Part shown: positions 1 to 43,426 of the stretch, piece by piece
How positions within the stretch are numbered: position 1 is the stretch's first letter
Layout of the letters: each line of letters begins with the position of its first letter
Source: an uncultured Candidatus Saccharibacteria bacterium
GTDB lineage: Bacteria > Patescibacteriota > Minisyncoccia > Phycocordibacterales > UBA9973
NCBI GenBank assembly: GCA_964623415.1
Contig: CAZUUH010000002.1
Coordinates: 1-43,426, forward strand
Direction: 5' to 3'
DNA length: 43,426 nucleotides
Position numbers and translations under genes: made by a program
Notes under the pieces: generated by a model
Seen by the model: the letters and a program-made list of their open reading frames with translations, nothing else
What the model was told of the DNA's origin: nothing
The model's database searches: none

Positions 1-47
1 GACCTTCGCTTTAGTTATGCTTTGACATAACCTATATTTTTAACTTG

Positions 48-120
48 AGCCGCTTCTCAGACTCGAACTGAGGACCTTCGCTTTACAAAAGCGTTGCTCT
101 ACCAACTGAGCTAAAGCGGC
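48..120 (-). tRNA. tRNA-Thr (anticodon UGU)
   Basis: The reverse complement GCCGCTTTAGCTCAGTTGGTAGAGCAACGCTTTTGTAAAGCGAAGGTCCTCAGTTCGAGTCTGAGAAGCGGCT folds as a cloverleaf. Acceptor is GCCGCTT/AAGCGGC, T-arm is CTCAG-TTCGAGT-CTGAG, anticodon loop is TTTGTAA. No CCA is encoded. Confidence 0.85.
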
Positions 121-130
121 GTATAATTAA

Positions 131-541
131 TTATTGTTTTTCTTCGTTTTCTCTTATAATCTTCTCTTTCATGTGCTTTATTTTGAATTTAGATTCAATT
201 ATAGCTTTTTTAAAGAAGGTTATTTTTGAATTTTTGTTAGCAGAATCATTTTTACCAAAGAATTTAATTATTTTTGGTGAATTATCTTTTATCCATTTTT
301 TTATTTTTGTCTGAAGAATAAACCAATATTTAACAATAATTAATACAACCCATTGGATTATATGTTTTGTTAAATATAACATAATTTTTTCTGTCTGTCT
401 AAAATATATTTTAGGTAAAAGACTTCTTTGTGACTCTATCTCAATATTTACTTTACCTGTTTTTATCTGCCATGCTCTAAATTTGATCATTACAGATAAT
501 GATATTATTGATATAAGAAAAACAATAATTAATATAGTCAT
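131..541 (-). CDS. Hypothetical small membrane protein (N-terminal TM helix, Lys-rich tail)
   Basis: 136-aa ORF starting 4 nt after the tsf stop on the same strand. It has a hydrophobic N-terminus (MTILIIVFLISIISLSVMI) and I recognise no family. Confidence 0.5.
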   Translation of the reverse strand: MTILIIVFLISIISLSVMIKFRAWQIKTGKVNIEIESQRSLLPKIYFRQTEKIMLYLTKHIIQWVVLIIVKYWFILQTKIKKWIKDNSPKIIKFFGKNDSANKNSKITFFKKAIIESKFKIKHMKEKIIRENEEKQ

Positions 542-545
542 ATTT

Positions 546-1328
546 TTACTTTATGAATTCACAAACAAATGAATCTAATTTTGCTCCGTTGTTACTTAAA
601 AGTTTTTCAATAGTAATATCAGGATTTTTAATATAATTTTGATCAAGAAGTGTGATCTCTTTGAAGTATGAATTTATTTTTCCTTCAAGAATTTTATTTT
701 TTACTTCTTGTGGTTTATCTAATAGAGCAACTTCTTTTTCGTAAACCTCAATAACTTTTTTCTTATCTGCATCTGTAATATCTTCTTTTGAAGTAAATTC
801 TGGCTTCATTGCTGCTATGTGCATAGCGATATCTTTTGCTAAATCTTTATTGCCAGAAGAGAGGGAGACAATAACAGCATTTTTACCATTATGAATATAG
901 CTTCCTAAAATCTTCCCATTTATTTCATTAACCTTACCAAGCTCTATTTTTTCTCCAACTTTTTGAATAATTTCATTTATTAAAGATTCAGATTGTGTTT
1001 TCATTGTCTCAATTCCTTCGTTTGAAGCAATTTCCACAAGCCTATTAGCTAGATCTATGAAATCTGCATTTTTTGCAACGAAATCTGTCTCTGTATGCAA
1101 TATTAAAAGTATCGCTTTTTCATTATTTTCTTTAATTACAATTATTCCATCTTTTGCATTACGATCAGCTTTTTTCATTGCTATACTACTAGATTTATTT
1201 TTTAGAATGATGAGAGCCTTTTCCATATCACCAACAGCTTCTTCTAATGCATTTTTGCACTGCATAACAGAGACACCTGTTCTATCTCTTAATTCTTTTA
1301 CTAATTCAGTTGTTATTTTTATAGACAT
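546..1328 (-). CDS. tsf: Translation elongation factor Ts
   Basis: The N-terminal UBA-like motif ELVKELRDRTGVSVMQCKNALEEAVGDMEKA is typical of EF-Ts. It lies downstream of rpsB, the conserved rpsB-tsf arrangement. Confidence 0.92.
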   Translation of the reverse strand: MSIKITTELVKELRDRTGVSVMQCKNALEEAVGDMEKALIILKNKSSSIAMKKADRNAKDGIIVIKENNEKAILLILHTETDFVAKNADFIDLANRLVEIASNEGIETMKTQSESLINEIIQKVGEKIELGKVNEINGKILGSYIHNGKNAVIVSLSSGNKDLAKDIAMHIAAMKPEFTSKEDITDADKKKVIEVYEKEVALLDKPQEVKNKILEGKINSYFKEITLLDQNYIKNPDITIEKLLSNNGAKLDSFVCEFIK

Positions 1329-1355
1329 ATTTTAATATAAAAGTTTTAATTATAC

Positions 1356-2054
1356 TTATTTACTACTTACACCCTTTGAACCGTTTTCCCAAGCTTCTTT
1401 AAATTTAGATAAAAAGAATGAGATACTTGAAAGTGATGCATCGTTTGCGACAACAGGGTATTCTACTTGTTTTAGGTTACAGTCAGTATTAAGAATTGAA
1501 ATTATTGGTAAGTTCATTTTTTGAGATTCAATTACAGCCATTTGTTCTTTCTTTGGGTCAATAATGAAAATTGCATCTGGAATACGACTGATACCTGTTA
1601 AACCTTGAAAGTTTTTAGTCATATCTTCCATTTCTTTACCGATTAGAAGTCTTTCCTTTTTGGTGTACTTATCAAAACCACCATTTTCTTTTTGGGTTCT
1701 AAGATCTAAAAGTTTTGTAATCCTTTTTTTAATTTCAGAGAAGTTTGTGAGAATTCCTCCAACCCAACGCTCAGAAACATAAGGCATACCAAGAGATAAC
1801 GCGGTTTCTGTTATTTGTTGTTTCGCTTCTGGTTTTGTACCAACAAAAAGAATTGTTTTACCTGTTGAAGCAAGCTTACTTGCGTACTCTAAAGCTTTAT
1901 CTAAAAGATACTCTGTCTTTTCTATATTTATAATATCTACTCCACTCTTTGTTCCAAAGATATATGGAGTTGTTGATGGATGCCTTCGGCTTTTTGAATA
2001 ACCGTAATGCGCTCCTGACATAAACATTTCTTCTGCAATATTTTTTGAAATCAT
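1356..2054 (-). CDS. rpsB: 30S ribosomal protein S2
   Basis: Contains MFMSGAHYGYSKSRRHPSTTPYIFG, TILFVGTK and WVGGILTNF, the canonical S2 blocks. An SD-like TAAGGGGAT lies just upstream of the ATG. Confidence 0.93.
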   Translation of the reverse strand: MISKNIAEEMFMSGAHYGYSKSRRHPSTTPYIFGTKSGVDIINIEKTEYLLDKALEYASKLASTGKTILFVGTKPEAKQQITETALSLGMPYVSERWVGGILTNFSEIKKRITKLLDLRTQKENGGFDKYTKKERLLIGKEMEDMTKNFQGLTGISRIPDAIFIIDPKKEQMAVIESQKMNLPIISILNTDCNLKQVEYPVVANDASLSSISFFLSKFKEAWENGSKGVSSK

Positions 2055-2213
2055 ATCTATATCCCCTTAGGGATTGATTAATTATAATAAAACTATCCGT
2101 TTTTAAGCATTTCAGCTTGCCACATCGTCTAGTGATGAGACTCACAATCTGTCTCAAACAGTGTGAATTTACAAGGAACTTTAAAGAAAAAGCTCCTCAC
2201 GGAAAGTTGCTAT

Positions 2214-2242
2214 ATAATAACAGAAAAATCATTATTTTGCAA
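2214..2242 (-). promoter_or_regulatory. Candidate sigma70-type promoter (TTGCAA-17 nt-TATTAT) pointing toward rpsB
   Basis: On the minus strand: -35 TTGCAA (2237-2242), 17-nt spacer, -10 TATTAT (2214-2219). This predicts a TSS near 2207, about 150 nt upstream of the rpsB ATG. Confidence 0.45.
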
Positions 2243-2252
2243 TATGCTATCT

Positions 2253-2281
2253 TTGACTAGGGCTAGTTTTTAGGGTAAGAT
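2253..2281 (+). promoter_or_regulatory. Candidate proS promoter (TTGACT-17 nt-TAAGAT)
   Basis: -35 TTGACT at 2253-2258, 17-nt spacer, -10 TAAGAT at 2276-2281. The ATG at 2290 is only 8 nt downstream, which implies a leaderless mRNA. Confidence 0.45.
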
Positions 2282-2289
2282 AATATTAT

Positions 2290-3552
2290 ATGAGGCAATC
2301 ACAATTGTTTACTAAAACTAAGAAAGAAAATCCTTCTGATGAGCAGGCCCTTAATGCTGAGTTACTAATAAAAGCTGGTTATGTTAATAAGGAAATGGCT
2401 GGAGTCTATTCCTTTTTACCTCTTGGGCTTAGGGTTTTAAATAAAATAGAGAATATTATTAGAGATGAAATGAATAAAATTGGTGGGTTAGAAATGAGAA
2501 CTTCTGTTTTCCAAAATAAGGATGTATGGGAAAAATCTGGTAGGTGGGATGACAAAGAGGTTGATGTTTGGTTTAAAACTAAATTAGCTAATGGTTCTAC
2601 TGTGGGTTTATCTTTCACAAATGAAGAAGCTTATTCAAATATATTAAAACAATATATAAATTCATATAAAGATTTACCGATTTATGCTTATGATTTTAAA
2701 AGTATTTTTAGAAACGAAGTAAGAAGTAAATCTGGGCTTTTAAGGGGTCGTGAATTTTACTGGAAAGCTATGTATTCTTTTTCTAGAGATGATGAAGAAC
2801 ACAATCTTTTTTATGAAAAAGCCAAAGAAGCTTATAGAAATATTTTTAAAAGAGTTGGAATAGGGCACCTGACTTATTTGACTTTTGCTTCAGGTGGTAG
2901 TTTTTCTAAATATTCTCACGAATTTCAAGCTATAACTTCTGCTGGAGAAGATACAATATATCTTGATGAGGATAAAGGTATAGCTGTAAATAAAGAGGTT
3001 TACGAAGATGAAATTCTAAAGAATCTTTCTTTAGATAAAGATAAATTAATTGAAAAAAAGGCAATTGAAGTTGCTAATATTTTTTCTTTGGGTACAAAAT
3101 TTTCGGCTCCTTTTGATTTGAAATATAGAAATGAAAAAGGAGAAGATAAAGATGTGATTATGGGTTCTTATGGTCTTGGGCTTAGTAGATTAATGGGTAC
3201 AGTTGTAGAGGTTTTGTCTGATGATAAAGGCATAATTTGGCCAGAAAGTATAGCACCATTTAAAGTTCATTTATTGTCTTTAGGAGATGAAGAAGAATTT
3301 ATTTCAAAAGCAGATAAATTATATGAAATTTTAATTTCTTCTGGTATTGAAGTTTTATATGATGATAGGATTTCTTTGAGTGCTGGAGAAAAATTTGCTG
3401 ATTCTGATTTAATAGGTATCCCTTATAGGATTGTTGTTTCTAAACGCAGTATTTCTGATGGAGGTTACGAATTAAAGAAAAGAATTGAACAAAAAGGTCA
3501 AATTTTGAAAGAAGATGAATTGTTAAAAATATTACTAGAATCCAGTAATTAG
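2290..3552 (+). CDS. proS: Prolyl-tRNA synthetase, minimal bacterial type (no INS editing domain)
   Basis: The N-terminus MRQSQLFTKTKKENPSDEQALNAELLIKAGYVNKEMAGVYSFLPLGLRVLNKIENIIRDEM matches bacterial ProRS. Class II motifs and a C-terminal anticodon-binding domain are present. It is only 420 aa. Confidence 0.88.
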   Translation: MRQSQLFTKTKKENPSDEQALNAELLIKAGYVNKEMAGVYSFLPLGLRVLNKIENIIRDEMNKIGGLEMRTSVFQNKDVWEKSGRWDDKEVDVWFKTKLANGSTVGLSFTNEEAYSNILKQYINSYKDLPIYAYDFKSIFRNEVRSKSGLLRGREFYWKAMYSFSRDDEEHNLFYEKAKEAYRNIFKRVGIGHLTYLTFASGGSFSKYSHEFQAITSAGEDTIYLDEDKGIAVNKEVYEDEILKNLSLDKDKLIEKKAIEVANIFSLGTKFSAPFDLKYRNEKGEDKDVIMGSYGLGLSRLMGTVVEVLSDDKGIIWPESIAPFKVHLLSLGDEEEFISKADKLYEILISSGIEVLYDDRISLSAGEKFADSDLIGIPYRIVVSKRSISDGGYELKKRIEQKGQILKEDELLKILLESSN

Positions 3553-3566
3553 AAAAGAACCTAAAA

Positions 3567-4616
3567 ATGTTTAAAAAATTTTATCAAATGTTCTCAAACG
3601 ATATCGGTATAGATTTAGGAACAGCGAATACGCTGGTCTATTTGAAGGGTCACGGTATTATCATAAATGAACCATCTGTTGTGGTTGTTAATCAAAAAAC
3701 AGGGCAGATAGTTGCTATTGGTTCCGAGGCGAAACAAATGCTTGGAAGAACCCCTGGCCACGTGAGAGCCGTACGACCAATAGTTGATGGAGTTATTTCT
3801 GATTTTGAAATTACAGAAGAAATGATTTCTTATTTGATAAATAAAACAGAAAAAATTTCTAAAAAATTTATAAGACCAAGAGTAATAGTTGGAGTTCCGA
3901 CAGGTGTAACAAATGTTGAAATTCGAGCGGTGGAAGATGCTGCTCGTTCTGCTGGAGCTAGAGAAGTTTATATTATTGAAGAACCAATGGCTGCTGCTAT
4001 AGGTATAAGATTGCCGATTAAAGATGCTGTCGGTTCAATAATTGTAGATATAGGAGGTGGAACAACAGATGTAGCTGTCATATCTCTTTCTGGTGTTGTT
4101 TGTTCAAAGAATTTAAAAATCGCTGGTGATCTTTTTAATTTAAATATTATCAATTACATGAAAGATGAATTTAAGCTTTTAATTGGTGAGAGAACAGCTG
4201 AAAATATTAAAATAGCTATAGGTAGTGTATTGGAAAATGATGAACCATTAGAAGCTGAAGTTCGTGGACGTGATCTAGTTACAGGATTACCAAGGCAGGT
4301 TATTGTTACTGATTCAGATATTAGAGAAGCAATAATGCCTTCGATTCTAAGTCTTATTGATGGGATTAAAGAAGTTCTTGAAACAACTCCTCCAGAATTA
4401 TTATCAGATATTATTCACAAAGGGTTAATTCTCTCTGGTGGGGGTTCCTTATTTAAAGGGTTTGATGTTATGTTACAAAAAGTTCTCAAGATACCAGTTT
4501 ATATGGCTGAAGATCCTCTTACAGCTGTTGCTCGTGGTACAGGAATAATATTTGATGATTTTGATACTTTTAAAGATGTTTTATTAACAACAGAAGATGC
4601 AGGGGCTCCTAGATAA
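3567..4616 (+). CDS. mreB: Rod-shape-determining actin homologue MreB
   Basis: Contains IGIDLGTANTLVY, EPMAAAIG and DIGGGTTDVAVISL, the actin-fold phosphate/adenosine motifs of MreB. Confidence 0.93.
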   Translation: MFKKFYQMFSNDIGIDLGTANTLVYLKGHGIIINEPSVVVVNQKTGQIVAIGSEAKQMLGRTPGHVRAVRPIVDGVISDFEITEEMISYLINKTEKISKKFIRPRVIVGVPTGVTNVEIRAVEDAARSAGAREVYIIEEPMAAAIGIRLPIKDAVGSIIVDIGGGTTDVAVISLSGVVCSKNLKIAGDLFNLNIINYMKDEFKLLIGERTAENIKIAIGSVLENDEPLEAEVRGRDLVTGLPRQVIVTDSDIREAIMPSILSLIDGIKEVLETTPPELLSDIIHKGLILSGGGSLFKGFDVMLQKVLKIPVYMAEDPLTAVARGTGIIFDDFDTFKDVLLTTEDAGAPR

Positions 4617-5391
4617 AAACAAAATAAACAAAAGGAAAAAAGGAATAAAAAGGATTCTGTTTTTTGTTTTTGTAGTTCTTATTTTTTATATGGGTGTTTC
4701 TGGTTTGGTTGGTGGAGTTTTTAATTTTATTGGTAAACCAGTTTGGTTTTTAAAAAATCAAGCTACATCTTTTTTTGAAAATATAGGTTATTTTTTTGAT
4801 ACTAAAAATTATCTATATAATGAGAATGAAAGGTTGTCAAAAGAAAATAATGTTTTAAGATTAGAAATGATAAATTATCAGATTTTAGAAGAAGAAAATA
4901 ATGAATTAAAAAGTATTTTAAATAATTTACCAAAGAATAAAGAATTTATACTTTCTAATATTTTAAGTAAACCAAATATTTCACCATATGATAAAATAAT
5001 TATAGATATTGGATCAATAAATGGAGTTTTTGACGGAGATAATATTTATGCAGAAGGTTTAATTCCTATTGGAACAGTTGAGAAGGTTTATGGTAATACA
5101 TCCTTAGTTTCTTTATATTCTAACCCAGGAAGAAAAACAGAGGGTTTTTTAACTAATTCAAATGCAACTGTTACACTCGTAGGTCGTGGTGGTGGTAATT
5201 TTGAGATGGTGGTTCCAATAGAGTTGGAGATTGAAAAAGGTTCTATTGTTTATCTACCTGGAAATAATTTAATTTCAGTTGCTATTGTCCGTGAGATTAC
5301 ATCTCGAGAAACAGATCCATTTAAAAAGATAATTTTAAATTCTCCTGTAAATGTTCAAGATTTAAAATGGGTAGAAGTGGAAAAGAAATAA
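4597..5391 (+). CDS. mreC: Rod-shape-determining protein MreC
   Basis: Lies immediately after mreB with a 20-nt overlap. It has an N-terminal TM, a coiled coil (ENERLSKENNVLRLEM...EEENNELK) and a beta-barrel C-terminal region. No mreD follows. Confidence 0.8.
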   Translation: MQGLLDKNKINKRKKGIKRILFFVFVVLIFYMGVSGLVGGVFNFIGKPVWFLKNQATSFFENIGYFFDTKNYLYNENERLSKENNVLRLEMINYQILEEENNELKSILNNLPKNKEFILSNILSKPNISPYDKIIIDIGSINGVFDGDNIYAEGLIPIGTVEKVYGNTSLVSLYSNPGRKTEGFLTNSNATVTLVGRGGGNFEMVVPIELEIEKGSIVYLPGNNLISVAIVREITSRETDPFKKIILNSPVNVQDLKWVEVEKK

Positions 5392-8692
<3,301 letters not shown>

Positions 8693-8749
8693 TTATTTGT
8701 CAGTCCTTGTATTTTGTGTTATTATTCTGTTAGTTAAATATTGTATACC

Positions 8750-8770
8750 CCCTATATCTCTAATATAGGG
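8750..8770 (+). promoter_or_regulatory. 8-bp hairpin (CCCTATAT-ctcta-ATATAGGG) 12 nt upstream of the uvrA ATG
   Basis: A perfect inverted repeat read directly from the uvrB-uvrA spacer. Its function is unknown; attenuator, operator or mRNA-processing site are all possible. Confidence 0.3.
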
Positions 8771-8782
8771 TCTATATTTGTT

Positions 8783-11398
8783 ATGAAGAAAGAAAACAAT
8801 GATAAAATAATAATAAAAGGAGCCAAAACCCATAATTTAAAAAATATAAACCTTGAAATTCCAAGGAATAAAATGGTCGCTATTACGGGTGTATCTGGTT
8901 CTGGTAAATCTTCACTTGCTTTTGATACTATATTTGCTGAAGGTCAACGTCGTTATATTGAATCTCTTTCTGCTTATGCAAGACAATTTTTGAATCAAAT
9001 GCCAAAACCAGAAGTTGATGAAATATCTGGTTTATCTCCTGCTATATCTATTGATCAAAAATCTCATTCGAATAACCCAAGGTCAACAGTTGCTACTATT
9101 ACAGAAATATATGATTACCTTCGCGTTTTATATTCAAGAGTTGGACACCCACATTGTCCTTTATGTGGTAAAGAAATAAAAAAACTTACGAATGAAGAAA
9201 TTTTTAATTTTACTTTAAATAAAATAGATAAGTACTCTTCTTTAAAAAATAAAAAAAAGATTAAAAATGTAGAATGGGATGAAACACCAATAATGATTTT
9301 TTCTCCTGTTGTTCGTGGAAGAAAAGGCGAATATTATCAATTACTTTATGATTTATTAAATAAGGGCTATTCAAAAGTTAGATTAGATGGTGATGTTAAA
9401 AATTTAAGAGAGAGAATTGATTTAAAAAGAAATAATGCTCATAACATAGAAGTTCTTATAGATAGTTTCGCGATGCATGAATTTAAAGATAGTAGAGATG
9501 ATGCAAAAATGAGATTAAACGAAGGTATAGAAAGGTCTTTATCTGAATCAGATGGTTTAGTTATTATAAAAATAGATGAAGAAGAATTTTTAATGTCTTC
9601 AAAATTCTCTTGTCCAGTTGATGGTTTTTCTTTTCCAGAGATAGAACCACGATTATTTTCTTTCAATTCTCCTTATGGAGCTTGTTCCTCTTGTAATGGT
9701 CTTGGAACTAAATATTTTGGAGGCACAGAAGTTTGTGAAGAATGTAATGGAGCTAGATTGAGGAAAGAAGCTTTAAATGTTTTTCTTTATTCAGATTATA
9801 AGGACAATGATAAAAAGTTAGATTATTTTAATATTGTTAGATTGACTAGTTTAACCATAGAACAATTAGTAGATTTTTTTATTGGAATTAAATTTACAGA
9901 ACAAGAAAAAGAAATATCTGCTCCTCTTATAAAAGAGATAGAATCAAGAATTCAATTTTTATTGAATGTGGGATTAAATTATTTATCACTTAACAGAAAA
10001 GCAAATACTTTATCCGGAGGTGAAGCTCAAAGAATTCGTTTAGCTTCTCAGCTTGGGTCAAGACTTGTGGGAGCTTTATATGTACTTGATGAACCAACTA
10101 TTGGTCTTCATCAAAGAGATAATGACAAGCTTATAAAAACATTAGAAGATTTAAGAGATTTAGGTAATAGTATTTTGATCGTTGAACATGATGAGGATAC
10201 TATTTTTGCTTCTGATTATATTGTTGATATTGGACATGGAGCCGGGGTTCATGGTGGTAAGGTTATTGTTTCTGATTATTTAGATAAATTACTTGATGCT
10301 CCTAAAAATATTTCAGGTTCAAGAACCCTATCTTATTTAAGGGGAGAAATTAAAATAGAGACTCCTGAAAAAAGAAGAACTAATGATAAGGGTAGCTTAA
10401 AGATTATTGGTGGAAAAATATTTAATATTAAAAATCTTAATATAGAGATTCCTCTTGGTAAATTTATAACAATTACTGGTGTTTCTGGTTCTGGTAAAAG
10501 CTCTTTTATGTATGAGATTTTATATAAAAATCTTCAAGCCAAATTAGAAAGGAAACACAGAACTGCAAAAATATATAATTGTGCTTCTTTTTCTGGGGCA
10601 GAATATCTTTCTCGTGTTGTTCTTATCGACCAATCTCCGATAGGTAGAACTCCTAGATCAAATATAGCTACGTATACAGGTGCTTTTAACCACATACGTG
10701 AACTTTTTTCTGTTACAGAAGAAGCAAAATTACGTGGTTGGAAGCCCAATAGATTTTCTTTTAACGTAAGAGGGGGGCGTTGTGAGGCTTGTGAGGGTAA
10801 TGGAGAAATAGCAGTTGAAATGCATTTTCTTCCTACTGTTTATGTAACTTGTGATGTTTGTATGGGTAAACGTTTTGATAAGGAAACATTATCAATAAAA
10901 TATAAAAATAAAAATATTCACGATGTTCTTCAGATGACCGTTGAAGAGGGTTTAAAATTTTTTGAAGATATTCCAGCAATTTATGATAGACTAAAGACAC
11001 TTGTTGATGTGGGTCTTTCTTATGTAAAGCTTGGGCAATCAGCTACTACTTTATCTGGAGGTGAAGCACAAAGAGTAAAAATTTCATCTGAATTATATCG
11101 CCCAAATCTTGAAAAGACCATATATCTTCTTGATGAACCAACAATTGGTTTACATTACGATGATGTTGCTAAGCTTTTAGATGTTCTTAATAAATTGATA
11201 GACAAAGGAGGTAATACTGTTGTTTTAATTGAACACAATATGGATATAATTAAATCATCTGATTATATTATAGATATAGGTCCAGAAGGTGGTTTCTTGG
11301 GAGGAGAGATTGTTGCAAAAGGAACCCCAGAGCAGATTGCAAATACACAAAAAAGCTATACTGGTAAATATCTTAAAAAAGTTTTACGTAAGAAATAA
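8783..11398 (+). CDS. uvrA: Excinuclease ABC subunit A
   Basis: Two ABC modules (GVSGSGKSS twice, LSGGEAQR twice, LDEPT twice) plus CxxC zinc modules. I chose the ATG at 8783 (MKKENNDK) rather than the upstream TTG at 8741. Confidence 0.92.
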   Translation: MKKENNDKIIIKGAKTHNLKNINLEIPRNKMVAITGVSGSGKSSLAFDTIFAEGQRRYIESLSAYARQFLNQMPKPEVDEISGLSPAISIDQKSHSNNPRSTVATITEIYDYLRVLYSRVGHPHCPLCGKEIKKLTNEEIFNFTLNKIDKYSSLKNKKKIKNVEWDETPIMIFSPVVRGRKGEYYQLLYDLLNKGYSKVRLDGDVKNLRERIDLKRNNAHNIEVLIDSFAMHEFKDSRDDAKMRLNEGIERSLSESDGLVIIKIDEEEFLMSSKFSCPVDGFSFPEIEPRLFSFNSPYGACSSCNGLGTKYFGGTEVCEECNGARLRKEALNVFLYSDYKDNDKKLDYFNIVRLTSLTIEQLVDFFIGIKFTEQEKEISAPLIKEIESRIQFLLNVGLNYLSLNRKANTLSGGEAQRIRLASQLGSRLVGALYVLDEPTIGLHQRDNDKLIKTLEDLRDLGNSILIVEHDEDTIFASDYIVDIGHGAGVHGGKVIVSDYLDKLLDAPKNISGSRTLSYLRGEIKIETPEKRRTNDKGSLKIIGGKIFNIKNLNIEIPLGKFITITGVSGSGKSSFMYEILYKNLQAKLERKHRTAKIYNCASFSGAEYLSRVVLIDQSPIGRTPRSNIATYTGAFNHIRELFSVTEEAKLRGWKPNRFSFNVRGGRCEACEGNGEIAVEMHFLPTVYVTCDVCMGKRFDKETLSIKYKNKNIHDVLQMTVEEGLKFFEDIPAIYDRLKTLVDVGLSYVKLGQSATTLSGGEAQRVKISSELYRPNLEKTIYLLDEPTIGLHYDDVAKLLDVLNKLIDKGGNTVVLIEHNMDIIKSSDYIIDIGPEGGFLGGEIVAKGTPEQIANTQKSYTGKYLKKVLRKK

Positions 11399-11403
11399 AT
11401 TTT

Positions 11404-12603
11404 ATGAATAAAAATTTTCTTAAAAAATTAAATATTCCTAATAATCCTGGAGTATATTTTTTCAAGAAGGGGGAGAAGATTCTTTATATAGGTAAAGCTA
11501 CTTCTTTGCGCTCTAGGATTAAAAGCTATTTTAATAAAAATGTTATTACTAGTCGCGGAGAAATGATATTAGAAATGATTTTTAAGGCAGATAATTTAAA
11601 ATGGGAAAAAACAGATAGTGTGCTAGAAGCTATAATTCTTGAGGCTAGTTTAATAAAAAAATATCAACCTAAATATAATACAAAAGAAAAAGATAATAAG
11701 TCTTGGAATTATGTCTGTATAACAAAAGATGAAATTCCGAGAGTTACAATACAAAGAGCCAGGAACTTAAACAAGAAGAAATATAGTTCGATTTTTGGTC
11801 CATTTGTAAATGGAACTCTTTTAAGAGAGGCTATGAAAATAATTCGTCCAATTTTTCCTTATTTTGATGATGATTCACTTAGAAAAAATAATAAAGAATT
11901 TTATAAACAAATAGGTCTAGTTCCGGTTGATTCTTATAAAAATAATATAAAAAATTTTAAGTTATTTTTTCAGAGTAAAAAGAAAAATATTCTTGTTAAT
12001 CTTAAAAAAGAGATGATGATTTTTGCAAAAAAGAAAGAATTTGAAAAAGCAAATGAAGTAAAGAAAAGAATATTTGCATTAAATCATATAAACGATGTTT
12101 TTCTTATAAAAAATGAAATTTTATCAAATTTAGGTAAAAATGATTTCAGGATAGAAGCTTATGATGTAGCTCATATGTTTGGGAAAAATATGGTAGGAGT
12201 AATGACTGTTATAGAGAATGGAGAAGTTAACAAAAAAGAATATAGAAAATTTATAATAAAGACCCAAAATAAAGCAAACGATACTGGAGCATTAGAAGAA
12301 ATATTTTATCGTAGATTTAGGCATACGGAATGGAGATTGCCGAATATAATTGTTGTTGACGGTGGAATACAGCAGTGGAATAAAGCTAGATCTATACAAA
12401 AAAAGAATATTTTTTCAGAATCTAACATAACAATTGTTTCTGTGTTAAAAGACAATAAGCATAAACCAAAAGCTATTTTAGGTGATGAAAAAATAATTAA
12501 AAAATATAAAAAAGAAATATTACTTGCAAATAATGAATCACATAGATTCGCTATAACTTTTCATAAGAAAAAGAGAGATAAAAATTTTTTAAATATGGTA
12601 TAA
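11404..12603 (+). CDS. uvrC: Excinuclease ABC subunit C, short form (GIY-YIG + UVR + RNase H-like nuclease domain, no C-terminal HhH2)
   Basis: GIY-YIG block PGVYFFKKGEKILYIGKATSLRSRIKSYF, a UVR-like helix (KKEFEKANEVKKRIFALNHI) and RIEAYDVAHMFG...VVDGG. The protein ends at 399 aa. Confidence 0.85.
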   Translation: MNKNFLKKLNIPNNPGVYFFKKGEKILYIGKATSLRSRIKSYFNKNVITSRGEMILEMIFKADNLKWEKTDSVLEAIILEASLIKKYQPKYNTKEKDNKSWNYVCITKDEIPRVTIQRARNLNKKKYSSIFGPFVNGTLLREAMKIIRPIFPYFDDDSLRKNNKEFYKQIGLVPVDSYKNNIKNFKLFFQSKKKNILVNLKKEMMIFAKKKEFEKANEVKKRIFALNHINDVFLIKNEILSNLGKNDFRIEAYDVAHMFGKNMVGVMTVIENGEVNKKEYRKFIIKTQNKANDTGALEEIFYRRFRHTEWRLPNIIVVDGGIQQWNKARSIQKKNIFSESNITIVSVLKDNKHKPKAILGDEKIIKKYKKEILLANNESHRFAITFHKKKRDKNFLNMV

Positions 12604-12604
12604 T
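12596..12604 (+). promoter_or_regulatory. Extended -10 box TGGTATAAT, 6 nt upstream of the ddl ATG
   Basis: TGGTATAAT lies inside the last codons and stop of uvrC. The ATG at 12611 falls at the expected TSS distance. Confidence 0.4.
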
Positions 12605-12610
12605 TTATTT

Positions 12611-13612
12611 ATGATTAGAGTTGGTGTAATTAGGGGTGGCTTAAGTAATGAATATAAAGTTTCTTTACTTTCAGGAGCTTCTGTTTTAAAAGAATTAATA
12701 AAAGAGCCACTTTGTAATAAGTATAAAGCTATTGATATTTATATTGATAAAGATAATGTTTGGCATATAAATGGAGTACCTTCTTCTCTTGATATAATAT
12801 CTAAAGAAGTTGATGTTATTTTTAATGCGTTACATGGTGATTTTGGAGAAGATGGTGTAGTCCAAGAATTACTTGAAAATTATAAAATTCCGTATACTGG
12901 TTCTGGTCCAATTGAATCAGCATTAGGATATAATAAAATTTTATCTAAAGATCAATTTAATAAATTGAATATAAAAACTCCAAGACATATTTTATTTCCT
13001 GTATATCAAAAAGATTTTGATGGTTCGCTTGATAAGTATGCTAGAGAAAAAGCAAGCGAAGTTTTTAATAAACTTCCTCCACCATGGATTGTAAAACCTT
13101 TAACAGGGGGTTCTTCAATGGGTATCCATGTATGTAAAACATTTGATTCTCTTGTTAGTGCTTTCAATTTGGGTGTTAATCAAAATGTGAGTGTTATAGT
13201 AGAAGAATTTATTGAGGGCAAAGAAGCCACTGTTGGGGTAATTGATAATTTTAGGGGTAAAGATTTGTATACTCTTCCGCCAGTTGAAATAAGAATACCA
13301 AAAACAAGCTCTTTTTTTGATAATGATGCTAAATATAATGGTAAGTCAGAAGAGATATGTCCTGGATGTTTTTCTGAAGAAGAAAAAATAGAATTAGAAA
13401 GACTAGCATCTTTTATACATAAGGGTTTAGGATTGAGACATTATTCTAGAAGTGATTTTATTGTTCATCCTAAAAAGGGAGTATATGCGCTTGAGGTAAA
13501 TACTTTACCTGGATTAACTACAGAATCATTATTACCGAAGTCTATTTCAGCTATTGGTTTAAATTTATCAGATTTTATTGAGCATATTATTAATCTTACT
13601 TTAAATAAATAA
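12611..13612 (+). CDS. ddl: D-alanine--D-alanine ligase
   Basis: Contains VIRGGLSNEYKVSL, ALHGDFGEDGVVQELLE, an ATP-grasp core (WIVKP...GSSMGIHV) and EVNTLPGLT. Confidence 0.9.
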   Translation: MIRVGVIRGGLSNEYKVSLLSGASVLKELIKEPLCNKYKAIDIYIDKDNVWHINGVPSSLDIISKEVDVIFNALHGDFGEDGVVQELLENYKIPYTGSGPIESALGYNKILSKDQFNKLNIKTPRHILFPVYQKDFDGSLDKYAREKASEVFNKLPPPWIVKPLTGGSSMGIHVCKTFDSLVSAFNLGVNQNVSVIVEEFIEGKEATVGVIDNFRGKDLYTLPPVEIRIPKTSSFFDNDAKYNGKSEEICPGCFSEEEKIELERLASFIHKGLGLRHYSRSDFIVHPKKGVYALEVNTLPGLTTESLLPKSISAIGLNLSDFIEHIINLTLNK

Positions 13613-13661
13613 TTTTTTATTTGCAAAAAAGGTTTTTTATTTGTATTATTATAAAAGTATT

Positions 13662-14498
13662 ATGAAAATTTCGATTTTAGGTTATGGTTCTTTTGGTGAA
13701 GCAATAGCTTCACGTTTAATTTTAAGAGGTCATTCTATTATTAAAGAAAAAGTCGAAGAAGATTCAGATATTATTTTGGTTTCTGTACCATCTCATGCAG
13801 TTAAAGAAGTATTGTTGTCTCATAAAAATAAAATTCTTGGTAAGAAAATTATTATTTGTTCAAAAGGTTTAGACGAAAGTGGAAGTTTGTTTTCTGATAT
13901 TTTAAACAAAGAACTTCCAAATAATTTAATATATTTCTTATATGGTCCAACAATTGCAGAGGAATTAAAAAATAATGAATTTTCTGTGATGCTTTTGTCA
14001 GGGGCAGAGGGTAAAGAAGAATTAAAAAGACAATTAGAGTCTGATAATTTTAAAATAATAATTTCTGAAGATTACATAGGGCTTCAAGTAGCATCAGCAT
14101 TGAAGAATATAGTAGGTATTTTAATTGGTATTATAGAGGGGTCAGGATGTGGTCAAAATACCCAAGGATATGTTTTTTCAAAGGGCTTACAAGAAATACA
14201 AAAAGTAGGGGTTTATTTGGGTGCAGACCCGAATACTTTTATTGGAATAGCTTCTGCTGGGGACTTATTTGTGAAATCTAGGAATAGACTTGTGGGTATT
14301 CAAATTGGTAAGGGCTTAAAAATTAATGATATTTTGAAAGATATTTCTTATCCAACAGAAGGATTAACATCTCTAAGCTCTTTAATTAAATTAGAAAATA
14401 AATTAGGGCTTGACCTAACTTTCTTTAAAATTATAAATGATATTATCTACAATCAATTATCTGTTTCTGATGGTTTGAAAAAAATATCTGATATATAA
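13662..14498 (+). CDS. gpsA: NAD(P)H-dependent glycerol-3-phosphate dehydrogenase-like protein
   Basis: Rossmann N-terminus MKISILGYGSFGEAIA, then GPTIAEEL and ALKNIVGILIGI blocks. It is shorter than typical GpsA. I chose the ATG at 13662 over the TTG at 13641. Confidence 0.7.
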   Translation: MKISILGYGSFGEAIASRLILRGHSIIKEKVEEDSDIILVSVPSHAVKEVLLSHKNKILGKKIIICSKGLDESGSLFSDILNKELPNNLIYFLYGPTIAEELKNNEFSVMLLSGAEGKEELKRQLESDNFKIIISEDYIGLQVASALKNIVGILIGIIEGSGCGQNTQGYVFSKGLQEIQKVGVYLGADPNTFIGIASAGDLFVKSRNRLVGIQIGKGLKINDILKDISYPTEGLTSLSSLIKLENKLGLDLTFFKIINDIIYNQLSVSDGLKKISDI

Positions 14499-15131
14499 TT
14501 ATAATTTATTTTTACGAAATAAATTTATTAAAGAAAATATATATCTGGTACCATTTTTGGATAAGTTAAATAAAATCGCAATTGTAAATAAGAGTATTGC
14601 TATGCTTGTGCTATAGAAAGAAACACAAACTGCAATAAGAGCAGACCCAACTGGGAACAATATATGCATGTTTGCATGTTCGTTTTCTGTTTTAGTGAAT
14701 GGTGTATTATCTATATTTTCTGATTTTATAGCATATTGTCTCATTCTAAACAAAACTAAACCTAAGAATATTATATTAAGTGCAAAGAAAATAACTGCAG
14801 TTTTTGATTCTAAATATTTTCCAAGAAAATCTGAAGAAAATGGAACTAATGCTACTAAACATAAAAATACCCCACTTATATTTGAGAACTTAATGTCGAT
14901 ATTTTTTGCAAGAACAGAAGCAATTATATGATGAGACCTCCAATAAGTGAATAGTAAAGAAAAACTCAAAATATAACTTAAAAATAATGGATACATTGAA
15001 ATAAGAGCATTGATAAAAACCATCTCGTTTGTAACGGGTGGTAAAGAGGGGACCCTTATCTCAAAAACTAAAATAGTCATAACGATAGCAAATATGCCAT
15101 CTGCGAGTTGGTCTAATCTTGATTGTTTCAT
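14499..15131 (-). CDS. TMEM175/DUF1211-family membrane protein (putative K+ channel)
   Basis: The signature RLDQLADGIFAIVMTILVFEIRVP at the start of TM1 matches the RxxxFSDGVFAI motif. The protein has about 6 TM segments. Confidence 0.7.
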   Translation of the reverse strand: MKQSRLDQLADGIFAIVMTILVFEIRVPSLPPVTNEMVFINALISMYPLFLSYILSFSLLFTYWRSHHIIASVLAKNIDIKFSNISGVFLCLVALVPFSSDFLGKYLESKTAVIFFALNIIFLGLVLFRMRQYAIKSENIDNTPFTKTENEHANMHILFPVGSALIAVCVSFYSTSIAILLFTIAILFNLSKNGTRYIFSLINLFRKNKL

Positions 15132-15207
15132 ATATTCTATTATATCATTAAAAATATAAGTAAATTAATCTTGCGATTTGTCTAAAATAATGTTATTATA
15201 TAAATAT

Positions 15208-16020
15208 ATGGAAAAAATATTTAATCAACCTGAAAATAAAAATAATGAGGTTGTTTCTAGCAACACTTCTATTGAACAAAAACAAAAGGGTCTTGAAGAA
15301 GAAAATAAATCTCTTAAAAAAACTCTTGAGAATATAAAGAATATTTTTTCTATTGCAACTCATGATGTTCGTAATTCAATGTCAGGAATTATTGGGTATG
15401 CGGATCTTTTGTATGAGTTAATTAAAAATGAAGATAAAGATACTGCTATACTGCAATATGCTGAGATAATAAAAAAGAATAGTTATAATTCTCTACATCT
15501 TATTGATGAATTTTCTAATTGGATCAAATTGGAAGTTAATAGTAATAAAAAAGAATTTAGTAAATTTAATTTAAATGATGAAATTTTAGACTCCTTGGTA
15601 GTTTTATCTAATAAAATATCAGAAAAAGAAATAAGATTTAAAGTAAAAATAGATGATGGTATAAACATTCTTTTTAATAAAAATATTATAAAAACAGTAG
15701 TTAGGAATTTAGTTTCTAATGCTGTTAAATTTACAAATAAAGGTGGGGAAGTTATTGTAAGGTCAGATGATATTAATGATGATTTTGTGAAAATTTATGT
15801 TGAAGATAATGGCATTGGTTTAAATAAAGAAAAAATAGCTAAACTTTTTAATGAAGCTTTGGACAGTAGTTTGGGGACTGATAACGAAAAAGGGTTAGGA
15901 ATAGGTTTATATATGTGTAAAAATTTTATGGTTAAAAATGGAGGTAATCTTGAGGTTGAAAGTGAGGGAGAAGGTATGGGTTCAAGATTTATAATAACAA
16001 TTCCAAAAGAAGTGAAATAA
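15208..16020 (+). CDS. Soluble sensor histidine kinase (coiled coil + HisKA + HATPase_c), orphan
   Basis: H-box ATHDVRNSMSGIIGYADLL, N-box RNLVSNAVKFT, G1 VEDNGIGL, G2 GLGIGLYMC. There is no TM segment and no adjacent response regulator. The start is uncertain: the ORF opens at TTG 15178, but ATG 15208 sits 8 nt after TGTTATTAT. Confidence 0.8.
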   Translation: MEKIFNQPENKNNEVVSSNTSIEQKQKGLEEENKSLKKTLENIKNIFSIATHDVRNSMSGIIGYADLLYELIKNEDKDTAILQYAEIIKKNSYNSLHLIDEFSNWIKLEVNSNKKEFSKFNLNDEILDSLVVLSNKISEKEIRFKVKIDDGINILFNKNIIKTVVRNLVSNAVKFTNKGGEVIVRSDDINDDFVKIYVEDNGIGLNKEKIAKLFNEALDSSLGTDNEKGLGIGLYMCKNFMVKNGGNLEVESEGEGMGSRFIITIPKEVK

Positions 16021-16039
16021 AATATATTATATTAAAAAT

Positions 16040-16061
16040 AGCACCTATCGGTGCTATTTTT
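16040..16061 (+). terminator. Rho-independent terminator after the histidine kinase gene
   Basis: AGCACC-tatc-GGTGCT followed by ATTTTT. Confidence 0.6.
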
Positions 16062-16069
16062 AAATAAAG

Positions 16070-16142
16070 TGGACCTTAGCGGACTCGAACCGCTTACCTC
16101 CTCATTGCAAATGAGGCGCTCTACCAGATGAGCTAAAGGCCC
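16070..16142 (-). tRNA. tRNA-Ala (anticodon UGC)
   Basis: The reverse complement is GGGCCTTTAGCTCATCTGGTAGAGCGCCTCATTTGCAATGAGGAGGTAAGCGGTTCGAGTCCGCTAAGGTCCA. It has the G3:U70 identity pair, anticodon arm CCTCA-TTTGCAA-TGAGG and a GGTTCGAGTCC T-arm. Confidence 0.88.
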
Positions 16143-16225
16143 AAAATTAAATACTTATACATATTACCGTATTTTTATTTTTTTGCAAGAGATCGTTTTT
16201 TCTTCTAAACTTTTTTGCTCTAATC

Positions 16226-16234
16226 TGATACAAT
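16226..16234 (+). promoter_or_regulatory. Extended -10 box TGATACAAT upstream of ATPase A
   Basis: TGATACAAT ends 9 nt before the ATG at 16244. Confidence 0.4.
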
Positions 16235-16243
16235 ATAAAAAGG

Positions 16244-17716
16244 ATGTCTTTAAATAAACCAAATAAAATACAAATAATTAAATATGCTCCACCTCCTCCA
16301 GATTTACCAACCTTAGGTAATACTGATCCTAGGGATGCTGTTTTTATTGGAAGAACAAATTATGTTGCTGCTCTTGAAGAAAAGAAATTTATTTTTGGTA
16401 TTAAAAGAGTCGATAGAAGAAGGCATATGTATATAATAGGTAAGTCTGGTGTTGGTAAATCAAAACTTCAAGAATTGATGATTCGCCAAGATATCGCTTA
16501 TGGACAAGGTTTATGTATTATTGACCCACATGGAGAATTAATTGAAGATGTATTAAATTTTATTCCAGAAGAAAGAATTAATGATGTTTGTATTATAGAC
16601 CCTGGTGATATAAAATATCCATCATCATTTAATCCACTAGCTAATGTTGACCCAACTTTTAAGCATCAATTAACTCAAGGTTTGATTGAGGTTTTACGTA
16701 AACAATTTGGTGCAAACTGGACTCCTCGTTTAGAACATGTTTTTCGTTTTACTGTATTGGCATTGCTTGATTATCCTTATGCAACTATGCGTGGAATGAT
16801 AAGCTTGCTTACTGATCGTAACTATCGACAGAAAGTAGTTGAGTACATAGAAGATGATATGGTTAAAAGATTTTGGGCAATTGAATTTGCTGATTGGTCT
16901 GAGAAGTTTGACACAGATGCAATTATTCCTTTAGTTAACAAGCTTGGGCAATTTCTTTCTGATCCAATGCTTAGAAATATTTTTGGACAAAAAGAAAATA
17001 AAATAGATATAGAGAGATTAATGAATGAGAGAAAGATTCTTCTTATTAATTTATCAAAAGGGAAAATCGGAGAAGAGAACTCTTCTTTCTTTGGTGCAAT
17101 GTTTTTAACAAAAATAAAACAAGCAGGAATGGCAAGAGCAAGACTTGATCCTAAAGATAGATCTGATTTTTATCTTTACGTAGATGAGTTTCAGAATATT
17201 GTTACAGATACTTTTGAGAATATTCTCTCCGAAGCTCGCAAGTATGGTATAAATTTAATAATTGCGCATCAATATATCGCACAACTTTTACCAAAGGTTC
17301 AACAAGCCGTGCTTGGGAATGTTGGATCTATTGTTTCATTCCGTGTTGGTGGAGATGATGCTACAAAATTAAAACCCGAGTTTGCTCCTATTTTTGATGT
17401 TAAGGATATGATTAATCTTGGAATAGGTGAATTTTATATTAAAATGACAATAGATGGTGAAAGCTATGACCCTTTCTCTGCTGAAACTCTTCGTGTTCTT
17501 ACTCCAACCCATAGATCATATAGAGAGGAGGTTATAAATGCTTCTAGAAAAAAGTATGCTATTTTAGCTGATGATGCTGAAAAGTTAATAGCTGAAGAAG
17601 AGGCTACGATAATTAGATCTGCTCAAGAAAAATCTGCGATAACAGGTAATAAAAATAATAAAACACAAAAAGGAGGTTCTACTACTGAAGATAAAGAAAA
17701 AGAGCCACTAATATAA
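16244..17716 (+). CDS. Soluble TraD/VirD4-like (coupling-protein-like, FtsK/HerA-superfamily) P-loop ATPase, paralog A
   Basis: Walker A IIGKSGVGKS (nt 16439-16462), Walker B FYLYVDEFQN, and ILSEARKYGINLIIAHQYIAQL, which resembles the TraG/TraD C-terminal block. There are no TM helices. It aligns end to end with ORF 18635-20794. Confidence 0.7.
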   Translation: MSLNKPNKIQIIKYAPPPPDLPTLGNTDPRDAVFIGRTNYVAALEEKKFIFGIKRVDRRRHMYIIGKSGVGKSKLQELMIRQDIAYGQGLCIIDPHGELIEDVLNFIPEERINDVCIIDPGDIKYPSSFNPLANVDPTFKHQLTQGLIEVLRKQFGANWTPRLEHVFRFTVLALLDYPYATMRGMISLLTDRNYRQKVVEYIEDDMVKRFWAIEFADWSEKFDTDAIIPLVNKLGQFLSDPMLRNIFGQKENKIDIERLMNERKILLINLSKGKIGEENSSFFGAMFLTKIKQAGMARARLDPKDRSDFYLYVDEFQNIVTDTFENILSEARKYGINLIIAHQYIAQLLPKVQQAVLGNVGSIVSFRVGGDDATKLKPEFAPIFDVKDMINLGIGEFYIKMTIDGESYDPFSAETLRVLTPTHRSYREEVINASRKKYAILADDAEKLIAEEEATIIRSAQEKSAITGNKNNKTQKGGSTTEDKEKEPLI

Positions 17717-17917
17717 AATTTGTTTTTAAATCATTTTTTAATGATATAATTATAAAGTAAGTGGTCGAAACTAAAAATCATACTTATAGTGTACCTCTAA
17801 TCGCAGGAGTTGATGTGCGTCGTATAAATTATCCATACAAAGAATGGATGATGAAAGAGATAGAATAATTTCAATTTAATTTTTCTATTTAGCTTTTTAG
17901 AAATACCATTAAAAATT

Positions 17918-17954
17918 AAAAAAGTGGCTATACGGTTTAATACCGCATAGCCAC
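17918..17954. terminator. Hairpin terminator overlapping the 3' end of the 7-TM gene
   Basis: GTGGCTATACGG-tttaata-CCGCATAGCCAC (12 bp, 1 mismatch). An A6 run sits on the left, giving U6 on the minus strand, and TTTATT on the right. It is strongest for the minus-strand gene. Confidence 0.6.
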
Positions 17955-18536
17955 TTTATTCCTCCACCATTTATTAACTAAAGGTATTAGTGTAATGGAG
18001 GTTAGTATTATTTCACAGATTGGATAACCAATTTGTTCAATATTTGTATTCTTTGCTGAAGATAGTGACACAATACTGACAATTAGAAAAATTATATATC
18101 CAGTGAGATTGTATTTAACACTTGGATATTTAAAAGTTCTGTATATCAAATATATACCGATTATTGATTCGGAGATTATGCCCAATATTACAGCTGTGAG
18201 TGGTCCACTTATATACCAGCCTAGTATGCACAATATTACAAGTGTTGTTGTAAAAATTTCTCGTTTTGTACAATCTATCCTACCTTGAAATAGTAATATA
18301 ATTGCCATAACAAAAGATCCAACAGCAAAACCAAACAAGATAACAAAATTACCATCTACTTTATTAGTAGATAACATTGTTATCATATCTAACAAAAAAT
18401 ACAATGCCCAAGTTGTAAAGGATTGGCTTTTATCCTTTCTGTTTTTTAATATACCCATTATAAGTGGGATATAGGCAACTATAGATAGCCAAAATACAAT
18501 CCAGTCTATAGGTGCCATTTTTAATAGAACTTCCAT
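17937..18536 (-). CDS. 7-TM integral membrane protein (weak PQ-loop-like N-terminal motif)
   Basis: About seven hydrophobic segments. The first-helix region AYIPLIMGILKNRKDKSQSFTTWALYFLLD loosely resembles a PQ-loop repeat. The family assignment is tentative. Confidence 0.45.
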   Translation of the reverse strand: MEVLLKMAPIDWIVFWLSIVAYIPLIMGILKNRKDKSQSFTTWALYFLLDMITMLSTNKVDGNFVILFGFAVGSFVMAIILLFQGRIDCTKREIFTTTLVILCILGWYISGPLTAVILGIISESIIGIYLIYRTFKYPSVKYNLTGYIIFLIVSIVSLSSAKNTNIEQIGYPICEIILTSITLIPLVNKWWRNKVAMRY

Positions 18537-18559
18537 ATTAATGTTTTTAATTTATCCTT

Positions 18560-18587
18560 ATACTATTCTTCTAAATATTTAAGTCAA
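18560..18587 (-). promoter_or_regulatory. Candidate promoter of the 7-TM gene (TTGACT-16 nt-TAGTAT)
   Basis: On the minus strand, -35 at 18582-18587 and -10 at 18560-18565. It is divergent from the ATPase B promoter within a 98-bp spacer. Confidence 0.35.
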
Positions 18588-18612
18588 GCTTATTTATATT
18601 TAAAAAAATAAA

Positions 18613-18621
18613 TGGTATAAT
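18613..18621 (+). promoter_or_regulatory. Extended -10 box TGGTATAAT upstream of ATPase B
   Basis: TGGTATAAT ends 13 nt before the ATG at 18635. There is no SD in between. Confidence 0.45.
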
Positions 18622-18634
18622 TAAACTAACATAT

Positions 18635-20794
18635 ATGAACAGCGAAATTCCACAAAATAGAGACATTACATATTTTGCCAAAACAAATTTTAGAAGTAGT
18701 AATTCTGTTTTTGGTATTAAAAGAAAAGACCGTAGACAGCATATGTATATACTTGGAAAATCTGGTACAGGTAAATCTGTTCTTATGTCTAATTTAATTG
18801 CTCAAAATATCCAAAATGGAGAGGGTGTTTGTGTTGTCGATCCCCACGGAGAGCTTGTTGAAGAAATATTAGAAATGATACCAGAGCATAGAGTTAATGA
18901 TGTAATCTATTTTAATCCTGCAGATATTGATTTTCATATTGGATTCAATGTTTTGCAAGTAGAAGACCCAAAATATAAACACTTGGTTGCTTCTGGTCTT
19001 ATGGGTATATTTACAAAGATTTGGGCAAATGCATGGAGTTCTCGTATGGAATACATTTTAAATAATGCGATTTTGGCTTTACTTGATACACCTGGCACAA
19101 CTCTTTTGGGTATTCCTAGGTTACTTGTTGATAAAGAATACAGACAAATGATCATAGGTAATCTAAAAGATCCCGTTGTTAAATCTTTTTGGATACACGA
19201 ATACGAACAATGGCGTGAACAGTTTCGTAATGAAGCAATAGCTCCTATTCAAAATAAAGTTGGTCAGTTTCTCTCTACGTCAATGATACGTAATGTTTTA
19301 GGACAGAAAAAATCAACCATCGATATTTTTAAAATAATGAATGAGGGTAAAATTTTTCTTGTTAACGTTTCAAAGGGTCGTATAGGAGAAGACAATTCTG
19401 CATTACTTGGTGGAATGATAATCACAAAGATACAGCTTGCTGCTATGGAGCGTGTACGTATTCCAGAAGATGAACGTAGGGATTTTTATCTTTATGTGGA
19501 TGAATTCCAGAATTTTGCAACTGAGTCTTTTGCGAATATTTTATCAGAAGCTCGTAAATATAGATTGAACTTAACAGTTGCTCACCAGTATATTGCTCAG
19601 CTCGAAAATAAAGATGGATCTAAGGTTTCTGACGCTGTTTTTGGTAACGTTGGAACGATGATAGTATTCCGAGTGGGAGCAGATGATGCAGACTTTTTAG
19701 AAAAAGAGTTTGAACCTGAATTTACAGCTCAAGATTTAGTTAATCTTCCAAATTATAATATATATTTGAAACTTATGATTGATGGAATAACCAGTCGACC
19801 TTTTTCAGCAACTACACTTCCTCCAATAAAAATTGATCGTTCTTTAGGGGTTAAGGATAAAATAATCGATGCTTCTCGTAAATTATATACTAGACCAAGA
19901 AAAGAAGTTGAAACTGAAATCGATAAATGGAGTGGGACACTTCAAACGAATGAAGGAGAATCAAGATATAAGGTTGATTGTTTTAATTGTAAAAAAATAA
20001 CGACTGTTCCATTTGAGCCCAAAGAAGGAAGGCCTGTTTATTGTAGGGATTGTATGAATAAAATAAAAAGTGGTGAGTTAAAGGCACAACAGGGTTTTAT
20101 TAATAACAATAATTATAATAATAATAGTAATAAAGTTTCTGTTGCTCCACTTGCTTCACTTGGTATTGAATTTGAAAATAAGGGTGTAGTTAAGAATAAA
20201 GATAAACAGACTCAGGTTGTCCAAAATAATAATCCTAAGAATCAAAACAGTAACAAAAACAATAAAAAATTTTTAGGACCATCACCACTTTTAAAAGGTT
20301 TGTTGCAGAAAATTGCCCAAGGTGATGAAAAAGTTATTAAAGATAAAGATTTAGAAATAGTTGAAGTTAAAAGACCAACAATCGAACCAATTTCTCTTTC
20401 TTCTCTTAAAAATAAAGAACCTAACAGAAATATCAATAACACAAAAGAAGCATCAGAAGAGAAAAAAGCTTCTCTTAAAAATTTTTTAGAGAAAATAAAT
20501 AAAACAGAAGGGGTTATAGAGAATGTAAAAGAAAATAATGGTAAAAAGTTAAATAATGTACCAGAATTAAAACAAGAACCAGAGTTAAAACAAGAACCAG
20601 AATTAGATCAAAAAATAGACAAAAAAGAAAACATGGTTGAAAAAATTAATATAGAAGAAGAAAAAATTAAAGAAGATAAGGTTGTAGAAGAAAGAAATCA
20701 ACAATCAGATAATAATATTAATAACCCATCTTGGCAAAAACCAAAAGCAAGAAAAGAGGTTCCCGAAGATGTTTTAAGAAAAATTTTAGAATAA
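18635..20794 (+). CDS. TraD/VirD4-like P-loop ATPase, paralog B, with C-terminal CxxC-x17-CxxC zinc ribbon and long K/E/N-rich tail
   Basis: Walker A ILGKSGTGKS, Walker B FYLYVDEFQN, ILSEARKYRLNLTVAHQYIAQL. The zinc ribbon CFNCKKITTVPFEPKEGRPVYCRDC is at nt 19979-20053. It is followed by about 245 aa of low-complexity tail. Confidence 0.72.
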   Translation: MNSEIPQNRDITYFAKTNFRSSNSVFGIKRKDRRQHMYILGKSGTGKSVLMSNLIAQNIQNGEGVCVVDPHGELVEEILEMIPEHRVNDVIYFNPADIDFHIGFNVLQVEDPKYKHLVASGLMGIFTKIWANAWSSRMEYILNNAILALLDTPGTTLLGIPRLLVDKEYRQMIIGNLKDPVVKSFWIHEYEQWREQFRNEAIAPIQNKVGQFLSTSMIRNVLGQKKSTIDIFKIMNEGKIFLVNVSKGRIGEDNSALLGGMIITKIQLAAMERVRIPEDERRDFYLYVDEFQNFATESFANILSEARKYRLNLTVAHQYIAQLENKDGSKVSDAVFGNVGTMIVFRVGADDADFLEKEFEPEFTAQDLVNLPNYNIYLKLMIDGITSRPFSATTLPPIKIDRSLGVKDKIIDASRKLYTRPRKEVETEIDKWSGTLQTNEGESRYKVDCFNCKKITTVPFEPKEGRPVYCRDCMNKIKSGELKAQQGFINNNNYNNNSNKVSVAPLASLGIEFENKGVVKNKDKQTQVVQNNNPKNQNSNKNNKKFLGPSPLLKGLLQKIAQGDEKVIKDKDLEIVEVKRPTIEPISLSSLKNKEPNRNINNTKEASEEKKASLKNFLEKINKTEGVIENVKENNGKKLNNVPELKQEPELKQEPELDQKIDKKENMVEKINIEEEKIKEDKVVEERNQQSDNNINNPSWQKPKARKEVPEDVLRKILE
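20561..20614 (+). repeat. In-frame tandem 18-nt repeat x3 (PELKQE/PELKQE/PELDQK) in the ATPase B tail
   Basis: The units are ccagaattaaaacaagaa, ccagagttaaaacaagaa and ccagaattagatcaaaaa, read directly from the sequence. Confidence 0.9.
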
Positions 20795-20797
20795 TTT

Positions 20798-22219
20798 ATG
20801 CCAATAAGGGAGGTAAAAATATTACTTTATATAATTGTTTTATTTTTATTTTTTATTTTTCGAGCGGATGCTAATATTTTTATAAACGAAATACAAATAT
20901 CTGATACTGATGATCGCTTTATAGAATTATATAATTCCTCAGATTCAATAGTTGATTTAACTGATTGGTATATACAAAGGAAAACAGCTACTGGTATTGA
21001 TTTTGGATCTTTGGTTTCAAAGACTTATTTTAATGGTAAAAGTATAAAAGCTTCTAGTTATTTTGTGATATCAAAAGGGGATTTTGGTGATATTATTTTT
21101 CCTAATTTAACTTTAACTGAGTCTAATTCAATTCAAATTAAAAATTCTAAGCAAGAGGTAGTTGATATAATTGGATGGGGAGATTCGCCTGATTGTAACA
21201 GTGTTTGTGATAATAATCCAATTACTGGTAAAAGTTTACAAAGGTTACCGGGTGGAGATTGGGTTATAGCAAACCCAACTATAGGTAAAAATAACTCATC
21301 AAATAGTTTTGTGGATGAAACAGAAGAAGATAAAGACCAATACGAAGATGAAAATATTGTTTTAAAAAAAGAAAATACAAAAGAAATTTTACCACTTAAA
21401 ATATCAACAAAAATATCTTCCCCAAAAATTATTACAGTTGGAGATCCTTTTTCTTTTAGTTCTAAGACGACAGATAATAGAGGGAAAACATATTATGTAG
21501 GTAGATTTATCTGGAATTTCGGTGATGGTAATAAAATTGAGGTAGAAGACTCTGGCCCGTTTGAGTATGTTTATGAATACGAAGGAGAATATATATTACA
21601 TTTAATGTATTTTGATAATGATTTCGCTGAAAATCCAGAAGCCACAGATAAAATTAAAATCAAAGTTATACCACCTAGTATATATATAAATAGTGTTGGA
21701 GATAATATTAATCCATATGTTGAATTAAAAAATAAATCTAAAGACGACATAGATATATCTGGGTGGTCTATTGTTACTGGTTATAGAATTTTTTCATTTC
21801 CTTATGGAACACTGATTCCTAGTGGTCAAACAATAAAACTACATAAGAGAGTAACTGGTTTTGATGAGTATGATATAGAATATTTAATAATTCAAAATCC
21901 AAGAGGTGATATAGTCTCTACTTATCCAGCATCTTCTAATTTTAAGGTAGGTAAAGTATTAGATTCTCAAAAAGTTATAGTTGATAAACCAAAAGAAGAA
22001 AATAAAGAGGATATTAAAAAAGAAGAAATAATTAATTTAAATAATTTAGAAGCAAGTGCAATAAAACAGGGTAAAGAGATAAATATATATATCATCGGTT
22101 TAGTTTCAGTTATCATTATTGGTATTTTGGGAGTATTATTTTTGAGAAAAAAATATGAATTTCAAAAAGACGATTTAGATGAAAATGTTAGTATTGATGA
22201 TATTAAAATAATAGAATAG
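20798..22219 (+). CDS. Membrane-anchored surface protein: signal peptide, lamin-tail domain, PKD-like domain, second lamin-tail domain, C-terminal TM
   Basis: LTD1 is IFINEIQISDTDDRFIELYNSSDSIVDLTDWYI. The PKD-like block is FIWNFGDGNKIEV...YEYEGEYILHLMYFD. LTD2 is IYINSVGDNINPYVELKNKSKDDIDISGWSIVTG. The C-terminal helix is IYIIGLVSVIIIGILGVLFL followed by RKK. The gene starts 3 nt after the ATPase B stop. Confidence 0.7.
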   Translation: MPIREVKILLYIIVLFLFFIFRADANIFINEIQISDTDDRFIELYNSSDSIVDLTDWYIQRKTATGIDFGSLVSKTYFNGKSIKASSYFVISKGDFGDIIFPNLTLTESNSIQIKNSKQEVVDIIGWGDSPDCNSVCDNNPITGKSLQRLPGGDWVIANPTIGKNNSSNSFVDETEEDKDQYEDENIVLKKENTKEILPLKISTKISSPKIITVGDPFSFSSKTTDNRGKTYYVGRFIWNFGDGNKIEVEDSGPFEYVYEYEGEYILHLMYFDNDFAENPEATDKIKIKVIPPSIYINSVGDNINPYVELKNKSKDDIDISGWSIVTGYRIFSFPYGTLIPSGQTIKLHKRVTGFDEYDIEYLIIQNPRGDIVSTYPASSNFKVGKVLDSQKVIVDKPKEENKEDIKKEEIINLNNLEASAIKQGKEINIYIIGLVSVIIIGILGVLFLRKKYEFQKDDLDENVSIDDIKIIE

Positions 22220-22289
22220 TAATAAAGATTGAAGGATATATCTTTTATGCTATAATGACTTGTACATTTATTATAAGAACAAATCATTT

Positions 22290-23705
22290 ATGTTTAAAAA
22301 GACAAAAATAGTAGCTACTATAGGTCCAGCAACAACCTCGAAAGAAATGCTTGCAAAATTATTAAAAGCCGGTCTTAATGTTATTCGTCTTAACTTTTCT
22401 CATGGTGATTTTAAAGAACATCAATTAAAGGTTGATAATTTTCGTAATGCAATAAAAGAAACTGGTATATCAGGAGCTATTTTACAAGATCTTTCTGGCC
22501 CTAAAATAAGATTAGGCGATTTTTATCAAGAAAAAATAGAACTTAAAAAGGGAGATTTTATAACTATAACAACAGATAAAATAGTTGGTGATGAGAAAAA
22601 AGTTTCTATAAATTACCCATTATTTCCTAAAGAAGTTAAGGAAGGAGATTCTATTATGATAGATGACGGTAAAAAGAGATTTCAGGTTGTTGAAGTTAAC
22701 GGAAAAGAAGTTTTATGTAAGATAATGGTTGGAGGAACAACAAAAGGACGTAGGGGTGTTAATTTACCGGATTCTGATATCTCAATTAAGTCACTTACAG
22801 ATAAAGATATAAAAGATATCGATTTTGGTATTAAAAATAAAGTTGATTTTTTTGCTTTTTCTTTTGTTAGGAAACCAGAAGATGTTATAGAGCTACGTGA
22901 AATTTTAAATAAAAGAAAATCTAAGGCAAAAATTATTGCAAAGATAGAAACTCCTCAAGCTATAAAAAATTTAGATGCAATTTTAGAGCTTTGTGATGGT
23001 CTTATGGTTGCTCGTGGAGATTTGGCTATAGAAGTTCCTGCTGAGAAAGTTCCATTATTGCAGAAAATGATAATTAAAAAATGTAATGATGCTGGAAAGA
23101 TTGTTATTACAGCAACTCAGATGCTTGAATCAATGATTAAATCTCCAGTTCCTACACGTGCAGAAGTTTCTGATGTGGCTAATGCTATTCTTGATGGAAC
23201 TGATGCAATAATGTTGTCAGAAGAAACAACTCTTGGCGAGTATCCTATCGAGGCTGTAAATGTAATGTCTCGTGTTGCTAGAGAAATAGAGCATAATTAC
23301 CCAGAAATAAAAGAAATACCAAATACTAACGATTTAAACCGAGAAATAACAGATTCTATAACAGAAGGAGTAGTTAAAATTTCTCATAACATTGGAGCTA
23401 AGGCGATTATTGCAATGACTGAATCAGGTTATACAGCAAGAATGGTTTCTAGGCATAAACCAGAAGCTCCTATTCTTGCAATTACTCCAAACGAAGTAAC
23501 TTATAGGCAAATATGTATTTCATTTGGTTGCTACCCCGTAATGGTTCCAAATTTTAAAAATTATGAAGAAGTATCAAATTTTGTTAGAGATTATTGTAAA
23601 AAAAATAAAATTGCAGAAAAAGGCGATAGTGTTGTAGTAACTGGAGGAATGCCATTTAGTAAGAAAAGTGGATCGACTAATATGATAATGGTTGCAAAAA
23701 TATAA
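22290..23705 (+). CDS. pyk: Pyruvate kinase
   Basis: Contains KTKIVATIGPAT, VIRLNFSHGD, IIAKIETPQA, MVARGDLAIEVP and ITATQMLESM. I chose the ATG at 22290 rather than the TTG at 22260. Confidence 0.92.
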   Translation: MFKKTKIVATIGPATTSKEMLAKLLKAGLNVIRLNFSHGDFKEHQLKVDNFRNAIKETGISGAILQDLSGPKIRLGDFYQEKIELKKGDFITITTDKIVGDEKKVSINYPLFPKEVKEGDSIMIDDGKKRFQVVEVNGKEVLCKIMVGGTTKGRRGVNLPDSDISIKSLTDKDIKDIDFGIKNKVDFFAFSFVRKPEDVIELREILNKRKSKAKIIAKIETPQAIKNLDAILELCDGLMVARGDLAIEVPAEKVPLLQKMIIKKCNDAGKIVITATQMLESMIKSPVPTRAEVSDVANAILDGTDAIMLSEETTLGEYPIEAVNVMSRVAREIEHNYPEIKEIPNTNDLNREITDSITEGVVKISHNIGAKAIIAMTESGYTARMVSRHKPEAPILAITPNEVTYRQICISFGCYPVMVPNFKNYEEVSNFVRDYCKKNKIAEKGDSVVVTGGMPFSKKSGSTNMIMVAKI

Positions 23706-23736
23706 TTATTAATTTTAATATCATTCTTAAATAAAT

Positions 23737-25053
23737 ATGCAAAAAGAAGTTAAAATATCAAAAATCTGGGCAAGAGAAATATTAGATTCAAGAGGAAATC
23801 CTACTATTGAAGTTGAAGTTACCTTATCGGATGGATCTTTTGGTCGTGCGGGGGTTCCATCAGGAGCTTCTACTGGTAGTCATGAAGCGGTTGAACTTCG
23901 TGATGAAGAAAATTCAACCAAGAATAAAGCTGGCAAAAAAAGATATGCTGGTAAGGGGGTAATTAAAGCTGTTTCTAATGTCAATGAGATAATTACAAAG
24001 AAATTGAAAGGTAAAATTTTAGACCAAAAAACTATTGATCAAATAATGATTGAGTTAGATGGTACAGAGAACAAGGGTAAACTTGGAGCTAATTCTATCT
24101 TGGGTGTATCTCTTGCTTTTGCTCATGCTATGGCAGATTCTTTAAACAAACCTCTTTGGAAATATTTTAAAGATATTTCTAAAACAAAAGATATTTATAT
24201 TCCTACACCAATGATGAATATTTTAAATGGAGGCAAACATGCAGAAAATTCTACAGACATACAGGAATTCATGATAATGCCTATCGGTGCATCTTCTTTC
24301 AAAGAAGCTCTTCAGTGGGGATCTGAAGTTTTTCATGAACTTAAGAAAATTTTAAAATCTAGAAAATTGAATGTTTCTGTTGGTGATGAAGGTGGTTATG
24401 CTCCATCATTACCTTCAAATGAAGCAGCTATTTTAGTTATAATTGAGGCTATTAAAAATGCTGGATATGTACCAGGTAAAGATATAAGTATAGCGATAGA
24501 TGCTGCTGCAAGTGAAATGTACAAAGATGGTAAATATCATTTAAAAACAGAAGGAAAAGTTTTATCAAGTGAAGAAATGGTTTCTTTTTATGAAAATCTT
24601 GTTAATAAATATCCAATAGTTTCGATTGAAGATGGTTTACATGAGGATGATTGGAGAGCTTGGTCTATTATGACAAAAAAGCTTGGTAAAAAAATACAAA
24701 TAGTTGGAGATGATCTTTTTGTAACGAATATAAAAAGATTAGAAAAGGGTATAAAAGAAAAATCTGGTAATTCTATTCTTATAAAATTAAATCAGATTGG
24801 TACAGTAACTGAGACCATAGAGGCTATCAGAATGGCAAAAAATGCAGGGATGACATCTATTGTTTCTCATAGATCAGGAGAGACAGAAGATACTACAATT
24901 GCAGATTTTGTTGTGGGTCTTGGAACTGGTCAGATAAAAACAGGTTCACTTTGCAGAAGTGAAAGAGTTGCAAAATATAACGAGCTTCTAAGGATAGAAG
25001 AATCACTTGGTAAAAAGGCTTTATATTTAGGTAAAAAGGCTTTTAAGATTTAA
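23737..25053 (+). CDS. eno: Enolase
   Basis: Contains [49 protein letters not shown] and [15 protein letters not shown]. Confidence 0.94.
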
Positions 25054-25091
25054 GCCAGAATAAAATATTACAGGTTGACCTATATTAACGT

Positions 25092-25131
25092 GTCGAACAT
25101 ACATTATGTGTGTTCGACCCGTTTTATTTTT
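25092..25131 (+). terminator. Rho-independent terminator after eno
   Basis: GTCGAACA-tacattatgtg-TGTTCGAC followed by CCGTTTTATTTTT. It lies between the convergent eno and guaC genes. Confidence 0.6.
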
Positions 25132-25138
25132 AAACCCT

Positions 25139-26209
25139 TTACTCTTGATCGTATTTTTCTAAATATGTTGTAAGTTGTCTATTTACTCTTAAAAATGTTG
25201 CTCTTTTAGAAAACTCTTTTAATCTTCTTGCCCCTATGTATGTTCCAGTACTTCTTAACGAGCCAAATAAATCTTGTATAAAGTTATCAATTGGACCTTT
25301 GTATGGCATAAGCACATAGCGTCCTTCAGAAGCTCTGTATTCTCCCTTTTTACCATAGAAATCGACTAAAGCTTTATTGGAAGATGAACCAAAATATTCT
25401 TTATATTTTTTATTATCTTTTTCTATTAAGTTACCGGCACTTTCATCAAAACCAGAAAATAATGATCCTGCCATATTAAAATCTGCACCTCCACAAAATG
25501 CTTTTGATACACAAGATGGATATTGCTGACCACCATCTGCAATTACAAGACCATACCCACCATTACTATTAGATATACCGTGTGCAGCATCAGAACACTC
25601 TATAACAGCAGAAAGCTGTGGATATCCAACACCTGTCATCTTTCTTGTTGTACAGACGGATCCGGGCCCTATTCCAACTTTTACAATATCTGCACCAGAA
25701 AGAATGATTTCTTCAGTCATTTCATTTGTAACCACATTACCTGCGATAATGATATGGTCTGGACACAAGCTCCTAACTAATTTTATAGATTCAAGAAATC
25801 TTTCTAAATACCCATTTGGTATATCTATGCAAATAAAAGAAAAATTATTTATTAGTCCGCTAGAGATAATTTCTTTCAATTTATTAATATCTTCATCTCT
25901 TATACCAAGTGTGTATATTATATAATCTGGATTATTAAATTCTTTAAAGAAATTTTTATAGTCTTCTATGGAATAATATTTATGAAAAGCGGTTAACATT
26001 TTGTATTTAGATAAAGTTTTAGCCATTTCAAAAGTTCCACATGTTGCCATGTTTGATGCTATTATGGGGACGCCTTCCCATGTTTTAGGAGAGTGATAGA
26101 ATTTAAATTTACGCTCTAATATAACTTCTTTTCTTGAAGAGAGAGTGCTTCTTTTCGGTCTAAGTAATACATCTGCATAGTCTAGTTTTATGTCATCTTC
26201 TATTCTCAT
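25139..26209 (-). CDS. guaC: GMP reductase
   Basis: MRIEDDIKLDYADVLLRPKRSTLSSRKEV, IVKVGIGPGSVCTTR and TGVGYPQLSAVIEC are near-identical blocks to enterobacterial GuaC. There is no CBS insert. I chose the ATG at 26209. Confidence 0.9.
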   Translation of the reverse strand: MRIEDDIKLDYADVLLRPKRSTLSSRKEVILERKFKFYHSPKTWEGVPIIASNMATCGTFEMAKTLSKYKMLTAFHKYYSIEDYKNFFKEFNNPDYIIYTLGIRDEDINKLKEIISSGLINNFSFICIDIPNGYLERFLESIKLVRSLCPDHIIIAGNVVTNEMTEEIILSGADIVKVGIGPGSVCTTRKMTGVGYPQLSAVIECSDAAHGISNSNGGYGLVIADGGQQYPSCVSKAFCGGADFNMAGSLFSGFDESAGNLIEKDNKKYKEYFGSSSNKALVDFYGKKGEYRASEGRYVLMPYKGPIDNFIQDLFGSLRSTGTYIGARRLKEFSKRATFLRVNRQLTTYLEKYDQE

Positions 26210-26281
26210 ACAAAATAATAATATCATAATCAGGATTTTAATACCATTTTAAACTAATTTTATGTATGATATATTATAAAT

Positions 26282-27790
26282 ATGATTGATTTACTATCAT
26301 CGATTTTAGCTATATTACCATTTGGTATTTTTGTTTTTCTTTTATTTTTTAAAAAGACAACTCTTCTAAAAGCCTCAATTGTTACTCTTGTGTTTTATAC
26401 AATATTTTCTATTTTTTACTGGCAAATTTTACCATCATTTTTATTTGTATCTTATATTAAAGGAGTACTCGTTGCAATTGATATATTTATAATTATTTTT
26501 GGAGCAATTCTTTTTCTTGAAATTCTTAAGAAATTGAAAATTTTAGATAATATTTCTAAATATTTATCTGGTATCTCTAGTGATTATAGAATTCAAATTA
26601 TTATAATTGCTTGGTTTTTTGAAGCATTTTTGGAGGGTACTGCTGGATTTGGTGTTCCTGGAGCTGTTGCTGTTCCTCTGCTTATGGGTCTTGGCTTAAG
26701 TCCTATAAAATCATTAATACTTGCTCTTATGGGTAATAGTAGTCCTGGTATTTTTGGAGCAGCTGGTACACCTATCAAGGTTGGTTTTTCTACTCTTAAT
26801 ACAACTTCTGTTCCTTTATATGCTTCTATTTTTAATTTTGTAGGTATTATAATACCAATTTTTATGGTTTTTATAGCAACATCTGGTAGAGAAAATAGAA
26901 AAAAAGAATTTTTGGAAGTTATTCCATTTGCTATTTGGTCAGGCTTGTTATTCTTCTTACCATCGTTTTTAATTACCAAATATATTGGTCAAGAATTTTC
27001 AACAATTTTAGGTTCAATTATTGGTTTAATTATTTTAATTATTTCAATTAAACTTAAAATATTTACACCTAAAAATAATTTAATTTTAACCCCGAAATTA
27101 GAAAATAAAGAAAAGGGTATTGGAATATTTAAATCTTTTTTACCTTACTTAATTTTAATTATTATTTTAATTCTTGGTAAAATATTTTTAGGTGACATAA
27201 GGATTCCAATAAACATTTTTATTTTGCATAATTTTTCCTTATTTAATCCTGGTTTTGCTTTTATTATTGCAGGAGTATCAATTTATTTATTGTTAGGGAA
27301 AAAAGTAAATAGTATTTTTAATAACGCATTAAGAGTTTCTATTAAAGGAGCTATTCCACCATTTCTTGTTATATCATCAATGCTTGCAATGGTAGAAATA
27401 ATGAAAAACTCTGGTTATAATTTATCCTTTTTACCATCAGCAATAGATATAATTGCTAGATTATTTGAATCATCTTTATTGCCATTTCTAGCTCCTTTTG
27501 CTGGGGCTTTTGGTTCTTTTATTACAGGTAGTGTTACGGCTTCAAATATAATGTTTGGATCTTTATTTAATATTGCTTCTATTAATATAGGTATCAATAG
27601 TGTTATTGTATTAGCTCTTCTTCTTGTTGGTGGTGGTATAGGTAATATGATTGCACTTGCTGATATCTTAACTGCAGAAGCTGTAGTTGGAGAAAAGAAT
27701 CTTGAAAGAAAAATAATTAAGGGTGTAATTATACCTTGTTTGTTGTGTCTTTTGTTAGCTGGTATCATAGGTTTAATAATTTTTAAATAG
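26282..27790 (+). CDS. L-lactate permease (LctP family)
   Basis: A polytopic membrane protein with the LctP-type block GTAGFGVPGAVAVPLLMGLGLSP and the C-terminal GGGIGNMIALADI block. Confidence 0.72.
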   Translation: MIDLLSSILAILPFGIFVFLLFFKKTTLLKASIVTLVFYTIFSIFYWQILPSFLFVSYIKGVLVAIDIFIIIFGAILFLEILKKLKILDNISKYLSGISSDYRIQIIIIAWFFEAFLEGTAGFGVPGAVAVPLLMGLGLSPIKSLILALMGNSSPGIFGAAGTPIKVGFSTLNTTSVPLYASIFNFVGIIIPIFMVFIATSGRENRKKEFLEVIPFAIWSGLLFFLPSFLITKYIGQEFSTILGSIIGLIILIISIKLKIFTPKNNLILTPKLENKEKGIGIFKSFLPYLILIIILILGKIFLGDIRIPINIFILHNFSLFNPGFAFIIAGVSIYLLLGKKVNSIFNNALRVSIKGAIPPFLVISSMLAMVEIMKNSGYNLSFLPSAIDIIARLFESSLLPFLAPFAGAFGSFITGSVTASNIMFGSLFNIASINIGINSVIVLALLLVGGGIGNMIALADILTAEAVVGEKNLERKIIKGVIIPCLLCLLLAGIIGLIIFK

Positions 27791-27793
27791 ATT

Positions 27794-28015
27794 ATGTATA
27801 TAAAAGTTAGAGTAACAGCTTCCGCAAAAAAAGAAATTATTCAAAAGAAGAGTGATAATTATTTTATTATATCTGTAAAAGAAAAAGCTGAGAGAAATAT
27901 GGCTAATAAAAGAATTTGTGAAATTATTGCTTCTGTTTTTAATGTTTCTGTAAAAAGTGTAAGGATTATAAATGGTCATCAAAGTCCAAGTAAAATACTC
28001 TCAGTTAATTTATAA
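27794..28015 (+). CDS. DUF167 (YggU-like) small protein
   Basis: 73 aa. The pattern IKVRVTASAKKEII...AERNMANKRICEIIASVFNVSVKSVRIINGHQSPSKIL fits the DUF167 consensus. Confidence 0.6.
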   Translation: MYIKVRVTASAKKEIIQKKSDNYFIISVKEKAERNMANKRICEIIASVFNVSVKSVRIINGHQSPSKILSVNL

Positions 28016-28066
28016 GTAAATTTTTGTTATAATATATATATTACCAGTTTAATATTTTTAAAAAAT

Positions 28067-28453
28067 ATGAATATAAACATTAAGGCAACAAATATGGAAT
28101 TGACGGTACCAGTGAGTGGTTATATTAATAATAGTTTATCAAAAATTAAAAAATTTATTGGTAATAAGGATGAAATTATAATTTTTGTTGAAGTTGCTAA
28201 AACTACCAATCATCATAAACAAGGTGATGTTTTCAAAGCAGAATTTAACTTAGAAGTTTCAGGAACTAAGTTTTATGTTTTATCAGAAAAAGAAGATCTA
28301 TATAAAGCTATAGATCAAGCTAAACATGATATGATAAGGCAAATCAAGGGTAGTAAAGAAAGAAAAAAGACTTTATTTAAAAGAGGTTCTATTAGTGTGA
28401 AAAAAATGATAAAGGGTATTTCTAGAAGAAACCCATTTACTTCTAAATATTAA
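28067..28453 (+). CDS. hpf: Ribosome hibernation promoting factor (HPF/RaiA family)
   Basis: MNINIKATNMELTVPVSGYINNSLSKIKKF...FKAEFNLEVSGTKFYV...DLYKAIDQA is the typical sigma54-modulation/S30EA fold pattern. Confidence 0.8.
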   Translation: MNINIKATNMELTVPVSGYINNSLSKIKKFIGNKDEIIIFVEVAKTTNHHKQGDVFKAEFNLEVSGTKFYVLSEKEDLYKAIDQAKHDMIRQIKGSKERKKTLFKRGSISVKKMIKGISRRNPFTSKY

Positions 28454-29307
28454 TTACGGATGAAATCACTGTAAGATATCTCTTTTCTACCTTCTGGAAT
28501 GACTCGTTCTATAATAAACGAGTCATTTTCATATTTAGCTTTAGTTATTTTTACTCTTATGTTTTTATTTTTTTTATTAACAAAGAAAAATGTGTTTGGC
28601 CATCCTAAATAAGCTCTGTATTTATACCAGTTTTCTTTAGGACTACTATTTATAATATCTAATAACCCATCTTCTTTTTTTATCTTTTTGCAATAAGAAG
28701 CTTTATTCTCATCTTGCTCTTTTTTTGAAACACTACCATCTAAAATTTTTGGTATTAAATTTGATAAATTTTTGACTCCAATTTTAATAAGTTTTTCTTT
28801 TAAGCTATCTTTTGTATCACTCATATTAATTTCGGTTTCTTGTTCAGATAATATTGGACCAGAATCTAGCTTAAATATCATCTTTTGGATACTTACTCCA
28901 GTTTTTGTATCGCCATTTAAAAGAGATGATTCAAGGGGGGATGCTCCTCTATATTTAGGTAAAAGAGAATAATGAATATTTATTGTTCCATACTTAGGAT
29001 GATCTATTATGTCTTGAGGGAGTATTTTACCATATGCAACAACGATAGAAAGTTCTATTTTATATTCATTTAAAATATTTATTGTATTATTATCTAATTT
29101 TTCTATTTTGGAATAGGGTATATTGTATTTATTTGCAATAGTTATTATTTCTGCTTCTTTCATTTCCATACCACGGCCAGATCTTTTATCTGGTTGAGTT
29201 ATTATAATTTCAGGTCTATAGCCACCTTCCAATAAACCCTCAAGAGTTTTACTTGATATTTCTCCGTTACCAAAGAAAGCTAATTTTATTGAATTTTGGG
29301 ATGTCAT
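28450..29307 (-). CDS. fmt: Methionyl-tRNA formyltransferase
   Basis: Contains FFGNGEIS, IVVAYGKILP, INIHYSLLPKYRGASPLESSLLNGD and TGVSIQKM. Its start shares 1 nt with the hisS stop (TAATG). Confidence 0.88.
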   Translation of the reverse strand: MTSQNSIKLAFFGNGEISSKTLEGLLEGGYRPEIIITQPDKRSGRGMEMKEAEIITIANKYNIPYSKIEKLDNNTINILNEYKIELSIVVAYGKILPQDIIDHPKYGTINIHYSLLPKYRGASPLESSLLNGDTKTGVSIQKMIFKLDSGPILSEQETEINMSDTKDSLKEKLIKIGVKNLSNLIPKILDGSVSKKEQDENKASYCKKIKKEDGLLDIINSSPKENWYKYRAYLGWPNTFFFVNKKNKNIRVKITKAKYENDSFIIERVIPEGRKEISYSDFIRN

Positions 29308-30599
29308 TATATTACACTTTTTATGTATTCTAATAACTTATCTATTTTAACTGTTTCTTGAGAGCGATTATTCATATTTCTGAATATAACAGAATCTTCT
29401 AATGCTTCTTTTTGACCGAAGATTATAGCATATTCCATTCCAATTTTTTCAGCTATTGCTAATTGAGTGCTTAGATTATCTTTTGAAATAGATTGAGCAA
29501 TTGGAATTTTACCTTTTCTTAAAACCTCAATAATATTTAAAGATTTTAATTTAGCTTCAAAGCCTAATTGTATAAAGTATACTTTTGGTTTTTTGATTAT
29601 TCTTGGTGTTAATTTTGAAAACCAAGGAGCTTCAATTATTCTATCTACTCCAATAGATATTCCGACAGCTGAGATGTCTTTTTTACTACCAAGTTGTTTA
29701 CCAAGATAATCATATCTTCCACCTCCTGCAATTGCTATTCTTTTACCAGTTTCTTCGTCTTCTTCAATTATTTCAACTACTGTTCTTGTATAATAAGAAA
29801 GACCCCTTACAAGACATTTATTAATATTATAAGCTATTTTAGCTTCCTCTAAGTATTCTAAAACTTCTTTAAAGTGTTTTTTACAAGCAGGGCATAGATG
29901 AGAGATACTTTCAGGGGCTTTTTGGTTTAATTCTATTGTTTTTTCTTCTTTTGAATCTAAAATTCTTAATGGATTAGTTTTTAGTCTTTCTCTGTCTACT
30001 GCTGGTAATAAATTTATATTTTTCTTATAAAAGGATACTAATTCTTTAATATAAGAAGATCGGCATTCTTTATCTCCAATAGAATTTATATCTACCGAAA
30101 GATTTGTTGCTCCAGCTTCACAGAGTATTGTCATTGCTGTTTTTATTACAAGAGCATCTAAGATACTTTTTTCACTTCCTAGTATATCCATATCGAATTG
30201 GTAGAATTGTCTGTATCTTCCTTTTTGAGGATTGTCATGTCTAAATACTGGTCCGTAACTGTAAAGCATTATTGGTTGAGGCAAGGATTGCATTCCATTT
30301 TCAATATAACTTCTCATGGTTCCAGCTGTATGTTCTGGTCTTAACGCAAGGTGATCACCACCCTTTGTTTTTAATGTATACATTTCTTTGTCTATGATAT
30401 CAGTACCTTCTCCTATAGATGAAGTAAAAACATTTTCGTGTTCTACTATCGGTGTTTCTATTGGTTTGAATCCATAATAAATAGCAACTTCTTGAGCTTT
30501 TTCGAAGAAACCTTGAAAATTATAATAGTTAGTATCTAAAATATCACGCATTCCTTTTACGGAATTGATTGGTTCTTTGTTTGTTCTTTTTTTATCCAT
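29307..30599 (-). CDS. hisS: Histidyl-tRNA synthetase
   Basis: Contains GMRDIL, LALRPEHTAGTMR, YSYGPVFRHDNPQKGRYRQFYQFDMDILG and AGGGRYD. Confidence 0.92.
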   Translation of the reverse strand: MDKKRTNKEPINSVKGMRDILDTNYYNFQGFFEKAQEVAIYYGFKPIETPIVEHENVFTSSIGEGTDIIDKEMYTLKTKGGDHLALRPEHTAGTMRSYIENGMQSLPQPIMLYSYGPVFRHDNPQKGRYRQFYQFDMDILGSEKSILDALVIKTAMTILCEAGATNLSVDINSIGDKECRSSYIKELVSFYKKNINLLPAVDRERLKTNPLRILDSKEEKTIELNQKAPESISHLCPACKKHFKEVLEYLEEAKIAYNINKCLVRGLSYYTRTVVEIIEEDEETGKRIAIAGGGRYDYLGKQLGSKKDISAVGISIGVDRIIEAPWFSKLTPRIIKKPKVYFIQLGFEAKLKSLNIIEVLRKGKIPIAQSISKDNLSTQLAIAEKIGMEYAIIFGQKEALEDSVIFRNMNNRSQETVKIDKLLEYIKSVI

Positions 30600-30603
30600 A
30601 ATT

Positions 30604-31218
30604 TTATTTAGCTTCTTTATAATAACCTGGTAAATATGACATTCGATTGATAGGAAATAATCTTAAATATGCCCTTCCAATTATTAGTTTGTCTGTCAAT
30701 TTGGTTGTAAGCGGTTTAGCCCAAACTCTTGAATCAGAACTTTTATTTCTATTATCTCCCATAACAAAATATTCATCTTCTTTTGTTATATAGTCAACTG
30801 TTGAGTCAAATTCTTCTTTGATATAAGGTTCAAGTAATTTAAAACCATTAGGATTATCTCTATTTATAATTGTCACTTCTCTACCATTAATACTTATTTC
30901 TTCATTGGGTAAACCTATTATTCTTTTTATAAAAAATCTTTTGGTATCTCCTGGGTACCGGAAAATTATCACATCACCCCTTTCTGGTTTATTAAATCTA
31001 TAAGATAGCTCGTCTATTATTAAGTATTCTCCGTTATAAAAAGTAGGGAACATGGACTCGCCACTAACTATAAATGGCTGAGCGATGAATATTCTTATAG
31101 GGATAACGATCATGAGTGCTATTATTGCGTATTTAACTAAGTCCCAAGTATTCCTTAAAAGATCTTTAATTTTTTTATTAGAAGAATTCGTTTGTTTATT
31201 TTCTTTATTTGTATCCAT
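30604..31218 (-). CDS. lepB: Signal peptidase I
   Basis: Contains SGESMFPTF, GDVIIF, FIKRIIGLPNE and VMGDNRNKSSDSR, with an N-terminal TM. Confidence 0.9.
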   Translation of the reverse strand: MDTNKENKQTNSSNKKIKDLLRNTWDLVKYAIIALMIVIPIRIFIAQPFIVSGESMFPTFYNGEYLIIDELSYRFNKPERGDVIIFRYPGDTKRFFIKRIIGLPNEEISINGREVTIINRDNPNGFKLLEPYIKEEFDSTVDYITKEDEYFVMGDNRNKSSDSRVWAKPLTTKLTDKLIIGRAYLRLFPINRMSYLPGYYKEAK

Positions 31219-31322
31219 ATTAAGAATTATTTTATCACATAACCAATATTGACAGCGTTAGTAAATATGTTTTTTAATGTTTTTATAGTATATTTATATT
31301 TTTTTATAAAAATATTTCGTTA

Positions 31323-31331
31323 TGTTATAAT
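31323..31331 (+). promoter_or_regulatory. Extended -10 box TGTTATAAT, 6 nt upstream of the pth ATG
   Basis: Read directly. The ATG at 31338 falls at the expected TSS distance. Confidence 0.45.
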
Positions 31332-31337
31332 AAAAGA

Positions 31338-31922
31338 ATGTTAATAGTTGGGCTTGGAAATCCTGGTGAAGAGTATAAAAATTCTCGCCACAATACAGGA
31401 AGAATAATTTTAGAAAATATTGCTAAAGGTAATAATTTTTCTGAATTTAAAGATAATATCAAATTGAAATCTCTTTCTTCAAAAGGAGAAATAAATGGAG
31501 AGAAATTTGATTTCTTACTACCAGAAACTTTTATGAATAATTCTGGAAATGCTGTTTGTCAGATTATTAATGATAAAAAGAAATTAAAGAATTTAGTTGT
31601 TGTTTATGATGATATGGATTTACCGATAGGTAGCTTAAAAATTTCTTTCAATCGTTCATCTGGTGGGCATAATGGACTTGAATCGATAATTAAAAGAGTA
31701 AAATCACAAGAATTTGTACGTATTCGTATTGGAGTTTCTCCACACACACCAACTGGTAAAATTAAAAAGCCAAAAGGAGAGGAAGCAATTCTTAAATTTT
31801 TACTTGGTAAATATAAAGAAGATGAACTTAATGAAATAAAGAAGATTTCAAAAAAAGTAGCAGAAATAATAGAAATGATTTCGTCTGAAGGAAAAGATAA
31901 AGCAATGAGTATCTATAATTAA
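31338..31922 (+). CDS. pth: Peptidyl-tRNA hydrolase
   Basis: Contains MLIVGLGNPGEEYKNSRHNTG, TFMNNSGNAV, VVYDDMDLPIGSLK and GGHNGL. Confidence 0.92.
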   Translation: MLIVGLGNPGEEYKNSRHNTGRIILENIAKGNNFSEFKDNIKLKSLSSKGEINGEKFDFLLPETFMNNSGNAVCQIINDKKKLKNLVVVYDDMDLPIGSLKISFNRSSGGHNGLESIIKRVKSQEFVRIRIGVSPHTPTGKIKKPKGEEAILKFLLGKYKEDELNEIKKISKKVAEIIEMISSEGKDKAMSIYN

Positions 31923-31944
31923 AACCCCTTTATAAAGGGGTTTT
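31921..31944. terminator. Bidirectional terminator between pth and rpsA
   Basis: A perfect 24-nt palindrome, AAAACCCCTTTATAAAGGGGTTTT, with a GC core and A/T runs on both sides. Confidence 0.65.
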
Positions 31945-31961
31945 AATTTAACTTATTTATT

Positions 31962-33080
31962 CTATTTCTTTTCTCCATCTAAGTGAATCAAAGTCATACG
32001 TTGTTCTTTTGGTTCAAATAGTGTTACTTGGAAGTTATATGTTTTACCAAGCTCTAATGCTTTCTTTAATTTTTCTTCAGAGCCAAAACCTGAATTATGC
32101 ACGAGCCCAGCAACACCCTGCTTAATAGAAACCAAAGCTCCATGTTTGTTGAATTTGATTACAACACCAGAAACAATATCTCCTTTCTTTAATGTATCTT
32201 CAAATTCATTCCATGGATTTTCTTTTAATGCTTTTATTGAGAGGGAAATTTTACCATCTTTAATTTCAATTATTTTAGCTTTCACATTTTCTCCAACTTT
32301 AAACATTGTCCTTGGATCTTCTACTAAGCCCCAATCAATTTCTGATATATGGACTAATCCTTCAAGACCTTCTTCAAGTTTTAAAAAGATACCAAAATCT
32401 ACAATTCCAGCAACTGCGCATTCTATCTCATCTCCAATATTGTATTTACTTACTATTTCTTTTCTTTCTTCTGGGTTATTATCTTTTTCAGAGAATATAA
32501 GTTTTCCTTCTTTTGGTAATGCTGAGATCATAACAACACTGATTCTTTTACCGATGAGAAGCTTAAGTGCTTTAAGTATTTTATCTTTATCTGAATCCTC
32601 AACTCTTGGGTAATGTTCACTCTTAAGCTGACTTGCTGGTAAGAAGCCTGCAATTCCTTGCCAATCTAAAATTAATCCACCTTTGTTCGCTTCTTTGACA
32701 GTAAGTTCAAGAGGAATTTTAGATTTAATTGCTTTTTCTGCTTCACTCCAAATTAGAGCTTGTTTTGCTTCTTTTAAGGAAAGTTCAATATAACCATCTT
32801 CATTTACAGTACTAACTATTTTTGCTTTTACAACGTCTCCGATATTAATCTTTTTTATAATATCTTTTGCGTTTATAAATTCTCTTCCATATATTATACC
32901 TGTTCCGAATGGAGTTAAGTCAATATAGACTGATGATTTTTGAACTGATATAACTGGTCCTTCAATAAGTGTTTCCACTTGAGGAGGATTCTCTGATTTC
33001 TCAAGCATTTTACCAATACTTGAAAGTTCTATTTTTGCATTTTCTGCAATATTTTCTATTATTTCTTTTTCGTCTTTCAT
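31962..33080 (-). CDS. rpsA: 30S ribosomal protein S1 (four S1 domains)
   Basis: Repeated S1 OB-fold blocks: GDVVKAKIVS..GYIELSLK; GIAGFLPASQL; GDEIECAVAGIVDFGIFLKL..GLEGLVHISE; GDIVSGVVIKFNKHGALVSI..GVAGLVH. Confidence 0.88.
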   Translation of the reverse strand: MKDEKEIIENIAENAKIELSSIGKMLEKSENPPQVETLIEGPVISVQKSSVYIDLTPFGTGIIYGREFINAKDIIKKINIGDVVKAKIVSTVNEDGYIELSLKEAKQALIWSEAEKAIKSKIPLELTVKEANKGGLILDWQGIAGFLPASQLKSEHYPRVEDSDKDKILKALKLLIGKRISVVMISALPKEGKLIFSEKDNNPEERKEIVSKYNIGDEIECAVAGIVDFGIFLKLEEGLEGLVHISEIDWGLVEDPRTMFKVGENVKAKIIEIKDGKISLSIKALKENPWNEFEDTLKKGDIVSGVVIKFNKHGALVSIKQGVAGLVHNSGFGSEEKLKKALELGKTYNFQVTLFEPKEQRMTLIHLDGEKK

Positions 33081-33091
33081 AAAATTGTACT

Positions 33092-33111
33092 AAAAAAACC
33101 GCACTTTGCGG
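33092..33111 (-). terminator. Terminator-like hairpin plus U7 inside the rpsA leader
   Basis: The minus strand reads CCGCA-aag-TGCGG followed by TTTTTTT, ending about 12 nt before the rpsA ATG. It is a GC island in an AT-rich spacer. Confidence 0.45.
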
Positions 33112-33184
33112 CACGATTTGGATTTCTTTATCTATAAAAAAATAAATAAAAGGGTTAATTCCAATTCGGTCTTATAACTTAGTT

Positions 33185-33213
33185 ATTATAATATATAATT
33201 ATCATTTTTGCAA
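33185..33213 (-). promoter_or_regulatory. Candidate rpsA promoter (TTGCAA-17 nt-TATAAT)
   Basis: On the minus strand, -35 TTGCAA at 33208-33213, a 17-nt spacer and -10 TATAAT at 33185-33190. This predicts a TSS near 33178 and a leader of about 98 nt. Confidence 0.5.
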
Positions 33214-33337
33214 TACTTACATCTTTTTATCTAAAAGTATTTATTTTGTGATTATTTTTTCAATTCTAATAAATAAAAACAAAAGAATAAACAAACAATT
33301 TTTTACTATGGATATCTTTCAAAAAATGCATATTTAT

Positions 33338-33345
33338 GATATAAT
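33338..33345 (+). promoter_or_regulatory. -10 box (GATATAAT) 8 nt upstream of the ATG at 33354
   Basis: TATAAT at 33340-33345, preceded by TGA. Confidence 0.4.
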
Positions 33346-33353
33346 ATACTTAT

Positions 33354-33971
33354 ATGGTTATAACATTTTTAGGAAAACAATTTTTTAAGATTTCACAAGG
33401 GGATTTAGTTTTAGCTTTTAACCCTATAAGTAAGGATTCTAAGTCTATTTCTGTACCTTCTCGTTTTGGTTCAAATCTTGCACTGTCTACAATAAATCAT
33501 CCAGACTATAATGGTTTTGAAACAGTTTCTTATGGAGAGTCTTTTCCTTTTGCAATTAGCGGACCAGGAGATTATGAAATTCGTGATATTTTTATTAAGG
33601 GTATTTTAAGTAACACTGAAATTGACGGTAAAAAATATATAAATACAATTTACAAATTATCTATTGAAGGTATTTCTGTTTGTTTTTTAGGTGTTGTGAC
33701 TGATGAAAAACTTATTGGTGTTACTAGAGATCAAATAAGTTCTCCGGATATTTTATTTGTTCCTGTTAATCATTTAGAACCAGCCAAGGCTTATAAGCTT
33801 GCTGTTGCTCTTGAACCTAAAATTATTATACCAATGGATTATGATGAAAAGAGTTTGAAAATGTTTATTAAAGAAGCTGGTATTGAAAAAATAAATGAAT
33901 TAGATAAATTAACAATTAAATCTAAGGAATTAATTGGTCGAGAGGGAGAAGTTATAGTATTAGCATCATAA
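33354..33971 (+). CDS. MBL-fold (UPF0173-like) protein with degenerate metal-binding motif
   Basis: The N-terminus ITFLGKQFFKISQGDLVLAFNP, then PGDYEI and IIIPMDYD, resemble small MBL-fold hydrolases. The position of the HxHxDH motif reads STINHPDYNG. Confidence 0.5.
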   Translation: MVITFLGKQFFKISQGDLVLAFNPISKDSKSISVPSRFGSNLALSTINHPDYNGFETVSYGESFPFAISGPGDYEIRDIFIKGILSNTEIDGKKYINTIYKLSIEGISVCFLGVVTDEKLIGVTRDQISSPDILFVPVNHLEPAKAYKLAVALEPKIIIPMDYDEKSLKMFIKEAGIEKINELDKLTIKSKELIGREGEVIVLAS

Positions 33972-33986
33972 TTTTTAAAAATAATT

Positions 33987-34340
33987 ATGTTTAAATATAT
34001 AAATAAAATGAAAGAAAAACCTGAGATTATTCGTAAACAATTTCTTTCGTTGGTTCTCGTTTTTTGTATGTTTATTGTAGGTGGTATTTGGGTTTTAGGT
34101 GTAACACATAAGGTTTCTTATAAAAAAGCTCAAGTAGAAATTACTGAATCAGATAAACAAATAAAACCATTAACCTTATTAATTGAATCTGCTAAAAATG
34201 CATATAATAATATTTCTGCTAGTGTTGCGGATGCTCCATCTTTATCTAAAATAAAAAAAGAAGTTGAATTATTAGACGAAACAAAAGTTGGGGGAAATAA
34301 AGTTGTTGACCTTATACCTGTAGAATATATTGAAGAATAA
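33987..34340 (+). CDS. Hypothetical membrane-anchored protein
   Basis: 117-aa ORF with one TM ([21 protein letters not shown]). I recognise no family. Confidence 0.45.
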
Positions 34341-34344
34341 AAAT

Positions 34345-36795
34345 ATGCCTAAAAAAGAAGAAGAAATAAAAAATAAAAATGTGGGTTTTATAGACGCTGA
34401 AATATCAAAAGAAATGAAAGAATGCTTCATTGACTACGCAATGTCGGTTATTACTGATCGTGCTCTTCCCGATGTTCGTGATGGATTGAAGCCAGTTCAT
34501 AGACGTATTTTATATGCTATGCATGAAATGGGTTTAACACACCAGGGTCGTTTTAGGAAAAGTGCAGCAGTAGTCGGAGATGTTCTTGGTAAATATCATC
34601 CACATGGAGATGTTGCAGTTTATGATTCTATGGTAAATATGGCTCAAAATTTTTCATATAGATATCCTCTTATACATGGTCAAGGTAACTTTGGTTCAAT
34701 CGATGGCGATGGTGCTGCTGCGATGCGTTATACGGAAGCTAAAATGTCGAAGATTTCATCTTTACTTTTACTAGATTTAGAAAAAGAAACTGTTAACTTT
34801 GTTTCTAACTATGATCAAACACGTAAAGAGCCAGTTGTATTACCAACTGGAGTTCCTAGTCTTTTATTAAACGGAACTCTTGGTATTGCTGTCGGTATGG
34901 CTACAAATATACCCCCACACAATCTTGGAGAAGTTGTCGATGCAACAATTCATTTGATTGATAATAAAGATGCAACCGCTGAAGATTTAATGCAATTTAT
35001 TAAGGGTCCAGATTTTCCTGTTGGAGGTATTGTTTATGGTTATTCTGATTTATTACACGCTTATTCTACTGGGAGAGGTGGAGTTGTAACTCGAGGTGAA
35101 GCTGAAATTGTTGAACAAAAAAGTGGTACATTCCAAATTATTATTACTTCTATCCCTTATCGTGTTAACAAAGCGACTTTGATAGAATCTATCGCTTCTC
35201 TTATTCAAGACAAAAAACTTGAAGGCATCAAGGGTTTGAGAGATGAATCTACTAAAGATATTCGTGTCGTGATAGATCTTAAGAATGGAGTTATTCCTCA
35301 AAAAGTTTTAAATTATCTTTATAAACACACCCAATTGGAACAATCTTTTAATTTCAATATTGTTGCTTTGGTTGATGGTGTGCCTCAGACATTATCTTTA
35401 AAAAGTTTGCTTAATGAGTTTATAGATCATAGGGGTGAAATTGTTAGACGTAGAACTGAATACGATTTAAGAAAAGCAAAAGATAGAGAGCATATACTTC
35501 TTGGTTTAAAGAAAGCATTAGATCATATTGATCGTGTTATTAGTGTAATTCGTGCGTCTAAAGATACTTCTGTCGCTAAATTAAATTTAATAAAAGAATT
35601 TAAGTTTTCTGAATTACAAGCAATTGCTATTTTGGAAATGAAATTGCAAAAATTAGCTGGTCTTGAAAGAAAGAATGTTGAGTTAGAATTAGCTGAAAAG
35701 CAGGCACTAATTAAACAATTGGAAGATTTGCTTTCTAATCCTAAAAAAATGATGAAAGTTATTTCTGATGAGCTTAAAGAAATAAAATCTAAATATTCAG
35801 ATGATAGAAAAACCAAAGTTATTAAAGGTGGGGTGAAGGCAATAAATGAAGAAGATTTAATCCCAGAAAAAGAATCAGTTTTGGTTTTTACTAAGGGTGG
35901 TTATGTTAAAAGAACTGATCCTTCTGAATACAGAGCACAGAGGCGTGGGGGAGTAGGTGTTATTGATATTGAAACAAAAGATGAAGACTTCGTCACAATG
36001 CTTATTACCGCAAATACTCACAGTGATTTACTTTTCTTTACTAATCTTGGAAAGGCTTATCAGATAAAGATGTATGATATTCCAGAAGGTAAAAGAGCTA
36101 CAAAAGGTAAGTCAATTATGAATTTCATTTCTTTAGATGGAGAAGAAAAAGTTACTTCAATTTTACCGATAGATAAAGAAACAAAAAAGGCTGTTGAAAA
36201 TTTAATGATGGTCACAAAGAAAGGTGTTGCTAAAAAGGTTGAAGCTGAAAGTTTCAAAGACGTAAGAAGAAGTGGTCTCATTGCTATCAAATTAGATAAA
36301 GATGATGAGTTGCAATCAGTTTTACCGATCTCTAAAGGAGACGATATTATGCTTGCCACATCAAACGGACAATCTATTAGATTTAAAGAAACAGATATTA
36401 GAGTAATGGGCCGAGGAGCTTCTGGAGTAAGAGCAATGAAGCTTGGGAAAGATGATTTTATTGTAGGTGTTGATCGTATTCAAAAAGGAGATGATTCTCT
36501 GTCTATTTTAACATTAGGATCTAATGGTCTTGGTAAAAAAACTAACATTAAAGAGTACAAGGTTCAGAAGCGTGGTGGTTCTGGTATTAAAACAGCAAAG
36601 ATAACAGCTAAAACAGGTAAATTAATTGTTGCAAAAATTGTTGCTGATGAAAATGAAATTATTGCTGTGTCTCAAAAAGGTCAGGTTATAAGGGTTAGTT
36701 TGGATTCTTTGCCAACTTCCGGAAGACAAACACAGGGTGTTACCGTAATGAAATTGCGTCCAGGTGATGGTATTGCTTCTATTACGTTTCTATAG
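34345..36795 (+). CDS. gyrA: DNA gyrase subunit A
   Basis: Contains [42 protein letters not shown] and C-terminal beta-pinwheel repeats. I chose the ATG at 34345 rather than the TTG at 34330. Confidence 0.94.
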
Positions 36796-36813
36796 AATTT
36801 TTATTTAAAATTA

Positions 36814-36822
36814 TGGTATAAT
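36814..36822 (+). promoter_or_regulatory. Extended -10 box TGGTATAAT upstream of the methyltransferase/pilin-like operon
   Basis: TGGTATAAT ends 10 nt before the ATG at 36833. Confidence 0.45.
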
Positions 36823-36832
36823 GTAAATATAT

Positions 36833-37351
36833 ATGTTTAATAATCCAGAACAAAATATTCTACATTTGGGCTTAAAAGAGGGTATGATTGTAGCTGACTT
36901 TGGAGCTGGCTCTGGTTTTTATGCTAGAGCTTGTAGTGATAGAGTTGGTGTAAGTGGTAGAGTTTATGCTATTGAAGTTCAAAAGGAATTAGTTAAAAAA
37001 CTAGAGAATGATTTAAAAAATTGGGGTATTCCAAATATTGATTGTATTTGGGGTGATATAGAAAAAATCGGGGGAACTAAAATTGGTAGTGGTTCCGTTG
37101 ATGCAGTTATTCTATCTAATGTTTTGTTTCAGACAGAAGATAAACTTGGTGTAATTGATGAGTCTAAGAGGGTTCTTAAAAGAAGAGGTAAGGTTTTAGT
37201 TATTGATCGTAATGAAGCTTCTGGTTTGGGAAGTGGTTATTTTATTGGAGAAAATGATTTAAAGTCTTTGTTTGAAAAAAGAGGTTTTAAATTTACAGAA
37301 AAAATAGCAACAAACGGAAGTCATTATGGTATAATTTTTACATATGAATAA
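36833..37351 (+). CDS. Class I SAM-dependent methyltransferase
   Basis: Motif I is MIVADFGAGSGFYA. Post-I and motif II-like blocks (VYAIEV, DAVILSNVL) are present. 172 aa. Confidence 0.75.
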   Translation: MFNNPEQNILHLGLKEGMIVADFGAGSGFYARACSDRVGVSGRVYAIEVQKELVKKLENDLKNWGIPNIDCIWGDIEKIGGTKIGSGSVDAVILSNVLFQTEDKLGVIDESKRVLKRRGKVLVIDRNEASGLGSGYFIGENDLKSLFEKRGFKFTEKIATNGSHYGIIFTYE

Positions 37352-38654
37352 TTTCCAAACAATTTTAGTTGGTATATTTCTAGCATTCTTTGTTTTTGGA
37401 GTTTTAGTTTTTTCTGGAGCTATTGATTTAGATTTTAATAAAGATAAAGAAGAGGCTCAAGGTTCCATTACAATTTGGGGCCTTTTCCCTAGTTCTTCAA
37501 TGTCTGGAGCAACTGAAAAGATAATATCAGAAAATAAAAATTTAAGAATTAAATATGTACAAAAAGATGCATTATCTTATCAAGAAGATCTAGTTGATGC
37601 ATTTGCTAAGAATGAAGCACCTGATTTATTTTTTATTACTCCCGATATGGTAATGGAAAATAGTAGTTTTATTTACAAAGTATCTTATGAATTTTTTCCC
37701 AAAAAAGATTTTAATAGTTTGTACATAGATGGATCTAGTGTTTACTTGGATAACAATGGAGTATGGGCATACCCGGTTTTAGTTGATCCAATGGTTATGT
37801 ATTACAATAAGGATATGTTATTAAACAATAACATTGTGTATCCTCCAGTAACTTGGGATGAATTATTTGGTTTAAATTCCTCTTTAACAAAAAGTAATAA
37901 TTTAGGTGTTATTTCTGAAAGTATGATTGCTTTAGGTCAGTATAAGAATGTTAATAACGCTAAAGATATTCTTGCAACTCTTCTTATTCAAAATGGTAAT
38001 AATATCATAGATTATAAAGATAATTCTTATTCGTCACTTCTTTCAAGTAATTTAGAAAATTTAAATATTACTCCAGCAGAATCTGTTATAGCTTTCTTTA
38101 ATGAATTCTCAAATCAATCAAAAATGGCCTATTCTTGGAATAGTTCTATGCCTAATTCTTTAGATAGTTTTACTTCTAGTAAATTAGCTTTTTATTTAGG
38201 TAAAGCAAGTGAATTATTTAATATTAGTTCGATTAATCCTAATTTAAGTTTTGACGTTGAGAGAATTCCCCAAATAAAAGATTCTGGAGTTAAAAGTACT
38301 GTTGGTGATATTTATGCTATTGCAACTAACAAGAGGTCTTCAAATATATCATCTGCTCTTAGGGTTGCAACTATTTTGTCTTCAAACAAGGATGTTGTTA
38401 AGGATATTTCAATTCGTTTATCGTTACCACCAACATTACGTTCTATATTAAACGATAAACCTAAGGATAACCCATACCTGCAAACATTTTTTGAATCAGC
38501 ATTGATTACTAAAAGTTGGAGAGATCCCAATAAAATCAAATCTAATAATATATTTAAAGAAATGATAGAAAATGTTTTGTCGAATAATTTACCAATTAAA
38601 GAATCGATAAATAGAGCTGAGAGTCAATTAAATCAGCTTTTAAAAAATTCTTAA
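37344..38654 (+). CDS. Membrane-anchored extracellular solute-binding-protein-like protein (SBP family 1 fold), orphan
   Basis: An N-terminal TM, then ITIWGLF, APDLFFITPD and PVLVDPMVMYYNKDML...YPPVTWDELF, which are typical of sugar-type ABC substrate-binding proteins. It overlaps the methyltransferase gene by 8 nt. No permease or ATPase gene is nearby. Confidence 0.65.
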   Translation: MNNFQTILVGIFLAFFVFGVLVFSGAIDLDFNKDKEEAQGSITIWGLFPSSSMSGATEKIISENKNLRIKYVQKDALSYQEDLVDAFAKNEAPDLFFITPDMVMENSSFIYKVSYEFFPKKDFNSLYIDGSSVYLDNNGVWAYPVLVDPMVMYYNKDMLLNNNIVYPPVTWDELFGLNSSLTKSNNLGVISESMIALGQYKNVNNAKDILATLLIQNGNNIIDYKDNSYSSLLSSNLENLNITPAESVIAFFNEFSNQSKMAYSWNSSMPNSLDSFTSSKLAFYLGKASELFNISSINPNLSFDVERIPQIKDSGVKSTVGDIYAIATNKRSSNISSALRVATILSSNKDVVKDISIRLSLPPTLRSILNDKPKDNPYLQTFFESALITKSWRDPNKIKSNNIFKEMIENVLSNNLPIKESINRAESQLNQLLKNS

Positions 38655-38657
38655 AAT

Positions 38658-39668
38658 ATGATCAATAAAAAAATAAAATTTATCCTTTTGGCATTTACGA
38701 TTCTTTTACCTTTTTTGTTTCAATCTTCAGTTTCTGCAGAGATTTTGTTTTCTTCTTTTAGTCCTAGTTCTGCAAAGGTTGGTGATATTATAACGATTTC
38801 AGGTCAAGAATTTTTTAATATAAATAAAGTCTTTTTTAAGAATATAAACGGTTCTAATATTGAGGCATATATAATTGCTATTAATGAAAATTCTATAAAA
38901 GTTAAAGTTCCAGAAAATGTTGGAGATGGTAAAATTACTATTCAGACTGTAAAGACTGGTGGTATTACCAATGAATATACTTCTTCACAAATATTCAAAA
39001 CATTCATGCCTTCGTTTGATTTTTCACCTAAGAGTGGTAAAGAAGGAGATGAGGTTGTTATTAGTAGTAATGATAATATTTCAGGTGTGAGTGCTGTTTT
39101 ATTTGGAGGTGTATCTTCTATACCAATAATTAATAATGAAAATTTTATTCAAGTACTTGTTCCTAGGAATGCTAAAACTGGTAAAATAATTATTAAGACG
39201 GATAAATATGGTGATGTTGCAAGTTTAATTGATTTTAGATTAGAAGATATTTTAAATAGTTCTACAACAACTGGAAATGTTATAGATAAACAGAAAGAAG
39301 ATGTATCGTTAGATTATAATCATCCAACAATAAAATTTAATGGTATTGTTCCTATTTGTAATGTTGATGGAATAAATGAAAAGACTGGAGATTACATTAA
39401 TAACTGTGATTTTGAGGATTTAATGGCTTTAGTCAATAAATTTATTAATTTTATTTTAATAACTTTAGCTACACCACTTTTTGCATTAATAATGATATAT
39501 GTAGGGTTTATATATTTGACTTCTGGTGGTGACTCAGGAAAGATATCTTCTTCGAAGAAGATATTTCAGAATGCTTTTTTGGGTTATATTATTGCTTTAG
39601 CTTCTTGGTTAATTATTAAAACAATCTTAACTTCATTTGGTTATGTTGATATAAGTAAGTGGTTTTAA
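38658..39668 (+). CDS. Signal peptide + 2x IPT/TIG domains + C-terminal VirB2/TrbC-like (CPR T4SS-pilin-type) two-TM domain
   Basis: Signal peptide ends in SVSA-E. The TIG repeats are FSPSSAKVGDIITISGQEF...VPENVGDGKITIQT and FSPKSGKEGDEVVISS...VPRNAKTGKIIIKT. The C-terminal block is IVPICN...NNCDFEDLMALVNKFINFILITLATPLFALIMIYVGFIYLTSGGDSGK...FLGYIIALASWLIIKTIL. Confidence 0.65.
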   Translation: MINKKIKFILLAFTILLPFLFQSSVSAEILFSSFSPSSAKVGDIITISGQEFFNINKVFFKNINGSNIEAYIIAINENSIKVKVPENVGDGKITIQTVKTGGITNEYTSSQIFKTFMPSFDFSPKSGKEGDEVVISSNDNISGVSAVLFGGVSSIPIINNENFIQVLVPRNAKTGKIIIKTDKYGDVASLIDFRLEDILNSSTTTGNVIDKQKEDVSLDYNHPTIKFNGIVPICNVDGINEKTGDYINNCDFEDLMALVNKFINFILITLATPLFALIMIYVGFIYLTSGGDSGKISSSKKIFQNAFLGYIIALASWLIIKTILTSFGYVDISKWF

Positions 39669-39689
39669 ATTATTATTTAATTTTATTCT

Positions 39690-40097
39690 ATGAAAATTTT
39701 TAAAGATAAAAAATATACATTTTTTTCAAAATTATTAAAAGGAGGATTGATTTTTGTATTTGCTTTTTCTGTATTTCTACCAGGTGTTATTGTTTATAGT
39801 GATCAGACTGTGCAAACAAAAATCGAAAATCCATTAGGAGAAAATGGTCCGCAAGATATACCAGATTTTATCGATAGAGCAATTGATATTGTGTTGGTTG
39901 TAGGTGTACCTATTGTTGTTCTTGCTATAATATATAGTGGTTTTCTTTTTGTTTCTGCACAAGGAAATTCTGAAAAACTTAAAAAAGCAAAGCAAGCAAT
40001 TTTATATAGTATTATAGGAGCAGTTTTACTTTTAGGGGCGTTTGTTATAGCAAATGCTATTTCAGATACGGTTAAAGATATAGAGAAGGGTGCTTAG
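39690..40097 (+). CDS. Small VirB2/TrbC-like pilin-family protein (signal/anchor + two TM helices)
   Basis: 135 aa. A hydrophobic leader is followed by IPDFIDRAIDIVLVVGVPIVVLAIIYSGFLFVSAQGNSEKLKKAKQAILYSIIGAVLLLGAFVI. Confidence 0.55.
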   Translation: MKIFKDKKYTFFSKLLKGGLIFVFAFSVFLPGVIVYSDQTVQTKIENPLGENGPQDIPDFIDRAIDIVLVVGVPIVVLAIIYSGFLFVSAQGNSEKLKKAKQAILYSIIGAVLLLGAFVIANAISDTVKDIEKGA

Positions 40098-40143
40098 TTA
40101 CAATAATGGTCGATTATTTAAATAAAGTTTATTTATAAAAATT

Positions 40144-40473
40144 ATGAATATATTACCAATTGCAGAAGCTGCAGGACCAGTAACAGATATAACAAGTTTA
40201 ATAACATTCTTATCTGATATATTATCGAATGCGATTCTTCCTCTTCTTATAACACTAGCTGTCATAGGTTTTGTCTTTGGAATTATAAAATATTTAGTTG
40301 CAGGAGATAATGAAGAAAAGCGTAAGAAGGGTAAGGAATTTATGACTTGGGGTTTGGTATCTTTATTTGTTATGGTTAGTTTCTGGGGGATAATATCAAT
40401 TTTTCAGAAATCATTTAATGTAACAGAAGATGGAAGTAATATTAGGATTCCGAGGATTCCAGAGTCAAATTAA
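40144..40473 (+). CDS. Small VirB2/TrbC-like pilin-family protein
   Basis: 109 aa: LPLLITLAVIGFVFGIIKYLVAGDNEEKRKKGKEFMTWGLVSLFVMVSFWGII. It is a paralog of the two following ORFs. Confidence 0.6.
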   Translation: MNILPIAEAAGPVTDITSLITFLSDILSNAILPLLITLAVIGFVFGIIKYLVAGDNEEKRKKGKEFMTWGLVSLFVMVSFWGIISIFQKSFNVTEDGSNIRIPRIPESN

Positions 40474-40495
40474 GCTTGTTCTAGTATTGTATTAT

Positions 40496-40504
40496 TGTTA
40501 TAAT
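40496..40504 (+). promoter_or_regulatory. Internal extended -10 box TGTTATAAT (a second TATAAT at 40521-40526) upstream of the ORF at 40566
   Basis: Read directly from the 92-nt spacer between two pilin-like genes. Confidence 0.35.
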
Positions 40505-40565
40505 ATATAGAGAGTTTGTTTATAATTATTAGTTTGGTCGCTTATTATTAAGAATTTAAAAATAT

Positions 40566-40919
40566 ATGAAAAAATTTGTATTATTTGGTTTAGTTTCATC
40601 TTTTTTGCCAGTTGCAGCTTTTGCAGCAGCAGATTTGGGTGATGTTTTAGCAAAACTTATAGGTTATCTTAACTATATTGTTCCGGCATTGATTACTGTT
40701 GCTGTGGTTTACTTTGTTTGGGGAGTTATTTCTTTTATTACTTCAAGTGAAGAAGAAGCTAAGAAAAAAGGTAAAACAAAGATAATCAATGGTCTTATCG
40801 GCTTATTTGTTATTGTTTCTTTCTGGGGAATTATTGCTATAGTTCAAAGAAGTTTAGAAGTTAATCCTTATCCATCTGGAGATATTGTTCCAGATGTTCC
40901 TACAAGAATTAATAATTAA
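40566..40919 (+). CDS. Small VirB2/TrbC-like pilin-family protein with classical signal peptide
   Basis: 117 aa. The signal peptide is MKKFVLFGLVSSFLPVAAFAAA. It is followed by VPALITVAVVYFVWGVISFITSSEEEAKKKGKTKIINGLIGLFVIVSFWGII. Confidence 0.62.
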   Translation: MKKFVLFGLVSSFLPVAAFAAADLGDVLAKLIGYLNYIVPALITVAVVYFVWGVISFITSSEEEAKKKGKTKIINGLIGLFVIVSFWGIIAIVQRSLEVNPYPSGDIVPDVPTRINN

Positions 40920-40922
40920 TTT

Positions 40923-41192
40923 ATGAATTTATTTTTTACACCTATAGCTGAAGCAAGTGCGCAAACATTAATGAATAGTATAAATAAGGTTATAATTAAT
41001 CCACTTATTATTCTTTTGTTTTCTTTAGCTGTTGTGTACTTTATTTTGGGGCTTGTTAGATATCTATTATCTCCAGACAATGAAGATGTTAGAAAAACAA
41101 GTAAATCTCATATGTTTTGGGGTTTGGTAGGAATATTTATCATGCTTTCAGTTTATGGCATATTAAATATAATAGTTAATACTCTATCTTAA
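40923..41192 (+). CDS. Small VirB2/TrbC-like pilin-family protein
   Basis: 89 aa: INPLIILLFSLAVVYFILGLVRYLLSPDNEDVRKTSKSHMFWGLVGIFIMLSVYGIL. It starts 3 nt after the previous stop. Confidence 0.6.
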   Translation: MNLFFTPIAEASAQTLMNSINKVIINPLIILLFSLAVVYFILGLVRYLLSPDNEDVRKTSKSHMFWGLVGIFIMLSVYGILNIIVNTLS

Positions 41193-41212
41193 CTTACAAA
41201 CCCTTAGTATAC

Positions 41213-41244
41213 AAAAGACATCAGGCACGCCTGATGTCTTTTGT
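41213..41244. terminator. Strong bidirectional terminator closing the pilin-like operon (and the tRNA-Glu gene on the other strand)
   Basis: AAAAGACATCAGG-cacg-CCTGATGTCTTTT, a stem of about 13 bp, flanked by ACAAAA and TTTTGT. Confidence 0.75.
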
Positions 41245-41246
41245 AT

Positions 41247-41321
41247 TGGTGACCTTACCGGGAATCGAACCCGGATTACCGGCTTGAAAAGCCGATGTCC
41301 TAACCGTTAGACGATAAGGCC
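41247..41321 (-). tRNA. tRNA-Glu (anticodon UUC), CCA encoded
   Basis: The reverse complement is GGCCTTATCGTCTAACGGTTAGGACATCGGCTTTTCAAGCCGGTAATCCGGGTTCGATTCCCGGTAAGGTCACCA. Acceptor is GGCCTTA/TAAGGTC and the anticodon loop is TTTTCAA. Confidence 0.88.
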
Positions 41322-41383
41322 GAAATTAAAACTTAAATAGTATAGCATTTTTATCGAATTAATCAAATAGTCTAAAACAAACA

Positions 41384-41412
41384 ATGCTCGATCCTTAAGG
41401 GGAATCGAGCAT
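41384..41412 (-). terminator. Hairpin overlapping the stop codon of the 41395-41772 gene
   Basis: ATGCTCGAT-ccttaagggga-ATCGAGCAT (9 bp). The minus strand continues TTGTTTGTTTT. Confidence 0.45.
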
Positions 41413-41772
41413 ATCTTTGTACTTTTGATACCAAGGTTCTTTTTTGGCACTTTCGAGAAAGATTGTTAATTTCTCTCTCCCTTGAATTAGAACCTTTTCA
41501 ATATTTTCTTTTTTTATTGGATAGATTTCAATGAAATTCCAAAGATTTTCAGGAAATTCAGTTTTGTCTATCACAACAGTTTTTTCATCTTTTTTGGTTA
41601 CTCTTCTTATTTGAGTGGAACCATTGGAAAAAAATTTTACAGCAAAAATATCATATGTGATAGGTAAATCTTTTACATTCACCCTACCTTCAATCTTAGA
41701 TATTTTTAGACTGTCATCACTCGAAAGATCAAAAACAACTCCAGTAGAAGTTGTTGATTGTTGTTTTTTCAT
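41395..41772 (-). CDS. Hypothetical protein (125 aa)
   Basis: An ORF with no family that I recognise. I chose the ATG at 41772 (MKKQQSTT) because a TTGACT/TATAAT promoter (41800-41828, minus strand) lies downstream of the longer TTG start. Confidence 0.45.
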   Translation of the reverse strand: MKKQQSTTSTGVVFDLSSDDSLKISKIEGRVNVKDLPITYDIFAVKFFSNGSTQIRRVTKKDEKTVVIDKTEFPENLWNFIEIYPIKKENIEKVLIQGREKLTIFLESAKKEPWYQKYKDMLDSP

Positions 41773-41846
41773 AAGTATAAGATTTAGATTTATTGAAATA
41801 TTATAACTAATTTTTAAAAAAGTCAAGTTTTTTAAGTATTTTATTG

Positions 41847-41855
41847 TGATATAAT
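41847..41855 (+). promoter_or_regulatory. Extended -10 box TGATATAAT, 9 nt upstream of the gpmA-like ATG
   Basis: Read directly. Confidence 0.4.
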
Positions 41856-41864
41856 ATATAAATT

Positions 41865-42503
41865 ATGGATAATAAAGAATTAAATGGTTCACTCATTCTT
41901 ATACGACACCAAGAATCAGAATGGAATAAACTTGGTAAATGGACAGGTTTTGTTGATATTGGTTTATCAGAAGATGGTAAGTTGAAGGCAAAAGAAATTG
42001 GAGAAAAAATTAAAGACTTTAAATTTGATGATATTTTTATTTCAACTCTCAAAAGAACTAAGGAGACCCTTGATCAAATAATAAGTCAAAGAGAAGATAA
42101 AGATGAATGCATTTCAAAAATTGAAATTTCTTCAGCAATAAATGAACGTGATTATGGTGATTATACTGGTAAAAATAAATGGGAGATAGAAAAAGAAGTA
42201 GGGGAAGAAGAATTTAAGAGAATTAGACGTGGTTTTAGTCATCCTATTCCAGGAGGAGAAACATTAAAAATGGTTTATGAAAGATCTGTTCCTTTTTATA
42301 TAGAAAAGATTTTACCTTTAATAAAAAAGAATAAAAATGTTTTAATTGTTGCGCATGGTAATTCGATAAGATCATTAATTAAATATATTGAGAATATTTC
42401 AGATGAAGATATCTCAAACGTTGAAATGAATTTTGGAGACGTTTTAATTTATAAGGTTAACGATAAAGGTTATTTAGTTAAAAAAGATATAATAAATGTT
42501 TAG
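41865..42503 (+). CDS. gpmA: Histidine-phosphatase-superfamily protein, dPGM-like (2,3-BPG-dependent phosphoglycerate mutase family), atypical
   Basis: LILIRHQESEWNKLGKWTGFVDIGLSEDG, STLKRTKETL and VAHGNSIRSLIKYI match dPGM blocks. RHG is replaced by RHQ. The protein ends at 212 aa without the usual C-terminal tail. Confidence 0.7.
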   Translation: MDNKELNGSLILIRHQESEWNKLGKWTGFVDIGLSEDGKLKAKEIGEKIKDFKFDDIFISTLKRTKETLDQIISQREDKDECISKIEISSAINERDYGDYTGKNKWEIEKEVGEEEFKRIRRGFSHPIPGGETLKMVYERSVPFYIEKILPLIKKNKNVLIVAHGNSIRSLIKYIENISDEDISNVEMNFGDVLIYKVNDKGYLVKKDIINV

Positions 42504-42556
42504 TTTTACTTTTAAAATAAACATTTTTGATATATAATTTAATAGGTTTTCGAAAA

Positions 42557-42643
42557 GGAAGCGTGGCTGAGTGGTTGAAGGCACCGCTTTCGAAAAGCGG
42601 CAAGGGCGAAAGCTCTTCGTGAGTTCAAATCTCACCGCTTCCG
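42557..42643 (+). tRNA. tRNA-Ser (anticodon CGA), long variable arm
   Basis: Sequence is GGAAGCGTGGCTGAGTGGTTGAAGGCACCGCTTTCGAAAAGCGGCAAGGGCGAAAGCTCTTCGTGAGTTCAAATCTCACCGCTTCCG. Anticodon arm is CCGCT-TTCGAAA-AGCGG, and the long extra arm is typical of Ser. A TATAAT at 42533-42538 lies upstream. Confidence 0.88.
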
Positions 42644-42677
42644 CAGTCGTTTTTTATTAGTTAATTAATTATAAATT

Positions 42678-43355
42678 ATGAAAATTGAAACAAAAGATTT
42701 AGGTTTATATGTACTTGCTCTAGCTGTTGTAATTTTCTCTATAATGTTTTTTCTTTCAGCAAAGAATTTTTCTACTCAAGGAACTTACGTAGAGGTTAAG
42801 GGTTTATCTGAAAGAATTGTAAAAGCAGATACTGCTATTTGGTCGCTTAATTTTGAGGTTAGATCAAACGATATAGATTCTCTTTATGCAAAGATAGAAA
42901 AGGATACAAGTACAATTAAGTCTTTCTTAAAAGAAAAAGGTTTTGAAGATAGTGAGATAAATGTTGCACCTGTTAATATTTATCAAGATACTTATAAAGA
43001 AGCTTTATTTAGATATAATTCAAATATACAATTATCTGTCTACACTAAAAAAGTTGACCTAGTAAGGTCTTCATCACAAGATACATTATTGTTGGTTAAA
43101 AAGGGAGTAACCTTGAACCAAAATTATATTAATTTTGAATTTAGTGATTTGAATAGCATTAAGCCTGAAATGTTAACTGAAGCTATTTCTAAAGCTAGAC
43201 TTTCCGCTGATCAATTTGTAAATGATTCTGGATCAAAAATTTCTAAGATTTCAAGAGGGGATCAAGGGGTATTTAGTATTACAGAAAAAGACCCTGGTTC
43301 CCCTGAATATAAAAAGGTTAGAGTTGTTTCAACGTTAAGATTTCTTCTTAAATAA
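42678..43355 (+). CDS. SIMPL/DUF541-domain protein with N-terminal membrane anchor
   Basis: A TM is followed by YVEVKGLSERIVKADTAIWSLNFEV and the C-terminal VRVVSTLRFLL, a pattern typical of SIMPL-family proteins. Confidence 0.55.
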   Translation: MKIETKDLGLYVLALAVVIFSIMFFLSAKNFSTQGTYVEVKGLSERIVKADTAIWSLNFEVRSNDIDSLYAKIEKDTSTIKSFLKEKGFEDSEINVAPVNIYQDTYKEALFRYNSNIQLSVYTKKVDLVRSSSQDTLLLVKKGVTLNQNYINFEFSDLNSIKPEMLTEAISKARLSADQFVNDSGSKISKISRGDQGVFSITEKDPGSPEYKKVRVVSTLRFLLK

Positions 43356-43361
43356 GGTTTG

Positions 43362-43410
43362 AAAATACGTTAACTTTTTGATATAATTAAAAAGTTAACG
43401 TATTTTTTTT
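43362..43410 (+). terminator. Rho-independent terminator (18-bp stem) after the SIMPL gene
   Basis: AAAATACGTTAACTTTTT-gatataatt-AAAAAGTTAACGTATTTT followed by a T-run. The loop carries TGATATAAT. Confidence 0.75.
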
Positions 43411-43414
43411 ATTT

Positions 43415-43426
43415 GCGCGGTTAGCT
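43415..43426 (+). tRNA. Probable 5' end of a tRNA gene truncated by the window edge
   Basis: GCGCGGTTAGCT fits a 7-nt acceptor half plus U8, A9 and the start of a GCTC D-stem. Only 12 nt are visible. Confidence 0.3.

Follow-up and report, generated by a model that had tools for sequence, protein, structure and literature searches.

A chromosomal pair of VirD4/TrwB-like ATPases in Patescibacteria and its candidate membrane partner DUF8128

Background

Patescibacteria make up much of bacterial diversity and rely on exchanging macromolecules with their hosts. In the 43,426-nucleotide stretch of contig CAZUUH010000002.1 analyzed here (the window), two ATPase genes (A and B) lie on either side of an antisense membrane-protein gene, and a surface-protein gene follows the second. 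The question raised by this locus is with which membrane component such ATPases work. A first-pass annotation, made from the window alone, had taken all four genes as one module; comparison with related genomes points to a different partner, the DUF8128 family.

The ATPase pair is already known: a 2025 survey counted VirD4 homologs at about two per genome in Patescibacteria, at a distance from virB4. In that survey, 5,713 VirD4-type homologs are reported from 2,918 of 3,035 genomes (96%, about 1.96 per genome), of which 148 are near virB4; Quinonero-Coronel et al. raise a possible exaptation of these type IV coupling protein (T4CP) homologues and leave their role open (PMC12102498). ATPases A and B are almost certainly among the homologues counted there, which likewise number about two per genome, occur in nearly all genomes and are rarely found near virB4. 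The available portion of the survey holds no account of A and B subfamilies, of a DUF8128 partner or fusions with it, of synteny with secDF and TGT, of the zinc ribbon or of the LTD neighbour (PMC12102498). A full-text literature search for 'DUF8128' returned no paper, and the DUF8128 partnership of the ATPase pair appears not to have been described before.

Two paralogous ATPases related to coupling proteins

All four open reading frames of the first-pass annotation were recovered. The features of the two ATPase genes, all on the forward strand, are as follows.

16244..17716, forward: ATPase A, VirD4/TrwB-like, soluble, 490 aa (Pfam matches above gathering cut-offs)
16280..16309, forward: KYAPPPPDLP motif at the N-terminus of ATPase A (PPxxLP in A-type N-termini)
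16439..16462, forward: Walker A of ATPase A, GKSGVGKS, aa 66-73 (sequence and alignment)
17165-17188, forward: Walker B of ATPase A, DFYLYVDE (sequence and alignment)
18635-20794, forward: full gene of ATPase B (open reading frame)
18635..19939, forward: VirD4/TrwB-like core of ATPase B, aa 1-435 (Pfam, PDB sequence match, Foldseek)
18755-18778, forward: Walker A of ATPase B, GKSGTGKS, aa 41-48 (alignment)
19481-19504, forward: Walker B of ATPase B, DFYLYVDE (alignment)
19964..20065, forward: CxxC-x17-CxxC zinc ribbon of ATPase B, aa 444-477 (zf_Tbcl_2, TIGR04272)
20066..20794, forward: K/E/N-rich low-complexity tail of ATPase B, containing islands of conservation as well as the C-terminal motif EVPEDVLRKILE (alignment A1 columns)

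ATPases A and B are paralogs. BLASTP aligned them over 416 aa with 49% identity and 67% positives (E=2e-141), and the shared blocks quoted earlier were found in both. In Pfam, ATPase A matched TrwB_AAD_bind (1.8e-8), DUF87, TraG-D_C and T4SS-DNA_transf, each above its gathering cut-off; in ATPase B, TrwB_AAD_bind covers aa 30-348 (3.5e-16), and TraG-D_C and T4SS-DNA_transf also exceed their cut-offs. The proposed likeness to T4SS coupling proteins is thus borne out by profile searches for both proteins and, for the model of ATPase B, by Foldseek. A hydropathy scan detected no TM segments in either ATPase, in agreement with the reported lack of N-terminal TM helices. All NCBIfam T4CP equivalog models, on the other hand, scored far below their cut-offs, the best being conju_CD1115 (54 bits vs a cut-off of 250) and SXT_TraD (52 vs 366). 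The VirB4_CagE model reached 18.9 bits vs a cut-off of 643, which places the pair outside VirB4. Membership in a defence system was also rejected, as PADLOC matches were limited to the generic HerA/mad8 P-loop.

The two proteins belong to separate orthologous groups. Relatives reach 750-980 bits with ATPase A as reference, compared with about 420 bits for ATPase B. Scored with group profiles, ATPase A obtains 964 bits from the A-type and 549 bits from the B-type profile, and ATPase B obtains 980 bits from the B-type and 501 bits from the A-type profile; a tree likewise gives an A-type and a B-type group. Of 29 A-type N-termini, 28 carry PPxxLP, a motif that B-types lack.

In ATPase B, a PDB sequence search returned TrwB as the sole significant match (1.6e-7). 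The AF2 model of this protein is of moderate confidence (pLDDT 62). Its best Foldseek matches were DotL, TrwB and Cag-beta, with TM-scores of about 0.45-0.52 to T4CPs, and no VirB4 chain appeared among the 50 structural matches listed. At this moderate confidence, the model shows aa 112-237 as a helical insertion that separates the Walker A strand from Walker B, so that the all-alpha domain inserted in the NBD of T4CPs is also predicted for ATPase B. The zinc ribbon matched Pfam zf_Tbcl_2 (3.8e-13) and TIGR04272 (above its cut-off), and 72 of the 85 B-type proteins compared, from several classes, carry CxxC-x17-CxxC.

Gene context of the pair in the window

The surroundings of the pair consist of housekeeping genes. 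The tRNA-Ala and glycolysis flanks described in the first-pass annotation were confirmed, with pyruvate kinase and enolase downstream, and the GMP salvage gene attributed to the organism corresponds to an IMPDH/GMP-reductase-family gene.

16069-16142: tRNA-Ala, flanking ATPase A
25139-26227: IMPDH/GMP-reductase-family gene
38658-41192: cluster of VirB2-like T4SS pilin genes

The claim that mobile-element hallmarks are lacking holds for relaxase, VirB4 and integrase, as no such domains were detected in the scanned open reading frames of the window. It has to be corrected for the pilin-like cluster about 18 kb downstream of the pair, whose genes are the sole T4SS-related ones in the window. The view of the pair as chromosomal and not conjugative stands: A and B are chromosomal and vertically inherited, consistent with the published survey (PMC12102498).

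The remaining features between and behind the ATPase genes are given below.

17937..18536, reverse: 6-7 TM protein, 199 aa, antisense, lineage-specific, judged outside the system (hydropathy, synteny)
17921..17957, reverse: perfect 16-bp hairpin with a downstream T-run where the 7-TM gene ends (3'), between it and the convergent ATPase A gene (terminator-like)
18593..18621, forward: promoter-like site upstream of ATPase B, TTTATA-17-TATAAT with a TG-extended -10 box (consensus scan)
20798..22219, forward: LTD-PKD-LTD surface protein, type-I membrane, 473 aa (Pfam, hydropathy)

The antisense membrane-protein gene and its 98-nt spacer to ATPase B are present as described. Six hydrophobic segments were found in the protein, and since one of them is broad, the count is given as 6-7 TM. 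The protein has no match in Pfam, NCBIfam, PADLOC or PDB sequences; a PQ-loop/SWEET-like 3+1+3 fold is a candidate by guess. Homologs were found only on contigs of the same organism, plus one weak match at locus L013. In each distinct genome of the window clade, a different gene cluster lies upstream of B, except in L008 and L009, which share one. The gene is thus not a conserved neighbour of B and was rejected as a module component, its homologous position being without it in all relatives but one. The 7-TM gene is an unrelated insertion between ATPases A and B.

ATPases A and B are separate transcription units in the window, because A and the 7-TM gene converge on the hairpin, the sole terminator-like site within 16000-22400. 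The promoter-like site upstream of B is weak evidence, since such sites are not enriched over shuffled sequences.

The type-I, LTD-PKD-LTD architecture of the surface protein and its start 3 nt after B were verified. Pfam found LTD in two stretches (6.1e-22) and PKD_4 once (3.8e-7), and hydropathy gave an N-terminal signal/TM segment and a C-terminal TM segment at aa 425-453. The 3-nt gap was rejected as evidence of coupling because it is typical of this genome, in which 13 of 27 same-strand gaps are at most 5 nt, those of unrelated gene pairs included. As a neighbour, the LTD gene partly withstands comparison. It lies directly 3' of B in about 10 distinct genomes of the nearest clade (loci L001-L014), an adjacency kept although the genes on either side vary, and these relatives also broadly keep ..D[IM]xI[IV]E as the predicted cytoplasmic C-terminus. 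No LTD gene was found beside B in the more distant loci L015-L086 (more than 70 B loci). Co-variation of the C-terminal motif of ATPase B with the presence of the LTD gene was negative: the motif is equally conserved in the window clade and in a sister clade that has no LTD neighbour.

LTD domains are also known from secreted nucleases and some ComEC proteins. The four genes had been combined into a module for scavenging DNA or nucleotides, in which A and B would be the cytoplasmic motor, the 7-TM protein the conduit and the LTD-PKD-LTD protein the extracellular receptor. The adjacency of all four genes in the window, the retention of the B-LTD pair, the occurrence of LTD domains in nucleases and ComEC, and a weak match between the LTD region and the NCBIfam model of the extracellular exonuclease ExeM (E=0.0017, well short of the cut-off) are compatible with this module. 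The survey of relatives' loci nevertheless contradicts it as a conserved neighbourhood, as the 7-TM gene is near-unique and the LTD gene confined to the nearest clade; the unremarkable 3-nt gap, the lack of co-variation between the C-terminal motif of ATPase B and the LTD gene, and the separate transcription of A and B also speak against it. Its 7-TM component is already largely refuted, and the module as a whole is extremely unlikely.

DUF8128 as the conserved neighbour of the pair

The ATPase family comprises 24,405 cluster representatives at E<=1e-3, and GTDB species genomes contain 600 or more matching stretches, with many Patescibacteria candidate phyla represented. The pair is chromosomal, vertically inherited and present in nearly all Patescibacteria. 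Across the phylum its conserved context is secD-secF-(HTH protein)-DUF8128-(small TM protein)-A ... B. In Paceibacteria, DUF8128 and the ATPases are separate genes, arranged as secD-secF-HTH protein-DUF8128-small TM protein-A-CutA1-(Cys-rich proteins)-B. The conserved neighbours of the pair are secDF, TGT and the HTH protein. A cassette of pilB, pilT and pilC, considered earlier as the conserved upstream genes, proved wrong; the cassette consists of secD/secF, the HTH protein and DUF8128. The HTH/HARE-HTH protein gene adjoins DUF8128.

DUF8128 proteins are anchored by N-terminal TM helices and carry a predicted cytoplasmic domain. At about 40 loci the DUF8128 gene lies directly 5' of B, or of c35 and then A (with B adjacent in L026 and L031), and the gaps are mostly small, below 25 nt in about 30 of them. 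An A-type gene is found within the next three genes at 57 of 58 metagenomic DUF8128 loci. The two proteins also occur as numerous natural fusions: the best 120 of 5,178 matches all combine PF26449 (DUF8128) with PF10412. Saccharimonadia and Berkelbacteria carry DUF8128 as an N-terminal fusion partner of each ATPase; a Saccharimonadia MAG and a complete Berkelbacteria genome each have two of these fusion genes in tandem next to secDF. A PPxNLP motif ends stand-alone DUF8128 proteins and marks the DUF8128/ATPase junction of the fusions; a junction motif of this type is retained at the N-terminus of ATPase A. For ATPase A and the shorter Saccharimonadia fusion (f1), this N-terminal motif suggests orthology, while the NJ tree does not. 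From comparative genomics, DUF8128, and not the 7-TM protein, is indicated as the conserved membrane partner elsewhere.

No DUF8128 was detected in the window by hmmsearch or tblastn, nor were c35, HTH-protein or secDF genes found in its 43 kb. The same four were absent within 6-8 kb of A or B at about 30 loci of the window clade and its sister clade, and for this reason the DUF8128 partner may have been lost, or moved elsewhere, in the window organism. The metagenome scan for DUF8128 likewise yielded just those loci in which it remains linked to A. Of the traits of DUF8128-associated pairs, the window pair retains orthology, PPxxLP in A and CxxC-x17-CxxC in B, and is without an adjacent or fused DUF8128.

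At the sequence level, searches of Pfam and PDB connected DUF8128 with no entry. Its structure model (pLDDT 83) gave TrwK/VirB4 as all nine best Foldseek matches (E 3e-5 to 1.4e-3, TM-scores 0.28-0.33), and the part of TrwK that is matched is presumably the N-terminal half.

Possible role of the pair

ATPases A and B are probably a vertically inherited chromosomal T4CP-like pair, the A-type and B-type of Paceibacteria, with DUF8128 as ancestral partner and with a function as a membrane motor for macromolecules. By analogy with the family, the ATPases would assemble as a ring, possibly with both paralogs in one ring, docked at the membrane by DUF8128, and as a translocase would use ATP hydrolysis to drive or gate macromolecule passage, with DNA or protein as cargo. 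Recruitment of the substrate or a partner would fall to the zinc ribbon and the disordered tail of ATPase B. In the window clade, A and B would have become separated from the DUF8128 block, and B would have gained the stably linked downstream LTD-PKD-LTD gene.

Alternatively, A and B could be the missing coupling proteins of the VirB4-type T4SS of Patescibacteria, encoded away from the virB4 locus and delivering its substrates. Their T4CP-type fold, the pilin cluster in the window and the TrwK/VirB4 matches of the DUF8128 model, which would be compatible with docking into the T4SS inner-membrane complex, are consistent with this idea, and published T4SS loci of Patescibacteria are mostly without a linked T4CP (PMC12102498; PMC10633639). 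It is unlikely, however, in view of the conserved neighbours, which include no T4SS genes. According to the survey, moreover, VirD4-type homologs occur in 2,918 genomes and VirB4 in 2,417 of 3,035, few of the homologs lie near virB4, and in Southlakia the T4SS genes are essential and the t4cp homolog is non-essential (PMC12102498).

That non-essential homolog also argues against a housekeeping DNA pump of the FtsK/HerA kind, active in chromosome segregation or repair and not in envelope transport. Membership in the FtsK-HerA superfamily, the DUF87 match above cut-off, HerA and DndH among the structural and PADLOC matches, near-universal vertical inheritance, the zinc ribbon of ATPase B and the HTH/HARE-HTH gene beside DUF8128 would all suit such a pump. 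Yet the closest structural matches are coupling proteins, not FtsK or HerA; the FtsK_SpoIIIE motor domain reached 13 bits vs a cut-off of 24, in the P-loop region alone; and an ftsK gene of its own is present in TM7x (PMC10768705), a member of a class with the fusion pair. A DNA pump is accordingly very unlikely, and replacement of FtsK by A and B is unlikely on the same grounds of profile score and ftsK retention.

A bolder version of the membrane motor, which we regard as quite unlikely, would unite A, B and DUF8128, the last possibly a VirB4-like domain attached to the VirD4-like motor, in a minimal membrane translocon that is inherited vertically, shared by almost all Patescibacteria and independent of their T4SS with its pilus. 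Such a translocon could represent an early stage, or an intermediate one, between VirB4 and VirD4. It would carry DNA or protein over a single membrane, and in the window clade would be rewired to the LTD surface protein as captor of an extracellular ligand. If the similarity between DUF8128 and the VirB4 N-terminal domain is true, the family bears on the kinship of the two T4SS ATPase lineages.

The two 'orphan' coupling-protein homologs, the role of which was left open in the 2025 survey (PMC12102498), are now tied by conserved operons and natural fusions to a defined, uncharacterized membrane partner, DUF8128. A tempting reading of local gene order is corrected as well, with neither a 7-TM 'conduit' nor a universal LTD 'receptor' supported. 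The question is directly testable because genetic tools have been published for Saccharimonadia, where the fusions are found.

Comparison with known systems

The LTD protein of the window has the lamin-tail Ig-like domain in common with ExeM and other extracellular LTD proteins. Unlike them, it has no nuclease, phosphatase or ComEC domain: apart from LTD-PKD-LTD there is only a TM helix with a short tail.

Type IV coupling proteins (TrwB of R388, VirD4, TraD, DotL, Cag-beta) resemble A and B in the P-loop NBD with intact Walker A and B, and have a helical insertion between these motifs, as predicted in the model of ATPase B. They carry an N-terminal TM anchor, which A and B themselves lack; in relatives, DUF8128, separate or fused, supplies the anchor. 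Unlike coupling proteins, A and B are a conserved chromosomal pair unlinked to relaxase or virB4, ATPase B additionally carries a zinc ribbon and, behind it, a long disordered tail, and the scores of the pair with the equivalog models are far below threshold (54 bits vs 250).

VirB4/TrwK is a T4SS ATPase whose membrane-associated N-terminal domain pairs with VirB3. Its resemblance to DUF8128 is limited to TM-scores of just 0.28-0.33, with zero sequence-level similarity, and the ATPase half of the fusions resembles VirD4 instead (VirB4 models, about 19 bits). With their combination of TM helices, DUF8128 and ATPase, the fusions nevertheless parallel the VirB3-VirB4 arrangement, and the two subunits per unit of the DUF8128-ATPase system recall VirB4 dimers.

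Identity of the paired ATPases

The four open reading frames that the first-pass annotation had joined in a translocation module were borne out in the window; they are listed here with a hairpin located among them.

16244-17716, plus strand: gene A, a VirD4/TrwB-like ATPase of 490 aa
17921-17957, minus strand: perfect hairpin of 16 bp with a T-run after it, overlapping the 7-TM stop codon and lying between the 7-TM gene and the convergent A
17937-18536, minus strand: 7-TM gene, 199 aa, with 6-7 TM segments by hydropathy scan
18635-20794, plus strand: gene B, a VirD4/TrwB-like ATPase of 719 aa
20798-22219, plus strand: LTD protein gene, 473 aa, with two LTD domains and one PKD domain (Pfam), a signal/TM segment and a C-terminal TM helix (hydropathy scan)

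The paralogy of A and B was upheld (49% identity over 416 aa, E=2e-141), as were their intact Walker motifs (Walker A GKSGxGKS, Walker B DFYLYVDE) and, by hydropathy scan, the absence of a TM segment in both. The proposed resemblance to coupling proteins was also supported, because both ATPases scored above the Pfam gathering thresholds of TrwB_AAD_bind, TraG-D_C, T4SS-DNA_transf, and DUF87; scores against the NCBIfam TraD/VirD4 equivalogs were all far under the cut-off. When B was the sole query of a PDB sequence search, TrwB was the only significant match. In an AF2 model covering residues 1-480 of B (pLDDT 62, pTM 0.64), a helical block separates the two Walker motifs. DotL, TrwB, and Cag-beta, all coupling proteins, were the best Foldseek matches of this model, with DndH and HerA ranking behind. 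B further has a zinc ribbon (CxxC-x17-CxxC, aa 444-477) and, after it, a long tail of low complexity in which conserved islands occur. The two genes might instead encode a housekeeping DNA pump of the FtsK/HerA type; however, profile scores are unfavorable to this explanation, and TM7x has its own ftsK (PMC10768705). Both ATPases scored below the thresholds of the FtsK_SpoIIIE and VirB4 models.

The ATPase family comprises 24,405 cluster representatives (50% identity) at E<=1e-3, with at least 600 matches in GTDB species genomes across many Patescibacteria lineages, and its A-type and B-type members form separate orthologous groups. Three distant homologs of ~1,200 aa (P0333, P0339, and P0368), which seem to come from GC-rich organisms, each have two T4CP-like ATPase domains in tandem; the C-terminal region of one looks nuclease-like.

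Quinonero-Coronel et al. 2025 (PMC12102498) surveyed 3,035 Patescibacteria genomes and reported 5,713 VirD4-type T4CP homologs from 2,918 of them, with just 148 of these homologs near virB4; the Southlakia T4CP homolog is given as non-essential, and exaptation is raised as possible. Wang et al. 2023 (PMC10633639) described an essential Southlakia T4SS with no recognizable coupling protein. Thus, paired orphan ATPases already appear in the published record. A and B might plausibly serve the VirB4 T4SS in trans as its coupling proteins; against this reading, the ATPases are more broadly distributed, synteny is lacking, and essentiality differs. In the portions of the literature available, no published description was found of the A/B split, the DUF8128 partnership and fusions treated below, the secDF/TGT synteny, or the LTD neighbor, and full-text search returned no paper naming "DUF8128".

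The four-gene module and its surroundings

For comparison, 86 loci around B homologs were gathered and all of their ORFs were clustered. Outside contigs of the same organism, the sole homolog found for the 7-TM protein was a weak match of 154 aa in locus L013. Among relatives of the window clade (L001-L014), no two distinct genomes apart from L008 and L009 have an upstream neighbor of B from the same cluster. Every complete locus from the nearest clade (~10 distinct genomes, B identity >=74%) has the LTD gene immediately 3' of B, and this adjacency persists although the genes on either side differ; in loci L015-L086, no LTD gene is found downstream of B. The B-LTD link is therefore real but clade-specific. 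The 3-nt gap between B and LTD, taken earlier as a sign of coupling, is ordinary here: of the 27 same-strand gaps counted in the window, 13 measure <=5 nt, those of MreC/TGT, TGT/UvrB, and UvrC/Ddl among them. The sister clade (L015-L029), which has no LTD neighbor, conserves the C-terminal motif of B, EVPEDVLRK(I/V)LE, to the same degree. A and the 7-TM gene run toward each other and meet at the terminator-like hairpin, and B has a promoter-like site of its own, by which A and B are predicted to be separate transcription units in the window. From these results on the rarity of the 7-TM gene, the restriction of LTD, the gap, the motif, and transcription, the 7-TM protein as membrane conduit is refuted, and the DNA-uptake module of four genes largely so. 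The original observation is confirmed and its interpretation partly supported.

The A/B locus is flanked by tRNA-Ala and by genes for pyruvate kinase, enolase, and an IMPDH/GMP-reductase-family protein. Remaining genes of the window are housekeeping genes (S2, EF-Ts, MreB, MreC, TGT, UvrA, UvrB, UvrC, Ddl, GyrA), among which are two for aminoacyl-tRNA synthetases: HisRS and, at 2290-3552, an enzyme of class II. The earlier statement that no T4SS hallmark is nearby needs qualifying, since a cluster with a T4SS_pilin match sits at 38658-41192 (plus strand). A protein with a TIG/IPT domain and, C-terminally, a pilin-like pair of TM segments comes first in it; four small two-TM paralogs (135, 109, 117, and 89 aa) follow, the first of which scores 37 bits against Pfam T4SS_pilin (PF18895; cut-off 26.6). 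By these sequence features it is a putative VirB2-like pilin cluster, and no VirB4 gene accompanies it within the window.

Conserved gene order in Patescibacteria

In lineages farther away (among them Doudna-, Morani-, Uhr-, Magasanik-, Staskawicz-, and Liptonbacteria), the genes ahead of B are secD, secF, one for a ~350-aa protein with Sigma70_r4 and HARE-HTH domains, and one for a ~450-aa protein; this last gene mostly stands close to B (<25 nt in ~30 of ~40 loci). Its product contains one or two TM helices at the N-terminus, and its precomputed Pfam domain is PF26449, DUF8128. The order in Paceibacteria is TGT, Peptidase_M23, secD, secF, the HTH protein, DUF8128, c35 (a ~175-aa TM protein), A, CutA1, Cys-rich proteins, and B, with EF-P following on the opposite strand. 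In a metagenome scan seeded with DUF8128, an A-type gene was among the next three genes at 57 of the 58 loci with enough downstream sequence; the HTH gene lay directly upstream of DUF8128 in 43/45 loci and secDF upstream in 36/45.

Several members of this neighborhood show features of their own. Among 60 distinct homologs of c35 (e.g. L026:4114-4647, L088:8422-8952), which has no Pfam match, 53 contain an RNxxxH motif resembling the HEPN Rx4-6H signature. Paceibacteria loci contain one to four members of the Cys-rich family (~550-600 aa), also without a Pfam match, placed between A and B or after them (e.g. L005:3712-5355; L092:12257-17407). In L103, the gene at 4941-6530 takes the usual place of secDF, immediately ahead of the HTH-DUF8128-c35-A block, and its product gives a modest 43 bits on the LTD-neighbor profile (family members, 480-680).

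By hmmsearch and tblastn, no DUF8128, c35, HTH-protein, secDF, CutA1, or EF-P gene was found in the window, and at none of ~30 loci of the window and sister clades does it lie within 6-8 kb of the ATPase genes, where DUF8128 is concerned; in this lineage DUF8128 may have been relocated or lost. Loci of the sister clade have B and A between dnaK and dnaJ (e.g. L018:673-10834, in the order grpE ... dnaK-B-(Cys-rich)-A-dnaJ), and because of this insertion co-expression with the chaperone operon is suggested. The window has TGT at 5392-6609 (plus strand), ~10 kb upstream of A. Because TGT is a near neighbor of the DUF8128/ATPase block in other Patescibacteria, the window may keep a remnant of ancestral synteny, in which the secDF-DUF8128 segment may have been replaced by uvrBAC, ddl, gpsA, and others.

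DUF8128-ATPase fusions and comparison with secretion systems

Many ATPase representatives are 750-1,130 aa long and have a TM helix and DUF8128 fused directly onto the ATPase. One fusion used as query returned 5,178 matches, and the best 120 of these, from Saccharimonadia, Berkelbacteria, and other Patescibacteria, all combine PF26449 with PF10412. One Saccharimonadia MAG and a complete Berkelbacteria genome have a tandem pair of fusion genes, overlapping or abutting, between TGT and secF/secD; therefore, the paralogous ATPase pair beside secDF is a phylum-wide feature. The PPxNLP motif that ends stand-alone DUF8128 proteins also marks the fusion junction, and 28 of 29 A-type proteins keep it N-terminally, among them the window's A with KYAPPPPDLP.

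The best-supported reading is that A and B represent a membrane-associated, ring-forming NTPase of coupling-protein type. The ring would be docked at the membrane through DUF8128, possibly mixing both paralogs, and would drive or gate the passage of DNA or protein. No sequence-level match of DUF8128 to Pfam or PDB was found. In Foldseek, the nine best matches of its model (pLDDT 83, pTM 0.78) were TrwK/VirB4 chains of the R388 T4SS (E 3e-5 to 1.4e-3), with TM-scores of only ~0.3. The modeled likeness suggests, but does not establish, that DUF8128 and the ATPase correspond to a module like the VirB4 N-terminal domain joined to a VirD4-like motor.

Follow-up and report, generated by a model that had tools for sequence, protein, structure and literature searches.

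Tandem arrays of genes from the T4SS_pilin family (PF18895) have been described in Patescibacteria. A published survey reported 441 such arrays, with 2-11 genes each (Quinonero-Coronel et al. 2025, PMC12102498). In that survey, the pilin genes lie near virB4 in 1,135 of 1,948 assemblies and away from it in the other 813 (~40%). In Southlakia epibionticum, a PF18895 array (SEML1_0014-0019) lies within an essential T4SS cluster (Wang et al. 2023, PMC10633639). This cluster, which was studied by Tn-seq and represents the Saccharimonadia, has no solute-binding protein (SBP). Published data also show high expression of PF18895 proteins in cultured Paceibacteria. The core of our observation is therefore not new.

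Here we describe an array of five hairpin proteins in a stretch of 43,426 nucleotides, which we will call the window. Across the loci that we compared, the known Patescibacterial pilin array almost always follows a gene for a membrane-anchored sugar-binding-like protein, and often a methyltransferase (MTase) gene lies upstream as well. An earlier note on this DNA had remarked that such a pairing is not a known T4SS arrangement. Our searches of papers and supplements agree: we found no published association of an MTase or an SBP with these pilins.

Layout of the locus

All seven co-directional ORFs of the unit (36833-41192, plus strand) are present, with coordinates as first given (Table 1). 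From the MTase to p4, the intergenic spacings are -8, 3, 21, 46, 92, and 3 nt. The TGGTATAAT box that had been reported upstream of the MTase is also present. Given the second TGGTATAAT box in front of the SBP gene, neither a single promoter nor a single operon is established. The motif TGNTATAAT occurs 18 times, compared to 5.25 expected (18 was reached in 0 of 100 shuffles), and 9 of the 18 sites are 3-13 nt 5' of start codons. A general sigma-70 scan of the region found 29 sites versus 31 expected, which is not above chance. The terminator that had been proposed is real, but its stem is a perfect 17 bp instead of 13 bp, and it is stronger than claimed (dG = -30.1 kcal/mol, z = -6.96; 0 of 200 shuffles fold equally well). 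It is probably a bidirectional terminator.

Table 1. Features of the unit and its flanks, in coordinates of the window.
Feature	Coordinates	Strand	Length	Remarks
Extended -10 box TGGTATAAT	36814..36822	+		MTase ATG 10 nt further on; candidate leaderless-type promoter
SAM methyltransferase (MTase)	36833..37351	+	172 aa	
Second TGGTATAAT box	37327..37335	+		within 3' end of MTase gene, SBP ATG 8 nt on; candidate separate SBP-pilin promoter
MalE-like solute-binding protein (SBP)	37344..38654	+		
TIG-pilin, position 1 ("large pilin")	38658..39668	+		
p1, position-2 pilin	39690..40097	+	135 aa	signal peptide, hairpin with GNSEK loop
p2, position-3 pilin	40144..40473	+	109 aa	no signal peptide here; hairpin, DNEEKRKKGK loop
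TGTTATAAT box	40496..40504	+		p3 61 nt downstream; possible internal promoter, weak evidence
p3, position-4 pilin	40566..40919	+	117 aa	signal peptide, hairpin
p4, position-5 pilin	40923..41192	+	89 aa	short conserved leader ..IIP[IV]AEA|S, hairpin
Perfect 17-bp hairpin (41209-41225 / 41230-41246)	41209..41246	.		between p4 stop and convergent tRNA-Glu
tRNA-Glu gene	41247-41321	-		adjoins terminator hairpin

The hairpin proteins

The earlier note had named the family T4SS_pilin (PF18895), and this was correct. The four small proteins p1-p4 score 37.1, 43.8, 36.5, and 27.0 bits, which is above Pfam's cutoff of 26.6 bits; the TIG-pilin fusion, at 21.7 bits, is under it. The proposed arrangement of helix, charged loop, and helix was borne out in all five proteins: each has two hydrophobic helices with a K/R-rich loop between them, and AlphaFold predicts hairpins (H16-52/H57-90 in p2 and H252-288/H293-326 in the TIG-pilin). 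The hairpin types are homologous to one another (hhalign 94%, E = 1.5e-7). In the rest of the window, no further ORF was matched by HMMs of the pilin core.

Two other details need revision. The fusion had been set apart as one subtype and the other four proteins as another, but p1 groups with the TIG-pilin by its G[ND]S[EG]K loop, while p2, p3, and p4 share a DNEE..K loop and a WG..WGI motif. The four small pilins were described as free of cysteine, which is true in the window, but in sister genomes Cys pairs occur in the p2 and p3 orthologs.

A direct kinship with VirB2/TrbC, which had also been suggested, is not demonstrable. Only p1 matches PF04956 (VirB2/TrbC), at 21.2 bits compared to the cutoff of 27.9 bits; hhalign against genuine VirB2/TrbC gives probabilities of 0.5-1.6%; and Foldseek found just a generic helical hairpin and no T4SS pilin. 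Since neither profiles nor structures linked these proteins to VirB2/TrbC pilins that are genuine or have been solved, the term "pilin" rests on the Pfam name, the topology, and the gene context.

Conserved positions and variable ectodomains

The cluster is conserved across relatives, with the same gene order in at least 25 genomes. Pilins at one array position are 54-70% identical across genomes, versus 22-38% across positions, a pattern that speaks against both antigenic variation and duplication in recent times. (By position, orthologs are 62% identical for p1, 54% for p2, 59% for p3, and 70% for p4, which is the most conserved paralog.) Inside the window, the paralogs are 18-45% identical. 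The order is kept among genomes whose GyrA proteins are 82-97% identical, and also at two loci whose SBP identity is only 33% (L030 and L031). Neither recent duplicates nor pseudogene cassettes are present. The number of hairpin genes ranges from at least 2 to 10 per locus. The five pilins are ancient, fixed paralogs with a conserved order, and this goes beyond the literature that we searched.

The TIG-pilin contains, in order, a signal peptide, two Ig-like IPT/TIG domains (TIG match at 5.5e-7), a disordered linker, an invariant pair of cysteines (C234/C250), and the PF18895 hairpin. In its AlphaFold model (mean pLDDT 81), beta-sandwiches at about 30-115 and 120-195 have pLDDT above 90. Foldseek matches the model to the SGBP-B glycan-binding proteins of Bacteroides and to the IPT domains of Met/plexin (E = 3e-8). 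The ectodomain evolves fast: the first pilin is 40% identical over the whole protein versus 61% for the pilin domain alone, and in sister species the ectodomain is missing, swapped, or on another subunit. There is no ectodomain on four of the five subunits here, or on any of the five in many sister genomes.

Across loci, the fused modules include TIG, LysM, FN3, DUF5018, and unannotated domains of up to 1,858 aa, and they are found at either extracellular end. For instance, p4 has C-terminal extensions of 250-400 aa at three loci (L020, L023, and L026). The surface domains that are fused to these pilins are optional and modular, which is again more than the literature we searched contains. The very large fusions (630-1,858 aa) would fit poorly in a filament unless they are rare or tip subunits.

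The SBP and the methyltransferase

The SBP is MalE-like (family 1/8), with a match to SBP_bac_8 at 4e-11 and a single N-terminal TM helix (residues 7-25). Its profile matches in the PDB are trehalose/maltose- and maltodextrin-binding proteins (1EU8, 1ELJ, and MalE, with E values of 1e-10 to 1e-8). At E ≤ 1e-30, it matches 1,363 clusters (50% identity).

Among evaluable loci, a pilin array lies directly downstream of this SBP orthogroup in 24 of 24 genomes and 23 of 23 metagenome contigs, with gaps of 2-50 nt. In contrast, 0 of about 100 ordinary SBP loci have a pilin. The orthogroup is sharply separate, with scores of 337-576 bits versus at most 134 bits for ordinary SBPs. The adjacency persists without gyrA, the MTase, or other shared flanks, over GC contents of 0.30-0.65 and with SBP identity down to 24-29%. 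No ABC permease or ATPase was found beside the SBP at any annotated locus. The linkage of this SBP to the pilins, including in distant lineages without gyrA synteny, goes beyond the literature searched.

The MTase is a small class I SAM-dependent enzyme (Methyltransf_11 match at 1e-13). It is cytoplasmic and has no TM segment. Its matches in NCBIfam and the PDB are generic (ArsM/PIMT/UbiE-like). In most loci of the Paceibacteria type, and in Moranbacteria (L036), its gene comes immediately before that of the SBP. Several distant loci (L033, L037, L038, L106, L108, L118, and L123) lack it. Within the clade of the window, synteny also covers the entire upstream block, HisRS to GyrA, so adjacency alone is weak evidence there.

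Type IV secretion context

As the earlier note had stated, no VirB4, VirB11, or VirB6 is encoded in or beside the unit. We also found no VirB4, PrgI, or VirB6 in the rest of the 43-kb window or in the 5 kb downstream. Two VirD4-like coupling-protein ATPases are encoded in the window, 16-20 kb upstream of the unit. The note had called the assembly route unexplained. It is right that no ATPase adjoins the unit, but with pilins away from virB4 in ~40% of pilin-bearing assemblies, this is a common situation. In a Moranbacteria genome (L036), the MTase, the SBP, and two pilins are contiguous with PrgI/VirB3, a VirB4-type ATPase, and a lytic transglycosylase, and gyrA is not there. Two metagenome contigs (L101 and L102) have the same arrangement of the module with PrgI and VirB4. 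In our comparison, just one lineage had the SBP module beside VirB4.

Proposed function and alternatives

With moderate confidence, we propose that the unit is a Patescibacterial T4SS pilin module, with the SBP as a dedicated partner, that is encoded apart from the secretion ATPase genes. The Patescibacterial T4SS descends from monoderm (MPF_FATA-type) conjugation machinery. The five different PF18895 hairpin subunits insert into the membrane so that the positive loop is cytoplasmic and the two termini face outwards, and VirB4/PrgI/VirB6-type machinery that is encoded elsewhere in the genome may draw them from the membrane. Together they would build a mixed surface structure, perhaps a pilus or a short stalk; we know of no PF18895 filament that has been visualised in any Patescibacterium. 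The first subunit could display its two Ig-like domains outside as an adhesin or a glycan-binding module. The SBP, which is apparently not part of an adjacent ABC importer, most likely acts outside the cytoplasm, at the foot of this structure, as a receptor or an assembly factor. The MTase is a probable accessory, with less certainty than the SBP.

The hairpins might instead form no filament and make up a membrane-resident, hetero-oligomeric platform that anchors or displays extracellular modules and docks the SBP at the surface. The very diverse and sometimes very large ectodomains (up to 1,858 aa) at either extracellular end would suit a platform, as would the generic hairpin found by Foldseek, the absence of VirB2 profile similarity, and the usual distance of the module from VirB4. 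But a mere anchor does not explain why subunits without ectodomains are still 54-70% conserved, and the genes adjoin PrgI and VirB4 in L036 and Southlakia and their products are similar to a pilin-like conjugation protein from Mycoplasma ICEs, so we consider a platform unlikely. A new binding-protein-dependent uptake system, with the hairpins as the membrane conduit, strikes us as very improbable. Patescibacteria do rely on imported nutrients (as published), hairpin genes always accompany the SBP, genes for an ABC permease or ATPase never adjoin it, and five hairpins would provide ten TM helices. However, a transporter of fixed stoichiometry is hard to reconcile with the varying number of hairpin genes, the ectodomain fusions, or the double-domain proteins; no energising component is linked; and the family is tied to VirB4 and PrgI and has its likeness in a Mycoplasma ICE.

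The SBP and the MTase could also be inherited neighbours, with the SBP working for an ordinary ABC sugar importer whose genes lie elsewhere and the MTase being a housekeeping enzyme next to gyrA. The syntenic HisRS-GyrA block, the loss of the MTase from distant loci, the separate promoter-like box before the SBP gene, and the Saccharimonadia T4SS without an SBP all point that way. Yet the SBP-pilin adjacency outlasts gyrA, the MTase, and the other flanks; the linked SBPs are an orthogroup of their own; and L036 has MTase-SBP-pilin beside VirB4 without gyrA. This makes mere inheritance rather improbable. We give hardly any credence to the array being a diversification cassette of recent, fast-evolving duplicates that would vary antigens or switch the host range, as proposed for the VirB2 paralogs of Bartonella and Anaplasma. 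The published survey suggests this reading for Patescibacterial arrays (PMC12102498), the earlier note had raised antigenic diversification too, and both the low identity of the paralogs in the window and the fast-evolving ectodomain of the first pilin are compatible with it. But position-specific orthology, with the same order even at L030 and L031, already contradicts paralog turnover for the window's clade; there are no recent duplicates or pseudogene cassettes; and the variability sits in the fused ectodomains.

Comparison with known systems

The closest systems are the PF18895 arrays of Patescibacteria (PMC12102498, PMC10633639), which are of the same Pfam family and also consist of tandem, small, divergent two-TM proteins. 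Mean paralog identity is 25% in the published arrays, compared to 18-45% here, and both are chromosomal with no relaxase nearby. The present array differs in having five fixed orthologous positions, an SBP and an MTase upstream, and a first member that is fused to IPT/TIG domains. Those two papers do not mention an SBP, an MTase, or ectodomain fusions.

Outside Pfam, the best curated match is NF045849, the Mbov_0395 family of pilin-like proteins from Mycoplasma ICEs (35.2 bits and E = 7e-9 for p1, 29.4 bits and E = 4.5e-7 for p2, both under the 40-bit family cutoff). It too is small, forms a hairpin, and comes from monoderm conjugation machinery, but it belongs to a mobile conjugative element (per its family name), whereas the array here has five genes, is chromosomal, and comes with an SBP. 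VirB2/TrbC (PF04956) and F-type TraA are of similar size, with two helices that a basic loop joins into a hairpin; N-terminal signal peptides are present in some of them, and some pathogens have paralog arrays. But these are from diderm T4SS, while the host here is a monoderm. Also, the pilin genes of reference plasmids are adjacent to VirB1 or VirB3, neither of which adjoins the present unit.

Orphan SBPs are tied to a monoderm T4SS element in the enterococcal conjugative plasmids, whose pheromone-binding proteins PrgZ and TraC have no transporter of their own. They are regulatory peptide binders from family 5 (OppA-like) and use the host's Opp permease. In contrast, the present SBP is of the MalE-like, carbohydrate type (family 1/8) and is encoded directly before pilin genes. 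With the SBPs of carbohydrate ABC importers (MalE, SBP_bac_1 / SBP_bac_8), it shares the fold and the conserved YYNKD...TW.E motif, and it is membrane-tethered as in monoderms, by a TM anchor here and by a lipobox in distant orthologs. It differs from these importer proteins in that no cognate permease or ATPase is adjacent and pilin genes always follow.

The hairpin proteins belong to the T4SS_pilin family

The seven genes of the unit are all on the forward strand, at exactly the coordinates that the earlier note gave for them (see the table). From the methyltransferase (MTase) gene onward, they are spaced by -8, 3, 21, 46, 92, and 3 nt. The window has a low GC content (~29%), and the rest of it encodes mostly the housekeeping genes of a reduced genome, along with a homolog of a TMEM175-like potassium channel and an L-lactate permease. 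FtsZ and FtsA are encoded within 5 kb beyond its downstream edge. The homologs of the unit's genes carry taxon labels of Paceibacterota or Nomurabacteria. Some Paceibacteria-type loci are from species-representative metagenome-assembled genomes whose titles name an "uncultured Candidatus Saccharibacteria" or, for L037 and L038, "Gammaproteobacteria" (L015, L019, L022, L025, L028-L030, L037, and L038; these numbers denote homologous loci), and these titles look unreliable.

The last five genes encode the TIG-pilin fusion, which is the large pilin (BIG), and the mini-pilins p1 to p4. All five match T4SS_pilin in Pfam, whose accession (PF18895) the earlier note gave correctly. The gathering cutoff of 26.6 bits was reached by p1 (37.1 bits), p2 (43.8), p3 (36.5), and p4 (27.0). 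BIG scored 21.7 bits, which is under the cutoff. Many of its orthologs have precomputed matches to PF18895, and its C-terminal domain scored 90 bits with our local pilin-core HMM, which includes the BIG sequence itself. Based on hydropathy and loop charge, all five proteins have a hairpin topology, with a short K/R-rich loop between two hydrophobic helices. N-terminal signal peptides are present in BIG, p1, and p3. None of the other open reading frames in the window carries a pilin domain.

The AlphaFold model of p2 is a hairpin. The model of BIG begins with a signal helix and two confidently modeled beta-sandwich domains, and a disordered linker connects these to the hairpin. When compared with Foldseek, the ectodomain of BIG matched surface glycan-binding proteins from Bacteroides and the IPT domains of Met and plexin.

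The orthologs of p4 in L007-L011 have a very short leader, M-x(3-5)-IIP[IV]AEA/S, with an AxA-type site and no hydrophobic core. The PIAEA motif is also present in the window's p2; the p2 proteins of L009 and L010 have a full signal peptide.

The hairpin proteins had also been described as similar to VirB2/TrbC pilins. A relationship to genuine VirB2/TrbC proteins did not emerge from profile comparisons. Only p1 matched the TrbC/VirB2 family (PF04956), at 21.2 bits (E = 3.5e-4) versus a gathering cutoff of 27.9 bits; BIG, p2, p3, and p4 had no match to it. We also used hhalign to compare the two types of pilins (the p1 type and the p2-p4 type) with eight annotated VirB2/TrbC genes from plasmids. 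The p2-p4 type reached a probability of 1.6% and the p1 type one of 0.5%, from shallow alignments (Neff 1.8-2.9) of limited sensitivity. The two types aligned to each other at 94% (E = 1.5e-7). When PDB sequences were searched with a profile built from the five pilin domains, no pilin was among the matches, only chance matches to transmembrane hairpins of GPCRs (E of 0.1 or worse). The best Foldseek match of the p2 model in the PDB had E = 0.67 and the top 50 included no T4SS pilin, with a method that discriminates poorly among short helical hairpins. From these comparisons, we place the hairpin proteins in PF18895; the "VirB2-like" label rests on topology, the name of the Pfam family, and gene context.

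Outside of Pfam, the best curated match was to NF045849, the Mbov_0395 family of pilin-like conjugal transfer proteins from the integrative and conjugative elements (ICEs) of Mycoplasma. p1 scored 35.2 bits (E = 7e-9) and p2 scored 29.4 bits (E = 4.5e-7), against a curated cutoff of 40 bits. From these scores, p1 and p2 appear to be relatives of NF045849 and not members of it. This match and the failure to match VirB2 bear on the origin of the PF18895 pilins.

Features discussed in the text, with mean identities among orthologs. Positions are in the window unless another locus is named.
Feature	Position	Strand	Mean ortholog identity	Remarks
TMEM175-like potassium channel homolog	14499-15131	-
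VirD4/TraG-like coupling-protein ATPase 1	16244-17716
VirD4/TraG-like coupling-protein ATPase 2	18635-20794			CxxC-x17-CxxC zinc finger
Secreted-type protein	20798-22219			lamin-tail and PKD domains; after the two ATPases
L-lactate permease	26282-27790
gyrA	34330-36795		87.5%	upstream of MTase
TGGTATAAT	36814-36822			before MTase
MTase	36833-37351	+	64.5%
SBP-like	37344-38654	+	60.7%
TIG-pilin (BIG)	38658-39668	+	60.8% (pilin domain); 39.9% (whole protein)
p1	39690-40097	+	62.4%
p2	40144-40473	+	54.5%	N-terminus with PIAEA, 40144-40175
p3	40566-40919	+	59.0%
p4	40923-41192	+	70.2%	N-terminus, 40923-40960
Perfect 17-bp hairpin	41209-41246			after p4; targeted fold, dG -30.1 kcal/mol, z = -7
tRNA-Glu(ttc)	41247-41321	-		convergent on the pilin genes; abuts the hairpin
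TGNTATAAT, examples	12596, 15139, 18613, 22248, 31323, 33337, 36814, 37327, 41847	- (15139)		36814, before MTase; 37327, before SBP and within the MTase gene
TGNTATAAT, further copy	40496			61 nt 5' of p3
NTP-transferase	L037 8644-9513; L038 7336-8202			directly 5' of SBP in L037 and L038; a further one, L181 881-1642
Large fusions, extensions, and double-domain pilins	L118 11255-16831; L114 2160-6009; L020 9670-11148; L033, L036, L038

The array and its distance from VirB4 are typical of Patescibacteria

Quinonero-Coronel et al. 2025 (PMC12102498) searched 3,035 genomes of Patescibacteria with PF18895 and PF04956. In their results, 1,948 assemblies have VirB4 together with pilin genes, and just 1,135 of these have the pilin genes near virB4. 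Their survey counted 441 arrays (2-11 pilin genes each; mean identity, 25%) as well as 5,713 VirD4-like coupling proteins, which are almost never close to virB4. They define an array as 2-11 genes from PF18895 or PF04956, in tandem or with one gene in between, with low mutual identity. The unit falls within this definition, as it has five consecutive genes with pairwise identities of 18-45%.

Pfam scans identified no VirB4 among the large open reading frames of the window, nor in the 5 kb downstream. The only T4SS machinery from the scans of the window was a pair of VirD4-like ATPases, 16-20 kb from the unit; two per genome is the published average. Against this published background, a tandem array set apart from VirB4 is typical, and so is the pair of VirD4-like ATPases.

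The five pilins form a fixed set of paralogs

The cluster is conserved: gyrA, MTase, the solute-binding protein (SBP), the large pilin, and four mini-pilins recur in this order in the contigs that encode homologs of BIG (37-55% identity), the last of which (L012) ends at the contig edge after two pilins. Between positions of the array, identity is just 22-38%, as compared to the much higher values for orthologs at the same position (see the table). Judging from these identities, the five pilin genes are old, fixed paralogs whose order is conserved, and rapid evolution is confined to the ectodomain.

Of 17 species representatives, 12 have a short first pilin (under 160 amino acids, without the ectodomain) and 5 have a long one. 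In other loci, the extension is found elsewhere in the array, for instance at the C-terminus of p4. The domains added to pilins include TIG, LysM, FN3, and DUF5018, and some additions, up to 1,858 amino acids long, are unannotated.

We also observed very large unannotated ectodomains (630-1,858 amino acids) fused to pilin domains, C-terminal extensions at the fifth position, and proteins with tandem double pilin domains.

A solute-binding protein is encoded next to the pilins

The SBP has one N-terminal transmembrane helix and a full SBP_bac_8 domain (PF13416; 43.5 bits, residues 63-377). Its profile matches are to structures of the MalE type, that is, trehalose/maltose- and maltodextrin-binding proteins. 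The MTase, a class I SAM methyltransferase of generic type, has no transmembrane segment; searches of NCBIfam and the PDB for a more specific assignment gave generic class I matches only.

To examine the neighborhood of the SBP, species-representative genomes were scanned with an SBP alignment, and the loci were annotated with local HMMs. Wherever enough of the downstream sequence was available (24 loci), a pilin gene starts 2-50 nt after the SBP gene. Nineteen of the 24 have gyrA-MTase-SBP and the full pilin array (L026 has four pilins and L017 ends at a contig edge). The remaining loci are from distant relatives (24-29% identity for the SBP) with different flanks, and they encode two pilins in L034 (Falkowbacteria), two in L036 (Moranbacteria), ten in L037, and five in L038. 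In metagenomes, which we scanned with the distant SBPs as queries, the SBP and pilin genes were adjacent in 23/23 evaluable ortholog loci (GC 0.30-0.65), some of which duplicate loci from the genome set. As controls, none of 54 SBP loci from outside the Patescibacteria (926 kb) had a pilin match, and neither did ~45 ordinary SBP loci from metagenomes. The scores of a broad SBP HMM were bimodal, with 337-576 bits for pilin-linked proteins and at most 134 bits for the others, although this HMM favors the former, as pilin-linked sequences were used to build it. With clustering at 50% identity, at least 1,363 clusters fall into the orthogroup (E ≤ 1e-30), and its distant members have a lipobox instead of the transmembrane anchor. 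Searching the full text of papers and their supplements, we found no prior report of a link between an SBP or MTase and pilins; this does not prove that there is none.

In L036, the genes are in the order MTase, SBP, pilin, pilin, PrgI, a 228-amino-acid protein, a VirB4-type ATPase, ComM, and a G5/DPBB lytic transglycosylase, and the metagenome contigs L101 and L102 have the same arrangement. These arrangements, from one lineage only, put the MTase-SBP-pilin block in its entirety within a T4SS cluster.

L037 and L038 are embedded in polysaccharide genes (a glycosyltransferase, Wzy, and a flippase), and an NTP-transferase gene takes the slot that MTase has in the window's clade. An NTP-transferase gene is also present just downstream of the window. 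Together, these genes hint at a cell-surface glycan context.

Transcription signals

A general scan for sigma-70 sites found 29 in the unit versus 31 expected, which is not above chance. The general promoter and terminator scan missed the 17-bp hairpin after p4; this was identified by a targeted fold, and the extended -10 box TGNTATAAT was assessed with an enrichment test. The hairpin abuts a convergent tRNA gene, so it is probably the terminator for both transcripts. TGNTATAAT is enriched across the window (18 copies versus 5.25 expected), and nine of the copies are 3-13 nt 5' of start codons (chance of ~0.007 per motif). None of the seven genes in the unit has a clear Shine-Dalgarno sequence. 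Together with the closeness of TGNTATAAT to the starts, this points to transcripts that are leaderless or have short leaders, at least for the nine genes with a close box. Given the internal copies of TGNTATAAT, before the SBP gene and before p3, a single seven-gene operon is plausible only.

Discussion

We propose that the unit is the pilin module of a Patescibacterial T4SS, separated from its ATPase cluster. Its five non-redundant subunits would form a mixed surface structure, and one subunit would bear an optional, adhesin-like ectodomain. The MalE-like protein would be a dedicated partner outside the membrane, as a receptor or as an assembly factor. Taken as a whole, we consider this the best reading, and a reasonably probable one; we know of no imaged filament of PF18895 proteins.

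The pilins might instead form a membrane-resident display platform, without any filament. The block in L036 is beside a VirB4-type ATPase, and we consider a platform unlikely. The SBP and MTase might also be merely inherited neighbors of the pilins, as their shared place after gyrA in most loci could suggest. For the SBP, gyrA-linked inherited synteny by itself was ruled out by the distant loci. We give this explanation little chance for the two proteins together, and more for the MTase alone.

We regard a new transporter that depends on a binding protein, formed by the SBP and the hairpin proteins, as very improbable. We think just as little of a diversification cassette, which five paralogs in a row might bring to mind: recent duplication and antigenic variation were ruled out by the position-wise orthology.

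Beyond the detached pilin module, a more far-reaching and less likely possibility is that the MalE-like protein, and perhaps the MTase too, is an integral and unrecognized component of the T4SS pilus apparatus in most Patescibacteria outside the Saccharimonadia. It would couple the recognition or capture of carbohydrates on the host surface to the assembly or function of a mixed pilus of five subunits. PF18895 would then be an ancestral monoderm component (MPF_FATA and Mycoplasma ICE) and not a VirB2 borrowed from diderms.

A T4SS with a pilin array is essential to the epibiotic life of the sole genetically tractable Patescibacterium: in Southlakia epibionticum, the series of pilins within the T4SS cluster is essential (Wang et al. 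2023, PMC10633639). Cultured Paceibacteria express PF18895 proteins at some of the highest levels seen for their genes of unknown function. A 2025 review describes the Patescibacterial system as the first monoderm T4SS with the potential for making pili. A conserved extracellular binding protein that is tied to the pilin genes offers a concrete experimental handle, as the SBP is soluble, expressible, and open to screening for ligands and partners. The fixed set of five paralogs predicts a mixed structure with defined roles for each subunit, rather than interchangeable variants, and the modular ectodomains indicate a possible seat of host specificity.

The SBP shares a common fold with the binding proteins of ABC importers (SBP_bac_1 or SBP_bac_8), but unlike them, it has no ABC permease or ATPase beside it in any annotated locus: none is encoded in the window, nor within 10 kb in L007-L012, L036, L037, and L038. 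A partner could be encoded elsewhere in the genome. The array itself is of a kind that was already published; what goes beyond it is chiefly the conserved SBP partner, often with the MTase, along with the fixed set of paralogs and the modularity of the ectodomains.
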